From Candidatus Harrisonbacteria bacterium (lineage in GTDB: Bacteria; Patescibacteriota; Minisyncoccia; UBA6257; 02-FULL-45-10c), in NCBI GenBank assembly GCA_016192685.1, contig JACPTS010000001.1, positions 529,099-593,098 on the forward strand: DNA of 64,000 nucleotides, given 5' to 3'. Below, in pieces: positions 1 through 64,000 of the stretch. A program made the translations under genes and the position numbers. The notes below the pieces were generated by a model that worked only from the letters and a program-made list of their open reading frames with translations, made no database searches and was not told the DNA's origin. The number at the start of each line of letters is the position of its first letter. Positions within the stretch are counted from its first letter, which is position 1.

Positions 1-3
1 AAC

Positions 4-32
4 AGCCATCGTAAAACGATGGTTTTTTGTTT
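4..32 (+). terminator. Rho-independent terminator/attenuator upstream of rplJ
   Basis: Hairpin ccatcgt-aaa-acgatgg followed by a T6 run. Confidence 0.5.
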
Positions 33-174
33 GGGGGATTGACAGATTTTATGGTTCTGATAAGCTATTATTAATTGGTCTCCGCAGACAGCAGGCATTT
101 TTATAAGTCCTGTTTAGGAAAAGTCCTATTTTTGTTTGCGGACCATTGGCGGTCTTTTTTAATTTTTAAAAAAT

Positions 175-684
175 ATGTTAACTAAACAACAAAAAAAAGA
201 ATCGGTAGATCAAGGCACGAAAAAGATTCAGGAAAGCGGCGCTTTAGTTTTTGCGGAGTATAACAAGGTTTTAGTTGAAGATTTTAAAAAATTGCGGCGG
301 GAGCTTAAAAAAGCCGGCGCGGATTTGAAAGTTTTAAAAAAGAGGCTGCTTAATATCGCGCTTAAAAATTCCGGAGTTAATTTTGATCCGATGACGGTCA
401 AAACTCAATTAAGCACGATTTTTGCTAAAGGGGATTTAATGTCTGTTGCCGGTTTGGTCCATAAATTTTCTAAAGATTTAACCAAGGCTAAGAAAGGTGA
501 ATTCGCGGTAATGGCTGCTTACGATTTGGCGGAAAAGCGTTTAGTGGACGCCAATGAATTTAAAGTGATTGCGACTTTGCCGCCGCGGGAAGTATTGCTG
601 GCGCAAATCGCCATGATGCTAACTATGCCATTAAAACAATTAATGATGACAATTAACGAACGGTCGAAACAAACACAACAATAA
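175..684 (+). CDS. rplJ: 50S ribosomal protein L10
   Basis: 169 aa with the typical L10 N-terminus and length, directly upstream of rplL. Confidence 0.85.
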
Positions 685-691
685 TTTTTTT

Positions 692-1063
692 ATGGAAAAA
701 TATAAAGAGTTATTAGATAAAATTGGAGATATGAAGGTGATGGAGTTGTCGGAATTAGTAAAAGCCATGGAAGAGAAATTTGGCGTTTCCGCGGCCATGC
801 CGGTTATGGCGGCTGGCGCCGGAGCGGCAGCCGGCGGAGAAGCGGAAGAAAAAACTTCTTGGGGGGTATTATTGAAAGAAGGCGGCGGCCAGAAAATCCA
901 GGTGATTAAAGTTTTGCGGGAAGTTACCGGAGTGGGATTGAAAGAAGCAAAGGATTTAGTTGATGCCGCGCCCAAAGTCGTGAAAGAAGGATTGAAAAAA
1001 GAAGAAGCGGAAGAATTGAAGAAGAAGCTGGAAGGCGCGGGCGCGACAGTCGAATTAAAATAA
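692..1063 (+). CDS. rplL: 50S ribosomal protein L7/L12
   Basis: 123 aa with an Ala/Gly-rich hinge ([14 protein letters not shown]) and a conserved C-terminal domain ([22 protein letters not shown]). Confidence 0.9.
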
Positions 1064-1072
1064 AAATAAAAA

Positions 1073-1101
1073 GTACCCTGATTGAAATTAGGGTATTTTT
1101 T
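1073..1101 (+). terminator. Rho-independent terminator after rplL
   Basis: Hairpin taccct-gattgaaat-tagggta followed by a T-run. Confidence 0.55.
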
Positions 1102-1122
1102 ATTTATATTAAATATAAATTA

Positions 1123-1194
1123 GGGCAGTTAGTTTAATGGTAAAACGCTGCATTCACATTGCAGAGAGCATAGGTCCGATTCCTATACTGCCCA
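1123..1194 (+). tRNA. tRNA-Val (anticodon CAC)
   Basis: Manual cloverleaf. Acceptor GGGCAGT/ACTGCCC, D-arm GTTT/AAAC, anticodon stem CTGCA/TGCAG with loop TTCACAT, T-arm ATAGG-TCCGATT-CCTAT, discriminator A, no encoded CCA. Confidence 0.7.
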
Positions 1195-2741
1195 CAAGTA
1201 GTAGCTAAATTGAATATGGCGAGTTTACGGGTGCGGGGGTGACACAAGTAGTCCAACGGTTCGTTTAATACCGCTTGGACTATTTGTTTGTCTCTAATAA
1301 CTAATTTTTTAAAAAATGTTTTTGCCAGTAACGCTTTAAGTTCTGGCGAGGCCTTTTTATAGGCATAGTTGCAGTTTGCGGCCAACGCCAAAGCAATTTC
1401 AATTGTTTTTAAAACATTGGCAATTTTACTCTCTGATTTTGCTAATTCCTCGTTGAGTCTCTTTTCCTCGGTTTCTAAATCCACTTTAACGCTTTGAAAA
1501 AGTTCTAAATCGTTTTCGCTGGCTTTATTATCAATAAGTTGCAAAACAAGATTTTTCTTGCGTTGCTTAATACTTTCAATTTTTCCCAAAATGTCGGCAC
1601 GGGCTTTTTCATAAACTCCCTGCTCATCTTTAAATAAAGTTTTAATTCTATTTCTTATTTTTTCAACAAGGTTATTTGGCAATTGCACCACTTTAAGGAT
1701 TTCTGTGAATTGGTTTAAATAATCATTTTCTTGGCCATAGCTTTGATTACAATTAACCCGCTTACTGTGTTGCGATTTTAGGCAACGCAAATATCTAACC
1801 AAATCGCCATTTTTAAGAGTATGTTCCTCCACTGTCATTTTGCTGCCGCACTCACCGCAAAAAGCAATTGTTTTAAGTATTGAAAATAACCTGCGGTTGC
1901 GGCTACCGCCCCCCAGTCGGGCATCAAGTATTGCTTGTGCTTTTTCAAACAACCCCCTGTCCAAAAAAACTTCGTGCTTGCCGTTGGGGTTAATTAAACT
2001 GCCCCAATCAATAACGCCAATATAAAACTTATCCCGAAGCATTTTAGCTAAAAAACTGGTGTGCATTTTGCCGTTATTCTTTTTATGTTTCCGCAATGGG
2101 AACCCCTCTTTTTCTAAAACTTCAGTAAGGGTAGCAATTGAATAATTGCCAGTCGCAAAAAGTTCAAATGCTTTAATAACCCATTTGGCTTCTTGCCAGT
2201 TTATTTCAACCCACGCCCTAACTTTCCCCGTAGCAACTTTTTCCTGAACATTTTTATAGCCGTAAGGGGCTCGTGTAGGCCACCACCCCTCTTTTAATTT
2301 TTGATACATACCAGATTTAACCTTTTCAGCATTTTGCAAAGAAAAAAACTCAGCCACGGAGGATAGCACTCCTTCAAGCATTTGCCCCGAAGGGGTTTTA
2401 TCAGTTCCTTCGGTGGCCGAGCAAATCCTAATGCCGTGCTGTTCAAGGTCTTTTTTTATCAATGCAAAGTCAATGCGGTTACGAGCCAAACGGCTAATAT
2501 CATAAAATATAACCGCTTTAACGGTTTTGTCAGTTCGGCAACGCTCCCAAAGAACCCTAAATTGCGGGCGGTTGGCAGTTCTGGCACTTTCGCCTGCGTC
2601 AGTGTAAATATCCGTTGTTTCATCAACCCCATAGCCGTTTTGCTTGGCATATTCAAGACAACGCTCTTTTTGGGCGGGAATTGATAATCCTTTTTGGGCT
2701 TGGCGGTCAGTGCTAACTCGCAAGTAAATTAACGCCGTCAT
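1134..2741 (-). CDS. Large serine recombinase (integrase) of an integrative element
   Basis: N-terminal resolvase catalytic domain (ALIYLRVSTDRQ with catalytic Ser, IFYDISRLARN), long C-terminal recombinase/zinc-ribbon region (CGECGSKM...C), 535 aa. The 3' end overlaps tRNA-Val in antisense. Confidence 0.85.
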   Translation of the reverse strand: MTALIYLRVSTDRQAQKGLSIPAQKERCLEYAKQNGYGVDETTDIYTDAGESARTANRPQFRVLWERCRTDKTVKAVIFYDISRLARNRIDFALIKKDLEQHGIRICSATEGTDKTPSGQMLEGVLSSVAEFFSLQNAEKVKSGMYQKLKEGWWPTRAPYGYKNVQEKVATGKVRAWVEINWQEAKWVIKAFELFATGNYSIATLTEVLEKEGFPLRKHKKNNGKMHTSFLAKMLRDKFYIGVIDWGSLINPNGKHEVFLDRGLFEKAQAILDARLGGGSRNRRLFSILKTIAFCGECGSKMTVEEHTLKNGDLVRYLRCLKSQHSKRVNCNQSYGQENDYLNQFTEILKVVQLPNNLVEKIRNRIKTLFKDEQGVYEKARADILGKIESIKQRKKNLVLQLIDNKASENDLELFQSVKVDLETEEKRLNEELAKSESKIANVLKTIEIALALAANCNYAYKKASPELKALLAKTFFKKLVIRDKQIVQAVLNEPLDYLCHPRTRKLAIFNLATTCGQYRNRTYALCNVNAAFYH

Positions 2742-2744
2742 AAT

Positions 2745-3233
2745 TTATTTATAACAAACCTCTAATCCATAAAATATTCCGTCTATATTTTTTAGTGATT
2801 TTATGCGAAAAGGGTAGTTAGAATTATTGAGATTACTCGCTGTTCTCAATTTATTTTCTTTCCAATTTTCTCTTTTGGGATACACGCTTATTGCACAGCC
2901 AAGGCCACCAGCATCAATCAAGCGGCCACCTTCGTCATAAAAGATTCCTAATACAAGACCTTCTTTTTCCCATTCTGCCCAACCAACCTCATCTAAGGGA
3001 TAACCCTTGGGTTCTTCGCCACGAAGAGGTGAGCCAATAGCTGTTTTTATTTGAGAAAAGGATTTCCCAAAAAGAGAGGGGATATCAAATATTATTCCTT
3101 GAGTTGGTAATGGTGGTTGAGAATCGCCAGTTGATATAATCACAATAAATAGGATAAACAATGCAGCAAAGGTCATCGCACCAATAGCAAACTTTTTGCT
3201 TGGCCAAGTTTTATTTGAATTTTGTAATTCCAT
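2745..3233 (-). CDS. Hypothetical membrane-anchored protein (island cargo)
   Basis: N-terminal hydrophobic helix FAIGAMTFAALFILFIVIIS. No recognisable domain. Confidence 0.4.
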   Translation of the reverse strand: MELQNSNKTWPSKKFAIGAMTFAALFILFIVIISTGDSQPPLPTQGIIFDIPSLFGKSFSQIKTAIGSPLRGEEPKGYPLDEVGWAEWEKEGLVLGIFYDEGGRLIDAGGLGCAISVYPKRENWKENKLRTASNLNNSNYPFRIKSLKNIDGIFYGLEVCYK

Positions 3234-3296
3234 TTTATTTTTTTAATTATAATTGCGACCTTTTGGCTAAACCTTTTAGAAAATAAAAAGGGACAG

Positions 3297-3430
3297 CCAG
3301 AACCTGCAACCCACAGTATTGAAAGCCGTGAAGCTCCCAATTGTGGAGGTTTGGCTGCCCCTTTCTGCCCGCAATTGGGCTAAGTAGCAGCTCTTCACGG
3401 AAAAACAATACTGTAGGTTGCATTTTTATT
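3297..3430. repeat. Long imperfect inverted repeat / structured intergenic element
   Basis: tgcaacccacagtattg...ccgtgaag...caattg is mirrored by caattggg...cttcacgg...caatactgtaggttgca, giving arms of about 40 bp. Confidence 0.5.
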
Positions 3431-3489
3431 TTAACACCATATATTTTGATTAGTAAATTACTCCAAAATGTCTTTTGATAAACTTGGTG

Positions 3490-3852
3490 CTAATTTTCAC
3501 AAATTTTAATTGTTAATGGCGACTTTACTGCGGTGCGTAATACCACTCCTTTCTTCGCAAAATTAGTAATATAGTTTTGTAAGTAGTCATCCGTTACAGA
3601 GTTTTGGTCATAAACGATTAAAATCCGTCTAACAAATTCCGTGCTCAGCATTTCTTGAAGCTGATTTATCGTGCGGATATTTGCATCACCACATTCTTCA
3701 TCGGCAATACATTCGCTGATGTAAATATCCGTTTCTGGATTTATGTCAAAACCATTTTCCTTTGCGTATTCTAAACATTTCTCTTTTCGTAGCCCCAACG
3801 ATTCTTTGTGAGGCGCACATTTATTTAGGTAAATTAACGCTTTATTTTTCAT
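3490..3852 (-). CDS. Degenerate serine-recombinase catalytic-domain paralog (catalytic Ser replaced by Cys)
   Basis: ALIYLNKCAPHK...KCLEYAKENGFDINPETDIY aligns to the integrase N-terminus ALIYLRVSTDRQ...RCLEYAKQNGYGVDETTDIY, but the S-TDRQ motif is lost. 120 aa. Confidence 0.6.
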   Translation of the reverse strand: MKNKALIYLNKCAPHKESLGLRKEKCLEYAKENGFDINPETDIYISECIADEECGDANIRTINQLQEMLSTEFVRRILIVYDQNSVTDDYLQNYITNFAKKGVVLRTAVKSPLTIKICEN

Positions 3853-3857
3853 ATTTT

Positions 3858-4337
3858 TTAGTTATTAGCCAATATTTGCTTACGGGCATTATTTAATTTA
3901 TTAACAAAGTAATCAGCTTCATTTTGCGGTAATTGCTGCACTATTTCATATAAACTAAATTCTTTATTGTTATTGCTTTCTACTGGTTTTGGCGGCTCAA
4001 GCCGTAAAAGTTCGGCCTGCCCCCTTAAAAGTTTTTGCAGTGCATTCAATGCACCAATTTTGGCATTGCTATTATCCGCCTCACTAAAAACGCACCAGCA
4101 TTCTTTAATTGCCAAATCGTAAGCCAATACCTGATTACAGAAATAGCGGTCAAGGTTTAATTTTTTATTACGATTACCTACTCGCCGTGCGGCCACCCGC
4201 AAATATTCTTTGGCCGTTGCCCAGTTTTTAATTCCAAGCCGCCGCATTATTTGATATGGCTTTTTAACGCCTATTACAAATAAAGCTTCAGTTTCGTCTA
4301 ATAAATATTCTCGGTCTATGTTTTTATGATTGGCCAT
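3858..4337 (-). CDS. Hypothetical protein (island)
   Basis: 159 aa ORF in the leftward island block, no recognisable motif. Confidence 0.35.
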   Translation of the reverse strand: MANHKNIDREYLLDETEALFVIGVKKPYQIMRRLGIKNWATAKEYLRVAARRVGNRNKKLNLDRYFCNQVLAYDLAIKECWCVFSEADNSNAKIGALNALQKLLRGQAELLRLEPPKPVESNNNKEFSLYEIVQQLPQNEADYFVNKLNNARKQILANN

Positions 4338-4535
4338 AATGTTGGTTGGGTTTCCCCTAAATTGTGCAATTTTGGCACAATTTTACTTATAGAGTGCAAT
4401 TCTTGCACTATTTTTACTTGCTTTACTTTTAGTAAAGGATAGTATGCTAATTTTTAGCTTAAAATCTTGTTTTCTTTTTCTTGCCTGCCCGCAATGAGCA
4501 AACGAAAGTTTGCTCATTGCTTGCTTGTAAAGCAA
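4338..4535. promoter_or_regulatory. Intergenic cluster of inverted repeats (candidate operators or origin)
   Basis: aattgtgc-aattttg-gcacaatt, agtgcaa-ttc-ttgcact, and a perfect 13-bp inverted repeat gcaatgagcaaac-gaaa-gtttgctcattgc. Confidence 0.4.
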
Positions 4536-5030
4536 TTATTTGACGGTATTTTCTGGGTTATTCTCTGTAATATTTTGCCCATAATTGCAATTTGTTTTGT
4601 TTGTTTCTACAAATTGATTTGTGGCTTCTGACGGCTGGGCATTGGTTTTGCGTAACAATTCTAACAGTTTAATGACATTTATTTTAAAATGTCTTTTGGG
4701 CGGCACTCCCTCTTTTTTAACCTCTAAAATCCCTAATTGCTTCCATTTTTTAATTGCTGTGTCTTGCTCGCCTCGCGTTAGTTTTGTTTCTTGGGACATT
4801 TCCTTAATGGTTTTATAAATCCACCCGACCTTTTTCCCCTTTTCCCACCAAAAAAGCAATTGCGACATAAATAAACCAGCATTGGCACTTTTAGCTAATT
4901 CTGCCAATAAAGGGTTAAATGCTATAGGTTTTGCGGATAAGGCCTCTAACAATATCCTATTATAATTTTTGGGTAGTTTTCGGGTCATATTTTTTAGATT
5001 TTTTAATTTTTGATAGTGAGCCGTGCTCAC
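4536..5030 (-). CDS. RepA_N / replisome-organiser-like winged-helix protein (putative replication initiator)
   Basis: Motif LFMSQLLFWWEKGKKVGWIYKTIKEMSQETKLTRGEQDTAIKKWKQLGILE resembles RepA_N/DnaD-like N-terminal wHTH domains. Confidence 0.45.
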   Translation of the reverse strand: MSTAHYQKLKNLKNMTRKLPKNYNRILLEALSAKPIAFNPLLAELAKSANAGLFMSQLLFWWEKGKKVGWIYKTIKEMSQETKLTRGEQDTAIKKWKQLGILEVKKEGVPPKRHFKINVIKLLELLRKTNAQPSEATNQFVETNKTNCNYGQNITENNPENTVK

Positions 5031-5031
5031 T

Positions 5032-5052
5032 ATTTTGATAATGGTTTAAATC
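5032..5052. promoter_or_regulatory. 9-bp inverted-repeat candidate operator upstream of the RepA_N-like gene
   Basis: atagtgagc-cgt-gctcactat, directly 5' of the minus-strand start at 5030. Confidence 0.4.
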
Positions 5053-5139
5053 CTTTGCGACAAACACCAAAACACGAGCAATGGCATCAATTACCATTTC
5101 GGTTAAGACCCCCTTGTTATCGGGCTGATTTTCCATAAA

Positions 5140-5200
5140 TTAACGCCCCCAAGTAGCAGCCCGCCACCTTGAGGGCGTTAATTTATGGGAGCTGCTACTT
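5140..5200. repeat. Nested hairpin with aagtagcagc/gctgctactt arms
   Basis: ttaacgccc...gggcgttaa nested with aagtagcagc...gctgctactt. The 10-mer aagtagcagc also occurs at about 3383, and a near copy (aagtagtagc) lies just 3' of tRNA-Val. Confidence 0.4.
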
Positions 5201-5270
5201 TTTCAAAATTAAAAAGGGCTATATGCCCTTTATACACCCACTTTTTATTTAGCCCCGCCAACAATTGTTA

Positions 5271-6077
5271 CTATTGTTGTCCGTTAATATCAATATCAAA
5301 CCATTGTTTAATTAACTTTTTAATACGCTTAAATGCATTACCGACAGCTCCCGCCGTTGTTTTTAGTTCTTTTGCAATTTCACGGGCTGTAACTTGGTTA
5401 TATCTAATAACTACATCTTTTTTATATTCCTTTTCCAAGCCCCGAAGTTTTTTGGGAGAATAAGTGCCGCTCTTTTTAGCTATCACTAAAAAGCTGGACG
5501 GTAAATAATCCTTGCGCCTAACTGGATTTCCAATTCTTTTAATCAGCTTGTCAAAAATAACTAAATCTCTTTTAAATTGTTTTCGTGAGCGTATTGGTAG
5601 TGTTGTTTCTTTGGAAAAATAAAGTTTCTGTAAGTTTTTTAAATCATTTAAAGCCAGTTTTATTTCTTCTTTGTCTAAAAGGGCAAAAGTTTTAATAGAT
5701 AAATAATCAACCTCGCCGCTTTTTGGCTGGTGCTCAATAACAAAATTATAAACAGGGGGCACAATTTTATTTTTTAGAATGTAAGCCCTCAACCCATCGC
5801 CAAACAAGTTGATAAGGTGATAAGGCAATTTAAATTTTCGCCCCAATTGTTCTAATTGATTGCCGAATTTTAAATTGTCTTCTTTTTCATTAAGGGCTCG
5901 CTGCCAATTTGCCATTTGTTCGTCAGTAATAATACCGCTGCTGGGTATGTTGAATTGTTGTCTAATCGCGACGGCTTCTTTCTGGAATTGGGGTAATCTA
6001 ATCAATAATTCAAGCCGCATTCGGTTACGAAATGCGGCAGAACCCAAATTGATTGGTTTTTCGCGGCGGGCTGCCAT
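5271..6077 (-). CDS. Hypothetical protein with C-terminal HTH (sigma-70 region-4-like)
   Basis: C-terminus VTAREIAKELKTTAGAVGNAFKRIKKL is a helix-turn-helix. 268 aa. Confidence 0.4.
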   Translation of the reverse strand: MAARREKPINLGSAAFRNRMRLELLIRLPQFQKEAVAIRQQFNIPSSGIITDEQMANWQRALNEKEDNLKFGNQLEQLGRKFKLPYHLINLFGDGLRAYILKNKIVPPVYNFVIEHQPKSGEVDYLSIKTFALLDKEEIKLALNDLKNLQKLYFSKETTLPIRSRKQFKRDLVIFDKLIKRIGNPVRRKDYLPSSFLVIAKKSGTYSPKKLRGLEKEYKKDVVIRYNQVTAREIAKELKTTAGAVGNAFKRIKKLIKQWFDIDINGQQ

Positions 6078-6170
6078 ACAGGCATAATTTAAGGGACTGT
6101 ATCCAAAAAATCAATATACTACCAGCTTGTCTTAAGTAATTTTATACGATAAAATAAAAGCACTTAAAAA

Positions 6171-6359
6171 ATGATTTCCAACGAGGCACTAAAAGAATTT
6201 AAGAAAATTTGGCTTGAAGAAAAAGGCACAGAAATTTCTGATGCGGAGGCAATGGATGAAGCATCTAATCTTTTGACTTTGTTCAATGCTGTTTATCGCC
6301 CCGTGAAAAAAGAGTGGCTGGAAAACCAACCAGAGGAAAAAGGAGATAAAAAATTATGA
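6171..6359 (+). CDS. Small hypothetical protein (first gene of cargo operon)
   Basis: 62 aa, acidic. Its stop overlaps the next start (ATGA), consistent with translational coupling. Confidence 0.35.
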   Translation: MISNEALKEFKKIWLEEKGTEISDAEAMDEASNLLTLFNAVYRPVKKEWLENQPEEKGDKKL

Positions 6360-6961
6360 TTATAGACTTCCCAAAAATCAAAGAAAATTTACACAAAGGA
6401 ATGGAAATTTTCTTACGACAAGAAATTAACCGTAAAGCTCCTTTTGCGGCAACGATTGGCAAACACTTCTTTCACGAAGGAGATAAGTCCTCTTACGAAA
6501 CAGTTGACCGTGAAAAAAAAGCTCTTGATTTTAAACGAGGCGAGAGTCAATTTACGGTAACTCGTGATGAAATGAATAAGTTGACCATAAAAGACATAAT
6601 TCAAAAAGTTCAAGGTATCGCAGAAGATATGGCGGGACAAATAGAGCGTAATCTATTCCAAACAATGAACGAAACTATTGAAAAGTCTGGCAATACAATA
6701 CCTGGTAATCCGCCGTTCTCGCCAGAAGCATTTTTGAAGGGTCTGGAAATGGTTGAAATTGATTTTGATGAGGATGACCGCAACAAACCTCAACTTCCCA
6801 CGCTGGTGATGCACCCAGACCTTGCGAAGAAAGCCAAAGAGCAGGAAGCCAATATGACAGCAGAGGAAAAGAAAGCCTTTGACGAAAAGATGAAGGCGAT
6901 GATAGATAAGAAATATGATGATTTTCTCACCAGAGAAGCCAAAAGAAAATTGGTGGACTAA
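6356..6961 (+). CDS. Hypothetical protein (cargo operon)
   Basis: 201 aa, charged/coiled C-terminus, no recognised domain. Confidence 0.4.
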   Translation: MIIDFPKIKENLHKGMEIFLRQEINRKAPFAATIGKHFFHEGDKSSYETVDREKKALDFKRGESQFTVTRDEMNKLTIKDIIQKVQGIAEDMAGQIERNLFQTMNETIEKSGNTIPGNPPFSPEAFLKGLEMVEIDFDEDDRNKPQLPTLVMHPDLAKKAKEQEANMTAEEKKAFDEKMKAMIDKKYDDFLTREAKRKLVD

Positions 6962-8615
6962 ACTCCTCTCCCGCCTTCTTGGAACGAAACCAGCAATTCA
7001 GGAGAGCGTGAAGGAGTCCAACCCGTTTTTGGAGCGAACCATTGAAAATTGGTTAAACTCCGCAAATGAAATGGGTTATTTAATGCCCTTCAGCCAGCTT
7101 CTGTTAAGCGAGGAATTTAGTATTTGTCATACCTCACGTCAAAATGCTTTTGAGCAAGGCAAAGATGTGGTTGCGCTTGATAAGCACGGAAGCTCCCACG
7201 CCTTCCAACTAAAGGGCGGCAACATTACGCATAGCAGATGGCTTAAGGAAGTTAAAGGAGAGATTGAGGAATTGATTGATTTGGCTATTGAGCACCCATC
7301 AGTCAGTAAAGGGAGTAAGCACAAATCTTATTTGGTAACCAACGGTGAATTGGAAGACACGGTGCGAGTGGCGATTGATAATCTTAATTCAAACAAGTGG
7401 AAGGAAAACCCTCTTGAAGTGATTACCTACGGACAACTTTTGAGGGGGTTTGTGGCATTAAGCAATACTTTCGTGCCGCAGAAAGTTGGAAACTATAAAA
7501 CATTCCTTGATTTATACTTCAGCAATGGCGGCGGGTTAATTGACGAAAGGATTTTCTCTGATTTTATCGCTGATGTCTTGAGACTGAAGGAAGACGGTTT
7601 GTTTAAAGAAGAACGGCGAAGAAACGTTGCGGCGGCTGTATTATATACGAGCTACATCCTTGCTCCGTTCAAAAAAGAAAATAATCACATCGCAATCATT
7701 CAAATTCTTACCCTGCTTGGGAGTCATATTATGGCTGTGGCAGAGAAGTTTTCCCTCCCAGAAAAGTATTGGGAAGAATCATTCAAAATCATACAAGACG
7801 AAATTTTCCTTACTGGAGGTAGATTACAGGAAGAAATTACAAACGATGGGCTGGTTACGCTCGTTAATTCAATGTGGGATGGCGAGATTGGTAGTTACAG
7901 AAGGCATCTGGCGGTGAGCTATCTATTCTCCTTCAAGTTAGCTCAACTTTTTGAAAAGAACACTCTGTGGAACAATGCGGTCAATGATGCGTTCTTCGTG
8001 AAGTTAAAAGATTCAATGAAACTGTGGGGCGAAGGCGCAATCTATTCATTGATTGTATGCTTCCTGTATGTGAATAGGGCTTTGAGTAAAAAAGAAGATG
8101 ATAGAGCATTTTCTCCGCTCTTTACTGCCCTTGAGGCAGTCTTAAAATTCAATAGTCCAGATAGTAAATTTGGTTTGTTGTCGCCATATTACGGAATCAC
8201 GTTTGCAATTAAGCGGCGGTATGGACAGCTTGAGGAACCGTTGGATGAAAAGTTCACTGGGCGGTCATTCTTGATACGGTCTCTGATTGACCTTTTGGCA
8301 CGCCACAGTAGGAGGTTAGAGTTGGAAAAGTATTGGAGAGCTATAACACATATAGCCCAAGACAAATTCATTCCTGAAGAATTATGGCAACATTTTACTT
8401 GGCATTGTGATAAGGGCGATAATCAATCCGAGTTTTCCAATCAAACTCAAAGCTGGATAGAGTTAGTAAAGAATGCTAATGCAATTGATTTTGACTCAAT
8501 ACCAAAAACCATTCAAACGCATCTGTCTTTTTTACCTCTTTTTTTACTTGTGTATCCGCACAGAATAAACAGTAATTATATAAAATTTTTAGATGAAACT
8601 GTTAAAAATGCCTAA
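6915..8615 (+). CDS. Large hypothetical protein with possible N-terminal PD-(D/E)xK-like nuclease motif (cargo operon)
   Basis: 566 aa. GKDVVALDKHGSSHAFQLKGG fits a D...(E/Q)xK pattern. The rest appears helical. The true start is uncertain because of a 46-nt +1 overlap with the upstream ORF. Confidence 0.4.
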   Translation: MMIFSPEKPKENWWTKLLSRLLGTKPAIQESVKESNPFLERTIENWLNSANEMGYLMPFSQLLLSEEFSICHTSRQNAFEQGKDVVALDKHGSSHAFQLKGGNITHSRWLKEVKGEIEELIDLAIEHPSVSKGSKHKSYLVTNGELEDTVRVAIDNLNSNKWKENPLEVITYGQLLRGFVALSNTFVPQKVGNYKTFLDLYFSNGGGLIDERIFSDFIADVLRLKEDGLFKEERRRNVAAAVLYTSYILAPFKKENNHIAIIQILTLLGSHIMAVAEKFSLPEKYWEESFKIIQDEIFLTGGRLQEEITNDGLVTLVNSMWDGEIGSYRRHLAVSYLFSFKLAQLFEKNTLWNNAVNDAFFVKLKDSMKLWGEGAIYSLIVCFLYVNRALSKKEDDRAFSPLFTALEAVLKFNSPDSKFGLLSPYYGITFAIKRRYGQLEEPLDEKFTGRSFLIRSLIDLLARHSRRLELEKYWRAITHIAQDKFIPEELWQHFTWHCDKGDNQSEFSNQTQSWIELVKNANAIDFDSIPKTIQTHLSFLPLFLLVYPHRINSNYIKFLDETVKNA

Positions 8616-8777
8616 TTGGCGACACTCATTAAGTTGGCCGCCGCCAATCGATTAAAGCAATTCTCAAACAAAATACGCTGGTATTCGCTTAATTTTTGCG
8701 ATAATGTATTGATGTATTCAATTAGTGTCCTGTTAAGCCCACCAAAATTAAAAAAGCTTCGTTAAACGAAGCTTTTT

Positions 8778-9449
8778 CTAATCTTCTTCTTCCTTCTTGG
8801 CTAATTCCGTGGCAACTATTGTAATCCCAATTTTTAACTGGCCAACGATTTTTTCCATATGCAATTCCGGTTGGGAATTTAAAGTTATTTCTACATAACC
8901 GTTTTTTGTGCCAGAGCTATTATAAGTAGTGACGCAAACCATTGATTTCCCATCTTTTTCAGTTTTTTGGAAAGTACCGTACATAGAGCCATCTTCTTTT
9001 TCAAAAAGGTTGTCAGTTTTAATTGTTTTTTCACCATTTTGTTCGGAATCATATATAAAGTTGAACAATTCAATTAAATTTTGGGCTTCTTCAGGCCGAA
9101 ATTCGGTATATTTCAGGAATTGAATGAAACTTTTACCATCCGTAGTATTTTCCAAAGAAAGCATTATTTTTTCTGGATGAAAATCCTCCGGACTAGCTGG
9201 CCAGGCATTAATTGAAACTATTTTTATTTTATTTTTTGGCTGCTCCTGATATTTTATTCTGATGCTTAATTCATCCCAATTTACGCCATAAAAAAACATT
9301 GCTATTTTTTGGTACCATTTTACATTTTGAAATTCAAGATCGTAATGAATTATTTGTTCTTTGAAATTTGTTTCTTCCGCGAAAGCAACGGCAGTGAAGC
9401 GGGAGATGAAGAAAAGAAGCAAGATTGGCGCGGTTATTAAGCGGGCCAT
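8778..9449 (-). CDS. Secreted hypothetical protein
   Basis: N-terminal signal peptide MARLITAPILLLFFISRFTAVAFA. 223 aa. Confidence 0.45.
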   Translation of the reverse strand: MARLITAPILLLFFISRFTAVAFAEETNFKEQIIHYDLEFQNVKWYQKIAMFFYGVNWDELSIRIKYQEQPKNKIKIVSINAWPASPEDFHPEKIMLSLENTTDGKSFIQFLKYTEFRPEEAQNLIELFNFIYDSEQNGEKTIKTDNLFEKEDGSMYGTFQKTEKDGKSMVCVTTYNSSGTKNGYVEITLNSQPELHMEKIVGQLKIGITIVATELAKKEEED

Positions 9450-9710
9450 TCCTTTTAAATTTTTATTTTAAATAACCTTTTTAAGGTTATTCTATTTTTA
9501 TGAAAATCACAAGTCTAATCAGGCGAAATTCCAGGGTGTGGATAACCTGCGGATAAAAAAGCCATTTTAGCTTTATTTTTTAGCCTATTTTGGCGCTGGC
9601 TGGCATTGTTAAATTTTTAATCCAAGTGGGGTACAATTAAATGGTAGTGGGGAATTGTGGATAAGTATGGGGATAGAGCGTCAATCAGGGGATAAGTTCC
9701 ACTCGCTGTA

Positions 9711-9842
9711 CCTTTCTTTCTATCGGCACCGGCGTCGCTTCGCTCCAGCGGCGAAGCGCGCCTACGCCTCGCTCCGAAAATTTTCGCTTCGCGAAAAACC
9801 AATCTTTTTGGAGCTCCGTAGTTGCCGTACAAAAGAAAGGTA
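9711..9842 (+). repeat. GC-rich palindromic repeat element, family A, copy 1
   Basis: Core cggcaccggcgtcg...cgcctacgcctcgctccgaaa...ttcgcttcgcgaaa...ggagctccgtagttgccg with terminal inverted repeat acctttct/agaaaggt. Sits at the right edge of the integrative element. Confidence 0.7.
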
Positions 9843-9894
9843 AGCTCGCTAATTGTTGTTAGTTGTGGGTCGTTAGTCATAAGTCATAAGTCAA

Positions 9895-10326
9895 ATGTTT
9901 ATAGGCGAATACCAACATTTAATAGACGATAAAGGCAGATTGGCGGTGCCGGCTAAATTTCGCGGCGCTTTGAAAAATGGCGCGGTAGTTACTCACGGAT
10001 TAGACCATTGTCTTTTTGTTTTTGAAAAAAAGGAATGGGGGATTTGGGCCGGTAAAATAAAAGCCATGCCGATTGCCAAATCTAATTCCCGGGCCTTTGG
10101 CCGTCTGATGCTTGGCGGCGCCATGGAAGCATCCTTGGATGTTCAGGGCAGAATTTTAATTCCTGATTATTTACGGGAATATGCCGGATTAAAAAAGAAT
10201 GCCATCGTTACCGGTTTGTATAATAGACTGGAAATTTGGGATGCCGAAAATTGGAAGAAATATAAATCAAAAACCGAAGCCTCATCTGAGGATATTGCCG
10301 AACAGTTGGATGGCCTCGGTATATGA
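9895..10326 (+). CDS. mraZ: Transcriptional regulator MraZ
   Basis: MFIGEYQHLIDDKGRLAVPAKFR, 143 aa, first gene of the dcw cluster. Confidence 0.9.
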   Translation: MFIGEYQHLIDDKGRLAVPAKFRGALKNGAVVTHGLDHCLFVFEKKEWGIWAGKIKAMPIAKSNSRAFGRLMLGGAMEASLDVQGRILIPDYLREYAGLKKNAIVTGLYNRLEIWDAENWKKYKSKTEASSEDIAEQLDGLGI

Positions 10327-11195
10327 CGCACATTCCAGTTCTTTTAAAAGAAGTAATTGAGCTACTTGACCCAAAAGAGAGGGAAATAATAATTGACGGC
10401 ACTGCCGGCAGCGGCGGCCACGCAAAAGCGGTATTGCAGAAAATTGGGGAAACTGGGCAACTTTTACTGGTTGATTGGGATAAAGAATCAATCGCTAATT
10501 TAAAAAAGGCATTTGCCAGCTATCCCAATGTTTTTATTATTCATGGTAATTATGCCGAATTGCCCGGCATCATGGCGGAAAATAATTTTCCTAAAGCGGA
10601 TGGCTTACTGCTTGATTTGGGGTTTTCTTCCGAGCAATTAGAAAAAAGCGGCCGGGGATTCAGTTTTCAAAAGGAAGAACCGTTATTGATGACTTATAGC
10701 GATGCCAGCGAATCGCTGCAAGAATTTTTGAAATACGTTTCCATTTCGGAATTAACGGATATCATCCGGAAATTCGGCGAAGAAAGATATGCCGAAAGAA
10801 TTGCCGAGGCAATTTATGCGAAGCGGCGGCAAATTTCCAGCAGCCAGCAATTAGGAGAAATTATAAAAGAGGCGGTTCCTAAAAATTATGAACGGGGCCG
10901 CATTCATCCGGCTACCAGAACTTTTCAGGCTTTACGGATTTATTTAAATAAAGAATTAGAAAATTTGGAAAAAGTCTTAAGCGCGCTGGATCAAATTTTA
11001 ACGCCCGGCGGCCGAGCAGTTATTATTTCCTTCCATTCTTTAGAGGATAGGATTGTAAAAAATTATTTTAGAGAATTAGCTAAAAAAGGTCGAATAAAAA
11101 TTATTACTAAAAAACCAACAATGGCGAGCCAAGAGGAAATTAGCCAAAATCCTCGTTCCCGATCCGCTAAACTCCGAGCCGCCATTATTATCTAG
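10323..11195 (+). CDS. rsmH: 16S rRNA (cytosine1402-N4)-methyltransferase RsmH
   Basis: IPVLLKEV...DGTAGSGGH...DLGFSS SAM-MTase motifs, following mraZ. Confidence 0.9.
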   Translation: MTHIPVLLKEVIELLDPKEREIIIDGTAGSGGHAKAVLQKIGETGQLLLVDWDKESIANLKKAFASYPNVFIIHGNYAELPGIMAENNFPKADGLLLDLGFSSEQLEKSGRGFSFQKEEPLLMTYSDASESLQEFLKYVSISELTDIIRKFGEERYAERIAEAIYAKRRQISSSQQLGEIIKEAVPKNYERGRIHPATRTFQALRIYLNKELENLEKVLSALDQILTPGGRAVIISFHSLEDRIVKNYFRELAKKGRIKIITKKPTMASQEEISQNPRSRSAKLRAAIII

Positions 11196-11197
11196 CC

Positions 11198-11497
11198 ATG
11201 ACTATTATTGAGCCAGCAAAAAATAATTATATTAGTGAATTTTTATATATCGGACTATTAATTTTAATGTCAGCCGCCTTCAGCATCTATTTTTATAATT
11301 TAAATGTTAATTTAAAATACCAAATTAGCCTGCAGGAGAAATCTTTGCAGCAATTAGAAGCGGACAATGCCGATTTAAAGAACCAGTTTTATCAGATTCT
11401 TGATTCTAAAAATCTTGCCGTCATTGTTAAAAAACAAAATTTAATCTCCGATAAAAATCCGGATTATTTTGAGCACAAAATTTTTGCTTCAATGTGA
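11198..11497 (+). CDS. FtsL-like small membrane/coiled-coil cell-division protein
   Basis: 99 aa with one TM and a coiled coil, positioned between rsmH and ftsI. Confidence 0.5.
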   Translation: MTIIEPAKNNYISEFLYIGLLILMSAAFSIYFYNLNVNLKYQISLQEKSLQQLEADNADLKNQFYQILDSKNLAVIVKKQNLISDKNPDYFEHKIFASM

Positions 11498-13128
11498 TGA
11501 AATTCCGCCTTTTTCTTATAATTTCTTTTTTCTCTCTTTTAAACGCTACCTTGTTTTTTAAACTTTATGACCTCCAAATTGAAAAAAAGGAATACTACGC
11601 GAAGAAAGCCGCTTCCCAGCATCGTTTAGCTGGTTTTTTAGAGCCGCAGCGCGGCAATATTTATTTTACGGATAGGAATAATAATTTAATTCCAGCGGCC
11701 ATGAATAAAGCTTATCAAGTTATTTTTTCCGTTCCCAAAGAGATTCAAGATCCCGCCCTAACTGCCGCCTCGCTGGCTTCGGCGGCTGCTTTGGATAAAG
11801 AGAAATTGGTAAAAATGTTCAGTAAGCCCGACGATGAATACGAATTATTTTTGCGCAAAGCCTCGTTATCCCAATTGGAAAAAATCCGCGAGCTTAATTT
11901 AAAAGGAATTTATGCTGACGAAGAAAATTTAAGATTTTATCCATTTAAAAATCAGGCTTCCCACCTGCTGGGTTTTGTGGGAATTGACCATGAAAATTCT
12001 TATCCGGCCGGAAAATACGGTTTGGAATTTTATTATGATGAAAAACTTAAAGGCGAAGCCGGCCGATTGGAAACTAACCGGATTATTGACCCGATTTCCG
12101 GAGAAAATCTTTATTTGACGATTGATTCTAACATTCAAATCCGGGCGGAAGAAATTTTATTTAATTTAATCCAAAAATATAAAGCCGAGCGGGGAATGGT
12201 CATAGTGCAGGAGCCTAAAACCGGAAAAATTTTAGCCATGGGCGTTTATCCGAATTTTGACCCGAATAATTACGCGGATTATAAGGTGGAAAATTTTTTG
12301 AATCCAGCCCTGCAGTCGGTTTTTGAGCCGGGGTCAGTAATGAAAGTGGTTACCATGTCTGCCGGGATTGACGCCAAGAAATTCACTCCGGAAACTACGG
12401 TTTATGATTCTGGTTCTCTTACTTTGGATAGCCGGACAATCAAAAATTGGGATAATAAAGCCCACGGCAAAGTAACCATGACTGAAGTGATTGAGCAGTC
12501 CATTAATATTGGAGCGGCGCAGGCGGCAAAAATTATCGGAAAGGACCTTTTTTATAATTATTTGGTAAAATTCGGATTCGGAGAAAAAACCGGCATCGGC
12601 CTGCCGGGAGAAGTGGTTGGCAGCCTCGGCAATTTAAAATCCAGCTTCCGGGATATTAATTTTGCCACTGCCGCTTTCGGCCAGGGAGTGGCGGTTACGC
12701 CGATCCAGATGATTAATTCTTTTTCTGCCATTGCCAATGGCGGAGTTTTAATGAGGCCGTATTTAAATGCCGATGAGGGTTCCAAAGTGATTCGCCGGGT
12801 TATTTCGGAAGAAGCGGCCAGAGCAGTAACTAAAATGATGATTTCCGCGGTAAAAAAAGCAGCCATTGCCCAGATTCCGAAATTTGATATTGCCGGTAAA
12901 ACCGGCACTGCCCAAATCCCGGATTTAAAAAGAGGCGGCTATCTTGAAGAATTTATCCATACTTATATCGGATTCGCGCCGGCTTTTGACCCGAAATTCA
13001 CTATTTTAATCCGGATTGATAAACCGGTTGGCGCGCCTTTAGCCGGCTTAACGGTCGTGCCGGCTTTCCGGGAATTGTCAGAATTTATTTTGAATTATTA
13101 TAACGTCCCGCCAGATTACAATGAATAA
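11494..13128 (+). CDS. ftsI: Penicillin-binding protein transpeptidase (FtsI/PBP2-like)
   Basis: Dimerisation domain plus transpeptidase domain. Contains a SVMK (SxxK) motif and a KTGTA motif. Confidence 0.85.
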   Translation: MMKFRLFLIISFFSLLNATLFFKLYDLQIEKKEYYAKKAASQHRLAGFLEPQRGNIYFTDRNNNLIPAAMNKAYQVIFSVPKEIQDPALTAASLASAAALDKEKLVKMFSKPDDEYELFLRKASLSQLEKIRELNLKGIYADEENLRFYPFKNQASHLLGFVGIDHENSYPAGKYGLEFYYDEKLKGEAGRLETNRIIDPISGENLYLTIDSNIQIRAEEILFNLIQKYKAERGMVIVQEPKTGKILAMGVYPNFDPNNYADYKVENFLNPALQSVFEPGSVMKVVTMSAGIDAKKFTPETTVYDSGSLTLDSRTIKNWDNKAHGKVTMTEVIEQSINIGAAQAAKIIGKDLFYNYLVKFGFGEKTGIGLPGEVVGSLGNLKSSFRDINFATAAFGQGVAVTPIQMINSFSAIANGGVLMRPYLNADEGSKVIRRVISEEAARAVTKMMISAVKKAAIAQIPKFDIAGKTGTAQIPDLKRGGYLEEFIHTYIGFAPAFDPKFTILIRIDKPVGAPLAGLTVVPAFRELSEFILNYYNVPPDYNE

Positions 13129-14356
13129 AGAAAAATTTCAAAAATATCTTCAAAGGATTGTTCGCCGGTTGGCTATTTGGACAATTAAAAAATACCAGCC
13201 GGGCATAATTGCCGTTACCGGCAGTGTTGGGAAAACTTCTACCAAAGAAGCTATTTTCACCGTTCTCAAAAAGCACCGGAAAGTCAGAAGAAATAGCGGT
13301 AATTTTAACAATGAAATCGGAGTGCCGCTGACCATATTGGGAGATTGGGATAAAATTGCCGGAAAATATTTTTGGTTGAAAGTTATTTTAGCATCCTGTT
13401 TGAGGTTAATTGTCCGCTGGCGTTATCCCGAACTTTTAATTTTGGAGTATGCGGCGGATAAACCCGGAGATATTAGATATCTTTTGGACATTGCCAAGCC
13501 GCAAATCGGCGTTATTACCACCGTTGGCGATATTCCGGTGCATGTGGAATTTTATAGCGGGCCGGAGGCGGTGGCGCGGGAAAAAGCGAAAATAATTGAG
13601 GCCTTATCCGCAACCGGATTCGCCATTTTGAATTATGATGACAAGACAGTTTTTAATTTGCGCGATCGCACCCGTTCCCATCTTATGTATTATGGTTTTG
13701 GCGATGACGCCACGATGCGGATAACTAATTTTGAGACTAGGATGGAAGGCAATCGTCCCGGGGGAATCAGTTTCAAATTAAATTATGGCGGCAGTTTTGT
13801 TCCGGTTCGTCTGGACGGCTGTTTTGGCAAGGCCCAGGCATATGCCGCCGCCGCCGCTGCCTGCATCGGCATTGTTTTCGGTTTGAATTTAGTGAAGATT
13901 GCGGAAGCGCTTTTGGAGTATGAAGCGCCGCCGCAGCGAGGAAAACTGGCAGCGGGCGTTAAGCAAACTTGGATTATTGACGATACTTACAATGCTTCGC
14001 CTCTTTCCATGGAAGCCGCGATTCACGCCGTGGAAAGTTTGGAAGCCAAACGAAAGCTGGCGGTTTTGGGGGATATGTTGGAAATCGGGAAATATACGCC
14101 GGAAGCCCATCAGCGTATCGGAGAGCTGGTTCCAAAAGTATTTGGTCTTTTGGTGACTGTTGGCGCGCGGGCAAAATTTATTGCCGAAGGAGCGAAAGAA
14201 AATGGAATGGCTCAAAAAAATATTTTCAGCTTTGATACGGCGGAAGAAGCCGGCAAGGCAGTGCAGGATTTAATGCGGAAAGGCGATTTAGTTTTAGTAA
14301 AGGCATCCAGGGGCATTGGGCTGGATAAGGTGGTTGAAGAGATAAGAAAAATATAG
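13121..14356 (+). CDS. murF: Mur ligase family protein (MurF-like)
   Basis: P-loop GSVGKTSTKEAI with Mur ligase middle and C-terminal domains. 411 aa. Confidence 0.7.
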   Translation: MNKEKFQKYLQRIVRRLAIWTIKKYQPGIIAVTGSVGKTSTKEAIFTVLKKHRKVRRNSGNFNNEIGVPLTILGDWDKIAGKYFWLKVILASCLRLIVRWRYPELLILEYAADKPGDIRYLLDIAKPQIGVITTVGDIPVHVEFYSGPEAVAREKAKIIEALSATGFAILNYDDKTVFNLRDRTRSHLMYYGFGDDATMRITNFETRMEGNRPGGISFKLNYGGSFVPVRLDGCFGKAQAYAAAAAACIGIVFGLNLVKIAEALLEYEAPPQRGKLAAGVKQTWIIDDTYNASPLSMEAAIHAVESLEAKRKLAVLGDMLEIGKYTPEAHQRIGELVPKVFGLLVTVGARAKFIAEGAKENGMAQKNIFSFDTAEEAGKAVQDLMRKGDLVLVKASRGIGLDKVVEEIRKI

Positions 14357-14395
14357 TATTGTTATTTACAGATATCTTGATAATTAAGGTTCGGG

Positions 14396-14692
14396 ATGAC
14401 TTTGGAAGAGCTTAAGAATAATTGGGAAAATTACGCTTGGGAGATGCCGCGCGATGGGAAGCGATTGTCTATTCTTTTAAGCCGTTATTATTATAAATGC
14501 GAATTTAAAACGTTAAAGGATAATACGAAATGTCTGGCGTTTTTTCTTAGATTTGATGATGGCAGTTGGGCGCATGAATGGGATTTGCTTAAGACCGATA
14601 ATAAGGGAAATTGCTATCTGTACACTTCTTTAACTACAAATATCAATAAATCTAGATGGTTTAAAAGGGGGCGTTTTGTTAAGGTTAAATAA
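14396..14692 (+). CDS. Hypothetical protein
   Basis: 98 aa ORF with no recognised motif. Confidence 0.3.
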   Translation: MTLEELKNNWENYAWEMPRDGKRLSILLSRYYYKCEFKTLKDNTKCLAFFLRFDDGSWAHEWDLLKTDNKGNCYLYTSLTTNINKSRWFKRGRFVKVK

Positions 14693-14695
14693 TTT

Positions 14696-14720
14696 ACCGC
14701 TTTTAAAGCGGTATTTTTTA
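14696..14720 (+). terminator. Rho-independent terminator
   Basis: Hairpin accgc-ttttaaa-gcggt followed by a T-run. Confidence 0.55.
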
Positions 14721-14737
14721 TATTAGAATATAAAAGT

Positions 14738-14813
14738 TGGCCCTATCGTCTAGTGGCCTAGGACGTGGCCTTCTCAAGGCCAAAACACGGGTTCGATTCC
14801 CGTTGGGGCTACC
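14738..14813 (+). tRNA. tRNA-Glu (anticodon CTC), CCA encoded
   Basis: Manual cloverleaf. Anticodon stem TGGCC/GGCCA with loop TTCTCAA, T-arm ACGGG-TTCGATT-CCCGT, 3' ACCA. Confidence 0.65.
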
Positions 14814-14818
14814 ATTAT

Positions 14819-15166
14819 ATGATTAATCCGCCAATCATCTTAAAAGATAAATATGCATTGGTTTTTTTTGCGGCTTCATTGCTGTCTTTAATCATGGCTT
14901 TCGGAATAGCTTATGTGAATATATTAGATAATCGGAATTTACTGGTAATTCATTTTGACAGCTATCGGGGAGCGGATTTTTTCGGAGATCGCCGGGATGT
15001 GGCGGATATTTTAATTACCGGAGCAATAGTTTGGATTATTAATTTATGGCTTGCCCACGAACTTTATTTTAGAGAACGGTTTTTATCATATCTTTTGGCG
15101 GCCGGCACCCTTCTTTTTTCAGTATTGATTTTAATAGCAATTAGAGTTATTATTTCAATTAACTGA
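14819..15166 (+). CDS. Small integral membrane protein
   Basis: Predicted 3-4 TM helices. The start was moved to the internal Met (MINPP) because the ORF-track start overlaps the tRNA. Confidence 0.4.
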   Translation: MINPPIILKDKYALVFFAASLLSLIMAFGIAYVNILDNRNLLVIHFDSYRGADFFGDRRDVADILITGAIVWIINLWLAHELYFRERFLSYLLAAGTLLFSVLILIAIRVIISIN

Positions 15167-15352
15167 CGCTCGGCTTTAATTTATTTTCGAACGGCTGCTC
15201 CGGCATAAACAAAACTAATTCGCTCATAGCGGAAATTTATCACCCTAGTCATTCTTCCTGGGTACCCCGATAAATTTCCTATTCGCTCAAAGTTTTGTAA
15301 TATGCCTCCGCAATGTTCTCAAATAAAATAAAGCCTCGCTTAACTGTTTATT

Positions 15353-15664
15353 ATGATATTCGCAATTGTAGAAACCGGCGGCAAACAATATAAAGTAAGC
15401 CCTGGTCAAAAATTAAAAGTAGAAAAATTAGACGTTGAATCCGGCGCTAATTTGAGTTTGGATAAAGTGCTTTTGGTAGCGGACGATGAAGAAGTGAAAT
15501 TAGGCACTCCCTATGTGGAAGGCGCGAAAGTGGAAACTAAAGTTTTAAGCCAAGGCCGACACGACAAGAAAATTGTTTTTAAATACCATTCCAAAACCCG
15601 CTATAAAAAGAAAAAAGGCCATCGTCAGCCTTATACGGAATTGGAAGTAGTTTCAGTGAAATAA
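15353..15664 (+). CDS. rplU: 50S ribosomal protein L21
   Basis: MIFAIVETGGKQYKVSPGQKLKVEKL, 103 aa. Confidence 0.9.
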   Translation: MIFAIVETGGKQYKVSPGQKLKVEKLDVESGANLSLDKVLLVADDEEVKLGTPYVEGAKVETKVLSQGRHDKKIVFKYHSKTRYKKKKGHRQPYTELEVVSVK

Positions 15665-15667
15665 AAA

Positions 15668-15692
15668 ATGCCGCATATTGCGGCATTTTTTA
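15668..15692. terminator. Bidirectional terminator between rplU and recR
   Basis: Hairpin atgccgc-atat-tgcggcat with an A-run before and a T-run after. Confidence 0.55.
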
Positions 15693-16322
15693 ACTCCTTT
15701 TATCAATAGCGCTGCCTAAAGTTTCTTCATCCGCAAACTCAATTTCGCCGCCGGTTGGAATGCCGCGGCCGAGGCGGGTGATTTTATCAGTAAATTCTCC
15801 CAGTTCTTTTTTGAGCGTGGCGGCGTTTAAATCGCCATAAACAGTAGGATTCGTAGCAAGGATTATTTCTTCGGCCTTACCTACCCCCTTGCCCTCCGAA
15901 GCTTTATGCGAAGGAGGGAGTTCTTTCTTAATGAAATTTTTAAGCGCGGAAAGCCGCAGTTTTTGTTCCGGCTCCAGTTCGCCGTTTTTATGCAGTTCGC
16001 CGATTACCAAATACCAGCCGTTGAATTTTTTGGTTTTCTCCAGCGATAAAAGGTCGGTTTCTTTTTCCACTACAGCGATAAGTTTTTGATTGCGGGTTGG
16101 GTCAGAGCAAATTGAACATAATTTCTCATTGCCGGTATGAGTTCTAAAACAGCGGGAACAGGCGGTTAAATCAGCAAGATTAGAAACTGCCGAGGCAATT
16201 TCTTTTACTTTATTTTTACCGAGTGAAGTAATATAAAAAGCCAGCCGCGTTGCTTGACGCGGCCCGATAGATGGAAGCTTGGAAAATACTTCTACAAAAT
16301 TTTTGATGGGGTTAGGAAGCAT
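15690..16322 (-). CDS. recR: Recombination protein RecR
   Basis: HhH motif (LPSIGPRQATRLAF), C4 zinc finger (CSRC...CSICSD), Toprim domain. The start is set at the internal Met to avoid overlapping dnaB. Confidence 0.85.
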   Translation of the reverse strand: MLPNPIKNFVEVFSKLPSIGPRQATRLAFYITSLGKNKVKEIASAVSNLADLTACSRCFRTHTGNEKLCSICSDPTRNQKLIAVVEKETDLLSLEKTKKFNGWYLVIGELHKNGELEPEQKLRLSALKNFIKKELPPSHKASEGKGVGKAEEIILATNPTVYGDLNAATLKKELGEFTDKITRLGRGIPTGGEIEFADEETLGSAIDKRS

Positions 16323-17679
16323 TATGGAATTTATCAATTGACCGGAAACTAGATTTTTCCGGATCAAATCGCAGCTTAATCGTACCAGTTGGGCCATTGC
16401 GGTGTTTGGCAATATTAACCTCGGTTACATAATCTTCATTATTCGGATTGCCTCGGTCCGCATCTTTTCGGTAAAGGAACATGACTACGTCGGCATCCTG
16501 TTCAATGGCGCCGGATTCTCTAAGGTCGGAAAGCCGCGGACGTTTATTGTCTCTTTTGTCAACTTCTCTTGAAAGCTGGGAAAGAGCCAGCACCGGTATA
16601 TTCAGCTCTCTGGCCATGCTTTTAAGCCCTCTGGAAAGTTCGGTAACTTGCTGAACTATGCTTTCAAAGTTGGATCTTGGTTGGATAAGCTGGAGATAAT
16701 CAACAATAATCAGGCTTAATCCGTTTTCGGCTTGCAAGCGTCTGGCCATGGAACGCATTTGGAGAATTGTCGGTGAAGGCGTGTCGTCAATGAAAAGTTT
16801 TGCTTCGGAAAGCTTATTTAAGGCATGCTGGATGCATTCAAAATCTTCATCGTTTTTTAATCGGCCGGTCCGGAGCTCCCATACCGGTATTTGGGCTTCC
16901 GCGCCGATTATCCGGTCAACAATTTGTTCCCTTGACATTTCTAAAGAAAATATCACAACCGGCTCTTTTTCGTTCAAGGAAGCGTAACGGGCAATATCCA
17001 GGGCTAAAGAAGTTTTGCCTAATGATGGCCTGGCGCCCAATACAATCAAATCAGACTTTTGCATTCCGGAGAGTTGATTGTCTATTTCCGAAAATCCAGT
17101 CGCAACGCCGCGTATTTTGCTTCCTTCCTGATGTATTTTTTCAATTCTTTCATAAGCGCCCTGGAGTTCGTCTTTTAATTTAATAAATTTTTGGCTGAAA
17201 GATTGCTGGGAAATGGCAAATACTTTTTGTTCTATGGCATCCAGCATAGTTTCAATATCTTCAGTGGCGTCTACGGCATTTTCGGTAATTTCCGCGGAAG
17301 CTTTGATTAAATCCCGTAAAATCCGTTTTTCTTTTACAATTTTGGCATAGTGCTCCACGTGGGCGGAAGTCGGCACCGATTCAATAAGCTCCGTCAAATA
17401 GGAGTTGCCGCCGATTTCTTTTAAAAGATTTTCATTGGTTAATTTGGCAGTGACGCTTAGAATATCAATCGGTTCCCGTTTTTCGTAAAGTTTTAAAATA
17501 GTGTCATAAATCTTGGCGTGCGCCGGTTTATAAAAATCTTCCGGCAATAAAATATCGCCGACATTAATAATGGCGTTTTTATCCAGCATCAGCGCTCCTA
17601 AAACTGATTGTTCCGCCTCTAAATTTTGCGGCGGCAGTTTCAATGGATTAGTAGATACTTTAAAAGGCCTAAGTTCCAT
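16312..17679 (-). CDS. dnaB: Replicative DNA helicase DnaB
   Basis: Walker A GARPSLGKTS, IFSLEMS and RecA-like C-terminal domain. 455 aa. Confidence 0.9.
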   Translation of the reverse strand: MELRPFKVSTNPLKLPPQNLEAEQSVLGALMLDKNAIINVGDILLPEDFYKPAHAKIYDTILKLYEKREPIDILSVTAKLTNENLLKEIGGNSYLTELIESVPTSAHVEHYAKIVKEKRILRDLIKASAEITENAVDATEDIETMLDAIEQKVFAISQQSFSQKFIKLKDELQGAYERIEKIHQEGSKIRGVATGFSEIDNQLSGMQKSDLIVLGARPSLGKTSLALDIARYASLNEKEPVVIFSLEMSREQIVDRIIGAEAQIPVWELRTGRLKNDEDFECIQHALNKLSEAKLFIDDTPSPTILQMRSMARRLQAENGLSLIIVDYLQLIQPRSNFESIVQQVTELSRGLKSMARELNIPVLALSQLSREVDKRDNKRPRLSDLRESGAIEQDADVVMFLYRKDADRGNPNNEDYVTEVNIAKHRNGPTGTIKLRFDPEKSSFRSIDKFHNAS

Positions 17680-17697
17680 GTCGTTAGTTGTTTGTTA

Positions 17698-19149
17698 TTA
17701 GTTGGGGATGACCAGCGGTCCGGCTGGAGTGTCCTCTATACTAAATCCTAACGTTTCTATTTCTTTCCGCAAGGCGTCCGCTTGAGTAAATTGTTTATTA
17801 GCTCTTAATAACTCCCGCTTTTTCGCCATTTGCCTGATTTTAGCGGGAATTTTCGGGAGATTTTTGAGATTTAGACCCAAAATTGAATCTAATTTTAAAA
17901 TTTCTTTTAAAGCCAGTCCGGCGTTTTGGCTGTTCAATTTATTTTCTTTCTGCAGGCCGGCTAATTGGTTTAATAATTCGTGAATGGATCCTAGGGCTTC
18001 CGGCGTATTTAGGTCGTCGTTGATTGCGTTTTTAAATTTTCTGACCGCAGTTGCGATTAATTGTTTGGATTCGGAAGCATTTTTAGTTTTTAGTTTGGAA
18101 TAGCCTTGGAGCAGAGATAAATTGTGTTTTAATCCAACATAAGCATTGGCCGCCGACTTTAAACTGTCCCAACTGAAATTAAGCCTGGATCGGTAATGCG
18201 AGGTAAGAATCAGGTATCGGAAAGCCAAAGGATCAAAACCTTCTTTTTTTAAATCATTTATGGTAATAAAATTTCCAACTGATTTTCCCATCCGGTTTTG
18301 GTCAATCAGCAAAAATTCTCCATGCATCCAATATTTGGCAAGCGGTTTATTAAAAGCGCCTTCGGATTGGGCGATCTCGTTGGTGTGGTGTACATTGATG
18401 TGGTCTACTCCGCCAGTATGAATATCAAACGGCTGCCCCAAGAATTTTGTTGAAATAGCTGAACATTCTATATGCCATCCCGGGAATCCATCGCTCCAAG
18501 GCGATGGCCAGCGCATAATATGGTTTTTAAAATCACCCACTAATTTAAACCAGAGCGCGAAATCCGCCGGATGCCGTTTTTCTGGATCAGCCACAACTTC
18601 TTCGCGGGCGGCGGTTATTTTTTCCGAAAGCGGCTGTCGGGAAAGCTCGGTGTAGTTTCTAAATTTAGAGACATCAAAATATACTGCTTTAGAAGTTTCA
18701 TAAGCCAACCCTTTTTTAAACAAAGTTTTTACGATTTTTATCTGTTCTGGAATGGTTTTGGTCGCCGGAACGAGCAATTTCGGAACTTTTATATTCAGAT
18801 CTTTAATGTCTTTTAAAAATTCTTCGGTATAGAATTTAGTGACATCCCAAACCGATTTTTTTTCTTTTTTCGCTTCTTTTTCAATTTTGTCTTCTCCGGT
18901 ATCAGCATCAGAGGTTAAATGGCCGACATCGGTGGTATTCATAACTCGTTTTACTTTGTAGCCATTGTATTCTAGCGCTCGCTGTAAAACATCTTCAAAA
19001 ACATAAGTGCGTAGATTGCCGATATGGGCGTAGTTATAAACGGTCGGACCGCAGGTATAAAGCCCGACTTGTTTTCCGTGAAGCGGCTTAAAAATTTCTT
19101 TTTTTCTGGAGAGAGTATTAAAAATATGTAACATTTTAACAATTAACAA
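17698..19149 (-). CDS. cysS: Cysteinyl-tRNA synthetase
   Basis: HIGN motif (YAHIGNLR) and KMSKS-like motif (RMGKSVGN). 483 aa. Confidence 0.9.
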   Translation of the reverse strand: MLIVKMLHIFNTLSRKKEIFKPLHGKQVGLYTCGPTVYNYAHIGNLRTYVFEDVLQRALEYNGYKVKRVMNTTDVGHLTSDADTGEDKIEKEAKKEKKSVWDVTKFYTEEFLKDIKDLNIKVPKLLVPATKTIPEQIKIVKTLFKKGLAYETSKAVYFDVSKFRNYTELSRQPLSEKITAAREEVVADPEKRHPADFALWFKLVGDFKNHIMRWPSPWSDGFPGWHIECSAISTKFLGQPFDIHTGGVDHINVHHTNEIAQSEGAFNKPLAKYWMHGEFLLIDQNRMGKSVGNFITINDLKKEGFDPLAFRYLILTSHYRSRLNFSWDSLKSAANAYVGLKHNLSLLQGYSKLKTKNASESKQLIATAVRKFKNAINDDLNTPEALGSIHELLNQLAGLQKENKLNSQNAGLALKEILKLDSILGLNLKNLPKIPAKIRQMAKKRELLRANKQFTQADALRKEIETLGFSIEDTPAGPLVIPN

Positions 19150-19170
19150 TTAACAATTAACAATTAACAA
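19134..19170. repeat. Tandem 7-mer repeat (aattaac) x4-5
   Basis: atttaac aattaac aattaac aattaac aattaac, lying over the cysS start region. Confidence 0.6.
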
Positions 19171-19220
19171 AAATATGTTAAATGTTAGTAGTTAAAAGTC
19201 ATTAGTTAGCGCTACTGGCG

Positions 19221-20129
19221 CTAAAGCCACCCTTTTCTTCTAAAAAATATCAATAATAGTATAGTCACTATTAATACTAAAATAAAGCTAGAGCCGAAGA
19301 TGACGGGGTTGCTCCCAATCAGATCATCTATAATTTTTACATTAAAAAACGAGGTAAGAAGCACCAGTGGGAAAGTAAGGAAAGCCAGCACCGTAAATCT
19401 TTGCATCACGGCGTTGGTTTTGGCGTTTAAAAGCTGGGAATTGGTTCCCTCCAGTGCCGCCACGGTTTCCTTAAAATTATCAAGCTGCTGCATGATTTTG
19501 AGGTGGTCTCCGGCCAGGTCGGAAAAGTAAATTTTCATTGGCTCGCCCCAAAATCGCGCCCCCACGTCGCGCAGCGATTCCAGCAGGATTTTTTGCGGTT
19601 CGCTGATAATGCTGTAATCGAAAATATCTCTTTTTAGATAGGAAATCCTTTGCAATAATTGCCCTTCTTTATTTTTGAAAAGCTCGCCGCTTAAGGAAGT
19701 GACGTTTTCTTCAATGTGCCGGAGCTGGCGTTCCGAAAAAGAAAGAATTTCTTCAATCAGGTGATAGATGGTTCTGCCGGTATTTTCTCCGAGCGTCCGG
19801 TCTTTAAAATTTTTATCGTTATTTAAACGCCGCCAGAAATTATTCAGCGGCTCCAGGTCTTCATAATGGACGGTAATGATTTTGTCTTTGGTAATCAGAA
19901 AATCCACTTCTGCCCGCCGGGAGCTTTTTAGGTTGCGGTCATATATCGGCAGGTGATAGGTCATAAAGAGATAATTCTCATACGGTTCTACCCGCGATCG
20001 TGCTGACGGATGGAGAAGCTCATCTAAAATAATCGGATGGAATTTATGCTGTTTGCGGATAAACTCAATATCTTTTTTTGTCGGATCTTGAACGTCAATC
20101 CAAGTTAATTTGTCCTTGATGATTCGCAT
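19221..20129 (-). CDS. CorA-like divalent cation transporter
   Basis: CorA-like N-terminal domain and 2 C-terminal TM helices. The canonical GMN motif is replaced by FFN. Confidence 0.55.
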   Translation of the reverse strand: MRIIKDKLTWIDVQDPTKKDIEFIRKQHKFHPIILDELLHPSARSRVEPYENYLFMTYHLPIYDRNLKSSRRAEVDFLITKDKIITVHYEDLEPLNNFWRRLNNDKNFKDRTLGENTGRTIYHLIEEILSFSERQLRHIEENVTSLSGELFKNKEGQLLQRISYLKRDIFDYSIISEPQKILLESLRDVGARFWGEPMKIYFSDLAGDHLKIMQQLDNFKETVAALEGTNSQLLNAKTNAVMQRFTVLAFLTFPLVLLTSFFNVKIIDDLIGSNPVIFGSSFILVLIVTILLLIFFRRKGWL

Positions 20130-20155
20130 ATTTCAATTATATCACAGCAAAGTGA

Positions 20156-20291
20156 GCTACCTATCTGCCGTGCGGCAACTACGGAGCCGCAATTTGCTCG
20201 GTTTCGCCGAAGGCGAAAAATTGCGGCGAGGCGTAGGCGGCGCCGACCGCAGGAGTCGGCGAACGCCGGTGCCGATAGGCAGATAGGTAGC
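20156..20291 (-). repeat. GC-rich palindromic repeat element, family A, copy 2 (reverse orientation)
   Basis: cggcaactacggagc...gaggcgtaggcg...cgccggtgccg with terminal inverted repeat gctacctatctgcc/ggcagataggtagc. Confidence 0.7.
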
Positions 20292-20300
20292 GAGCGTCTT

Positions 20301-20327
20301 TTGGCACTCTATTGACAAGAGTGATAA
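20301..20327 (+). promoter_or_regulatory. CIRCE-like HrcA operator (imperfect)
   Basis: TTGGCACTC-N9-GAGTGATAA compared with consensus TTAGCACTC-N9-GAGTGCTAA, directly upstream of hrcA. Confidence 0.65.
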
Positions 20328-20347
20328 AAGTTTTATAATGCTTTAAT

Positions 20348-21052
20348 ATGGATTTAAGGAGAAAAACGGTTTTAGAAACAGCCATTAAAGAATATATTCG
20401 GAGCGGGGAGCCGGTAGGTTCTAAAGAACTCGCGAAAAAATACGATTTCGGCGTAAAAGCCGCGAGCATCCGGAATGAGCTTGGCCAACTTACCAAAGAC
20501 GGATTTTTAGCCCAGCTCCATACTTCCGGCGGCCGGGTGCCGACGGATAAGGGTTATCAGCTGTTCGTGGCATCTACGCTGGAAAATGTGGTGGAATCCA
20601 AAAAAATTCTGGAAGGCCGTTATGGGGCGCTGGCCGGCGATCTCCGCACTGGTAAACTGAAAGAATTCGTGGATGCTTTTTCCGGAGAAATGAAGCTTTT
20701 GGGCGTTGGCAAAAAAGAAAAAGAAATTCAGGCGTACAAGAGCGGCTTGAAGGATTTAGTAGAGCATTTAGATATTAGCACCAAAAAAGAAATGTCAGAG
20801 ATAGTGAACGATTTTGAATCATTAGATAGCCGGATTGACGAGGTGCGAGAGAAGATTTTTAATACCCTCCGTTTGCCCCAGGTATTTATCGGCAAAAGCC
20901 CGATTACCAAAAGCAAGAATCTTTCGGTGGTGATGGACAGCTTCAATATTAAAGATGGCAAGGTGCTGGTGGCAGTGATCGGGCCGAAGCGGATGGATTA
21001 TGATAAAACTTTAAAGGCATTTAAGCAGTTAAAAAATGAGTTAAAGAATTAA
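20348..21052 (+). CDS. hrcA: Heat-inducible transcription repressor HrcA (short form)
   Basis: N-terminal wHTH TVLETAIKEYIRSGEPVGSKELAKKY. 234 aa. Confidence 0.8.
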   Translation: MDLRRKTVLETAIKEYIRSGEPVGSKELAKKYDFGVKAASIRNELGQLTKDGFLAQLHTSGGRVPTDKGYQLFVASTLENVVESKKILEGRYGALAGDLRTGKLKEFVDAFSGEMKLLGVGKKEKEIQAYKSGLKDLVEHLDISTKKEMSEIVNDFESLDSRIDEVREKIFNTLRLPQVFIGKSPITKSKNLSVVMDSFNIKDGKVLVAVIGPKRMDYDKTLKAFKQLKNELKN

Positions 21053-21059
21053 TTTTTTT

Positions 21060-21207
21060 GATAGCTCTGCATATCTGCCTACCGGCACCGGCGTCGTTTC
21101 GCTCCTGCGGCGAAACGCGCCTACGCCTCGCTCCGAAATTTTCGCTTCGCGAAAGCCGAGCATTTCGGAGCTCCGTAGTTGCCGCACGGCAGATATCCAG
21201 AGCTATC
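21060..21207 (+). repeat. GC-rich palindromic repeat element, family A, copy 3
   Basis: ccggcaccggcgtcgtttcgc...cgcctacgcctcgctccgaaattttcgcttcgcgaaa...tttcggagctccgtagttgccg with terminal inverted repeat gatagctctgcatatctgcc/ggcagatatccagagctatc. Confidence 0.75.
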
Positions 21208-21214
21208 TATTACT

Positions 21215-21727
21215 ATGAGTGAAGATAATAAAGACGAAAAATTAAATTCCGAGGAGGAAGTTGGGGAAGAAAAGAAGCCAAAGGACGGGGAAGAAGTAGA
21301 TAAGCTGAAAGCCGAACGGGACGAATATCTTAACGGCTGGAAGCGAGCAAAAGCGGATTTAATCAATTATCAGAAAGACGAAGGCAAGCGGTTTGAGGAA
21401 ATGGCGGAATACGTGACCGGAGCTATGGTAAGAGATTTAATTCCGGTGCTGGATAGTTTTGAACTGGGAATCGCCGCGCTTGAAAAAAACGGTCCGGTGG
21501 ATAAAGGAGTTTACATTATAAAAACCCAGCTGGAAGAAGTTTTAAAGAAAAAAGGTTTGGAAAAAATTAAAGTTTCTCCTGGCGACCCATTTGATACTAT
21601 GAAACATGAATCAATTGGTGAAGTGGAGGGGAAAGGCGTTTCGGGACAAGTAGCAGAAGAAATTGAATCCGGCTATATGTTAAATGGCAAAGTCGTAAGG
21701 CCGGCACGCGTAAAGCTGACAAAATAA
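21215..21727 (+). CDS. grpE: Nucleotide exchange factor GrpE
   Basis: Acidic N-terminus, coiled coil, GrpE C-terminal beta domain. Start set at the ATG downstream of the repeat. Confidence 0.85.
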   Translation: MSEDNKDEKLNSEEEVGEEKKPKDGEEVDKLKAERDEYLNGWKRAKADLINYQKDEGKRFEEMAEYVTGAMVRDLIPVLDSFELGIAALEKNGPVDKGVYIIKTQLEEVLKKKGLEKIKVSPGDPFDTMKHESIGEVEGKGVSGQVAEEIESGYMLNGKVVRPARVKLTK

Positions 21728-21800
21728 CTACAATAAAATTAACTACAATAAACCACAATTAACTACAACTGTCGTATCTTGTAGTTATCTGTAGTCTATT
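21728..21800. repeat. Direct plus inverted 9-mer repeats in the grpE-dnaK intergenic region
   Basis: taactacaa occurs 3 times in direct orientation and is followed by its inverse ttgtagtta. Confidence 0.5.
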
Positions 21801-21810
21801 GTCAAAATAT

Positions 21811-23676
21811 ATGAGCAAAATCTTGGGTATAGATTTAGGCACAACTAATTCCGCGATGGCGATTATGGAATCCAGCGGTCCGCGCGTTTTGGAAAACTCG
21901 GAAGGCAATCGCACTACGCCGTCCATCGTAGCATTCTCAAAATCCAAAGAACGTTTGGTTGGTTTGCTTGCCAAACGGCAATCCGTCACTAATCCGCAAA
22001 ATACCATTTATTCGGTAAAGCGGTTTATTGGCCGGAAATTCAGCGATAAAGAAGTCCAGCACGACAAGAAAGTTCTTCCGTATGAAATCCGAGAAGGCGC
22101 TAATAACAGCGTGGAGGTGAAAATGGGCGAGGAATGGCTGAAGCCGGAACAGGTTTCCGCGATGGTGCTTGGAAAATTAAAAACCGACGCCGAAGCCCAG
22201 CTTGGCGAAAAAATTGAAGAAGCGGTGATTACCGTGCCGGCTTATTTTGATGATTCCCAGCGGCAGGCAACCAAAAACGCCGGAGAAATCGCCGGACTGA
22301 AAGTAAAAAGGATTTTAAACGAGCCGACCGCCGCCGCCCTTGCTTATGGCTTGGATAAAAAGAAGAATGAACAAATTGCGGTCTATGATTTTGGCGGCGG
22401 AACTTTTGACGTTTCCGTGCTGGAAGTCGGGGATGACACCGTGGAAGTAAAAGCCACTGGCGGCGACACCCATTTGGGCGGCGATGATTTTGACAAAAAA
22501 ATCGTGGAATATCTGATTACGGAATATAAGAAACAGGAAGGTGTGGATATTTCCAAAGACCCGTTGGCGCTTCAGCGTTTGCGGGAAGCCGCGGAAAAAG
22601 CCAAGCATGAGCTTTCCAGTTCCATGGAAGCGGAAATCAACCTTCCATATATTAGTTCGGACGCATCCGGGCCAAAGCATTTTGTCATGAAGCTTACCAG
22701 GGCAAAATTGGAAAGTTTAGTTCAGGAATTTATTGATAAATCTATTGAACTTGCCCTTAAAACCGTCAAAGACGCGAAATTTGATATAAAAGATATTGAT
22801 GAAGTTATTTTAGTCGGCGGCCAGACCAGAATGCCGGCAATGGCGGAAGCGGTGAAAAAAGCTTTTGGCAAAGAACCGCATAAAGGTGTGAATCCGGATG
22901 AGGTAGTGGCAGTCGGAGCTGCAGTGCAAGCCGGAATCATGCAGGGCGATGTGAAAGATATTTTGCTTTTGGATGTTACCCCGCTTTCGGTTGGTATTGA
23001 AACTTTAGGCGGAGTTTTCACTCGCCTCATTGAAAAAAATACAACCATTCCAACTGCTAAAACCCAAATTTTTTCCACTGCCGCGGACAATCAGACTTCG
23101 GTGGAAATTAATGTGCTTCAGGGAGAGCGGGAAATGGCTGCGGACAATAAAACTTTGGCGCGGTTTATTTTGGATGGAATTCCGCCATCTCCGCGAGGCA
23201 TGCCGCAAGTGGAAGTTACTTTTGACATTGATGCCAATGGAATTTTAAACGTGTCTGCCAAAGACAAAGCCAGCGGCAAAACCCAATCAGTAAAAATTGA
23301 AGCCAGCACCAGCTTATCCAAAGATGAAGTGGAGCGCTTGAAAAACGAAGCGAAAATGCACGAAGCCGAAGACAAGAAAAAGCGGGAACTGGTGGATTTG
23401 AAAAATACCGCCGAAAGCACAGTCTATATGGCAGAGAAAGCGTTGAAAGATATACCAGCTGAGAAAGCGGCAGGCGCTAGTGACGTTATTAAATCTGTTC
23501 AGGAAAAAATAGACGCATTAAAAGGAGTCAAAGACAGCACTAATGTCGAAGCAATTAAAAAAGCTTTAAGTGAACTTTCTCAAGAACTCCAAAAAATCGG
23601 ACAATACATGAATCAGCAAACTGGCGGCCAGCAACCGCCAGCAAGTGAATCGCCGTCAGAAGAAGATAAAAAATAA
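21811..23676 (+). CDS. dnaK: Molecular chaperone DnaK (Hsp70)
   Basis: [17 protein letters not shown], full ATPase and substrate-binding domains. Confidence 0.95.
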
Positions 23677-23679
23677 TTT

Positions 23680-24504
23680 ATGGAAATAATAACAAAGAAA
23701 TTTTATTTAAAGCTTGGTTTATCAGAAAAAGATATTTTAGCTCTTAATAAAGAGCTTTCATTACTCGCTGGACTTAAATTAAGTCCATCTGCCAAACCTC
23801 GTCGTATAGAAATGTTACAAGAGGCCATTCGATGGCCAAAAGGTAAAAATCAAGAAAAAAGGAAAATAACGGAGCTTTATAAATCTGGTGATTTTATAGT
23901 TGCCGTTGGTAAACCAGGAAAAGAAGCGGCGCCAGCTTTCAAACGGAAACATTACATAACTGGCAAGATTACTAATAATCCAAATGACATGAACCCCTTT
24001 GTTATGAGGGGAGGTAAAAAAGTTGGGAATGATTTAACTTTTGCAGAATTATTTGAGCAAATTGAACATTTAATTCGAGCAGATTTACTTGGATTGGAAC
24101 TTTTAGGGATGCTTATATTCAGAATGGCTTTTATGTTAGATCACAAAAAAGATTTAAAGGGGAAATGGAGATATATTCCTCCGGAAAAATCTTTGGCAAT
24201 GCTTAAAAAACGACTCCCTAAAGTTGGCGATATTCCGGTAGATATATTTTTATATTTTCTCGATGTATTAGCTCTCAATGAGGATGTTAAGATGCATACC
24301 TTGGGTCATGAAAATGCTCGATATGATTATGGACGAGTCAATACTTTACTTACCTTTACTCACTTAATTGCAGTTTTATTAAATCGACGCTCTCTAGCAA
24401 AATTTGCTGGTACGTTTGCTCGGCCACCTTCGGGAATGGCTCCACTACCTAAAATAAAAGGACTTTTTGAAACTTATCCTCTTTTATCTCCAGATTTTGT
24501 TTAA
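23680..24504 (+). CDS. Hypothetical protein, possible PD-(D/E)xK nuclease
   Basis: 274 aa. Contains IPVD-x12-EDVK. Its 3' end overlaps the fused LexA-MTase gene by 4 nt in convergent orientation. Confidence 0.3.
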   Translation: MEIITKKFYLKLGLSEKDILALNKELSLLAGLKLSPSAKPRRIEMLQEAIRWPKGKNQEKRKITELYKSGDFIVAVGKPGKEAAPAFKRKHYITGKITNNPNDMNPFVMRGGKKVGNDLTFAELFEQIEHLIRADLLGLELLGMLIFRMAFMLDHKKDLKGKWRYIPPEKSLAMLKKRLPKVGDIPVDIFLYFLDVLALNEDVKMHTLGHENARYDYGRVNTLLTFTHLIAVLLNRRSLAKFAGTFARPPSGMAPLPKIKGLFETYPLLSPDFV

Positions 24505-25967
24505 ATTTTAATCCTTTTTCTTCCCAGAAATAATTTATGTTCTGGAGCAATGAAACCATTTGCGAGGCGTTTGTTTATTATGTCACAGTATTCTTTGTTG
24601 AGCTCGGCCGAAATAAATTGGCGATTTAAATTTCTGCATACATCTATTTCTGCACCACTACCACCAAAGAGAACTAAAACCTTATCTTTTGGCTTAGTTG
24701 ATGATTTAATAAACATTTCAGTTAATTTTTGTGGAATTTGACAAGCGTGAAAAGTTTTTTCTTTGCTGACATTTTTTACAAGATTAAACTCAAACCATGA
24801 GTAAGGCATTCTTCCCTTTGAGCCATTTGCCAGATTTTGACGAATTCTTCTGTCTGTTGGATTTTTATATGGTAACGCTACTGCGTCTTTGAAGAATTTA
24901 TTATCAGCACTTTTACGAACATGAAGTATGCTTCTGTGTGCTGTTGTGAATCTTTTTGGTGTATGTCCGACATTTGTATTATAAACCCAAACATACTCAT
25001 TAATATTAGGAAAATTTATATCTAAGTATTTTACGCGAAGATGTGCATTTTGTTGAGGATAGTTCATCATAAAAAGGTTCCCATCGTTTTTTAGAACTCT
25101 CATTGATTCCTTAGTAAGTTCGGTATACCAATTTAAATAATCGTCAAAATTTCTTGTATAGTTATTACTACCATATCTAATACCGACATTATAATCCGGA
25201 TCCCCAAAAATCATGTCAATGCTATTATTTGGCAGGTCTTTCAAAACATGCATTATATCGCCGTTGTAAACTTTATTGATATATTCAGAAATATTTCCAC
25301 GTTGTTGGGGGCTTTTTTTAGAGGGTAGAATAAATGATTGGTTTAATTGTTTTATCTTATTAGTTTCAATAACATCCAGCATAATTCCTTGAATATGAAA
25401 ATCTTGTCCGCGGCGCACAATTATCGGCTCCATTTTTTTATTTGCCGGTTGTAGACGAACTTGCCCGCGTTCTTTATAGAATTTTTTAAGCGTTGCTCCA
25501 CCATCAACTAAGGCCACAATTTTTTGACCATTTTCAGCAGTGCTTTGGTGGCGCACAAGAATTGTATCGCCATCATTAATATTTTCATCAATCATACTGT
25601 TACCAGCTACTTTTAAAGCGTAAATATTGCTATTGCTGGAATTGGGGAGTTTATTTTTAGGAATCGCTATATTTTCGCTTACAGTATCAAATAGTGTTAA
25701 TGGTTGACCGGCAGCAATAGTGCCCAGTAGGGGAATTTGAACCATTTGTTCATTTTGGTTAGATAATTCAATCCCACGAGAGATGTTATCATTTCGTCGT
25801 AAAAAACCTTTTTCTACAATCGCATCAATATGTTCCAATATCGTTGAGTGCGCGGAGAGGCGAAAATGTTTTTTAATTTCCTCCGTGGTAGGGGAAATAG
25901 ATTGTTTTTTAATAAAATCAGAAACAAAATCGTAAATTTGTTTTTGACGTCTTGTCAGTGTTGCCAT
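24501..25967 (-). CDS. Fusion protein: LexA-type repressor (wHTH plus S24 autopeptidase) fused to a beta-class N4/N6 DNA methyltransferase
   Basis: The N-terminal approximately 200 aa form a complete LexA: wHTH, hinge IPLLGTIAAGQP with the Ala-Gly scissile bond, Ser VAGNSM, Lys ATLKK. The C-terminal approximately 290 aa carry MTase motif IV (IFGDPDYN) ahead of motif I (VLFGGSGAE). Single uninterrupted ORF of 488 aa. Confidence 0.75.
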   Translation of the reverse strand: MATLTRRQKQIYDFVSDFIKKQSISPTTEEIKKHFRLSAHSTILEHIDAIVEKGFLRRNDNISRGIELSNQNEQMVQIPLLGTIAAGQPLTLFDTVSENIAIPKNKLPNSSNSNIYALKVAGNSMIDENINDGDTILVRHQSTAENGQKIVALVDGGATLKKFYKERGQVRLQPANKKMEPIIVRRGQDFHIQGIMLDVIETNKIKQLNQSFILPSKKSPQQRGNISEYINKVYNGDIMHVLKDLPNNSIDMIFGDPDYNVGIRYGSNNYTRNFDDYLNWYTELTKESMRVLKNDGNLFMMNYPQQNAHLRVKYLDINFPNINEYVWVYNTNVGHTPKRFTTAHRSILHVRKSADNKFFKDAVALPYKNPTDRRIRQNLANGSKGRMPYSWFEFNLVKNVSKEKTFHACQIPQKLTEMFIKSSTKPKDKVLVLFGGSGAEIDVCRNLNRQFISAELNKEYCDIINKRLANGFIAPEHKLFLGRKRIKI

Positions 25968-26224
25968 AAGATATTGACTTTCTTAATTCACGCTTCATAT
26001 TAATTATAACCCGACAATTTCCCGACAAGAGGCAAAATTGTGGATAACTTTTCAGTAGTTAAGAATTTGGGAGCATGAAATAAAGAAAAATCCAGATAGG
26101 GTAGTCAATAAAATTATTAAATTTTTGAAATAGAATTTGCTTCTTTTTACGAACTGATTTATACTATTCAGTAATTTAAAAAATAATACGAAAGTAGTAT
26201 TTTCTATTTTAGAAAATAATTTGT

Positions 26225-26677
26225 ATGGCAATTCAAATGGATTTAAAAAAGATTTCGTTGATTCGTATAGAGGGTGCTAAAATACTATTAGATAAAGGAG
26301 ATTATCAAGGTTCTGCATATATGATGGGTCTTGCTCTAGAGTGCGCCTTAAAGGCAACTGTATGCAAAACTCTTAGAATACCCACCTATCCCGAAGATTA
26401 TAATGCCGATAAAAAAGTTCCCGACTTTTTTATGACGCATTCTTTTGTTAGACTATTATTAGTATCTGGTTTAACAGATATATTTAGTGCAAGTAGCAAT
26501 AACGTTAAAGCTTTCGATAACTGGTCCTTTTTTACGATTCAATATCCGGGTGAATGGGTGAGTATGCGCTATAGATTAGATCAGTTTGAACAAGATTTAA
26601 CAGAGGAGTTATATCAATGTTTATATTTTGATGAGAATAGCATTATTAAAGTCATTGAATATCAAAATAGATGGTAG
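26225..26677 (+). CDS. HEPN-like small protein (AT-rich accessory gene)
   Basis: N-terminal helix pattern AKILLDKGDYQGSAYMMGLALECALKA, typical of the HEPN fold. No clear Rx4-6H motif. Confidence 0.35.
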   Translation: MAIQMDLKKISLIRIEGAKILLDKGDYQGSAYMMGLALECALKATVCKTLRIPTYPEDYNADKKVPDFFMTHSFVRLLLVSGLTDIFSASSNNVKAFDNWSFFTIQYPGEWVSMRYRLDQFEQDLTEELYQCLYFDENSIIKVIEYQNRW

Positions 26678-27066
26678 ATAAACTTAAAAAAATATTAAGC
26701 AAAATGAAATCAGATGGAAAACCAGTCTGGCTATTTGCTTTTTTAAAAATGGATGAAATTATAGATAAATGGTCTTTAGTTATTTCTGCGCCTTGGATAA
26801 ATGAACAAAATCGTGATCAAGAATTTGAATATATTATCAATTTGTTAAAAGAAAATCTTAATGGCGAAGAATTATCTTCAATAGCTCGTATTAGTGTTTT
26901 GGCTAAAGATAGTCATTTAAGTCAAGAATTAATGAAGAAAAAAACAGGTGATTTAATAAAGGAAGAACAAATAAATGGCAACATTATTCACGAAGGTCAA
27001 ATATTGGAATCAAGCGTTGAGGCGCAGTGGCCATCAAATAATTTATTTGCTAAACAATCAAGTTAA
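26671..27066 (+). CDS. Hypothetical protein (overlapping partner of the HEPN-like gene)
   Basis: 131 aa. Overlaps the upstream gene by 7 nt. AT-rich. Confidence 0.3.
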   Translation: MVDKLKKILSKMKSDGKPVWLFAFLKMDEIIDKWSLVISAPWINEQNRDQEFEYIINLLKENLNGEELSSIARISVLAKDSHLSQELMKKKTGDLIKEEQINGNIIHEGQILESSVEAQWPSNNLFAKQSS

Positions 27067-27079
27067 ATTTACTTTTATA

Positions 27080-27192
27080 AAAATTTTCTGCTAATCTATA
27101 CCAAAACCGGCGTTATATTTTTTAAATAAAATTAATCAAACCGAGTCAAATCAGTTTATTATCGCAAAACCTGCCCTTGGCAGGTTTTGCGT
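27080..27192 (+). repeat. Intergenic repeat module, copy 1 (partial: ttctgctaa-ctataccaaaaccggcg plus terminal hairpin)
   Basis: Shares the ttttctgctaatctataccaaaaccggcg segment and the hairpin cgcaaaacctgcc-cttg-gcaggttttgcg with the modules at 27969 and 29087. Confidence 0.6.
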
Positions 27193-27289
27193 CAGATTAT
27201 TTTATGATAAAATTTATAGATTAAATTTATGTGTAAATCCGAAAATAATTTTGCTTATATTGACGGCGCTAATTTGCATAAAGGCATAT

Positions 27290-27350
27290 TGAAGGTCTAA
27301 AAAGAAAAAGCCCCCGGCGGATACGGATTCCGCAGGGGTCTTTTTCGTAG
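27290..27350. terminator. Bidirectional terminator-like hairpin
   Basis: aaaaag-cccc.ggcgga...tccgcagggg-tcttttt. Confidence 0.45.
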
Positions 27351-27426
27351 TGATACTTATACTATAGCATATTCAATGTTGAAGTCAATTGGGTGTTTTA
27401 GGAATAGTTTATATAAAATATAATTT

Positions 27427-27957
27427 ATGCAAATACCCAGACGGAAGTCGGAAGAACTTAGGAGGAAAGTTGAGGGGCCGATTCATATAACTGAAGAGGG
27501 TTTTAAGCGCCTGAAAGAACGGCTGGCGCATCTTAAACTTGCGCTGCCTGGCTATATCGTTGAGACGCAACGGGCCGCCGCATTCGGCGATCGGTCGGAT
27601 AATGCTGAATATAAAGATGCAAAATCAAGATTAACCCGCACGCACTTACAAATTTTAAGAATTCAGGATCAAATTAAGCGGGCGGTGATAATTCCTTCGG
27701 GTCAGAATACTTCTGGCTCGGTCCAGCTCGGTTCCACTGTTATATTGCGGGCCGAAGGCCTCGAGTATTCCCGAGGGGCAGGTGAGTCGCGGAAAACTTT
27801 TCAAATTCTTGGCGCGCATGAAACCAATCCAACTTTAGGGCGTATTTCATTTCAGTCGCCGCTCGGTGCCGCGCTTATGAATCACAAAAAAGGCAATGCC
27901 GTCACAATCCAGACCCCAACCGGTCCCCAAAAATATATTATTTTAGAAATTAAATAA
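27427..27957 (+). CDS. greA: Transcription elongation factor GreA
   Basis: GDRSDNAEY motif and a C-terminal FKBP-like domain. 176 aa. Confidence 0.85.
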   Translation: MQIPRRKSEELRRKVEGPIHITEEGFKRLKERLAHLKLALPGYIVETQRAAAFGDRSDNAEYKDAKSRLTRTHLQILRIQDQIKRAVIIPSGQNTSGSVQLGSTVILRAEGLEYSRGAGESRKTFQILGAHETNPTLGRISFQSPLGAALMNHKKGNAVTIQTPTGPQKYIILEIK

Positions 27958-27968
27958 ATCATTCGGTA

Positions 27969-28095
27969 AAAATTCCCTTTCCTGAAAATTTTCTTTTTGG
28001 TTATCTTCTCTAATTGTATCGAATGATTGAATAGTTTCAAAAATAAAATTTGCCCTTCTAAAAATTTTCTGCTAACCTATACCAAAACCAGCGGC
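27969..28095 (+). repeat. Intergenic repeat module, copy 2 (approximately 125 bp)
   Basis: aaattccctttcctgaaaattttctttttggtta(t/c)cttctctaattgtatcgaatgattgaatagtttcaaaaataaaatttgcccttctaaaaattttctgctaacctataccaaaacc is near-identical to 29087-29212. Confidence 0.8.
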
Positions 28096-28173
28096 AAAAA
28101 TAGCGTTTTTGCAATACAGTTATCCACCAAAGTTATTTATTACAGGTTAGTTATTATAGATTATCCGCAACAT

Positions 28174-28199
28174 TCTAACATTCTGCAGAATGTTGGAAT
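28174..28199. promoter_or_regulatory. 26-bp palindrome (candidate ArsR-family operator), upstream copy
   Basis: ttctaacattctgcagaatgttGgaa, with 1 mismatch from a perfect palindrome, overlapping the regulator start. Confidence 0.6.
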
Positions 28200-28495
28200 G
28201 TTGCGGGAGTAATGATATAGTGAAAATTATGAAAACGCCGAAACAACTAGAAAGACACTTTAAGGGGGTAGCCAATCATTGGCGGATCGCGATTTTATCA
28301 ATCGTGCATCAAAATGAGGGGATTGCGGTTGATGGCATCACGAAAGAGCTTAATGCGAATTTTAAAACCATTTCCCAACACACTAGATCATTGGTCCAAG
28401 CCGGCCTTTTGAATAAAAAATATCTCGGCCGCCAAGTAACCCACACCCTCTCGCCTTACGGGAAACTTTTTCTTAAATTTATTAAATCATTCTAA
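28190..28495 (+). CDS. ArsR/SmtB-family HTH transcriptional regulator
   Basis: HWRIAILSIV...GIAVDGITKELNANFKTISQHTRSLVQAGLL wHTH. 101 aa. Confidence 0.7.
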   Translation: MLECCGSNDIVKIMKTPKQLERHFKGVANHWRIAILSIVHQNEGIAVDGITKELNANFKTISQHTRSLVQAGLLNKKYLGRQVTHTLSPYGKLFLKFIKSF

Positions 28496-28515
28496 CATTC
28501 TGCAGAATGTTAGAA
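28490..28515. promoter_or_regulatory. Perfect 26-bp palindrome, downstream copy
   Basis: ttctaacattctgcagaatgttagaa, which is its own reverse complement. Overlaps the regulator stop. Confidence 0.65.
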
Positions 28516-28677
28516 TAAAGTTTCTAAAGATAAAATTCCCTTTCCTGAAAATTTTTTGCAGCGGGGTTAAAATTTTTCAAAACATTCTCAAGTGTGTAAG
28601 GATGTTATTTTTAATATAAAATTCTTTTGCCTGAAAATTTCCGCCTGTTATGGATTAAAGAATGCTAGAATAAACAA

Positions 28678-29076
28678 ATGAGAACTTATCAGGAATTTTA
28701 TCAGAGCATCCAGAAACCATTTTTTTCTCCGCCGGAATGGGCGTTCGGGTTGGCGTGGGGGATTATTTATCCGCTGATTGTGGTTGCTGGAATATATTTG
28801 ATTTATCTGGTTTATAAAAAACAAGCGCCGAAAAGTTTACTATGGGTTTTTCTTGCAAATTTGGCCGCGAATCTTTTATTTACTCCAATTCAGCTTGGTT
28901 TGAAATCGCTTTGGCCGGCGTCAGTTGTTATTTTAATAATTTTAGGAACTTTGGCTTTTTTTGAATATAAAATCCGGCTTCATTCCAAATTGATTTTTGT
29001 TTTGCTTTTGCCTTATCTTTTGTGGGGCGCATTTGCCACTGCGCTTCAGCTGTCAATCACCCTTTTAAATTTTTAA
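28678..29076 (+). CDS. TspO/MBR-like tryptophan-rich membrane protein (short)
   Basis: KPFFSPPEWAFGLAWGIIYPLIVVAGIYLI matches the TspO KPxWxPP...VWxxLY signature. 132 aa, about 4 TM helices. Confidence 0.5.
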   Translation: MRTYQEFYQSIQKPFFSPPEWAFGLAWGIIYPLIVVAGIYLIYLVYKKQAPKSLLWVFLANLAANLLFTPIQLGLKSLWPASVVILIILGTLAFFEYKIRLHSKLIFVLLLPYLLWGAFATALQLSITLLNF

Positions 29077-29086
29077 TTTAAATAAA

Positions 29087-29283
29087 ATTCCCTTTCCTGA
29101 AAATTTTCTTTTTGGTTACCTTCTCTAATTGTATCGAATGATTGAATAGTTTCAAAAATAAAATTTGCCCTTCTAAAAATTTTCTGCTAACCTATACCAA
29201 AACCGGCGCTACAATTTTTAATAAAATAACCCAAATTAATCAGATAATTCGCAAAACTTGCTTCCGCGGCAGGTTTTTTGTCA
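29087..29283 (+). repeat. Intergenic repeat module, copy 3 (full: approximately 125-bp core plus terminal hairpin)
   Basis: Near-identical to 27969-28095 and extends through cgcaaaacttgcttccgcggcaggtttttt. Confidence 0.8.
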
Positions 29284-29335
29284 GCGGAGCCGGCATAGTT
29301 ATCTCTTATTAGAGAGCTAAATAGTTTATATAGGT

Positions 29336-29370
29336 TATGTGTCCTTCGTCAAGTGACACACCATCACTTG
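29336..29370. promoter_or_regulatory. Perfect 14-bp inverted repeat upstream of the toxin-antitoxin operon (candidate operator)
   Basis: ccttcgtcaagtga-cacacca-tcacttgacgaagg. Confidence 0.55.
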
Positions 29371-29415
29371 ACGAAGGTAAAGTAGTAAGCTACTATTTAA
29401 GCAATAAATAGCATT

Positions 29416-29673
29416 ATGGAAAATAAAGAATTCATTTCAACAGTTGAGCTGGCCCAGATCTTGGGTATCAGTCGGCAAGCGGTAGCTGACAAAATTAAAC
29501 ACGGCAAAATAAAAGCCCAAAAATCCGGCCGGGTTTATGTGATTCAAAGAAAAGATATCCCGGAAATTTTAGGCGAGGTTTTAACCGAAAGCGATAAAAA
29601 AGAAATAGAGGTGGCGGTTAAGAAAACCGTAAGAGAGTACGGCGAAACTTTAAGATTGCTTGGAAAAGAATGA
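29416..29673 (+). CDS. HTH (excisionase/MerR-like) antitoxin, Phd-like partner of Doc
   Basis: STVELAQILGISRQAVADKIKHGKI HTH. 85 aa. Overlaps the toxin gene by 4 nt. Confidence 0.6.
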   Translation: MENKEFISTVELAQILGISRQAVADKIKHGKIKAQKSGRVYVIQRKDIPEILGEVLTESDKKEIEVAVKKTVREYGETLRLLGKE

Positions 29674-30095
29674 AATCCATCACAATATCCGAAGTGGAAT
29701 ACGTGGCGTTTCGATTGGCGAAAGAGCATATGCTGTGGGATGAGCCGATTCCGGATTTCGGTTCCCGTTTCCCGAATATTTTAGAAAGCTGCCTGGCGTC
29801 CCCATTCCAGTCTTTCGGCGGCAAAAAATTATACAAAGGATTGCTGGAAAAGGCATCGGTATTATTTTATCTGATGGTGAAAAATCATCCTTTTAAAAAC
29901 GGCAATAAAAGAATCGCAATGACAACACTGCTTTATTTTTTATATAAAAATAAAAAATGGATAAAAGTTGATAATCAGGAACTTTATAATTTTGCCAAAT
30001 GGGTGGCTGCCAGCAATCCTAAATTAAGGCGAGAAACAATTGCCGCCATTAATAAATTTCTCTCAACTTATTTACAAAATTTTATGATAAAATAA
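29670..30095 (+). CDS. doc: Doc/Fic-family toxin (death-on-curing)
   Basis: Fic/Doc motif HPFKNGNKR (HxFx(D/N)GNKR). 141 aa. Confidence 0.75.
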   Translation: MKSITISEVEYVAFRLAKEHMLWDEPIPDFGSRFPNILESCLASPFQSFGGKKLYKGLLEKASVLFYLMVKNHPFKNGNKRIAMTTLLYFLYKNKKWIKVDNQELYNFAKWVAASNPKLRRETIAAINKFLSTYLQNFMIK

Positions 30096-30111
30096 ATTTA
30101 TAGAATAATTT

Positions 30112-30885
30112 ATGGCTAAACGGCATATTATTATAATTTTAGGAATTTTATTGGTTGGCGGATTAGGAATTGTTATGGCAAGATTGGCTTCTCCGCTTAT
30201 GCCGGAAGAATTAAATCGCAAGTTTATTACTTCTAATCCGTTAGATTTATCCCAAATTGCGGGATTTTCAAAATATAGAAGCTGTGTGGGGCATGATTTT
30301 CGCGGACCGTCCGCGGCTACCGGAGAAAAAGAAGCCACACCTCGTTCAATGAAGCATTATGTAAAAGTGCGCGGTGATTTGCGCGGGAAAAATGGCATTG
30401 TTAAAGCACTCGCTCCTTTTGACGGGAAAATTTTTAATATAGATGATGATTTGTCGGGCGGTCCCGGAGACCAGCAGATTTGGCTGACGCCGGATTCCAT
30501 CAGCCCCAGGCAGTGGCAGTTTATATTTTTCCATATTGCTTTGGCAGATGGTTTAAAGAAAGGTTCCGCGGTGAAAGCCGGGCAGCTTATCGGCACTGCC
30601 AATTTGAGGCGCGGGCCCGATATGGCAACGGATAATTTTGACATAGCTGTGAAATTTACGCGCCCGTTTCAGGCGCCGGCTGTTGACGCGCCGTTTAATC
30701 ATGTTGCGCAGAGTGTTTTGGATGAGTACGAAAGGCACGGGATCAGCGCCAACGATTTAATTATTCCGGAAAAAGAGCGTGATGCCGCGGTTTGCCCAAT
30801 TGACCCTAATGTAAATTATGGAGGACCGGATGTCTATTTTTCACGGGAGGCAAGTCCTGGAGACTCTGTTTGGCTAAGAAATTAA
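30112..30885 (+). CDS. Membrane-anchored or secreted hypothetical protein
   Basis: N-terminal TM helix IIIILGILLVGGLGIVMA. 257 aa. Higher GC than its neighbours. Confidence 0.4.
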   Translation: MAKRHIIIILGILLVGGLGIVMARLASPLMPEELNRKFITSNPLDLSQIAGFSKYRSCVGHDFRGPSAATGEKEATPRSMKHYVKVRGDLRGKNGIVKALAPFDGKIFNIDDDLSGGPGDQQIWLTPDSISPRQWQFIFFHIALADGLKKGSAVKAGQLIGTANLRRGPDMATDNFDIAVKFTRPFQAPAVDAPFNHVAQSVLDEYERHGISANDLIIPEKERDAAVCPIDPNVNYGGPDVYFSREASPGDSVWLRN

Positions 30886-30945
30886 GGAGAATTTAGAATT
30901 TTAAAAAAATAGAATTTTTCTCGCCAAACGAGGAATTTTGTTTTA

Positions 30946-31167
30946 ATGTTAAGTAAAATGCGGTATTCAGTATCGGTAAAATTTCATAAAGATTTTGTGG
31001 AGATTGATGGCAGTAAGATTGTTGTCGGGATTCAGGCCAAGCCGGAAAAGGGGAAAGCCAATGAGGAAGTGATTAAAAAAATCGCGCGGCATTTTAAAGT
31101 GGCGCCTTCGCGAGTCAGCATTCATTCCGGCGCGCGGTCGCAACGGAAAATTATTGATATTTTATGA
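30946..31167 (+). CDS. YggU/DUF167-family protein
   Basis: GIQAKPEKGKANEEVIKKIARHFKVAPSRVSIHSGARSQRK is typical of DUF167. Confidence 0.6.
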   Translation: MLSKMRYSVSVKFHKDFVEIDGSKIVVGIQAKPEKGKANEEVIKKIARHFKVAPSRVSIHSGARSQRKIIDIL

Positions 31168-31718
31168 AATACCAGAATCATTTTATCCAAGATTTGGCGA
31201 TTATTGCTTTAAGCATTTTGATTGCGGTTATTTTAGTAAAAACCGGCGCGTTGATAAATTTGTTGTCGGCTTCAAAAAATTTAGAGCGTTTTGGCAGTTT
31301 TATATCAGGAATATTTTTCACTTCCATATTTACTGTAGCGCCGGCGGCGGTTACACTTGGGGAATTGGCGAGAATAAATTCGGTTTTTTGGAATGCTTTT
31401 TGGGGAGGCATTGGAGCGCTGTTGGGAGATTTGATTATCTTCCGATTTGTAAAAGACAGATTTTCAGAAGATTTAAAAGAATTGTTGCGGCATAATAAAA
31501 TCAGCAAAAGGCTTCGGGCTTTATTCCGGTTGAAATTTTTCCGATGGCTGACTTTTCTTATCGGCGGCCTCATTATCGCTTCACCGCTTCCAGATGAATT
31601 GGGAATTGGTCTGCTCGGTTTTTCCAAAATGAAAATTTCATGGTTTATTCCGCTGTCCCTAATTTTTAATTTTATCGGGATTTATCTTGTTGGGCTTGCG
31701 GCTAAAGCAGTTTTATAA
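31164..31718 (+). CDS. Integral membrane protein
   Basis: About 5 predicted TM helices. 184 aa. Confidence 0.4.
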   Translation: MKYQNHFIQDLAIIALSILIAVILVKTGALINLLSASKNLERFGSFISGIFFTSIFTVAPAAVTLGELARINSVFWNAFWGGIGALLGDLIIFRFVKDRFSEDLKELLRHNKISKRLRALFRLKFFRWLTFLIGGLIIASPLPDELGIGLLGFSKMKISWFIPLSLIFNFIGIYLVGLAAKAVL

Positions 31719-31726
31719 TTCGTCCA

Positions 31727-31753
31727 TTTAGCACTCTTGACGTAAGAGTGCTA
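31727..31753 (+). promoter_or_regulatory. CIRCE (perfect HrcA operator)
   Basis: TTAGCACTC-TTGACGTAA-GAGTGCTAA matches the consensus exactly. Lies upstream of the 31793 membrane protein and dnaJ. Confidence 0.85.
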
Positions 31754-31792
31754 ATTTGTTATTTTGTGGTATAATTAAATTAATTACCATTT

Positions 31793-32773
31793 ATGGAACC
31801 TTCAATTAATCCATCATTAGAAACCGCCAACATTGATATTTCTAAATGGAAAATAGCAGTGGTTTGGGCGGCCGGGCTTATTTCCGCTTTAGCTTTCGGC
31901 TATTTTTTGCGGTTGTTTTTAGGCGGCGGAAATCAATTGATGGTCTTAACTGCAGCTCTGGTCTTATTTTTGATTGTTTTTGTTTTACAGACTTTATTTT
32001 TGAAGGGCGGTAAGATTGTCTATTCGCTGGCGGCTTTAGAAAGCGGCGGCCTAATGATTTTTTTCCTGGATTATTTTTCTTGGTATTGGTTGGCGGCTTT
32101 AGCGGCCTTGCTCGGTTTTTTCTGGCTGGCAGTGTATCGCGGCCGGGCAGAAATAGACGACCAAATGAAAGTCCATTTTCCCCGGATTGAAAAAAAAGTG
32201 CTGGCGCAAGTTTTTACCGGAATTTCTTTGCTTATCAGCTTAATGTACGTGGAAATTGCCGGTTTGGGGAATTTAGGCATTACCCAAAAGCAGATTGATA
32301 ATCTTTTGCGGCCGGCCGAGCCGATAGTTCAGAATCTTTTAATTGGTAATTTTTCTTTTAATATGACGGTTTATCAGTTTGTGGAAGCGAGTATGGTTAA
32401 TCAGTTAGCGGGGCAGCTGGGCGTGCCGATTAATGCGGTTCCGGCGGCAGCGAAATCAGCGGCGATTAATCAAAGCTTAAATGCTCTTCAGGGACAGGCG
32501 GCTGGCTACGGGATAAATTTCCGGAACAGCGACACTATCAGCCAGGTGGTTTATAATTATCTGGTAGGACAGATTAAAAAAATTCCATCCGGATTCCGAT
32601 TCGCGGTTCCGGCCGGAGTAGCGCTGATTGTTTTTTTGACGGTTAGGGGATTAGGAACGATTATCCGTTGGTTAGTTTCGGTTCCGGCTTATTTGGTTTA
32701 TGAGCTGTTGCTGCTGACAGGATTCGCGCGGTTAAGTTTGGAATCAAGAAGCAGGGAAATAATTATCTTATGA
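31793..32773 (+). CDS. Membrane protein co-transcribed with dnaJ
   Basis: Multi-TM. 326 aa. Stop overlaps the dnaJ start. Confidence 0.4.
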
Positions 32774-33849
32774 GTAAGGATTACTACAAAATTTTAGGCG
32801 TGGAAAAAAGCGCCAATGAAGAAGAGATTAAAAAAGCATACCGGAAGCTGGCGCATAAATATCATCCGGATAAATCCGGCGGGGATGAAAAGAAATTTAA
32901 AGAAATAAATGAGGCGTATCAGATTTTATCGGATAAAAATAAGCGGACGCAATATGACCGGTTTGGCAATGCGTTTGAGGGCGGGCAAGGATTTGGCGGT
33001 TTTGATTTTTCCGGCGGCCAAGACGGTTATAATTTTGGTTTTGGCTTTGACCCTTCCAATATGGAAGATTTGTCTAATGTCAGTGATATTTTTGACGCTT
33101 TTTTTGAAGGTTTAGGTGTTAAGCGGAAGCGGAAAACCTATCATCGCGGCGCGGATTTAGAAATGGCAAAAGAAATTACTTTGGAAGAGGCGTTTCGTGG
33201 CAGCGCCGCCAAGATTCAGGTGGAAACTTTTGTTAGTTGCGCTGTTTGTGCCGGAATAGGGTATTTTTCAAAAGATGGAGTTACTAAATGCGCTACTTGC
33301 GACGGCCGGGGAGAAATTCGGGAAACCCGGCAGAGTTTTTTCGGCCAATTTTCCCAGGTGCGGACTTGCGGGAAATGCCATGGCCAAGGCGAAATCCCCA
33401 ATAAAGTTTGTAAGAATTGTTCCGGCGGCCGGGTAAAAGCAGTTAGGGAAGTTCAGATAACTTTGGCGCCGGGAATTGCCGACGGCCAACTGATTAAAGT
33501 TGCGGGCGCCGGACAAGCCGGCGAGCAGGGCGCCGGCGCCGGCGACCTTTACGTTCGGATTAAAATCAAGCCGCACCATACTTTTAAGCGGGTTGGCGAT
33601 GATTTATTGGCCAGAAAAGATTTGGATATTTTGTCCGTGCTTGCCGGCAGGAAAATTGAAATTCCGACTTTGTCCGGCGGTAAAGTGATGGTGGAAATTC
33701 CGATTGGCTTTAATTTGCGCGAGCGATTGCGGATTGCCGGCGAGGGGATGCCAAAATTCGGCGGCTACGGCAGAGGGGATTTATACGTAGAATTCGACGT
33801 TAAAGTTCCAAAGATTGATCAGAAATTGAAAAAGTTTTTTGAGGAATAG
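32770..33849 (+). CDS. dnaJ: Chaperone DnaJ
   Basis: J-domain with HPD (KYHPDKS), G/F region, 4 CxxCxGxG zinc repeats. Confidence 0.9.
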
Positions 33850-33850
33850 A

Positions 33851-33921
33851 TGCCCCCACTTGGAATCGAACCAAGGTCAACTGCTTAAAAGGCAGCTGCT
33901 TTACCATTAAGCTATGGGGGC
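33851..33921 (-). tRNA. tRNA-Lys (anticodon TTT)
   Basis: Manual fold of the reverse complement. Acceptor GCCCCCA/TGGGGGC, anticodon loop CTTTTAA, T-arm CTTGG-TTCGATT-CCAAG. Confidence 0.6.
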
Positions 33922-34035
33922 GGCAAAATTGTATTTAAGCATATTATAACAGGTTTTGTAAAGATTTGCTTTGATGTGATTTTTGAGGTATAATTTGTAA
34001 GAACTTTAAAAGCAAAAGAAAATAACTCTTAAACC

Positions 34036-34353
34036 ATGCCTTTTTATAAAAGGGTTATTTTCGGGATTATAGCCATGATTTTGCTGGCAGCGGGAATTAT
34101 TGGCCTGGCGGTTCCGATAGTGCCGCACTTTTCTCCCATGCTTCTCAGTCTCCCATTTTTCCGATACGCGAAAATTCCCATTATTAGTTCATTGGTAATA
34201 GGCGCCGGAGCAATATCCTTACTTTACGTAAAACGGACATTACGATTGTTGGATAAAAAGCGAAATACCAGAATGCGCTTTAAGTTTTATCGCCTGGTTG
34301 CCACCTTCAAAGTTTACGGAAATAAATTGATTGGCAGAAGATCTAAGCTCTGA
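34036..34353 (+). CDS. Small membrane protein
   Basis: 2 TM helices. 105 aa. Confidence 0.35.
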
Positions 34354-34368
34354 AGTATCAGAGCTTTA
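34335..34368 (+). terminator. Rho-independent terminator
   Basis: aagctctga-agta-tcagagctt followed by T8. Confidence 0.6.
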
Positions 34369-34400
34369 TTTTTTTTGCTTTTTATAATAGAATTATTTCT

Positions 34401-34982
34401 ATGTTTAAGAGCAAAACTATTTTGATATTGGTTTTATTGGCGGCTATTTTGGGCGGGGTTGGATATTTTTTAAACCTATCAAAACCCGAAGTTAATCCAG
34501 TGGTGGTTATGAAAACCAATTTCGGTGATGTTGAACTGGAACTTTTTAAAAAGGACGCCCCGAAAACCATTGCCAATTTTATTAAGTTAGCGGAAAGCGG
34601 ATTTTATAATGGCACCAAATTTCATCGGGTGATTCCGAATTTTATGATTCAGGGCGGCGACCCGAACAGCAAGGATAATAATTGGGCGGATGACGGCACC
34701 GGCGGCCCGGGTTATTTGTTTGAAGATGAATTAAATCCTAATGCTGTATCATATAAAAATGGATATGCCAGAGGAACTTTGGCAATGGCTAATTCCGGCT
34801 CGAATACCAATGGCAGCCAGTTTTTCATTACGCATAAAGATTATCCTTTGCCGCATGCCTACACGATTTTCGGCCGAGTATTAAAAGGAATGGAAGCGGT
34901 GGATGCGATTGTGAATTTGCCGCGCAATAAAAATGACCATCCATTAGAGGACGCGGTAATTTTAGGAATTTATGAGCTCTAA
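34401..34982 (+). CDS. ppi: Peptidyl-prolyl cis-trans isomerase (cyclophilin type), membrane-anchored
   Basis: [34 protein letters not shown]-terminal TM helix. Confidence 0.85.
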
Positions 34983-36225
34983 ATCGCTTTTAGTTTTAAC
35001 ATTAATTTTAACGGCAGCAGCGGGTTTTTTTGTTTATCCGCAAAGCCCGATCGCAAATCAAATTTTGCCTTGGCGGTTGGGATTGGATTTAGTCGGCGGC
35101 AGCCAATTGATTTATGAGGTGGATATGTCCGGAGTGGAATCCGGCGACCGGAATTCAGTGATGGCGGGACTGCGGGACGTGATTGAGCGGCGGGTGAATT
35201 TATTCGGCGTGAGCGAGCCCACGGTCGTTGTTTCTAAATCCGGAGAGGCGCACCGCCTTTTAGTGGAGTTGGCCGGCGTTCAGGATATTAACGAAGCCAT
35301 CCGGCTTATCGGTGAAACGCCATTTTTATTTTTTTCCGAAGTTGAGGAGCCTTTGAAAGAGGCTGTTAAAAAAGAAGGATCAGAAGCGGCGAGCCCTAAG
35401 TTTATTCCGACCGAATTAACCGGCCGCTACGTCAAAAAAGCCCAATTGATATTTGATAGGGTTTCCGGCCAGCCGCAGATATTTTTGGAATTTAACGGCG
35501 AAGGGGCAAAAATTTTTGAAACCCTTACCGAAAAAAATACCGGAAAACCGCTGGCGATTTTTTTGGATGACAATCTAATCAGCGCCCCGGTGGTTTCCGA
35601 GAAAATCAGCGGCGGCCGGGCGCAAATCACCGGACAATTTACTTTGCCCGAAGCCAAAAAATTAGTGGAACGTTTTAATGCCGGCGCCCTTCCCGCCCCG
35701 ATAAAATTAGTTAACCAGCAGACCATTGGCGCTTCTTTGGGTCAGGATTCATTCCAAAAAATGGCTTGGGCCGGCATTTACGGAACCCTGGCCGTGCTTC
35801 TTTTTATGGCCTTGTATTATCGCCGGTTCGGGCTTTTTGCCGCTGTTGCTCTTATTATTTATGTGGTTTTGGCGCTCGCGGTTTTTAAGGTTTTTTCCGT
35901 GACTATGACTCTGGCTGGCATTGCCGGCTTTATTTTATCAATCGGCATGGCAGTGGATGCCAATGTTCTTATTTTTGAGCGCACTAAAGAAGAAATGAAC
36001 CGCGGACTGGCGGTGGCGGCCGCTTTAGACAGCGGTTTTGAAAGAGCCTGGACTTCTATCAGAGATTCCAACTTTACTACTATTATTACGGCGATTATTT
36101 TGTTTTATTTCACTTCCAGCTTTGTGAAAGGTTTTGCTTTAACTCTTTTGATAGGCGTTTTGGTAAGTATGTTTACGGCAATCACGGTGACCAGGACATT
36201 ATTAAGAGTTTTTATAAAAAGATGA
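34972..36225 (+). CDS. secD: Protein translocase subunit SecD
   Basis: Periplasmic domain plus 6 C-terminal TM helices of the SecD/SecF family. Confidence 0.85.
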
Positions 36226-37112
36226 ATGTTATTAAATATAAATATTTTTTCATTGGTTTTTCCGCGGTATTAACTTTAGCGGCTATTGCCATAATGCTGA
36301 TTTTTGGTTTTCGGCAGGGAATTGATTTTGCCGGCGGCGCGCTTTGGCAATTAAGATTGGAATCAGAAAAAATTAGCGCCGGCCATCTGCAGGAATGGCT
36401 GATTAAAAGAGGAATTGAAGCTTCGGTGCGCCAGGGCGCCACCGCGAAAGATTTAATGATTCGGATGCCGGAAGTTTCTGAACCGGAACATCAGGAATTG
36501 GCTAAATCTTTAAAGAATGAATTTGGAGATTTCCAGGAATTAAGTTTTTCCAGCATTGGTCCGGCGATCGGCTTGGAAATTCGCAATCGGGCCTTGACCG
36601 CTTTTATTTTAGTGCTGGCCGGCATTTCTTTGTATGTCGCTTTTGCCTTTCGGAAAGTTTCCCAGCCGGTCAGTTCTTGGAAATACGGTTTCGTTACTTT
36701 AATTACTTTATTTCATGACGCCTTAATCCCGGCCGGATTTTTTTCTCTTTTGGGATATTGGCGCGGAGCGGAACTGGATACTAATTTTATTGTCGCGATT
36801 CTGGTAGTGATGGGTTTTTCCGTTCATGACACGATTGTGGTTTTTGACCGAATCAGGGAAAATTTGTTTTTGGCAAAAAATAAAAATGACCTGACTGCCA
36901 TTATTAACGCGAGTATCAAACAGACTTTCGTGAGATCAATAAATACTTCTTTAACTCTGGTTTTAGTGCTTTTGGCGCTTTACTTTTTTGGCGCGGAAAA
37001 TCTCCGTTATTTCACTGTTACCATTCTTTTGGGAACGATTATCGGAACTTATTCTTCTATTTTTGTGGCCAGCCCTCTTTTAACTTTTTTTCATAGGGGC
37101 TCCAAGCAATGA
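36222..37112 (+). CDS. secF: Protein translocase subunit SecF
   Basis: SecF topology. Follows secD with overlapping stop/start. Confidence 0.85.
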   Translation: MNVIKYKYFFIGFSAVLTLAAIAIMLIFGFRQGIDFAGGALWQLRLESEKISAGHLQEWLIKRGIEASVRQGATAKDLMIRMPEVSEPEHQELAKSLKNEFGDFQELSFSSIGPAIGLEIRNRALTAFILVLAGISLYVAFAFRKVSQPVSSWKYGFVTLITLFHDALIPAGFFSLLGYWRGAELDTNFIVAILVVMGFSVHDTIVVFDRIRENLFLAKNKNDLTAIINASIKQTFVRSINTSLTLVLVLLALYFFGAENLRYFTVTILLGTIIGTYSSIFVASPLLTFFHRGSKQ

Positions 37113-37245
37113 AGCTCCGCGCAGCAAGCTACGCGCTATCGAGCGGAATTCTCCAAAGCCACCCATCCTTCGCTCTTCGAGCTTCGGAGGGTTCTCCGCG
37201 CCTTCATCTCCGCAGCAAGCTGTGGAGTATTCGGCGACGGAGAAT
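37113..37245. repeat. GC-rich repeat island (family C-like)
   Basis: ccgcgcagcaagct...ccgcagcaagct direct repeats plus a cttcgagcttcggag palindrome. GC-rich against an AT-rich background. Confidence 0.5.
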
Positions 37246-37350
37246 AAAATAGTATTTGACTCAAAATTTGATTTATGGTATACTATTAATATAAGTATAT
37301 ATAAGGGGGGATTGACTCCCGGGCCTTATTTATAGTAAAATATAAAAATT

Positions 37351-38397
37351 ATGAGTCTTAGCGTTTCTAAATTAACAATTCATTTATTGGAAAGCCTTGA
37401 CCAGAGGCAAAGAGAAGTTTTGGAGGGCCGGTATGGGCTCAAAGACGGCCATCCGAAAACCTTGGCTGAAATAGGCGATGCTAATCGGGTCACCAGAGAA
37501 CGGATTCGCCAAATAGAATCCGCGGCTTTGGCGGCTGTTAAAAAGTCAGCCGGCAAAACTCAACTTAGAGAGTTCGTGACAACGGTTAATTCCCATTTGC
37601 GGAATTTAGGCGGCTTGCGGCGCGACCTTCTGCTTTTGACTGACCTTCGGGCGATGGTTGGCGACCCCAATACCTCCAATTTAGGCAATAAGATTCATTT
37701 TCTTTTAGAGGTAGCCGGCGAAACTAAATTACATCCGGAAGACGGCGACTATTATTCTTACTGGCATTTAACCGAGGAAGACCGGAAAAGAGCCGGAGGA
37801 TTTCTCGGCAAACTGGTTAAATTGATGGAAGCTCGGAAACAAGAAGTGGTTTCCCATGGCACCATTGATTCCCTTTTTAAGGAAGCCATCGCGCCGCATA
37901 ACTTAAAAGATTTGGTGGCGTTAAACTACATTTCTGCTTCCAAAAATTTCCATGTCAACGAATATGGCGATTTCGGACTTTCTGGTTGGCCGGAAATTAA
38001 TCCTAGAACTATGCGGGATTGGGCGCATATTGTTCTGCGGAAACAGCAAAAACCGGCCCATTTCCAGGAAATCGCGAAAATGATTAATAAGGTCAGAAAG
38101 AATTCGCAAAAGTTTGCCCATCCCCAGACGGTTCATAATGAATTGATTAAAGACCAGCGTTTTGTTTTGGTAGGCAGGGGAATCTACGGATTGCAGGAGT
38201 TTGGTCTGATGCCCGGCACGGCTAAAGAGGTAATGGGCAGAATAATGGAAAAACACGGCCCTTTATCGCCAAAACAATTATTAGAGCTAGTTTTAAAAGA
38301 AAGAATGTTTAAAAAGAACACTATTCTAATCAATCTCCAGAATAAAAAGCACTTTCAGCGATTGGAAGACGGACGTTATACGATTAATTTGGTTTAA
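37351..38397 (+). CDS. Sigma-70 region-4 HTH domain protein
   Basis: N-terminus LDQRQREVLEGRYGL...[24 protein letters not shown] is sigma-70 region 4. 348 aa. Confidence 0.6.
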   Translation: MSLSVSKLTIHLLESLDQRQREVLEGRYGLKDGHPKTLAEIGDANRVTRERIRQIESAALAAVKKSAGKTQLREFVTTVNSHLRNLGGLRRDLLLLTDLRAMVGDPNTSNLGNKIHFLLEVAGETKLHPEDGDYYSYWHLTEEDRKRAGGFLGKLVKLMEARKQEVVSHGTIDSLFKEAIAPHNLKDLVALNYISASKNFHVNEYGDFGLSGWPEINPRTMRDWAHIVLRKQQKPAHFQEIAKMINKVRKNSQKFAHPQTVHNELIKDQRFVLVGRGIYGLQEFGLMPGTAKEVMGRIMEKHGPLSPKQLLELVLKERMFKKNTILINLQNKKHFQRLEDGRYTINLV

Positions 38398-38448
38398 AAA
38401 TAAGTTTTGTTCTTTTTCTTTGTTCGTTTTAAAATAAATATATAAGCT

Positions 38449-39735
38449 ATGGATTTTCCGGCTATTGCTTTTGGAATCAGCAAGACAATTTTAGAGGTTT
38501 TGAAAGTCAGTTGGTGGGCGTTATTGCCGCTCGGCTTATTTTTCTTTTGGCGGGAATTTTGGCTTTGGGGATTGAATCGTTTATGGAAAAAGAAACAAGA
38601 ATGGATTTTGTTGGAATTGAAGATTCCCCGCAATATTTTGAAGACTCCGAAAGCGATGGAAAATGTTTTTTCCGCCCTTCATGCCATTTATATCAGGCCG
38701 ATGGGTTTTGAAGACGTCTATTTTAAAGGCGAAGAGTTATATTGGTTTACTTGCGAGTTAGTGGGCTATGCCGGCGGAGTTAATTTTTATATCCGTTGCC
38801 TGAAAGGATTTCGCAATTTAGTTGAGTCCGCGATTTATTCGGAATATCCGGATGCTGAAATTGCGGAAGCGGAAGATTATACCGCTCTTATGCCGGACGT
38901 TTTGCCGAATGATATTTATGATCTTTGGGGCAATGATTTTATTTTAGCGAAAGATAATCCTTACCCGATTCAAACCTACGAGTTTTTTGAGGCTAACGTG
39001 GAAGAGCAAAGATTGGATCCGATTTCTGCCATTACGGAAGCGATGTCCCGCCTGAAAGAGGGGGAGGCGATTTGGCTCCAGTATCTTCTCCGGCCGGTAT
39101 CAGACGAGTGGAAAAAAGAAGGAGAGGCTCTGCGGGATAAAATGATGCAGCGCAAAAAAGAAAAAGAAGCAGGGTGGCTGGAGTCAATCGTGCAGGGACT
39201 GGTTCAATTTTTCAAAAATCTTTCTTTAGCTTCCATTGAACATCCGACTTGGCCGGAAACGGCGAAAAAGGAAAAAGAATATAAATTAATGGAATTTTTA
39301 TCCCCGGGAGAAAGGAAAGTGCTGGAAGGTATTGAGAATAAGATATCCAAATTAGGTTTTGAAGCCGCTATCCGGTTTATTTATATTGACCGGAAAGATA
39401 GTTTTTCTCGGGCTAATATTTCTGCCGTGCACGGGGCCATGCGCCAATTTAATACTCAGGATATGAATAGTTTTAGGATGCTCAGCGGAACAACGACCTA
39501 TGTCACTTCCAAAATATTAACTTACAAGAGCTGGTTTCGGGAACAACGGGTTTTTTATCTGAAGCGTTTGATTTATGAACTTTACAGACTGCGCTGGTTT
39601 CCGCCGAAAGTTTCTGTTTTAAATACGGAGGAGCTGGCAACCGTGTTTCATTTTCCATTGGTAACCGTGGAAGCGCCTTTGCTTGGCAGGGTAGAAGCTA
39701 AAAAGGGTGAGTCGCCATCTAATCTTCCAATTTAA
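38449..39735 (+). CDS. Membrane-anchored hypothetical protein (partner of the downstream ATPase)
   Basis: 2 N-terminal TM helices. 428 aa. Confidence 0.35.
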   Translation: MDFPAIAFGISKTILEVLKVSWWALLPLGLFFFWREFWLWGLNRLWKKKQEWILLELKIPRNILKTPKAMENVFSALHAIYIRPMGFEDVYFKGEELYWFTCELVGYAGGVNFYIRCLKGFRNLVESAIYSEYPDAEIAEAEDYTALMPDVLPNDIYDLWGNDFILAKDNPYPIQTYEFFEANVEEQRLDPISAITEAMSRLKEGEAIWLQYLLRPVSDEWKKEGEALRDKMMQRKKEKEAGWLESIVQGLVQFFKNLSLASIEHPTWPETAKKEKEYKLMEFLSPGERKVLEGIENKISKLGFEAAIRFIYIDRKDSFSRANISAVHGAMRQFNTQDMNSFRMLSGTTTYVTSKILTYKSWFREQRVFYLKRLIYELYRLRWFPPKVSVLNTEELATVFHFPLVTVEAPLLGRVEAKKGESPSNLPI

Positions 39736-39752
39736 TAAAAACTGGTAAATTT

Positions 39753-41339
39753 ATGCTTAAAAAAGAAATAATAAACCATTTTGGAATAACTAATTTTAGG
39801 AATCACAAGCAGGTATTTGGAATTAAGATAGAGGACCGCCGCCGGCATGTTTATGCGATTGGAAAAACCGGGTCGGGAAAAACTAATCTTTTAGAAACTA
39901 TGGCAATTGCCGATATTTTAGCCGGCAATGGAATGGCTTTTATAGATCCTCACGGAGACTCTGCTGAAAGGCTGCTGGATTTTATTCCGGAAAATCGCAT
40001 TAAAGACGTGATTTATTTTGACCCTTCTGACATGAATTTCCCCATTGCCTTTAATCCTTTGGAGCAAGTTGGAACAGAATATCGCCATTTAGTGGCATCT
40101 GGAATTATGGGAGTTTTTAAGAAAATCTGGGTGGATATGTGGTCAGCGCGGATGGAGTATATTTTAAACAATACTTTGCTCGCGCTTTTGGAATATCCCG
40201 AATCAACCTTGCTTGGCATTATGAGAATGCTGAATGATAAAGATTACCGGAAAAAAGTAGTGGACAATTTAAAAGACCCGGTAGTTAAAGGATTTTGGGT
40301 TAATGAATTCGCGAAATACAGCCAAAAATTTGAAACTGAGGCAACGGCTGCCATTCAGAACAAGGTTGGCCAGTTTGTCACTAATCCTTTAATCCGGAAT
40401 ATTTTAGGTCAGCCAAGGTCTTCTTTGGATATGCGCAGGGTAATGGATGAGGGCAAGATTTTAATTGTAAATTTATCTAAAGGCAAAATTGGAGAAGATA
40501 ATTCCGCGCTTTTGGGCGCGATGATAATTACCAAGCTTCAACTTGCGGCAATGTCCCGGGTGGATGTTCCGGAAAGCGAGCGTCAGGATTTTTACCTTTA
40601 TGTGGATGAATTCCAGAATTTTGCCACTGATTCTTTCGCGAGTATTCTTGCCGAGGCAAGAAAATATCATCTTTGTCTGATTTTAGCCCATCAATATATA
40701 TCTCAATTAATTCATGCCACTACTACTAAAGTTCGGGATGCGGTTTTTGGCAATGTTGGAACATTGTTGGCTTTCCGGGTTGGCGCGGAAGACGCGGAGT
40801 TTTTGGAAAAAGAATTTCAGCCGGATTTTATGGCGACTGACTTTGTTAATCTGCCTAAATATAATTTTTACATTAAATTGATGATTGATGGAATTTCTTC
40901 CCGCCCTTTTTCCGCTTCCGGCATTCCTCCTTTAAAACCGCTGGAGAAAAATTTTAAAAATGAAATTATTGAAAATAGCAGAAGGGAATATGGAAGGCCT
41001 CGGGAAATTGTTGAAAAGAAAATAGACCGAGATTGGCTGGCTGGAGGAGAAGTTATGGTTGAAGAAAAAATTTTCCGCCGGGCCGAACGCCCGCTTTCTC
41101 AGGTTTTAAAGCCGAAAGACGCGGGAGAAGAGCGATTTTTTGCTCCGAAGCCTCGGTCTTCGGCTGGTTCGCCTCCGGCGGAAAAACCGTCAATTCCGAT
41201 AGCCGAGTCCCGTCCGGATTTTCACAGGGAACCGCCGGCAGTTCCGGAAAGAAGTAAAAAGAAAGTGGCGATTGATGAACTGCGAGCGGCTTTAGAAAAG
41301 TCTTTGGCCGGCTCTCGAAGAAAGAATGATGAAGAATAA
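39753..41339 (+). CDS. FtsK/HerA/TraD-superfamily P-loop ATPase (T4SS coupling-protein-like)
   Basis: Walker A GKTGSGKT, Walker B LYVDEFQNF. 528 aa. Confidence 0.55.
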   Translation: MLKKEIINHFGITNFRNHKQVFGIKIEDRRRHVYAIGKTGSGKTNLLETMAIADILAGNGMAFIDPHGDSAERLLDFIPENRIKDVIYFDPSDMNFPIAFNPLEQVGTEYRHLVASGIMGVFKKIWVDMWSARMEYILNNTLLALLEYPESTLLGIMRMLNDKDYRKKVVDNLKDPVVKGFWVNEFAKYSQKFETEATAAIQNKVGQFVTNPLIRNILGQPRSSLDMRRVMDEGKILIVNLSKGKIGEDNSALLGAMIITKLQLAAMSRVDVPESERQDFYLYVDEFQNFATDSFASILAEARKYHLCLILAHQYISQLIHATTTKVRDAVFGNVGTLLAFRVGAEDAEFLEKEFQPDFMATDFVNLPKYNFYIKLMIDGISSRPFSASGIPPLKPLEKNFKNEIIENSRREYGRPREIVEKKIDRDWLAGGEVMVEEKIFRRAERPLSQVLKPKDAGEERFFAPKPRSSAGSPPAEKPSIPIAESRPDFHREPPAVPERSKKKVAIDELRAALEKSLAGSRRKNDEE

Positions 41340-41343
41340 GCAG

Positions 41344-41919
41344 CTATTCTTTAGATTTTTCCATTCTTTCCACGTAAAGCCCGGTATCAGTATTGACTCG
41401 GATAATATCGCCGGTATTTACAAAAAGCGGCACGGCTACTTGAGCATCGGTTTCTAAAATCGCGGTTTTGGTGCCGCCTTGGGCAGTATTGCCCCGTTCT
41501 CCGGGCGGCGTCTCTTTCACTTTAAGGTCTATTTTAATCGGCGCTTTGACGCTTAAAATCTGGCCATCCAATTTCATGGCTGTAACTTCACTATTTGGCT
41601 TTAAGAATTTTGCGGCTGGCCCGATTTTTTCTTCCGTAATTTTAAAGCGATTTTTTGGATTACCTTTCTCGCAGAACCAAAATTCTCCCTTATGATTATA
41701 AAGGTAAGTGATCAGATGTTTTTCTACGTCAATTTCCGACAAGGCTTCATTTTGATGAAAATTTCGTTCCGTAATTTGGCCGTTTAAAAGGTTTTTAAGT
41801 TTGGTTTTGGCCACTGGTTTCCGCTGCTGCATTCTTAAAAACGCGTATTCCAGCACTTCATAGGGGACGCCTTCAAATTTGAACATTGTTCCGATTTTTA
41901 ATTCGTTATAGCTTAACAT
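41344..41919 (-). CDS. efp: Elongation factor P
   Basis: 191 aa. N-terminus YNELKIGTMFKFEGVPYEVLEY is EF-P-like. Confidence 0.85.
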   Translation of the reverse strand: MLSYNELKIGTMFKFEGVPYEVLEYAFLRMQQRKPVAKTKLKNLLNGQITERNFHQNEALSEIDVEKHLITYLYNHKGEFWFCEKGNPKNRFKITEEKIGPAAKFLKPNSEVTAMKLDGQILSVKAPIKIDLKVKETPPGERGNTAQGGTKTAILETDAQVAVPLFVNTGDIIRVNTDTGLYVERMEKSKE

Positions 41920-41973
41920 AGGTGTTTATTTAACTTTTGATTTATAATATAAGTTATATTATAAAATACTAAT

Positions 41974-42702
41974 ATGCAAGTTCGAAAAGCAATAATTTTA
42001 GCCGGCGGGAAAGGCACCCGGCTTTATCCGGTGACTTTGGAGACCCCGAAGCCGCTTTTAACCGTCAATAAAAAGCCGATTATCAATTATTTAATTGAGA
42101 TGTTTCGCCGGCATGGCGTTGAGGAAATTGCCGTGACGGTCCGGAAAAACGATTTTGATGATTTTTCTTGGTGGCTGCGGCGTTATCAGAATGATCTCGG
42201 CGGCGTTTGGGTGAATTTAATGATGGAGGAAGAATCAATGGGGACATTGGGTTTATGGGCTCATAGTTTGCATACTTGGACAGGGAATGAGCCATTCTTT
42301 TTGACTAATGGCGATGAACTTAAGGAAGTTAATCTTTCCGAAATGGCCGCCCAGCATCAAAAAACCGGTGGAATGGCGACTATTGCCGCAGTAGCAGTTT
42401 CGAATCCCAGTGAATATGGAGTATTGGTTTTAGATGGTAATTATATCCATAGTTTTTTAGAAAAGCCGAAAAATCCGCCGACTAATTTTATTTCCTCCGG
42501 ACTTTATCTTATTGACCCGAAGGTTCGAGAATACGTAAAAGAAGATTTAGCGGCTAATAAGAAATTTTTAATGATTGAAAAAGACCTTTTTCCGAAATTG
42601 GCAGCGGAAAAGAAACTCGTCGTTTATAAGTCAAGCGGCCGTTGGCACGATTGCGGAAATTTGCAAAGATGGGAAAAGGCGATTAAGGAGTGGGGGGTGT
42701 AG
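41974..42702 (+). CDS. Sugar-phosphate nucleotidyltransferase
   Basis: ILAGGKGTRLYPVTLETPKPLL signature. Confidence 0.8.
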   Translation: MQVRKAIILAGGKGTRLYPVTLETPKPLLTVNKKPIINYLIEMFRRHGVEEIAVTVRKNDFDDFSWWLRRYQNDLGGVWVNLMMEEESMGTLGLWAHSLHTWTGNEPFFLTNGDELKEVNLSEMAAQHQKTGGMATIAAVAVSNPSEYGVLVLDGNYIHSFLEKPKNPPTNFISSGLYLIDPKVREYVKEDLAANKKFLMIEKDLFPKLAAEKKLVVYKSSGRWHDCGNLQRWEKAIKEWGV

Positions 42703-42856
42703 CTTTATTTTACTCGCCGAATCTTTTCCCTCAACCCGTTTCGCTCATCCAGCGATTCGCTCACTTGTGCTCGTCGATTTGGTCGCCTGCGGCGACACCA
42801 TGCCAAATTGACTGCGCGGGTTTCGGAGAAAAGATATCGTCTCGTTCCAATAAAGC
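42702..42856 (+). repeat. GC-rich palindromic repeat element, family B, copy 1
   Basis: ttccctcaacccgtt...ctcacttgtgctcg...ctgcgcgggtttcggag with terminal inverted repeat gctttatt/aataaagc, immediately after the nucleotidyltransferase stop. Confidence 0.65.
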
Positions 42857-42927
42857 TATTTTTAGTGAAAGTTGTTATAAAAATGAAAAATCCCAACCGT
42901 AGCGGTTGGGATTGATTGAGAAAAAGA

Positions 42928-43197
42928 TTAGGGATTTCGGCGTTCCAGATCGCGGCAGTTTTGGTAGAGGAGGCTGTAAGCGGTAGATTGGCTTGAAAAA
43001 GAATTTGCTCTTACAGCGGAGAAACTTTCATTCTCTGCCTTTTTCATCTCTTGTAGCGCCTTTTCATGATATTGCTGGCAAGAATCGGGTTTGGCGGCGT
43101 GGGCTGTCTTTTTTTCAACAATTCCAATCAGCAGAAATAAATTTAATGCCATTAATCCAAGAGCGACAGCCGAGAGAACAGTAATGGTTTTATTCAT
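42928..43197 (-). CDS. Small secreted or membrane protein
   Basis: Signal/TM segment LSAVALGLMALNLFLLIGIV. 89 aa. Confidence 0.35.
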   Translation of the reverse strand: MNKTITVLSAVALGLMALNLFLLIGIVEKKTAHAAKPDSCQQYHEKALQEMKKAENESFSAVRANSFSSQSTAYSLLYQNCRDLERRNP

Positions 43198-43261
43198 TTT
43201 TCCTCCTTGCCCCGGTTTGATTTTCAGGAGCTGAGAGTAGTATATTATATAAATCTATAAT

Positions 43262-44671
43262 ATGTCAAATGTTAAAAGTAAAAAGTTAAAGGTATTTTGT
43301 GCAATGTCCGGCGGAGTGGATAGTTCGGTTGCGGCAGGCCTTTTGAAGCAGGAAGGATATGAAGTGATTGGGGCGCATATGAAATGTTGGAGTGATGGTA
43401 GCCCTACTTCGCCAAGGCTTCGAAGGGCGGATGCTTGCGCATCCGAGCAGGATGCGGAAGACGCGCGAAGAGCGGCGGAGGTTTTGGGCATTCCATTTTA
43501 TGTTTTTGATTTTGAAAAAGAATATAAGGAGAAAGTAGTGGAATATATGGTGGATGGGTACCGGCAGGGAATTACGCCAAATCCGGACGTGATGTGCAAC
43601 AAGGAAATCAAGTTCGGGCTTTTTTTGAAAAAGGCATTGGAAATGGGAGCGGATTATGTCGCTACAGGTCATTATGTTTGTTTGGTTGAGCGAAGAAACT
43701 TTATTCCCTCAACCCGTTCGTCCGCCACCGCGGACTCACTTGTGCTCGCTCGCTTTGCCGATCGAGGCTTTGCCAAAACGATCGGACCAGGCAAAGCGGC
43801 TGCGCGGGTTTCGAAGAATAAAGCTTCTTCGCTTTATGGAATTCAAAGTAGCTGCTCCGCCTGTGTTTCGTGCGGCAACTACGGAGCCCTGAAATGCTCG
43901 GATTTTTGCGAAGCAAAAAATTTTAGGGCGAGGCGTAGGCGCGGTCGCCCGCCGGAGGCGACCGACGCCGGTGCCGTCAGAAATGCAGGCGGAGCGGCAC
44001 TTTTTACAGCTAAAGACAAAAATAAAGACCAGTCCTATTTTCTTTGGACTTTGACGCAGGAGCAGTTGCGGCATTGCCTTTTTCCGATTGGGGATTATTT
44101 GAAGCCGGATGTTAGAAAAATGGCGCGGAAGTTTGGTTTGCCGAACGCGGAGAAAAAGGACTCGCAGGGGATTTGTTTTTTAGGCCAGGTAACGCTGAAA
44201 GATTTTTTGGGAAATTATTTGCCGGAAAAGCGGGGATTGATTTTAAATACTGTAGGCAAAGTTGTTGGTGAGCATCAAGGGGCGCATTTTTATACTATTG
44301 GCCAGCGAGGCGGCCTTGGATTGGGCGGACAGGTGAAACCGGTTTATATCGCAGAAAAAGATATTAAAGAAAATGCGATTTTGGTGGCGGAAGAAAATGA
44401 TGCAGTGCTTTATAAAAAAGAGATTGAACTGAAAAATGTTAATTTAATAAATTCTGAATTAAAAATTCTGAATCATGAATTATTGATTCCTATTTTTGTT
44501 AGAGTTCGTTATAGGCAGCCATTAGTAAAAGCGAAATTAGTTATATGCCGTATGCCGTATGCCACATGTAAACTTGTGTTTGATAAGCCTCAAAAGTTTG
44601 TCGCGGCCGGCCAATCCGCGGTTTTCTACAATGCGCGGGGCGCAATGTTAGGCGGAGGCACTATTGCGTAA
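43262..44671 (+). CDS. mnmA: tRNA 2-thiouridylase MnmA with an approximately 100-aa in-frame repeat-derived insertion
   Basis: PP-loop SGGVDSS, ATGHY, KDQSYFL. 469 aa versus about 360 aa typical. The extra segment between ATGHY and KDQSYFL coincides with GC-rich repeats B and A. Confidence 0.85.
   Translation: MSNVKSKKLKVFCAMSGGVDSSVAAGLLKQEGYEVIGAHMKCWSDGSPTSPRLRRADACASEQDAEDARRAAEVLGIPFYVFDFEKEYKEKVVEYMVDGYRQGITPNPDVMCNKEIKFGLFLKKALEMGADYVATGHYVCLVERRNFIPSTRSSATADSLVLARFADRGFAKTIGPGKAAARVSKNKASSLYGIQSSCSACVSCGNYGALKCSDFCEAKNFRARRRRGRPPEATDAGAVRNAGGAALFTAKDKNKDQSYFLWTLTQEQLRHCLFPIGDYLKPDVRKMARKFGLPNAEKKDSQGICFLGQVTLKDFLGNYLPEKRGLILNTVGKVVGEHQGAHFYTIGQRGGLGLGGQVKPVYIAEKDIKENAILVAEENDAVLYKKEIELKNVNLINSELKILNHELLIPIFVRVRYRQPLVKAKLVICRMPYATCKLVFDKPQKFVAAGQSAVFYNARGAMLGGGTIA
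43699..43990. repeat. Composite family B (43699-43833) plus family A (about 43860-43990, reverse) insertion inside mnmA
   Basis: ctttattccctcaacccgtt...ctgcgcgggtttcgaagaataaag followed by gcggcaactacggagcc...gaggcgtaggcg...gacgccggtgccg. Reading frame stays open. Confidence 0.7.
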
Positions 44672-44730
44672 ATTGGTTTTTTGCGCTAAACTTTAGAAAG
44701 TTCTAAGAAATATTTTTAGATTCTATATTC

Positions 44731-45117
44731 ATGAAACCGCGCGGCCGGACCCTGAATTTACGCTCAACTTCTTTTTCTCTTTTTCGGAGAGGAGCAACAG
44801 TTAATCAGGTAGCATATCAATTAGGAATTTCGGCCGGTCAGGCCAGACAACTAAAATATGCCTATCTGCGCGATTTTTTTGAAGTAACCGACTATTACCT
44901 GAAAGAAAATGAACGGCGAAGGAGCGAGTTGGTGGAAAAATTTTTGGCGCAATTTTTGCAAGCAGTTCGCCGGGGATTTAATGGTTTGGATGACCCGGAA
45001 ATTATGCGAAGAGTTAGTTTTATTTATTCCGTGTTAGGCGAAGATTGTGAAATCGTGAAAATTTTACTTTTCCCATCCGCTGGAGATGGGGTTGCGGCTT
45101 GGGAGACATTCTCTTGA
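44731..45117 (+). CDS. Hypothetical protein
   Basis: 128 aa ORF, start uncertain. Confidence 0.3.
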   Translation: MKPRGRTLNLRSTSFSLFRRGATVNQVAYQLGISAGQARQLKYAYLRDFFEVTDYYLKENERRRSELVEKFLAQFLQAVRRGFNGLDDPEIMRRVSFIYSVLGEDCEIVKILLFPSAGDGVAAWETFS

Positions 45118-45238
45118 CAAGATTTTTTGTTACGCTGGGTAAGTTGCTATTATTGTATTATTTATTAATATTTATATTGTATTTATTGTTTGGTTAGCGC
45201 TCCGATTTTTTATCGGAGCATTTTTTTAAAGAATTATC

Positions 45239-46654
45239 ATGATTAATCTTTCGATTCACGACTTCGCTTTCTGGCTCTGCGCCTTTTTTCTTTTGGGCGT
45301 GCTTTTAATCAGCTTGCTGAACAATTTTATCGCGGTAATTTTGATTAACGCGATTATATTTTTAACCCTGCTGGTTTTTAAACAATACAATTTTCTTTTG
45401 CTGATTCTATTTATTCTTGTTGGTTCCGGCTATTATGAAGCGGCCAACTACTTTCAAGAAAAAATTAATCTGCCATTTGACCAAAAGCAAGAATTAAAAG
45501 GAGTGGTCGTCCGGTTGGAGCAGTCTGCCGCGAAACAGGAATTAGTTTTAAATTTGGAAGAACCTTATCGAGGTAAAATTAAAATTAATGCCCGGCGTTA
45601 TCCCGGCTTTGAATACGGAGATTCGGTAAGAGTTATCGGCGTTATCAAAAAACCTCCGTTGATTTCGGAAAATTATTATAAAAAAGAAGGGATTAGCGGA
45701 TTGATAAATTTTCCCGCCATTGAATTATTAGAAAAAGAACAGGGGAATTTTATTAAGGCCTCACTTTTGGATTTTAAAGAAAAGATTGTCGGCACTTTTA
45801 AAAAATTTCTGCCCCAGGAGAAAGCCGCGCTTTTAGCTGGCCTTACTTTAGGAGCGCGGGAAGATTTCTCCAAGGAGCTTCAGGAAAAGATGTCTCTTAG
45901 CGGCACTACTCATTTGGTGGCGCTTTCCGGATATAATATTTCCGTTATTTCAATCACTATTGCTTCGCTTTTTGGATTATTCTTGTCGCGATCCGTCTCT
46001 TTTTACGCGAGCGTTCTCGTAATTATTCTTTTTGTATTGATGACTGGCGGGGAAGCATCGGTGGTCCGGGCAGCAATCATGGGCATTATTGCGATTATGG
46101 CTAAAGAATCTGAACGGATTTTTAGCATCCGAAACGCGATTATTATCGCCGCCTTTTTGATGGTTTTAGCGAATCCAAAAGTGCTGGTTTTTGATCTGGG
46201 ATTTCAGTTATCTTTTTTCGCGCTTCTTGGCATTGTTTATTTACTGCCGGTTTTAGAAAAGCTGTTTAAAATAAAGTCTCCAGGAGTTTTAAAATGGAAA
46301 GAAAATACTTTAACCACCCTTTCCGCCCAATTGGCGGTTATCCCATTTCTGCTTGGTGCCTTTGGGAAATTTTCCGTGTTTTCTTTAGTGTCTAATGTTT
46401 TGATTGCCGAGGCGATTCCGATTACTATGGCGCTTGGTTTTTTAATGGCTGGTTTGGGATTAATTTCCGATTTCCTTGCTTCAATTACCGCTTTGGCGGT
46501 TAATTTATTTCTTATTTATGAACTTTGGATTATTGATTTATTTTCCCAATTTACTTTGCCGGTAGCTTCAGAATCTTTTAGTTTTTTAGCCGCTGTTATT
46601 TACTATTTATTATTAATTGGTGTAGTATACGCATTAAATTGGAAATTAAAATAA
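45239..46654 (+). CDS. comEC: ComEC/Rec2 competence channel (membrane domain)
   Basis: Multi-TM with the conserved competence domain (SLSGTTHLVALSGYNISVI). Confidence 0.75.
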   Translation: MINLSIHDFAFWLCAFFLLGVLLISLLNNFIAVILINAIIFLTLLVFKQYNFLLLILFILVGSGYYEAANYFQEKINLPFDQKQELKGVVVRLEQSAAKQELVLNLEEPYRGKIKINARRYPGFEYGDSVRVIGVIKKPPLISENYYKKEGISGLINFPAIELLEKEQGNFIKASLLDFKEKIVGTFKKFLPQEKAALLAGLTLGAREDFSKELQEKMSLSGTTHLVALSGYNISVISITIASLFGLFLSRSVSFYASVLVIILFVLMTGGEASVVRAAIMGIIAIMAKESERIFSIRNAIIIAAFLMVLANPKVLVFDLGFQLSFFALLGIVYLLPVLEKLFKIKSPGVLKWKENTLTTLSAQLAVIPFLLGAFGKFSVFSLVSNVLIAEAIPITMALGFLMAGLGLISDFLASITALAVNLFLIYELWIIDLFSQFTLPVASESFSFLAAVIYYLLLIGVVYALNWKLK

Positions 46655-46660
46655 ATTTTT

Positions 46661-47554
46661 ATGGAGAAAGTTGTTCAGGAAGATAAATTTAAATATTTAA
46701 GGATAAGTTTAGGATTATTAATTACGCTGGATATTTTAATTTGGGTTTCAATTTTATTTCCGGTTCGCCGGCTGGCGGAGAAAAATTTAGAGCTTTATTT
46801 TTTGGACGTCGGGCAGGGGGACAGTTCTTTTATCCGGCTGGTCGGTGGAGTAGATTTGCTGATTGACGGCGGGCCGCCGAATGGGCGATTAGAGAAGAAT
46901 TTAGAGAAGATTTTGCCTATTCAAGACCGCTATATTGATTTAGTAATGGTATCTCATCCGCAATTGGACCATTTCGGCGGATTGATTGAGGTTTTGAAAA
47001 ATTATAAAATTGGAGCGGTTTTAACCAGTAATCAAATAAGCAAGCAGGCAGCCTGGCAGGAATTAGAAAAAATTATTAAAGAAAAAGGAATTCGGCGGAT
47101 TATTTTAGCGGCCGGCGATAAAATTAAATATCAGAATTCACAATTAGATATTTTATCGCCGCGAACTTCAGACTGGGCAAAAGACATCAATGATTTGAGT
47201 TTGGTGGCGCTTTTACAATATCCTTACATACTTGAGAATGTAAGGGTGTTGTTTACGGGGGATATTAGCGGTAAAAAGGAAAAAGAACTGGCAGATTTAT
47301 ATGATTTAGATGTTGATATATTGAAAGTCAGCCATCACGGGTCGCGATTTTCTTCCGACAGCGCGTTTTTAGAAGAAGCCAGCCCGGCAGTTTCAGTTAT
47401 TGAAGTCGGCAAAAATTCTTACGGCCATCCGACATCGCAGGCGCTTGCCCGGCTGGCTAATTTTAGCAGCCAAGTTTATCGGACGGATAATGACGGATTA
47501 GTGAAGTTATTGATTGACGGCGGAAAGTTAAGGGTCTATGCCGCAAAGCAGTAA
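46661..47554 (+). CDS. ComEC-associated metallo-beta-lactamase-fold domain protein (separate ORF)
   Basis: DVGQGDSSFI, HPQLDHFGG (HxHxDH). N-terminal TM helix. Confidence 0.7.
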   Translation: MEKVVQEDKFKYLRISLGLLITLDILIWVSILFPVRRLAEKNLELYFLDVGQGDSSFIRLVGGVDLLIDGGPPNGRLEKNLEKILPIQDRYIDLVMVSHPQLDHFGGLIEVLKNYKIGAVLTSNQISKQAAWQELEKIIKEKGIRRIILAAGDKIKYQNSQLDILSPRTSDWAKDINDLSLVALLQYPYILENVRVLFTGDISGKKEKELADLYDLDVDILKVSHHGSRFSSDSAFLEEASPAVSVIEVGKNSYGHPTSQALARLANFSSQVYRTDNDGLVKLLIDGGKLRVYAAKQ

Positions 47555-47572
47555 TAAGTTATATTTTATTTA

Positions 47573-48976
47573 ATGCGTACATTAGTTGGAGAAATCGTAA
47601 ATAAAGAAGGTGAGAAGGCGGAATTAATGGGTTGGGTTGCGGTTCGGCGGGATCACGGGAAAATTATTTTTATTGACCTTCGGGACCGGAGCGGTATTTG
47701 CCAGCTGGTTTTTATTGGTAAAGACAAAGAACTTTACGAAAAAGCGAGCCAGCTCCGTTCCGAATGGGTAATTCGGGTTGTCGGACAGGTAAATAAACGC
47801 CCGGAGAATTTAGTGAATCCGAATCTTGCGACTGGCAAGCAGGAAGTTTTAGTTGAAGAATTAGAAGTATTAAATGAAGCCGAAACTCCGGCTTTTGATT
47901 TAGCTACCGACGGTTATGAGATAAGCGAAGAGGTGCGGATGGAATATCGTTATTTGGATTTGCGTCGGGAACGTTTACAAAGAAATTTGAGGATGCGGAG
48001 TAGGGGATTAAAATTAATTATGGATTTTTTAAACGAGCGTGGATTTATTTATGTAGAAACTCCGATTTTAGGAAAGTCTACTCCAGAGGGTGCTCGTGAT
48101 TATTTGGTGCCGTCCAGATTGCATCAGGGAAAATTTTACGCTCTGCCGCAGTCGCCCCAGCAATATAAACAGCTTTTAATGGTAGCCGGATTGGAAAGGT
48201 ATTTTCAAATTGCCCGTTGTTTCCGGGACGAAGACACGCGCGGTGACCGTCAGCCGGAATTCACCCAGCTGGATTTGGAAATGAGTTTTACTAATGAGGA
48301 AGAAGTAATGCGATTGATTGAAGAAATGCTGGTGTATTTAGCCGAAAATTTAGTTCCGGAAAAGAAATTAGCGCAAAAACCTTTTCCAAGAATGACCCAT
48401 AAGGAAGCGATGGAGAAATATAATTCGGATAAGCCGGATTTACGGAAAAGCGAATTAGGAATTATGAATAATGAATTAGGGTTTGTTTGGATTACGGATT
48501 TTCCGCTTTTGGAGTATTCGGAAACCGAAAAAAAATTAGTTGCCACGCATCATCCGTTTACCCATCCGAAAGAGGAAGATATTGAAAAACTGGATTCTGA
48601 CCCGAAATCAGTCCGGGCGCGGGCTTATGATATTGTTTTAAATGGTTTTGAGATAGGCGGCGGGTCTATCCGTATCCATAAGCCGGATTTACAGGAAAAA
48701 ATGTTTGAAGTTTTAGGCTTATCAAAAGAAAAAACCGAAGCGGATTTCGGGCATTTATTAAAAGCGTTTAGGCATGGCGCGCCGCCGCATGGCGGCATTG
48801 CCTTGGGGCTGGATCGTTTGTTCGCGATTTTATCCGGAGAGCCGAACATCCGTGAAGTAACCGCCTTTCCCAAAACCGGCGATGGCCGGGATTTATTAAT
48901 GAATGCGCCGAGTGAAGCTTCAAAAGAACAATTAAAAGAGTTAAATATTGAAATTAGAAAAAAGAAGAAAGATTAA
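47573..48976 (+). CDS. aspS: Aspartyl-tRNA synthetase (short form lacking GAD insertion)
   Basis: OB anticodon-binding domain, class II motifs, FRDEDTRGDRQPEFTQLD. 467 aa. Confidence 0.8.
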   Translation: MRTLVGEIVNKEGEKAELMGWVAVRRDHGKIIFIDLRDRSGICQLVFIGKDKELYEKASQLRSEWVIRVVGQVNKRPENLVNPNLATGKQEVLVEELEVLNEAETPAFDLATDGYEISEEVRMEYRYLDLRRERLQRNLRMRSRGLKLIMDFLNERGFIYVETPILGKSTPEGARDYLVPSRLHQGKFYALPQSPQQYKQLLMVAGLERYFQIARCFRDEDTRGDRQPEFTQLDLEMSFTNEEEVMRLIEEMLVYLAENLVPEKKLAQKPFPRMTHKEAMEKYNSDKPDLRKSELGIMNNELGFVWITDFPLLEYSETEKKLVATHHPFTHPKEEDIEKLDSDPKSVRARAYDIVLNGFEIGGGSIRIHKPDLQEKMFEVLGLSKEKTEADFGHLLKAFRHGAPPHGGIALGLDRLFAILSGEPNIREVTAFPKTGDGRDLLMNAPSEASKEQLKELNIEIRKKKKD

Positions 48977-48988
48977 GATATTTTTATT

Positions 48989-49507
48989 ATGAATAAAAAA
49001 GAACGGACTTTAGTTTTATTAAAGCCGGACGCGGTGCAGAGGAATTTGGTCGGGGAGATTGTGGGGCGGTTTGAACGGGTTGGGCTAAAAATTGTGGCAA
49101 TGAAATTGGTATTGCCGACCCAAGAACAAGCTTTGGCTCATTATAAAATCAATCCGGAGCTTCCGGAAAAGATTTTAAACCATTTAAAAGTATTTTTGTC
49201 CGCTAGTCCGGTAGTGGCCGTGGTTTTAGAGGGCAATAAAGCGATTCCGATTGTCCGAAAATTAATCGGTTCTACCGAGCCGCTTAAATCAGATATCGGA
49301 ACTATTCGGGGAGATTATACTATTGATTCTTATGATTTAGCTGATAAAGACGGCCGGGCGGTAAGAAATCTAGTGCATGCTTCGGCAAGCGAATCGGACG
49401 CGGAGAAAGAAATAAAAGTTTGGTTCGCCTCAAAAGAATTGGTGAATTATAAATCAGTAAGAGAAAAGATTTTATACGACGTTAATCTGGATAATATACT
49501 AGAATAA
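48989..49507 (+). CDS. ndk: Nucleoside diphosphate kinase-like
   Basis: ERTLVLLKPDAVQRNLVGEIVGRFERVGLKIVAMK. Confidence 0.7.
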   Translation: MNKKERTLVLLKPDAVQRNLVGEIVGRFERVGLKIVAMKLVLPTQEQALAHYKINPELPEKILNHLKVFLSASPVVAVVLEGNKAIPIVRKLIGSTEPLKSDIGTIRGDYTIDSYDLADKDGRAVRNLVHASASESDAEKEIKVWFASKELVNYKSVREKILYDVNLDNILE

Positions 49508-49556
49508 ATAAAAAAGCCCTTCGACGCAGCGTCGGAGAGCTTTATTGTTTCTTATT

Positions 49557-49934
49557 TTAGAGCGGGAGAACTTTAAGATGCGCGTGCGTCCCTTTTCTTA
49601 TAAATGGTCCGGTATGAGTGATTCCGCATTGCGGCACTTTGCCGTCGTTCCATTTTAAATCGTATTTTGAAGCGCGCCATTTATTTTCCAGAACTTCAAC
49701 TGCTTTTTTTGCCAATTCCTCCGCTTCTTCTTTCAATCCGGTTATTTGAAGAAGGCGGGAACTTTGCTGTTCGTGGAAATTTGGAATTATCAAGATGAAA
49801 TTCAGCCCTTCTTTATTTTCAAAAAAAGCGAGGAAATTTCTTGATGCGCGGATTGTTTCCTTTCGCGGCAATTCCAATCCATATATCATTCCGCAGAAAT
49901 CGCAATGCCGGTCTGGCGGCGGTTTTATAAACAT
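49557..49934 (-). CDS. Hypothetical protein (weak HIT-like C-terminus)
   Basis: CDFCG at the N-terminus, C-terminus GTHAHLKVLP. 125 aa. Confidence 0.3.
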   Translation of the reverse strand: MFIKPPPDRHCDFCGMIYGLELPRKETIRASRNFLAFFENKEGLNFILIIPNFHEQQSSRLLQITGLKEEAEELAKKAVEVLENKWRASKYDLKWNDGKVPQCGITHTGPFIRKGTHAHLKVLPL

Positions 49935-49987
49935 TTTTCTCCTTTTCTCGGGAACTAGTCAAATTTAATATTATTATTTCAGTTTTG

Positions 49988-50569
49988 TCAAGCAATTTCG
50001 GGGAAAAGAATTAAAGTGCTGACGGGCGTTTTATCAATGATTGCAAAAAGAGGGATAAAATTAAGTTCCCGGTGAGCATTTTCGTCCGGCAGGGATAGAT
50101 ATACTACGAGGGCGGCTTGATATGCCGCGATAAGCTGTTTCACCTTATTGCGCCGATTTAGCGGCATAAAATCCAAGTTTTCCAGGAAATATTTAAGGGT
50201 TTGGCGAAATTTTAAAACCTCGCTGCGCTCATTCGGGCTAAGCGAAGTAAGATATTTTTTTTGATTGCGTATAGCATCTATGGTTTTTAAAAGAAATCGG
50301 ATTTCCGCTTTTAAAATTTCGTAACTGACAGCTAAATCTTTTAAGTCTTGAATATTAAGCAAAATGGGTTTTGGCGGAAAAAGCCATTGGTTGCCGTGCA
50401 GAATTTGAATTGCCCGGTCCGCCGCCTCTTTTCTGGTATTGGAAAATTCATCCCGAATACTTTTAAAAAGTTTAAGCAAATTCTTTTGTTTTTTGCCGCA
50501 ATAAAAAACATAAAGGGTTACCGCCAGTATTGGCAGGACGAGAAAAATAATTCCGGCCGCTAGCAGCAT
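49988..50569 (-). CDS. Membrane-anchored hypothetical protein
   Basis: N-terminal TM helix. 193 aa. Confidence 0.35.
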   Translation of the reverse strand: MLLAAGIIFLVLPILAVTLYVFYCGKKQKNLLKLFKSIRDEFSNTRKEAADRAIQILHGNQWLFPPKPILLNIQDLKDLAVSYEILKAEIRFLLKTIDAIRNQKKYLTSLSPNERSEVLKFRQTLKYFLENLDFMPLNRRNKVKQLIAAYQAALVVYLSLPDENAHRELNFIPLFAIIDKTPVSTLILFPEIA

Positions 50570-50776
50570 CTAATTTATTTTGATTCAAAGAACTCTAAAT
50601 AGATTTAAGCATAAAATATGATATAATGAAAATGGATCGTAAGATCCGTAAAATCTCGCTCGTTTTCCTGATCAAATTGTTTTATAAGGGATGGCGAATC
50701 GCTGTTGGCCTTGGCCAGTAGCTGAGCCGACCCACTTGCATTTTAGCAGGGAACAAAGGGCGAGGTTTTATTTTTT

Positions 50777-50933
50777 AAAAAGCTTTGCCAAATTGTTTAC
50801 GGGAACCGGCGTCACTCTGCTCTAGCGGCAGAGTGCGCCTACGCCTCGGCTTCAAAACTCGCCCCACAGTGTGGGGCGAGAACAAGCTTTTGAAGCCTCC
50901 GTAGTTTCCCTACAACAACTTAGCAAAGCTTTT
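50777..50933 (+). repeat. GC-rich palindromic repeat element, family A, copy 5 (variant central hairpin)
   Basis: accggcgtc...gcgcctacgcctcggc...ctccgtagtt with central palindrome ctcgcccca-cagtg-tggggcgag. Terminal inverted repeat aaaagctttgccaaattgtt/aacaacttagcaaagctttt. Confidence 0.65.
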
Positions 50934-50998
50934 ATATTTGAAAAATTGATTAGGATGAGGTATTTTAAAATCAGATCGTTAATAAATCGGAAATCTAA

Positions 50999-51991
50999 AT
51001 GCTGCCGGAATGGCTGAAACCGAAGACTGGGACACGGCGTTTAGCTTATTTGGCGCACCCTCATCGGATGAAGGAAATGGGGAATGTATTTGAAGATTAT
51101 GTAAGAAATCTTGGGCGTGAGCCAATAAATCCTTTTGCTTCGGAAAGGGGTAAAGACGGTAAATTTCGGAAGGATAATATTGAGGAAGGTTTAGTGGGAA
51201 GGCCGGCAATGCTGAAATTGGGAATTTGCACCCAGCGTGGCTGTGGAGAAACCGATGTTTTGGGAATCTCTGAAGGCGTAGTCGGAGAAGTTGCCGATAG
51301 ATTGGATTGGGATTCGGAAAAAAATATCCGAGTTTTTTATTCTCCTGGCCCGGATTTGCCGGCATTTGATCCAAGGTGGGACGAAGAATGGGACAGATGG
51401 AAGGCCGGTTCGGTTTTCGCGGCTTTGCGCGGCAAAAATCGGCTGATTGGTTTGGTCGGCGGCAGATTAGTCGGGAAAACTTACGCGATTGAAAAGGCGA
51501 TTCGTCAATTTGGCGATAAATTAAAACGGGTTAGAAACGTAACCACTCGTGATTCAAGAAACGAGCAAGATAAGAAATATTATTATTTTGTCACCAAAGA
51601 ACAATTTGAAGCCGGTATAAAGAATCGCGCTTTTCTGGAATATGACAACCCATTTGGCCAATATCACGGTTCGTCTTTGGAAGAGATAAAACAGGTATTG
51701 CGTTCTACTAATGGAATTTTTGCCATTACTCCGGAAGGAGCAAAAGCATTGTATCAGTGTCGGTTTGAAATTAACATTTCTTTTATTCTTCTTAAGCCGG
51801 AATCAGATTCGGTATTAAAAATTAATTCAGAACGGCGCAATATTTTAGACCCGGAAGAGCAAGAAAAATATATTAAAAAAGCGAAAGATTTTGTGTTGCC
51901 GAGCAATATTCCGCATCAGGTTTTAACAATGACCAGCACGAAAGCTGACAAGGTAAGAGTTTTGGATTTGATAAGCCCTTTATTGAGATAA
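50999..51991 (+). CDS. Guanylate-kinase-like domain protein with N-terminal extension
   Basis: C-terminal half GGRLVGKT...VTTRDSRNEQDKKYYYFVTKEQF is GMP-kinase-like. The N-terminal approximately 150 aa are unassigned and the true start is uncertain. Confidence 0.5.
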   Translation: MLPEWLKPKTGTRRLAYLAHPHRMKEMGNVFEDYVRNLGREPINPFASERGKDGKFRKDNIEEGLVGRPAMLKLGICTQRGCGETDVLGISEGVVGEVADRLDWDSEKNIRVFYSPGPDLPAFDPRWDEEWDRWKAGSVFAALRGKNRLIGLVGGRLVGKTYAIEKAIRQFGDKLKRVRNVTTRDSRNEQDKKYYYFVTKEQFEAGIKNRAFLEYDNPFGQYHGSSLEEIKQVLRSTNGIFAITPEGAKALYQCRFEINISFILLKPESDSVLKINSERRNILDPEEQEKYIKKAKDFVLPSNIPHQVLTMTSTKADKVRVLDLISPLLR

Positions 51992-51995
51992 ATTA

Positions 51996-52066
51996 GTCGG
52001 AGTGCCGAGAATCGAACTCGGGCTGCATGCACCCCATGCACGCGGGCTACCACTACCCCACACTCC
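51996..52066 (-). tRNA. tRNA-Pro (anticodon GGG)
   Basis: Manual fold of the reverse complement. Acceptor CGGAGTG/CACTCCG, anticodon loop ATGGGGT, T-arm CCGAG-TTCGATT-CTCGG. Confidence 0.6.
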
Positions 52067-52070
52067 GAAA

Positions 52071-52103
52071 AAATCCGCTATTTTACAGCGGATTTTGTTT
52101 TTT
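52071..52103. terminator. Bidirectional terminator
   Basis: aatccgct-attttac-agcggatt flanked by A6 and T-runs. Confidence 0.55.
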
Positions 52104-52275
52104 CTTTTCGGATACACTTTATGCAGGCCTTAACTCGCCCGGTTTTGCCAGTTAAAGTCAGCCATTGGAGATTCGGCTGTTTTCGGGAGTAATTGGTTGG
52201 ATTATAGTGGCCGCGGAGCAATTTGCGGGTGCCGCCCATCAAATAGCTCTTGGCGCAAATGGCGCATTGACGCAT
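52078..52275 (-). CDS. rpmB: 50S ribosomal protein L28
   Basis: MRQCAICAKSYLMGGTRK...NPTNYSRKQPNLQ. 65 aa. Confidence 0.7.
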   Translation of the reverse strand: MRQCAICAKSYLMGGTRKLLRGHYNPTNYSRKQPNLQWLTLTGKTGRVKACIKCIRKEKTKSAVK

Positions 52276-52345
52276 ATGTTAGTTGATTATATAGGACTTG
52301 AAACTTTAAAGCAAGTTAGGTTATTATATTTATTAGCACGTTCAA

Positions 52346-52729
52346 TTGGACAGGAGAGAAAGAATGAAAAAGAGCAGGAAAAGAAGGGAGAGCAAGGCGG
52401 ATTTTATTATGGAAAAAATAGGCGCGCGCATTCTGGTATCGTTTGAGCCCGGTGCTGGTAATAATTCTTTTCGCATAAAAGAACATGTTGACGGTAATAT
52501 ATTGGAAAGAATAGTTCATAATTTATCCGACTATCCTTCAAACAAACTCTTAAAGTATTATAAGGTTTTAGGCGTTGCTGACGGGCAAGATTTTATGCAT
52601 TGTTTATATCTTGGTTCTAAATACGCGAAAAATTTTGAGCACAATGTTGCGGGATACACAGTAGCGGCATCAGATAAAAAGGGATGCACAATGAAAGTGA
52701 TTTTTTATAAACTAAAGAAAAAGGCTTAA
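52346..52729 (+). CDS. Hypothetical protein
   Basis: 127 aa. Likely true start at the internal Met (MEKIGARIL, about 52409). Confidence 0.3.
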   Translation: MDRRERMKKSRKRRESKADFIMEKIGARILVSFEPGAGNNSFRIKEHVDGNILERIVHNLSDYPSNKLLKYYKVLGVADGQDFMHCLYLGSKYAKNFEHNVAGYTVAASDKKGCTMKVIFYKLKKKA

Positions 52730-52752
52730 AGCTGGCATTGCCAGCTTTTTTG
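52729..52752 (+). terminator. Rho-independent terminator
   Basis: aagctggc-att-gccagctt followed by T6. Confidence 0.6.
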
Positions 52753-52789
52753 ATTGTAAAATTTTAATAAGTATCATAAAATTTAGAAT

Positions 52790-54520
52790 ATGTCCGATAC
52801 CGCCCAATTAGTGAAAGATAAATTGGATATCGTGGATTTTTTGCGGCAATATGTGGAATTAAAGCCGTCTGGGAAAAATTTCAAAGCCCGCTGCCCGTTT
52901 CATAAAGAAAAAACTCCTTCTTTTATGGTTTCGCCGGAACGGCAGTCCTGGCATTGTTTTGGCTCCTGCAGTGAGGGCGGCGACATCATTAAGTTTTTAA
53001 TGAAATATGAAAATCTGGAATTTTATGACGCTTTAAAGATTTTAGCGGAAAAAACCGGGGTAGAAATTTCTGCCGGTAACCGGGATTTTCAGGCCAATAA
53101 TAATTTATACGCGGTAATGAATGCTGCCAAAGAATTTTACAAATCCAATCTTACGAGGTCGGACCTCGTAAAGGGGTATTTAAAAGAGCGGGGGTTAAAA
53201 GAAGAAATAGTTCAAGAGTTTGAATTGGGTCTGGCGCCGGACGGCTCTGATGTTTTGACGCGGCATTTGTTAAAACTAGGCTATAATATTTTAGATATTG
53301 AAAAAGCCGGTTTGGCGCTAAAAACCGAACGCGGCACTTATTGGGACCGTTTCCGTTCCCGGGTGATGTTTCCTATTTATAATCAGGTTGGCAAAGTGGT
53401 TGCTTTTACCGGGCGGATTTTGCCCGGGAGTGATACCGGCAATGTCGGGAAATACGTAAATAGCCCGGAAACGCCAATTTTTCAAAAATCAAAAATTCTT
53501 TACGGTTTTCACGAAACAAAAAATGCCATTCGGGAAACTAAGCAGGCGGTAGTAGTGGAGGGCCAGATGGATTTTTTAATGGCCTGGCAGGACGGAGTGA
53601 AAAATGCCGTGGCTAGTTCCGGCACTGCTTTAACGCCGGACCACCTTACTATTTTGCGGCGTTTGGCGGATGAATTAGTTTTAAGTTTTGACGCGGATGA
53701 GGCGGGACAGCTGGCGGCGGAGCGAAGCATTGATTTGGCCGGCCAACAGGATTTTTTGGTAAAGCTTCTTATTATAGAAGGGCCAGAGGTTAAAGACCCA
53801 GCCGATGTAGTTAGAAAGCAGCCCGGGCGAATTAAAAAGCTGGTGGAACAGTCAAAATCAGCGATGGAATATTATCTTCACCGTTATATAAAAGATTTGC
53901 CAAGCGACCAAAAATTAAAAAAACAGAATCTTCGGACTATGCTTTCTAAAATCAAGAGTTTAGCGAGTCCGATTGACCAAAATTATTGGTTGAAGGAACT
54001 TTCGGGAATGGTAAATATTGAAGAGCGGATTTTGGCGGAAGAAATGGGAATGCTTAAAGAAGCGAGCTTGGCCGCGCGGCCAGAAAGCGCCGGTTTGGAA
54101 AAACCCGTTCCCAAATTATCCCGCCGGGATCTTATTTCGGAACGTCTGCTCGGCCTTCTCTTTCACCTGAAAAACGACCTTAATGAATTAACGGAGCACT
54201 TGTCTTATCTGCCAAAGCCTTATTTCCAAGTCTATGAAACTTTTGCGAAACAGAATAATTTAGAATTGCCCGGTGATTTATCAGAGTTAATGGCTAATGT
54301 CAGCCTCCGTTTTAGTTTTGATAATCAAAATTTGAACCCAGCTGATTTAGAGAAAGAGACGAAAAACCTTCTTCGGGAATTAAAAGTTGAATATTTGAAG
54401 GAAAAGCGGCAGGAAATCAGCGATTTAATACGTAAATTGGAAAAAGCCGGGGATGAAAATAGTTTGAAAGAGGCGCTTCGGGAATTCGCTGTTATTTCAA
54501 AAGAGCTGCAAAACGTATGA
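52790..54520 (+). CDS. dnaG: DNA primase DnaG
   Basis: Zinc finger [11 protein letters not shown]...CFGC. Toprim (EGQMD, DAD). Confidence 0.9.
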
Positions 54521-55749
54521 AAAAAAGAAAACCTAAGAAAAAACTTAATAAGGGAAAGAATCAAAAGCCGCGAAAAAGAAAAACGCTGCCAAGCTACTCC
54601 GTGCGTCCGCACGGACGCTCTAGGAAGAAAAAAATGGCAAAGGGAACGAAAGCGAGAAAAGTCCGTAAAACTAAAGCGGAAACGAGGAAAGAAATCTACG
54701 AACAGAACCTTAATGAGCTTCTGGAACGCGGCAAGGGCCGCGGTTTTGTGACGGATACCGAGGTACTGCATTATTTTCCGAGAGTGGAAGATGACGTGTC
54801 TTTTTTGGAAGAAATTTACAGCCGGCTGGAAACCGCCAATATTAAAGTGGTGGAAACCAGCCAATTGATTCAGCTGCCGAAAGAAGAGGAAGAAAAAGAA
54901 AGTTTTAGCGGCGAAAGCAGCCTTCCGGATTCCGTTCAGACTTATTTGAAAGAAATCGGCAAAACCGACCTTTTGACCGGGGACGAGGAAAAAGAGCTGG
55001 CCAAAAGAGTGGAAAAAGGCGATAAGGAAGCGCGGCAAAAATTCGTTAAAGCTAATTTGCGACTGGTGGTTTCCATTGCCAAGCGTTATGTCAATCGCAC
55101 TCCCCATTTAAGCATTCTGGATTTGGTGGAAGAAGGGAATATCGGGCTGATGCGGGCGGTGACTAAATTTGATTACCGGCGCGGTTTTAAGTTTTCCACT
55201 TACGCCACCTGGTGGATTCGGCAGGCGATTACCCGCGCTTTGGCGGACCAATCCCGCACCATCCGGATTCCGGTCCATATGGTAGAAACTATTTCCAAAT
55301 ATACCCAAGCGAAACGCCACTTAATCCAGGAACTTGGCCGCGATCCTTTGCCGGAAGAAATTGCGATTGAAATGGGGTTGCCGGTGGAAAAAGTCCATCA
55401 CATCCAGAAAATTTCTCAGGAAGTAGTTTCTTTAGAGGCGCCGGTTGGCGAGGAGGACGAGGAATCATCACTTTCGGAATTTATTGAGGATACCTCCAGC
55501 CTGACGCCGTCGCAGATAGCGTCGCAGACTTTGCTTCGCGAAAGAATCAAGGAAATTTTAGTGGATTTAACGCCACGTGAGCAGAAAATTTTAGAAATGC
55601 GTTTTGGATTGGCGGACGGCATCACCCATACTCTTGAAGAAGTAGGCAAGGAATTCGCGGTTACCCGGGAACGGATCCGCCAAATTGAAGCGAAAGCCCT
55701 TAGCCGCATCCGCCAGCACGGGAAGTCCCATTTGATTGAAGGATACTAA
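54517..55749 (+). CDS. rpoD: RNA polymerase sigma factor RpoD (sigma-70)
   Basis: Region 2 [40 protein letters not shown], regions 3 and 4. Basic N-terminus. Confidence 0.9.
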
Positions 55750-55860
55750 AGCTGGATTTTTTGGGAGTAATATGCTATACTATAAATAAGTTAATATAAG
55801 GTCATTTTAATCGGGAAAAATATGTGAGGACCCTGTTTTAAGGGTTTTTATATTGTAACT

Positions 55861-57405
55861 ATGCCTATTCAATTTATTCGTAAATTTGCGGCAAAAACCA
55901 TGTTAGTTGGCTTGATTTTGGCATCGCCGCTTGCCCTGAGCTTGCCGAATGGGCTGGCTTTTGCCCAAGAAGCCACTAATCAGGATAACGGCGGCAGTTT
56001 GGTAAAAAAATTTGTGGCGGCAGAACTGGTAACCGCGGAAGATTTAGGGATTGAAAATCCCGGCATTTTAACCCCCAACCCTTTTTATTTTGTAAAGAAT
56101 TTTCGGCGTTCCACGCTGCGAACTTTAACTTTCAACCCATTAAAGAGAGCGGATTTTGAGTTAGAGGTTTTAAATGAAAAAGCCGCGGAAATCAAATTAT
56201 TGCTGGAACTTAATCCGAAAAGCGAGTCTTTGGAATTTGCCGCGGCGAATTATCAATTTACTTTAGACCGCATGAAAACTGCCTTTAGCAATTTAAAAGA
56301 CTCCAGCAGCAATGCCGCCGTAAATCAGCTTTTAGATAAATTAACAAACAGAGCCCTGACTCATCTGCGGCTTTTTGATGAATTAAAAGGCAGGCTGGAT
56401 TTGGCCGGAAAAGAAAAAGTAGATTCTTTGCAGTCTAAGCTGGCAGGAGTTTTAGCTGATACTTTAGAGCGATTAGACAATCGGGAAAAATTAGTTTTGC
56501 GTTTGGAAAGGGCAATTGAGGCGCAAAGCGGCGGGCTTTTCAAGGAATTGCGTTTGGCCGAAATTTTGAGCTTCGCGGAAGAGCAATCCGAGTTCGGCTT
56601 CTTATTTAAGGAAGCGGTTTTGCCATTAGAGGAAAATTTGCTTTTGACTGCCCAGTTAAAATTTACTTCAGAAAAAATTGATTCAGTTTTGCCGGCGGTT
56701 TTGGAGCTTTTGCCGGGGGACAGTTCCCGAAGGATTAAGACTCTTGACCTGGCAAGAGAATATTTCAGCGATTCAGACCTTAGAAATGACATCGGGCAAA
56801 TCCGCCAGCTGCTTTTGGATTTAGCCGCCCGATCGCGCGATATCGGCAAGCCGGCAGCTGAAACAGCGGTTCGCGCCGCCGCCGAAGCAACCGGTTATTT
56901 AAAGAACGCTTTAACTGATTCCGGATTGCGTTCCAATTCCCTGAACACCTTGCTTTCCCGCGCGGAATTTAATTTAAAACAAGCGGAGGAGTCTTTGCGC
57001 GGAGGCCAGCCGGTTTCGGCTTTCGGGCAGGCGAGCATTGCTTCGGCAGCCGCCAAAAATGCCTTAAATCAGCTTAGCCAATATCAAAATGTGGAAAAAG
57101 CGATAAAAGATTTAAAAGCGGATTATGACGAGTTAATGGACTTGGCTTCCGGGAATGGATTAGATGGAGATAACGCGCCGGAATTATTTGCTTTGTTCGG
57201 GAAGCTGGAAAAATCTTTGGTGAAACTGGCAGATTTGGCGGTAAAGGATTCTAAGCCAGATCAAACCATGGCTGCTTTGCGGGAAACAAAAACAATTTTA
57301 TTGGAAGCAAAATATTTGCTGGGAAATTTGCTTCAGCAACTGGAAGAAGAGGCAGTTGCCAAGCGTTCTGCCAAGCCACTCATTGAAAGGGTGCTGCAAA
57401 AATAG
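55861..57405 (+). CDS. Secreted coiled-coil hypothetical protein
   Basis: Signal peptide MLVGLILASPLALSLPNGLAFAQE. 514 aa. Confidence 0.4.
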   Translation: MPIQFIRKFAAKTMLVGLILASPLALSLPNGLAFAQEATNQDNGGSLVKKFVAAELVTAEDLGIENPGILTPNPFYFVKNFRRSTLRTLTFNPLKRADFELEVLNEKAAEIKLLLELNPKSESLEFAAANYQFTLDRMKTAFSNLKDSSSNAAVNQLLDKLTNRALTHLRLFDELKGRLDLAGKEKVDSLQSKLAGVLADTLERLDNREKLVLRLERAIEAQSGGLFKELRLAEILSFAEEQSEFGFLFKEAVLPLEENLLLTAQLKFTSEKIDSVLPAVLELLPGDSSRRIKTLDLAREYFSDSDLRNDIGQIRQLLLDLAARSRDIGKPAAETAVRAAAEATGYLKNALTDSGLRSNSLNTLLSRAEFNLKQAEESLRGGQPVSAFGQASIASAAAKNALNQLSQYQNVEKAIKDLKADYDELMDLASGNGLDGDNAPELFALFGKLEKSLVKLADLAVKDSKPDQTMAALRETKTILLEAKYLLGNLLQQLEEEAVAKRSAKPLIERVLQK

Positions 57406-57414
57406 CCGGCAAAA

Positions 57415-57444
57415 AGGCGCGGCAACGCGCCTTTTTTATTTTTT
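57415..57444 (+). terminator. Rho-independent terminator
   Basis: aggcgcg-gcaa-cgcgcct followed by a long T-run. Confidence 0.65.
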
Positions 57445-57468
57445 GAAAATTCGTGATAAAATTTTTAT

Positions 57469-59232
57469 ATGAAATCAGAAGAGATTCGTAAAAGGTTTTT
57501 AAAATTTTTTGAAGAGCGCGGGCATACGATTGTTTCGTCTTCCTCTTTAGTTCCCGATGACCCATCGGTGCTTTTGACTACGGCCGGAATGCAGCAGTTT
57601 AAGCCGTATTATGTCGGTAAAGCCGACCCAATGAGGGATTTCGGTTCTCGGAATACGGCTTCGGCGCAAAAATGTTTCCGGACTTCGGATATTGATGAAG
57701 TCGGCGATCAAACTCACCTGACTTTTTTTGAGATGCTCGGTAATTTTTCTTTCGGCGGTTATTTTAAAAAAGAAGCAATCCGTTGGGCGTATGAATTTAT
57801 AGTTAATGAATTAGGCGTGAGCCGTGACCGGCTCACGGTAACTATTTTTGCCGGTGACCCTTCGGCAGGCTCAGGGCAAGTTATTCCGGAAGATAAGGAA
57901 TCGTATAGTATCTGGCATAAAGAAATCGGCTTGCCGGAATCGCGGATTAAAAAGCATGGCCGGCAGGATAATTTTTGGGGGCCGACCGGCAATGAAGGCC
58001 CTTGCGGCCCGACTACGGAAATTTACGTTGACGGCGTGGAGATTTGGAATTTAGTGTTTAATGAGTATTATTGCAAAGCTGATAAAACTTTAGAAAAATT
58101 ACCTTCGCCAGGCGTAGATACTGGAATGGGATTGGAGCGTTTAGCCGTAATGCTTCAAGGCGCGGGTAATGTTTTTGAAACGGATTTATTTCACCCCCTC
58201 ATTTCTAAATTAAGAGAGGTCGCTCCGAAGTTGCCGTACGAAACGCAGCCAGATCAGCCAGAGCGTATTCTTCGGATTTTGGCAGACCATCTCCGCGCTT
58301 CTATTTTTTTGATTGCTGATGGCGTACGGCCGTCCAATAAAGAAGCTGGCTATATTTTGCGGCGGCTTCTGCGGAGGATTTTGGTTTATGGCATTCAATA
58401 TGATATTCACGCGGATTTATTTCCGATGGCGGTTGATTTTGTAAAATATAATTACGGCGATTGGTATCCGGAGATCAAAAATACCAAAGAAATTTTAACG
58501 GTAATGCTGGAAGAAAAAACTAAGTTTGAAAAAGCGCTGGCGCTTGGAGTGAAAGAAATTGAAAAATATGAATCAATTTCCGCCAAAGACGCCTTTTATA
58601 TTTATGAAACTTTTGGCTTGCCGTGGGAACTTTTAAAAGAATTAGTGCCGGCAAAAGTGAAAAATTTGGCTAAAGAAGCTTTTGAAGAAGAATTTAAAAA
58701 GCATCAGGAAATTTCCCGCGCCGGATTGGAGAAAAAATTCGGCGGGCACGGTTTGATTTTGGACACCGGCGAACTTAAAGCTTCCACGCCGGAAGAAGTA
58801 GAAATTGTCACCCGGCTCCATACCGCCACTCATCTTTTGCAGGCGGCGCTTCGGAAAGTGCTGGGGCCGGAAGTTAAACAAATGGGTTCGGATATTACGG
58901 CCGAGCGGACACGATTTGATTTTTCTTTCAATCGTAAACTTACCGATGAAGAAATAAAAAAGGTGGAAGATTTAGTCAATGAAGCCATTCAAAAAGATTT
59001 GCCGGTGTCCTATCAGGAATTGCCGATTGCGGAAGCGAAAAAAACCAAAGCTCTGTATTTTTTTAAAGAAAAATATCCGGAACAAGTAAAAGTGTATTCC
59101 ATGGGGGAATTCAGCAAAGAATTCTGCGGGGGGCCGCATGTTACTAATACTTTAAGAGTTGGAAAGTTTAAGATTGCAAAGCAGGAGGCTGTTGGTTCGG
59201 GAATCAGACGGATACGTGGGGTTGTGGAGTAG
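57469..59232 (+). CDS. alaS: Alanyl-tRNA synthetase (short, lacks C-Ala domain)
   Basis: Catalytic domain plus editing-domain motifs HTATHLL and CGGPHV. 587 aa. The stop abuts the partial repeat A. Confidence 0.85.
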   Translation: MKSEEIRKRFLKFFEERGHTIVSSSSLVPDDPSVLLTTAGMQQFKPYYVGKADPMRDFGSRNTASAQKCFRTSDIDEVGDQTHLTFFEMLGNFSFGGYFKKEAIRWAYEFIVNELGVSRDRLTVTIFAGDPSAGSGQVIPEDKESYSIWHKEIGLPESRIKKHGRQDNFWGPTGNEGPCGPTTEIYVDGVEIWNLVFNEYYCKADKTLEKLPSPGVDTGMGLERLAVMLQGAGNVFETDLFHPLISKLREVAPKLPYETQPDQPERILRILADHLRASIFLIADGVRPSNKEAGYILRRLLRRILVYGIQYDIHADLFPMAVDFVKYNYGDWYPEIKNTKEILTVMLEEKTKFEKALALGVKEIEKYESISAKDAFYIYETFGLPWELLKELVPAKVKNLAKEAFEEEFKKHQEISRAGLEKKFGGHGLILDTGELKASTPEEVEIVTRLHTATHLLQAALRKVLGPEVKQMGSDITAERTRFDFSFNRKLTDEEIKKVEDLVNEAIQKDLPVSYQELPIAEAKKTKALYFFKEKYPEQVKVYSMGEFSKEFCGGPHVTNTLRVGKFKIAKQEAVGSGIRRIRGVVE

Positions 59233-59262
59233 GGGCCGCCGCAGGAGCAAGCGGACGCCGGT
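59222..59262 (-). repeat. Partial family A repeat (half element)
   Basis: gcaggagcaagcggacgccggtgccggtaggca resembles the copy 2 arm. Confidence 0.5.
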
Positions 59263-59295
59263 GCCGGTAGGCAAATAAGCAAAACGCCTAGCGGC

Positions 59296-60516
59296 ATGTT
59301 ATACTTAAAAGTGTTGAGCTTCCAAAAAATAAGAGAGTTTATTATCCGTTTATTCACCAAAAGCGATTCTTATTTATTGGTTGAAATTTTGAATCATTAC
59401 GTTCAAATTACCCTTTTTAGAGTTTATCCGGACGAAAAACTGATTTTCATAAAAAAATCCTGGATTAAGGAAGTGCCGGATTTTACTGCCTATAATATTC
59501 TTCAGGCGTTCAGTTTCCTTTTAAAGAAAGCCGGCAATCCGAACAAATATAAAATAATTTTAAGTTTGGATTCGTTTTTTGCCACCACTATTTATTCATC
59601 GGTGGCTTTAGTGCGCCCCCGCCCCAAGGAAATCATTGATGAGGCGGATATGGATAATTTGATTTCTCAGGCAATCTGGAGATTTTTTGACCGGCAGCGC
59701 CTGAAAGCCGCCAAAAAAATGGGTATTGATGATGTGGATGTGATTTTAAGCGATGTCCGGATCCGTGGCATTAAATTAGACGGCCACAAAATTATTAATC
59801 CCATCGGCTTTAAGGCTAAGGCGGTAGAAATATTTTTTAGCCAAACTTTTTTACCTAGGGAATTGCTGCGGGGCATCCGCGATTTTTTGCCGAAAGGAAA
59901 TATCGCGCTTATCACCGAAACCGGAACCGCGATGAGCCATATCCTTTCCAAAGCTCTGGGCCAAGACCGATTTTTGGTAGCCAATCTTTTTCCGGACCAA
60001 ACCGCGATTTTTTCCGCGTCCGCCGGGCGGCTCAGCCATCTGGATGATTTTGAATGGGGAGAAAAAGATTTAATTCATTTGCTCGGGCGTCATTTACAGG
60101 TTGACCCGGCCGCCGCCCGGCTTTTAGTTAAAAATTACGCCGACCGCAACGCTTCCGAAGGATTTCTCCGCCGGTTTGAAAATATTCTCTTTAAAGAATT
60201 GCAGATTTTTGCCAATGGACTGGAATCTTTAGTTCCGGAAGATAACAATCAAGTTTATCTGAATCCCTTTTTTACCCTTCCGCCGGTAGTTTTTTCGGAT
60301 AGATTCCAGAACCGGCTGCAAAAAAATCTGACCTTGCTGCCGTTATCCACAAATTTAATTACCGAAAAGCTCGGTTATGAGGTACAATTTAAAAAATCAG
60401 CCTCCGTGAAAAATCTTTGGACCGTTTTAGCCGCCTTTCTGGAGATAAATTTCCTGCCGCAAAATGATAAAATGAGCCATTTGGCTAATAGAAGAGTGAG
60501 GTGGCTGGTAACTTAA
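59296..60516 (+). CDS. Hypothetical protein
   Basis: 406 aa, no recognised motifs. Confidence 0.35.
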   Translation: MLYLKVLSFQKIREFIIRLFTKSDSYLLVEILNHYVQITLFRVYPDEKLIFIKKSWIKEVPDFTAYNILQAFSFLLKKAGNPNKYKIILSLDSFFATTIYSSVALVRPRPKEIIDEADMDNLISQAIWRFFDRQRLKAAKKMGIDDVDVILSDVRIRGIKLDGHKIINPIGFKAKAVEIFFSQTFLPRELLRGIRDFLPKGNIALITETGTAMSHILSKALGQDRFLVANLFPDQTAIFSASAGRLSHLDDFEWGEKDLIHLLGRHLQVDPAAARLLVKNYADRNASEGFLRRFENILFKELQIFANGLESLVPEDNNQVYLNPFFTLPPVVFSDRFQNRLQKNLTLLPLSTNLITEKLGYEVQFKKSASVKNLWTVLAAFLEINFLPQNDKMSHLANRRVRWLVT

Positions 60517-60524
60517 TTTTTTAA

Positions 60525-62108
60525 ATGAAAAAAATTTCAGTTAACAAAAGCGATGAGATAGCGGTCATCGTGGAAAAAATCATTGAAGCTCCGGAACAGG
60601 AGATTGTTTTAGCCATTCCCAAATTTTCTCATCTCGGCGAATCGCTTAGTAATTTTAATCTCTTAAAGAGAGAGGCGGATGCTTTGGAGAAAAAAATCAT
60701 TATAGAATCGGTAGATGACCATATTGTGGAACTGGCGGAAATGAGCGGCCTTACCGCTATTAATCCTTTTTTTGCCAAAAACAAGAGGCAATTTTCCGAT
60801 ATTTTAGGGCCAAAAACCGCGATTTCCGGAAAAAAGAAACCGGCGGTAAGCGTATTTCGGTCGGAATCAGCCGGGAAAAATTTGGAAGAAGAATTTGCTT
60901 CTTTGGAAGAAAGTCTGTACCGCGGGCCATTCGGAAGCAAGCGTTGGAAATGGAGAATTAAATTTCCCAAAATAAAATTTTCGGAGTTTTTTTTGGCCTT
61001 CGGCAGCCTGGCAATTTTAGCTATTTTAGTTTTTGCCGGCATGAAAGTTTTACCTCGGGCAAAGGTAATCATTGCCGCCCAGACCCAGGAGTGGGTTTAC
61101 AATGATTCCGTGACTACCGATAAGTCCGCTTCTTTGGATATCGTAAAAATGGCCATTCCGAACCAGATTTTTTCTCAGAAAAAGAATGTCAGCCTTAGAT
61201 TTCCGGCCAGCGGCAAGCGCCAGGTAGAAAAAAGAGCTTCGGGTATTGTCTCTATTTATAATAGTTATAGCTCTGACCCTCAGCCGTTGGTGGTACAGAC
61301 GCGGTTCGCGACTCCAGACGGCAAGCTTTTCCGTTTGGCCAAAGGCATTACTGTTCCGGGCGCGAAAATCGTGGAAGGGAAAATTATCCCTTCCAGCATT
61401 GAGGCAGAGGTGGTGGCCGACAAGCCGGGGCCGGATTATAATATCGGTCCGGTAAAATTGCTTACCATACCGGGTTTTAAAGGCACTCCTAAATACCAGG
61501 CATTTTATGGAGAATTAACCGGCAATATGAGCGGCGGGTTTGTCGGCGAAGTGTCTTATCCAACCGAGGATGATATTAAAAAAGCCAAAGCCAGTATCCA
61601 AAATGATTTGGAATCCGGAATTCGGACCGCGCTTCTCACTCAAATTCCTAAAGAATTTAAAGTTTTAGACGGTTCTTCCAGATATAAAATTTTGGAGCAA
61701 ACTATTGATTCCGAAGCGGACGCGAGCGGCTCTTTTGGAATTTTCAGCGAGTCGCAGATGACCATTATTGCTTTTAAAGAAGAAAATTTGAAAGAATTAT
61801 TAGTCCGCCGGGCCAGAAAAGATAATGGCGAGGATTTTGAAATCAGAACTTCCGGTCTTGAGTATGGTTTGGCGCGGGCGGATTTTGACCGCGGCCTTCT
61901 TTCCTTCCCGGTGAATTTTAAGGCGGTACTGGCGAGGAAAATTGATGCTGAGGCCTTAAAAAAGGCCATTGCCGGAAAGTCTGAATTGGAGTTAAAAGCC
62001 GCGGTTTTCGGATTGCCGGGCCTTAAAAGCGCTACCATCTCACTTTGGCCATTTTGGGTTAAAAACGTTCCGACTAATCCGGAAAAGATAAAAATTTCAG
62101 TTGAATAA
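60525..62108 (+). CDS. Hypothetical protein with an internal TM helix
   Basis: 527 aa. TM segment FFLAFGSLAILAILVFAGM. Confidence 0.35.
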   Translation: MKKISVNKSDEIAVIVEKIIEAPEQEIVLAIPKFSHLGESLSNFNLLKREADALEKKIIIESVDDHIVELAEMSGLTAINPFFAKNKRQFSDILGPKTAISGKKKPAVSVFRSESAGKNLEEEFASLEESLYRGPFGSKRWKWRIKFPKIKFSEFFLAFGSLAILAILVFAGMKVLPRAKVIIAAQTQEWVYNDSVTTDKSASLDIVKMAIPNQIFSQKKNVSLRFPASGKRQVEKRASGIVSIYNSYSSDPQPLVVQTRFATPDGKLFRLAKGITVPGAKIVEGKIIPSSIEAEVVADKPGPDYNIGPVKLLTIPGFKGTPKYQAFYGELTGNMSGGFVGEVSYPTEDDIKKAKASIQNDLESGIRTALLTQIPKEFKVLDGSSRYKILEQTIDSEADASGSFGIFSESQMTIIAFKEENLKELLVRRARKDNGEDFEIRTSGLEYGLARADFDRGLLSFPVNFKAVLARKIDAEALKKAIAGKSELELKAAVFGLPGLKSATISLWPFWVKNVPTNPEKIKISVE

Positions 62109-62170
62109 AATAGTAAAATAAGGGGATTGACTCTTAACTGCTCTTTATGTTATACTCTTAATCATCTGTT

Positions 62171-62395
62171 GTGGTAAATAATTCACCGAAAGGAAATTTT
62201 AAAGTGGATGGAATTGTTGAAGAGGCCTTACCGGGCGCCTTTTTTCGTGTTAAGACAGCTGTGGGGGGAGAAATTCTGGCGCATCTTTCCGGTAAAATGC
62301 GGATGCATTATATTAAAATTCTTCCGGGCGATCGGGTAATCATAGAAATGACCCTATATGACGATAAGCGGGGAAGAATCGTAAGAAGGCTATAA
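62171..62395 (+). CDS. infA: Translation initiation factor IF-1
   Basis: GIVEEALPGAFFRVKTAVGGEILAHLSGKMRMHYIKILPGDRV. Confidence 0.85.
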   Translation: MVNNSPKGNFKVDGIVEEALPGAFFRVKTAVGGEILAHLSGKMRMHYIKILPGDRVIIEMTLYDDKRGRIVRRL

Positions 62396-62398
62396 AAT

Positions 62399-62512
62399 AT
62401 GAAAATTCGTTCATCGGTAAAAACTATTTGTAAAGATTGTAAGGTAGTTAGGAGAAGCAACCGAGTTTTTATTGTTTGTAAAATTAAGAAACATAAACAA
62501 CGCCAAGGATAA
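62399..62512 (+). CDS. rpmJ: 50S ribosomal protein L36
   Basis: Translation gives [37 protein letters not shown]. Not in the ORF track because it is under 60 aa. Confidence 0.8.
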
Positions 62513-62523
62513 ACGACATCATT

Positions 62524-62907
62524 ATGAGAATCAGCGGAATCAACATACCGGACAATAAAAGAATAGAAATATCGCTTGCTTATTTGTATGGCATCGGGCC
62601 TGCTTTGGCTAGGAAAATTTTACAAGCGACTAAAGTTGACTTGGACAAACGCGCCAAAGATTTAACGCCGGAAGAAGTAAATAAAATTAAAAATTTCATA
62701 GAAAAAAATTACAAGATTGAAGGCGAACTTCGCCAGCTGTTGAAGCAAAATATCAATCTTCTGAAAGAATTGCAGGCCTACCGCGGGATAAGGCATTTAA
62801 GGCACTTGCCGGTAAGAGGGCAGCGAACCCGCACCAATTCCCGCACGGTTCGCGGCAATGTCAGAAAGACCGCCGGCAGCGGCAAGAGGAAAACAGAATT
62901 AAAATAA
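62524..62907 (+). CDS. rpsM: 30S ribosomal protein S13
   Basis: MRISGINIPDNKRIEISLAYLYGIG. Confidence 0.9.
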   Translation: MRISGINIPDNKRIEISLAYLYGIGPALARKILQATKVDLDKRAKDLTPEEVNKIKNFIEKNYKIEGELRQLLKQNINLLKELQAYRGIRHLRHLPVRGQRTRTNSRTVRGNVRKTAGSGKRKTELK

Positions 62908-62950
62908 GACTTATAAGTCTTATGGGTCTTATTGGACTTATATATAAAAA
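62904..62950. repeat. Palindromic repeats in the rpsM-rpsK intergenic region
   Basis: ataagacttataagtcttat is a perfect 20-bp palindrome, followed by gggtcttattggacttat. Confidence 0.55.
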
Positions 62951-62952
62951 CT

Positions 62953-63405
62953 ATGGGCAAGAAAAAAGTAATCCAACAAACTCAAGAGGAGGCATTAAAA
63001 GAAAAAGAAGTTTTAGAGCGGAGTTTGGCAAAAACTGCCGGCAAAGCTTCTGCCAAAAAATTGGGAATGGGCAATGTTTACATCGGCGCTTCTTATAATA
63101 ATACGATTGTTACGGTGACCGATGAAAAAGGCGATGTGGTTGCCTGGGCATCGGCTGGTTCGCTTGGATTTTCCGGTCCGAAAAAAGCCACGCCTTTCGC
63201 CGCTTCCAAAGTAGTTTCCGCCATTGCGGAAAAATTAAAAAAAACCGGTTTATTGAATGTAAATGTTTTTGTAAGCGGGGTGGGAAGCGGCCGGGATTCC
63301 GCCATCCGTTCTTTCGGCAATCAGGGATTTAATATATTATCAATCAAAGATATGACTCCGATCCCCCATAACGGGCCAAGGCCGAAAAAAGTTCGGAGAG
63401 TATAA
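62953..63405 (+). CDS. rpsK: 30S ribosomal protein S11
   Basis: C-terminus TPIPHNGPRPKKVRRV. Start set at the internal Met (MGKKKV). Confidence 0.85.
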   Translation: MGKKKVIQQTQEEALKEKEVLERSLAKTAGKASAKKLGMGNVYIGASYNNTIVTVTDEKGDVVAWASAGSLGFSGPKKATPFAASKVVSAIAEKLKKTGLLNVNVFVSGVGSGRDSAIRSFGNQGFNILSIKDMTPIPHNGPRPKKVRRV

Positions 63406-63409
63406 TAAA

Positions 63410-63445
63410 TAGGACCTATAAGACTTATAGGTCCAATAGGACTTA
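63410..63445. repeat. Palindromic repeats in the rpsK-rpsD intergenic region
   Basis: gacctataagacttataggtcc shares the taagacttata core with the 62904 element. Confidence 0.55.
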
Positions 63446-64000
63446 TGTTCAATACCAAAGAAAAAAAGGAACGGGCATTAGGGGTAAAACTTTTTTTGAA
63501 AGCGCATCGTTGTAATTCGCCAAAATGCGTAATGTTAAGGCGGCCGCACCGCCCCGGCCTTCACGGCAAAGCCAGGCATGTTTTATCGGAAGTCGGCCAA
63601 CAGCTTCAGGAGAAGCAAAAAATTAAAGTAAGTTATGGTTTAAGGGAATCTCAAATGGGGAAAATTTTTCGGAAGGCAGTTAAGAATCCCGGCGTCACCG
63701 GAGAGATGATAATTCAATTGTTGGAACGCCGTTTAGATAATGCCGTATTCAGGCTTGGCCTTGCCCCTTCCCGGTCAGTAGCGCGGCAATTAGTCAGTCA
63801 TGGCCATATTTTAGTGAATAGCCGAAAAGTCAGCATTCCGTCTTATTTGGTTAAAATCGGCGATCAAATCAGCGTCCGTCCCCAATCAAGAGAAAGCGGC
63901 TCTTTAAAAGGATTAAGCGAGTGGTTAAAAAATTATCAAGAGCCGGTTTGGCTGAAATTAGAAAAAGATAGCGGGGTTGGCAGGGTGGTAGCCTTGCCGA
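63446..64000 (+). CDS. rpsD: 30S ribosomal protein S4 (partial, runs off the window)
   Basis: Starts MFNTKEKKERALGVKLFLKAHRCNSPKC... and continues in frame to the window edge. Confidence 0.8.

Follow-up and report, generated by a model that had tools for sequence, protein, structure and literature searches.

Two structured repeat elements lie in frame within a loop of MnmA in a member of the Patescibacteria

The mnmA gene of a Candidatus Harrisonbacteria genome (nucleotides 43262–44671, + strand, of a 64,000-nucleotide stretch that was analysed as a whole and is referred to here as the window) specifies a tRNA 2-thiouridine(34) synthase of 469 amino acids, as indicated by the ORF listing and by Pfam and PDB matches. 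Between its ATGHY and KDQSYFL motifs the protein carries approximately 96–100 extra residues. What is this segment, and how could it have come to lie within such an enzyme? The Patescibacteria (candidate phyla radiation) have very small, streamlined genomes, and few repeats are generally expected in them. A preliminary description, made from the nucleotide sequence, had proposed that repeat elements were inserted in frame within mnmA, adding about 100 residues, and this was confirmed by covariance models of two repeat families (R1 for family A, R2 for family B) and by the open reading frame.

The architecture of the host protein was examined using Pfam, phmmer and AlphaFold2. The tRNA_Me_trans domain (PF03054) is split in two, while the M and C domains (PF20259 and PF20258) are intact. 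The PDB matches found with phmmer were 2hma, 2der and 9hlv; residues 6–141 of MnmA correspond to residues 7–135 of 2hma and residues 245–468 to residues 143–363, and since the alignment breaks between 141 and 245, approximately 103 residues stand in place of seven. The loop from TGHY to KDQSYFL measures 116 residues, versus 15–25 in homologs lacking an insert. Outside the insert the AlphaFold2 model matches 2hma and 2det (target-normalised TM 0.87), the core fold being retained. Residues 146–242, between strands 138–143 and 245–249, were modelled with a pLDDT below 50, which is weak evidence of true disorder because the alignment held only 29 sequences. The surface-loop location that had been anticipated would be compatible with this model, in which the insert is a low-confidence, probably disordered excursion from the tip of a beta-hairpin. 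A separate extra segment nearer the N-terminus (DGSPTSPRLRRADA, approximately 43395–43440) was rejected as an element, not being significantly structured (z = −0.95).

The insert is composed of a palindromic family B element (43688–43836, + strand; model R2, 129.8 bits), a 17-nt spacer encoding approximately YGIQSS (43837–43853, + strand; from direct reading of the sequence and the covariance-model boundaries) and a family A element with a three-way junction (43854–43998, + strand; model R1, 158.8 bits), all in frame and without stops. The B element encodes a peptide that includes RRNFIPSTRSSATADSLVLARFADRGFAKTIGPGKAAARVSKNKASSL, and its 18-nt closing stem (AGCGAAGAAACTTTATTC / GAATAAAGCTTCTTCGCT) is 94% complementary; the A element encodes CSACVSCGNYGALKCSDFCEAKNFRARRRRGRPPEATDAGAVRNAGGA. 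The position first given for the insert, 43699–43990, was right as to location but approximately 10 nt short at each end (43688–43998), and the two elements, described as fused, are kept apart by the spacer. The DNA of the insert folds at −160 kcal/mol (z = −9.8 versus dinucleotide shuffles), and its GC content is approximately 0.55–0.63, versus 0.41 for the window.

An open frame of this length might have arisen by chance in a decaying pseudogene, or in a chimeric or mis-assembled locus. Approximately 10% of random family A insertions would be both in frame and open (one-third by length multiplied by approximately 0.3 by openness). Against this, an identical ORF, insert included, is present in six contigs, and because at least three SRA runs yielded it in separate assemblies an assembly artefact is unlikely; a frameshift or stop codon within the insert, which might have undone the preliminary description, did not appear. 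The catalytic motifs (SGGVDS, the cysteine of CNKEIKF and the cysteine of GICFLG) are all intact, the alignment of MnmA homologs retains at least 90 invariant columns, two adjacent elements are both open, and dozens of lineages show the same phenomenon in genes that are all intact. We regard a pseudogene or an artefact as barely credible.

Family A elements are approximately 145 nt in length and form a three-way junction with a long closing stem. There are five full copies in the 64-kb window, or approximately one per 13 kb. Those outside mnmA are intergenic and are found (model R1) at 9702–9846 (− strand; 155.4 bits), at 20154–20296 (+ strand; 147.3 bits), just upstream of a CIRCE operator (20301–20327) and hrcA, at 21061–21203 (− strand; 152.8 bits), 9 nt past the hrcA stop codon, and at 50779–50929 (− strand; 142.7 bits), the last belonging to a divergent subfamily. 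A partial copy consisting of the 3' half (59237–59281, + strand) lies just past the alaS stop codon; it was recognised through repeat families D6/I7/I11 and by alignment, its model score being weak (14.7 bits). A DNA pattern search located family A at 42 metagenome loci and gave no matches in viral contigs. When the window was scanned with Rfam 15 only tRNAs reached the gathering score and family A had no match, the best result between 42600 and 44100 being nrdJ (17.8 bits versus a cut-off of 40.3).

The secondary structure of family A is supported by extensive covariation. Across 48 aligned copies 97.4% of cells were paired, versus approximately 40% with the partners slid, double (compensatory) changes occurred at 45 of 53 pairs, and none of 500 shuffles reached any of these measures, the alignment used having been fitted to the model. 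The closing stem is found in every copy and varies in sequence (14 of 14 pairs with double changes), and no variation is seen in the junction motifs GCGGCAACUACGGAG, GAGGCGUAGGCG, CCGCNGGAG and ACGCCGGUGCC. The copy in mnmA shares 93% identity with intergenic copies from other contigs (L114, L117 and L118) and 83% with the mnmA copy in L084. Between the two mnmA copies the peptide differs (RRRRGRPPEATDAG versus RRRSRLPQERADSG), eight pairs carry a change in both partners and pairing is lost nowhere. What is conserved in families A and B is the nucleic-acid structure, not the peptide.

Family B elements, of approximately 150 nt, likewise form a three-way junction closed by a long stem, and their RNAalifold consensus contains 43 pairs, 18 of them with compensatory changes. 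An intergenic copy is present at 42710–42848 (+ strand; model R2, 153.8 bits), its outer stem reaching to approximately 42703–42859 and taking in the TAG with which the upstream NTP-transferase gene ends. In two syntenic contigs (L116 and L104) a family A element in minus orientation is situated exactly where the window has this B copy. Within MnmA, family B is read in the same frame (RRNFVPSTR...) in four homologs (P0025, P0060, P0082 and P0090).

Conservation of this kind could mean that family A, and perhaps B, has a function as a structured motif, in RNA or in single-stranded DNA, used by the host or a resident system, perhaps to stabilise mRNA 3' ends, to mark sites of processing or recombination, or to bind a protein. 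The mnmA copies would then persist for their structure in the transcript or locus, the peptide being a tolerated by-product. In addition to the extreme covariation, the invariant junction motifs and the retention of pairing despite peptide change in the two mnmA copies, G.U pairs outnumber A.C pairs on one strand by 85 to 17, which suggests that one specific strand of family A folds. Intergenic copies share one orientation, relative to the gene whose stop codon lies 0–10 nt from the element end, in 23 of 31 cases. Two loci from distant relatives (L098 and L103) are syntenic with the window at 66% nucleotide identity and keep family A at the orthologous position after hrcA, where it is better conserved than the flanking gene and carries compensatory changes. 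Such upkeep of orthologous intergenic copies over deep divergence is unusual for decaying selfish DNA, and it hints at a host- or element-level function outside an explanation by selfish insertion. The occurrence of hairpin-coding inserts of many unrelated families in one MnmA loop points the same way. A role of this sort is, however, hard to square, if it is a strand-specific RNA role, with the presence of both orientations at the same coding and intergenic sites; unrelated families replace one another at one site, no Rfam family matches, and the covariation comes from an alignment fitted to the model. Many close relatives have no mnmA insert at all, so that the insert is not required for mnmA. 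A functional motif is a possibility that we hold only tentatively.

The same MnmA site was compared across relatives. Enlarged loops are present in 93 of the 118 closest homologs and contain family A or family B, forward or reversed, or hairpins of other families; in some relatives the site is empty. Examples of A alone, B alone and A or B reversed all occur, which is the opposite of what the preliminary description had named as a refutation, a shared extra segment devoid of repeat similarity. In all of 80 GTDB mnmA loci, which were found by tblastn and not via gene calls, the loop is in frame and open, and approximately 26 have loops of at least 30 residues. The DNA of long loops is structured (z of −2.5 to −9.4 versus shuffles), whereas for loops of 27 residues or fewer z is approximately 0. 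BLASTP comparison of the homolog loops with a six-frame library built from intergenic copies only identified reverse A in ten, forward A in three, forward B in four and reverse B in one. Clustering of the loops gave one 20-member reverse-A superfamily and 38 other clusters, and Fitch parsimony on the MnmA core tree required 81 changes of insert class. The proteins P0096 and P0118 are approximately 99% identical outside the loop and unrelated within it; at the DNA level identity runs as far as CATTATGTTCG and resumes at AATAAAGACC, and because the swap takes in a few host codons it points to recombination, not transposition. What stands out is one site that acts as a hotspot, as opposed to an invasion of genes across the genome.

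It might be supposed that the mature MnmA is of normal length, the insert being lost as an intron or an intein-like element, or passed over by translational bypass. The great stability of the insert structure would suit such a process, and GC-rich hairpin insertions that are bypassed by ribosomes are known in yeast mitochondria. Every insert-bearing mnmA examined is, however, in frame and stop-free, in both orientations and with several unrelated families, none of which splicing or bypass needs, and the occurrence of both orientations would be intolerable for a self-splicing RNA. Rfam gave no group I or group II intron or ribozyme matches and Pfam no intein domains, and these elements are also frequent between genes. 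Mitochondrial GC-cluster or 'byp' elements and phage T4 gene 60 resemble the present case in being GC-rich hairpin insertions in essential coding sequences of an AT-rich genome, but those insertions disrupt the frame and ribosomes skip over them; in the present case the frame is kept throughout, implying translation by read-through. Removal or bypass is considered highly improbable, and, judging from preservation of the ORF, the insert is most likely translated and MnmA activity retained.

The suggestion that the repeats colonise coding sequences proved too broad. Family A is mostly intergenic, only one of approximately 46 copies in a gene-blind DNA sample lying in a real ORF. A phmmer search of 1.84 billion representatives with the 105-aa insert found no further large host protein, and the five short proteins that matched (44–152 aa) are most likely ORF calls over intergenic copies. 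Among the ORFs of the window, BLASTP detected an element-derived peptide of detectable length only in mnmA. A six-frame search with family A and B pseudo-proteins returned only the self-match, Arg-rich low-complexity words having probably saturated the candidate list, and a profile search with reverse-frame family A peptides gave 56 candidates of which none scored, the word index being unsuited to profiles of approximately 45 residues.

One further coding site was encountered, in a second host gene. The alaS gene of a close relative (L115; 84–91% nucleotide identity to the window) carries a full family A element, in plus orientation and in frame. At the corresponding position within the alaS gene of the window (57469–59232) local alignment revealed a 27-nt remnant of family A in minus orientation (58221–58247, + strand), identical to the 3' part of the element at 24 of its 27 bases (alignment score 39, versus a maximum of 25 in 500 shuffles). 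A 24-nt extra segment in the same gene (57859–57882) was rejected as an element for want of a clear palindrome. Also rejected was a hairpin at 47365–47470 in a metallo-beta-lactamase gene, with a z of only −2.5 and a sequence encoding a conserved part of its family, and a GC-island scan of the window for more elements was too unspecific.

The ends of the elements were inspected for signs of mobility. No variable direct repeat, and no convincing target-site duplication, was found at the copies. In approximately 45% of them 5'-GA...GA-3' stands beside the stem, and others extend palindromically through TA; the flanking GA...GA is more plausibly a continuation of the helix by tandem G.A than a duplication. 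Among the window ORFs scanned there was no transposase, RAYT, Y1, IS200-type, parent insertion sequence or other mobilising gene. Because neither a convincing target-site duplication nor, in the ORFs scanned, a mobilising gene was found, we infer insertion of the elements from the distribution of their copies. A large serine recombinase is encoded at 1134–2741, a position unrelated to the elements.

The closest parallel, one of functional kind drawn across unrelated phyla (Patescibacteria/Paceibacteria here), is with the Rickettsia palindromic elements, families RPE-1 to RPE-10 (Ogata et al. 2000 and 2002, summarised by PMC10969869). Both are dispersed palindromic repeats of approximately 100–150 bp, of several families, in small reduced genomes, and both occur in frame in housekeeping genes, with the ORF kept and a peptide added at a place that is, or here would be, structurally permissive. 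Here, in contrast, the great majority of copies are intergenic, the structure is conserved (a three-way junction with pervasive compensatory change) and the peptide is not, and a single protein loop serves as a hotspot for many families in two orientations with strain-level turnover. The analogy drawn in the preliminary description is apt, although "second lineage" is not, in-frame fusions by ERIC, BOX, QMITE1 of Coxiella and Anabaena MITEs having already been described besides those of Rickettsia (PMC10969869). Within the literature collection searched, no relevant earlier report was found for CPR, Patescibacteria or Parcubacteria.

These bacterial MITEs (ERIC, BOX, QMITE1, Anabaena) are also small, non-autonomous hairpin repeats, mostly intergenic and occasionally in frame in genes, but the elements described here show no convincing target-site duplication and no parent insertion sequence among the window ORFs scanned, and the sequence of their terminal inverted repeat varies between copies, with covariation. 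The REP/BIME/REPIN sequences with their RAYT transposases are likewise extragenic palindromes just past stop codons, and are recognised as hairpins on one strand; the G.U to A.C asymmetry is compatible with such single-strand folding. REPs differ in being simple hairpins of 20–40 nt with a conserved GTAG-type motif that are normally untranslated, as opposed to three-way junctions of approximately 145 nt, and the scanned window ORFs contained neither a RAYT nor an IS200-type gene. Integron attC sites share a conserved structure with variable sequence, a location directly past or overlapping the upstream stop codon and cassette-like replacement at a fixed site. They are, however, simple hairpins, imperfectly paired and with extrahelical bases, and lack the three-way junction and the long invariant motifs; the present elements have no integrase, attI or cassette array, the flanking genes being core housekeeping genes.

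We consider it probable that the segment arose through in-frame acquisition of two non-autonomous hairpin elements within loop codons of MnmA, with read-through and turnover at the site. Family B and family A elements, primarily intergenic residents of the genome that usually abut a stop codon, would have entered the codons that specify the tip of what is probably a surface beta-hairpin. Because the MnmA loop would be among the very few coding sites that tolerate them, purifying selection would leave only in-frame, open insertions. In the intergenic copies of family A 30% of frames are open, versus 12% in shuffled sequence, so that insertions preserving the frame are not rare. Since the length of the two elements and spacer together is divisible by three and the host frame meets no stop there, ribosomes most likely translate the whole insert, and the product would be a functional MnmA with a basic, cysteine-rich and probably disordered excursion of approximately 100 residues. 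The acquisition route can be suggested from the comparisons: the whole loop cassette may be replaced, probably by homologous recombination via the conserved flanks GHYV and KDQSYFL, or else by re-insertion. Fast turnover of loop occupancy would account for close relatives that carry A, B, either orientation, other hairpins or nothing.

A further reading, which we think doubtful, is that A, B and the other hairpin families represent a new class of structured mobile module, distinct from ordinary selfish DNA, that folds as a single strand and occupies fixed sites. The three-way junction, whose closing helix is often continued by tandem G.A, would be kept by selection on structure, and cassettes would be exchanged at fixed addresses, namely stop-codon-proximal spacers and a few permissive loops of tRNA-handling enzymes (MnmA, AlaRS), perhaps by a structure-specific recombination system or by natural-competence recombination. 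If true, such modules could be a source of rapid strain-level variation of protein loops in reduced genomes.

The picture of repeat-poor Patescibacteria is challenged by a structured repeat family at approximately one copy per 13 kb, with textbook-quality covariation and no Rfam entry, elements in frame in essential tRNA-related enzymes, and one protein loop that accepts many unrelated hairpin elements, swapped between near-identical strains. The Rickettsia paradigm of selfish DNA in proteins is extended to a second major group of reduced genomes, and the locus offers a natural system for the study of how proteins gain new segments. For metagenome-assembled genomes a caution follows, in that length outliers and 'hypothetical' short ORFs can stem from such elements, at which contigs may also break. 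If the structure is functional, it would constitute a new class of RNA or DNA motif.

The mnmA gene of the window (43262–44671, + strand) specifies a 469 amino acid protein, MnmA, in which the segment between TGHY and KDQSYFL comprises 116 amino acids, as against 15–25 in insert-free bacteria. When aligned to solved MnmA structures, residues 6–141 correspond to residues 7–135 of Streptococcus pneumoniae MnmA (2hma) and residues 245–468 to 143–363; approximately 103 residues thus stand in place of seven. The Pfam HUP-domain model is split into two stretches on this protein, with the PRC-barrel and C-terminal barrel domains intact. The extra DNA consists of a family B hairpin-forming repeat element (43688–43836), whose closing stem is 18 nt long, then a spacer of 17 nt, and a family A element (43854–43998, +). 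It folds at −160 kcal/mol (z = −9.8) and has a GC content of about 0.55–0.63, compared with 0.41 for the window. The preliminary description had placed in-frame repeats at 43699–43990, which is some 10 nt too short on each side but otherwise accurate. Several independent sequencing runs each assembled the identical MnmA protein, insert included, which argues against assembly error; the view that the insert is an artefact is poorly supported.

Five full copies of family A are present in the window: that in mnmA and those at 9702–9846 (−), 20154–20296 (+), 21061–21203 (−) and 50779–50929 (−), with a 3′ half copy at 59237–59281. A DNA search pattern combining two of the invariant motifs recovered the family from 42 contigs of metagenomes, chiefly those of groundwater-type samples, and gave zero matches in a viral contig collection. 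The covariance model (R1) aligned 48 copies (43 distinct), the consensus being a three-way junction. Its closing helix spans 14 bp; a further helix of 5 bp, one long hairpin and another of 13 bp complete the fold, all connected by the invariant stretches GCGGCAACUACGGAG, GAGGCGUAGGCG, CCGCNGGAG and ACGCCGGUGCC. Standard pairs occupy 97.4% of cells, as against 37–44% with slid partners, and changes on both sides were seen in 45 of 53 pairs; no shuffle reached any of these measures, the alignment behind the covariation counts having itself been fitted to the model. On the strand designated +, G.U pairs exceed A.C pairs (85 vs 17), an asymmetry suggesting that it is one specific strand that folds. 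About 45% of copies have 5′-GA and GA-3′ next to the closing helix, followed by 2–4 further pairs, which reads as a tandem G.A within a longer helix. No target-site duplication was found around the copies.

Family B (covariance model R2) resembles family A in architecture, combining a closing stem with one small and one long hairpin, and 18 of its 43 pairs are compensated. It is rare, with four strong copies in 1.28 Mb, three of them within mnmA genes. Neither family matched Rfam.

In a gene-blind sample, just one of approximately 46 family A copies lay in a long, real ORF. Among 31 intergenic cases, 23 had the 3′-side gene on the opposite strand with its stop codon 0–10 nt from the element, and the stop codon of a neighbouring gene sometimes falls within the outermost stem. 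The copy 3′ of hrcA (21061–21203) has a counterpart at the equivalent position in contigs whose neighbouring gene shares only 66% identity; the element is more strongly conserved than this gene, and differences between contigs are compensatory changes. Two family A copies, opposite in orientation, flank the gene hrcA itself (20348–21052), with a CIRCE operator (TTGGCACTC-N9-GAGTGATAA, 20301–20327) between it and the upstream copy; a second perfect CIRCE lies at 31728–31754. Directly 3′ of an NTP-transferase gene, whose stop codon forms part of the element's outermost stem, the window carries B(+) (42703–42859), while two syntenic contigs carry A(−) (L116, 716–860; L104, 1593–1737), with flanks conserved on both sides. 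One genomic address can host different families. Contig L116 stops about 47 nt past the equivalent of 43677, just where the mnmA insert would start, as would be expected if such repeats cause assemblies to break.

The main rival to the reading favoured here, in which the insert would be translated by read-through, is that the element structure is itself functional, as RNA or single-stranded DNA. Its covariation, its asymmetry between strands, the constancy with which copies keep their position and orientation, and its deep conservation all argue that the structure is selected. The MnmA loop, the segment between TGHY and KDQSYFL, is a hotspot for inserts.

The loop was surveyed in the 118 closest MnmA homologs, every one from Patescibacteria MAGs. 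Its length ranges from 15 to 116 amino acids, falling into groups of 15–26 (25 proteins), 27–46 and 55–71 (about one element), and 108 and 116 amino acids (two proteins). BLASTP against a six-frame library of intergenic copies only assigned ten loops to A reverse, three to A forward, four to B forward and one to B reverse. Clustering placed 20 loops in a reverse-A superfamily (ISxGTG...RTKHTEKL and relatives) and yielded 38 other clusters. In 80 of 80 GTDB genomes retrieved by tblastn the loops were in frame and free of stops; splicing or bypass of the insert is poorly supported. For loops of at least 30 amino acids, the DNA is much more stably folded than its shuffles (z mostly −2.5 to −9.4), unlike that of shorter loops. 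The two orientations, the ability of families to replace one another at a single site and the number of sites left empty speak against an mnmA-specific role of the structure.

Insert type is scattered on the MnmA core tree (81 Fitch changes on a weakly resolved NJ tree). Homologs P0096 and P0118 share about 99% identity beyond the loop, but one has a loop of 66 amino acids (reverse-A) and the other an unrelated one of 39 amino acids (CTGACA/TGTCAG hairpin repeats), which indicates strain-level replacement. Their DNA (L131, 479–790; L132, 1939–2170) matches exactly as far as CATTATGTTCG and from AATAAAGACC onward, the entire loop cassette having been exchanged together with a few host codons. 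From these sequences the swap looks more like recombination via conserved flanks than precise excision and insertion. The family A copy in the window mnmA shows 93% identity to intergenic copies of other contigs, 83% to the mnmA copy of locus L084 and 59% to the sole other window copy compared (50779–50929). This again points to recent acquisition or conversion rather than simple vertical descent. The Patescibacteria alignment also revealed small lineage-specific inserts after KCWS, after IGQR (e.g. PPRRPQGVGAP) and near the C-terminus (PSxSSGR...), which suggests more short hairpin-type insertions in other permissive loops.

A second host gene is alaS. Contig L115, syntenic with window 56567–62275 at 84–91% nucleotide identity, has a full in-frame A(+) copy in alaS (L115, 1644–1788) encoding ...PPVFRAATTELQK...PTEMQAEH..., between the parts aligning to residues 5–247 and 262–427 of Aquifex AlaRS. 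In-frame residence is therefore not unique to mnmA. At this site the window alaS (57469–59232) has only 14 residues, encoded in part by a 27-nt reverse-oriented family A remnant (58221–58247; 24 of 27 bases matching, score 39 against a maximum of 25 over 500 shuffles). The address is thus the same, but orientation is opposite and completeness unequal. Such residence is rare. The 105 amino acid insert peptide had only five matches, all short proteins, among 1.84 billion representatives, and BLASTP detected element-derived peptides among window proteins in mnmA only.

The consequences for the protein were examined using AlphaFold2 (29-sequence alignment). Residues 146–242 have pLDDT below 50 and are bounded by strands 138–143 and 245–249; the rest superposes on 2hma, 2det and 2der (target-normalised TM about 0.87). 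All catalytic motifs are conserved in the homolog alignment, and the proposal that mnmA is a pseudogene is poorly supported. The insert is basic, and its family A-derived peptide (43850–43925, residues ~197–221) has a C-x2-C-x2-C-x9-C-x3-C pattern, partly common to the L084 copy. The pattern is probably incidental, because it is absent in the same frame of other copies, though the cysteines might form a metal site.

Several other features of the window were recorded. A strongly structured intergenic segment at 3300–3427 holds a 118-nt element closed by a stem of 17 nt (z = −6.3), and an intergenic hairpin at 5128–5193 has a 21-bp perfect stem (z = −8.0); both may belong to further repeat families, or the latter may be a terminator. 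The region 27950–29226 contains a 144-nt direct repeat (two copies, 92% identical, 1115 nt apart) and small ORFs flanked by families of shorter repeats, of 33 nt and 71 nt (AAAATTCCCTTTCCTGAAAATTT-type). Two short inverted arrays of 9–10 nt ATAAGACTTAT-like units (62892–63449) lie either side of ORF 62932–63405. A 535 amino acid large serine recombinase (1123–2741 region, minus strand; Resolvase, Recombinase and Zn_ribbon_recom domains) overlaps tRNA-Val (1123–1195) at its 3′ end, an arrangement typical of an element integrated at a tRNA gene. The 488 amino acid ORF at 24501–25967 (−) combines LexA DNA-binding, Peptidase_S24 and N6_N4 DNA methylase domains, an unusual fusion.

The elements differ from MITEs in lacking terminal repeats conserved in sequence, with no convincing target-site duplication seen, and from REPs in size; no mobilising gene was seen in the scanned window ORFs. 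The likeness to Rickettsia palindromic elements proposed in the preliminary description holds in that the phenomenon works alike, but the high intragenic share and conserved peptide of those elements are lacking here. Its suggestion of a second such lineage is incorrect, as a review (PMC10969869) already covers in-frame fusions made by small repeats of other bacteria. The literature searched contained no report of such elements for CPR or Patescibacteria.

The best-supported reading is that two palindromic repeat elements occupy a permissive MnmA loop and would be translated by read-through. Frames are open in about 30% of intergenic copies vs 12% of shuffles, and the frame most often open in them is that most used in mnmA. 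Selection would filter for insertions preserving the frame, and the loop undergoes rapid turnover, driven partly by recombination.
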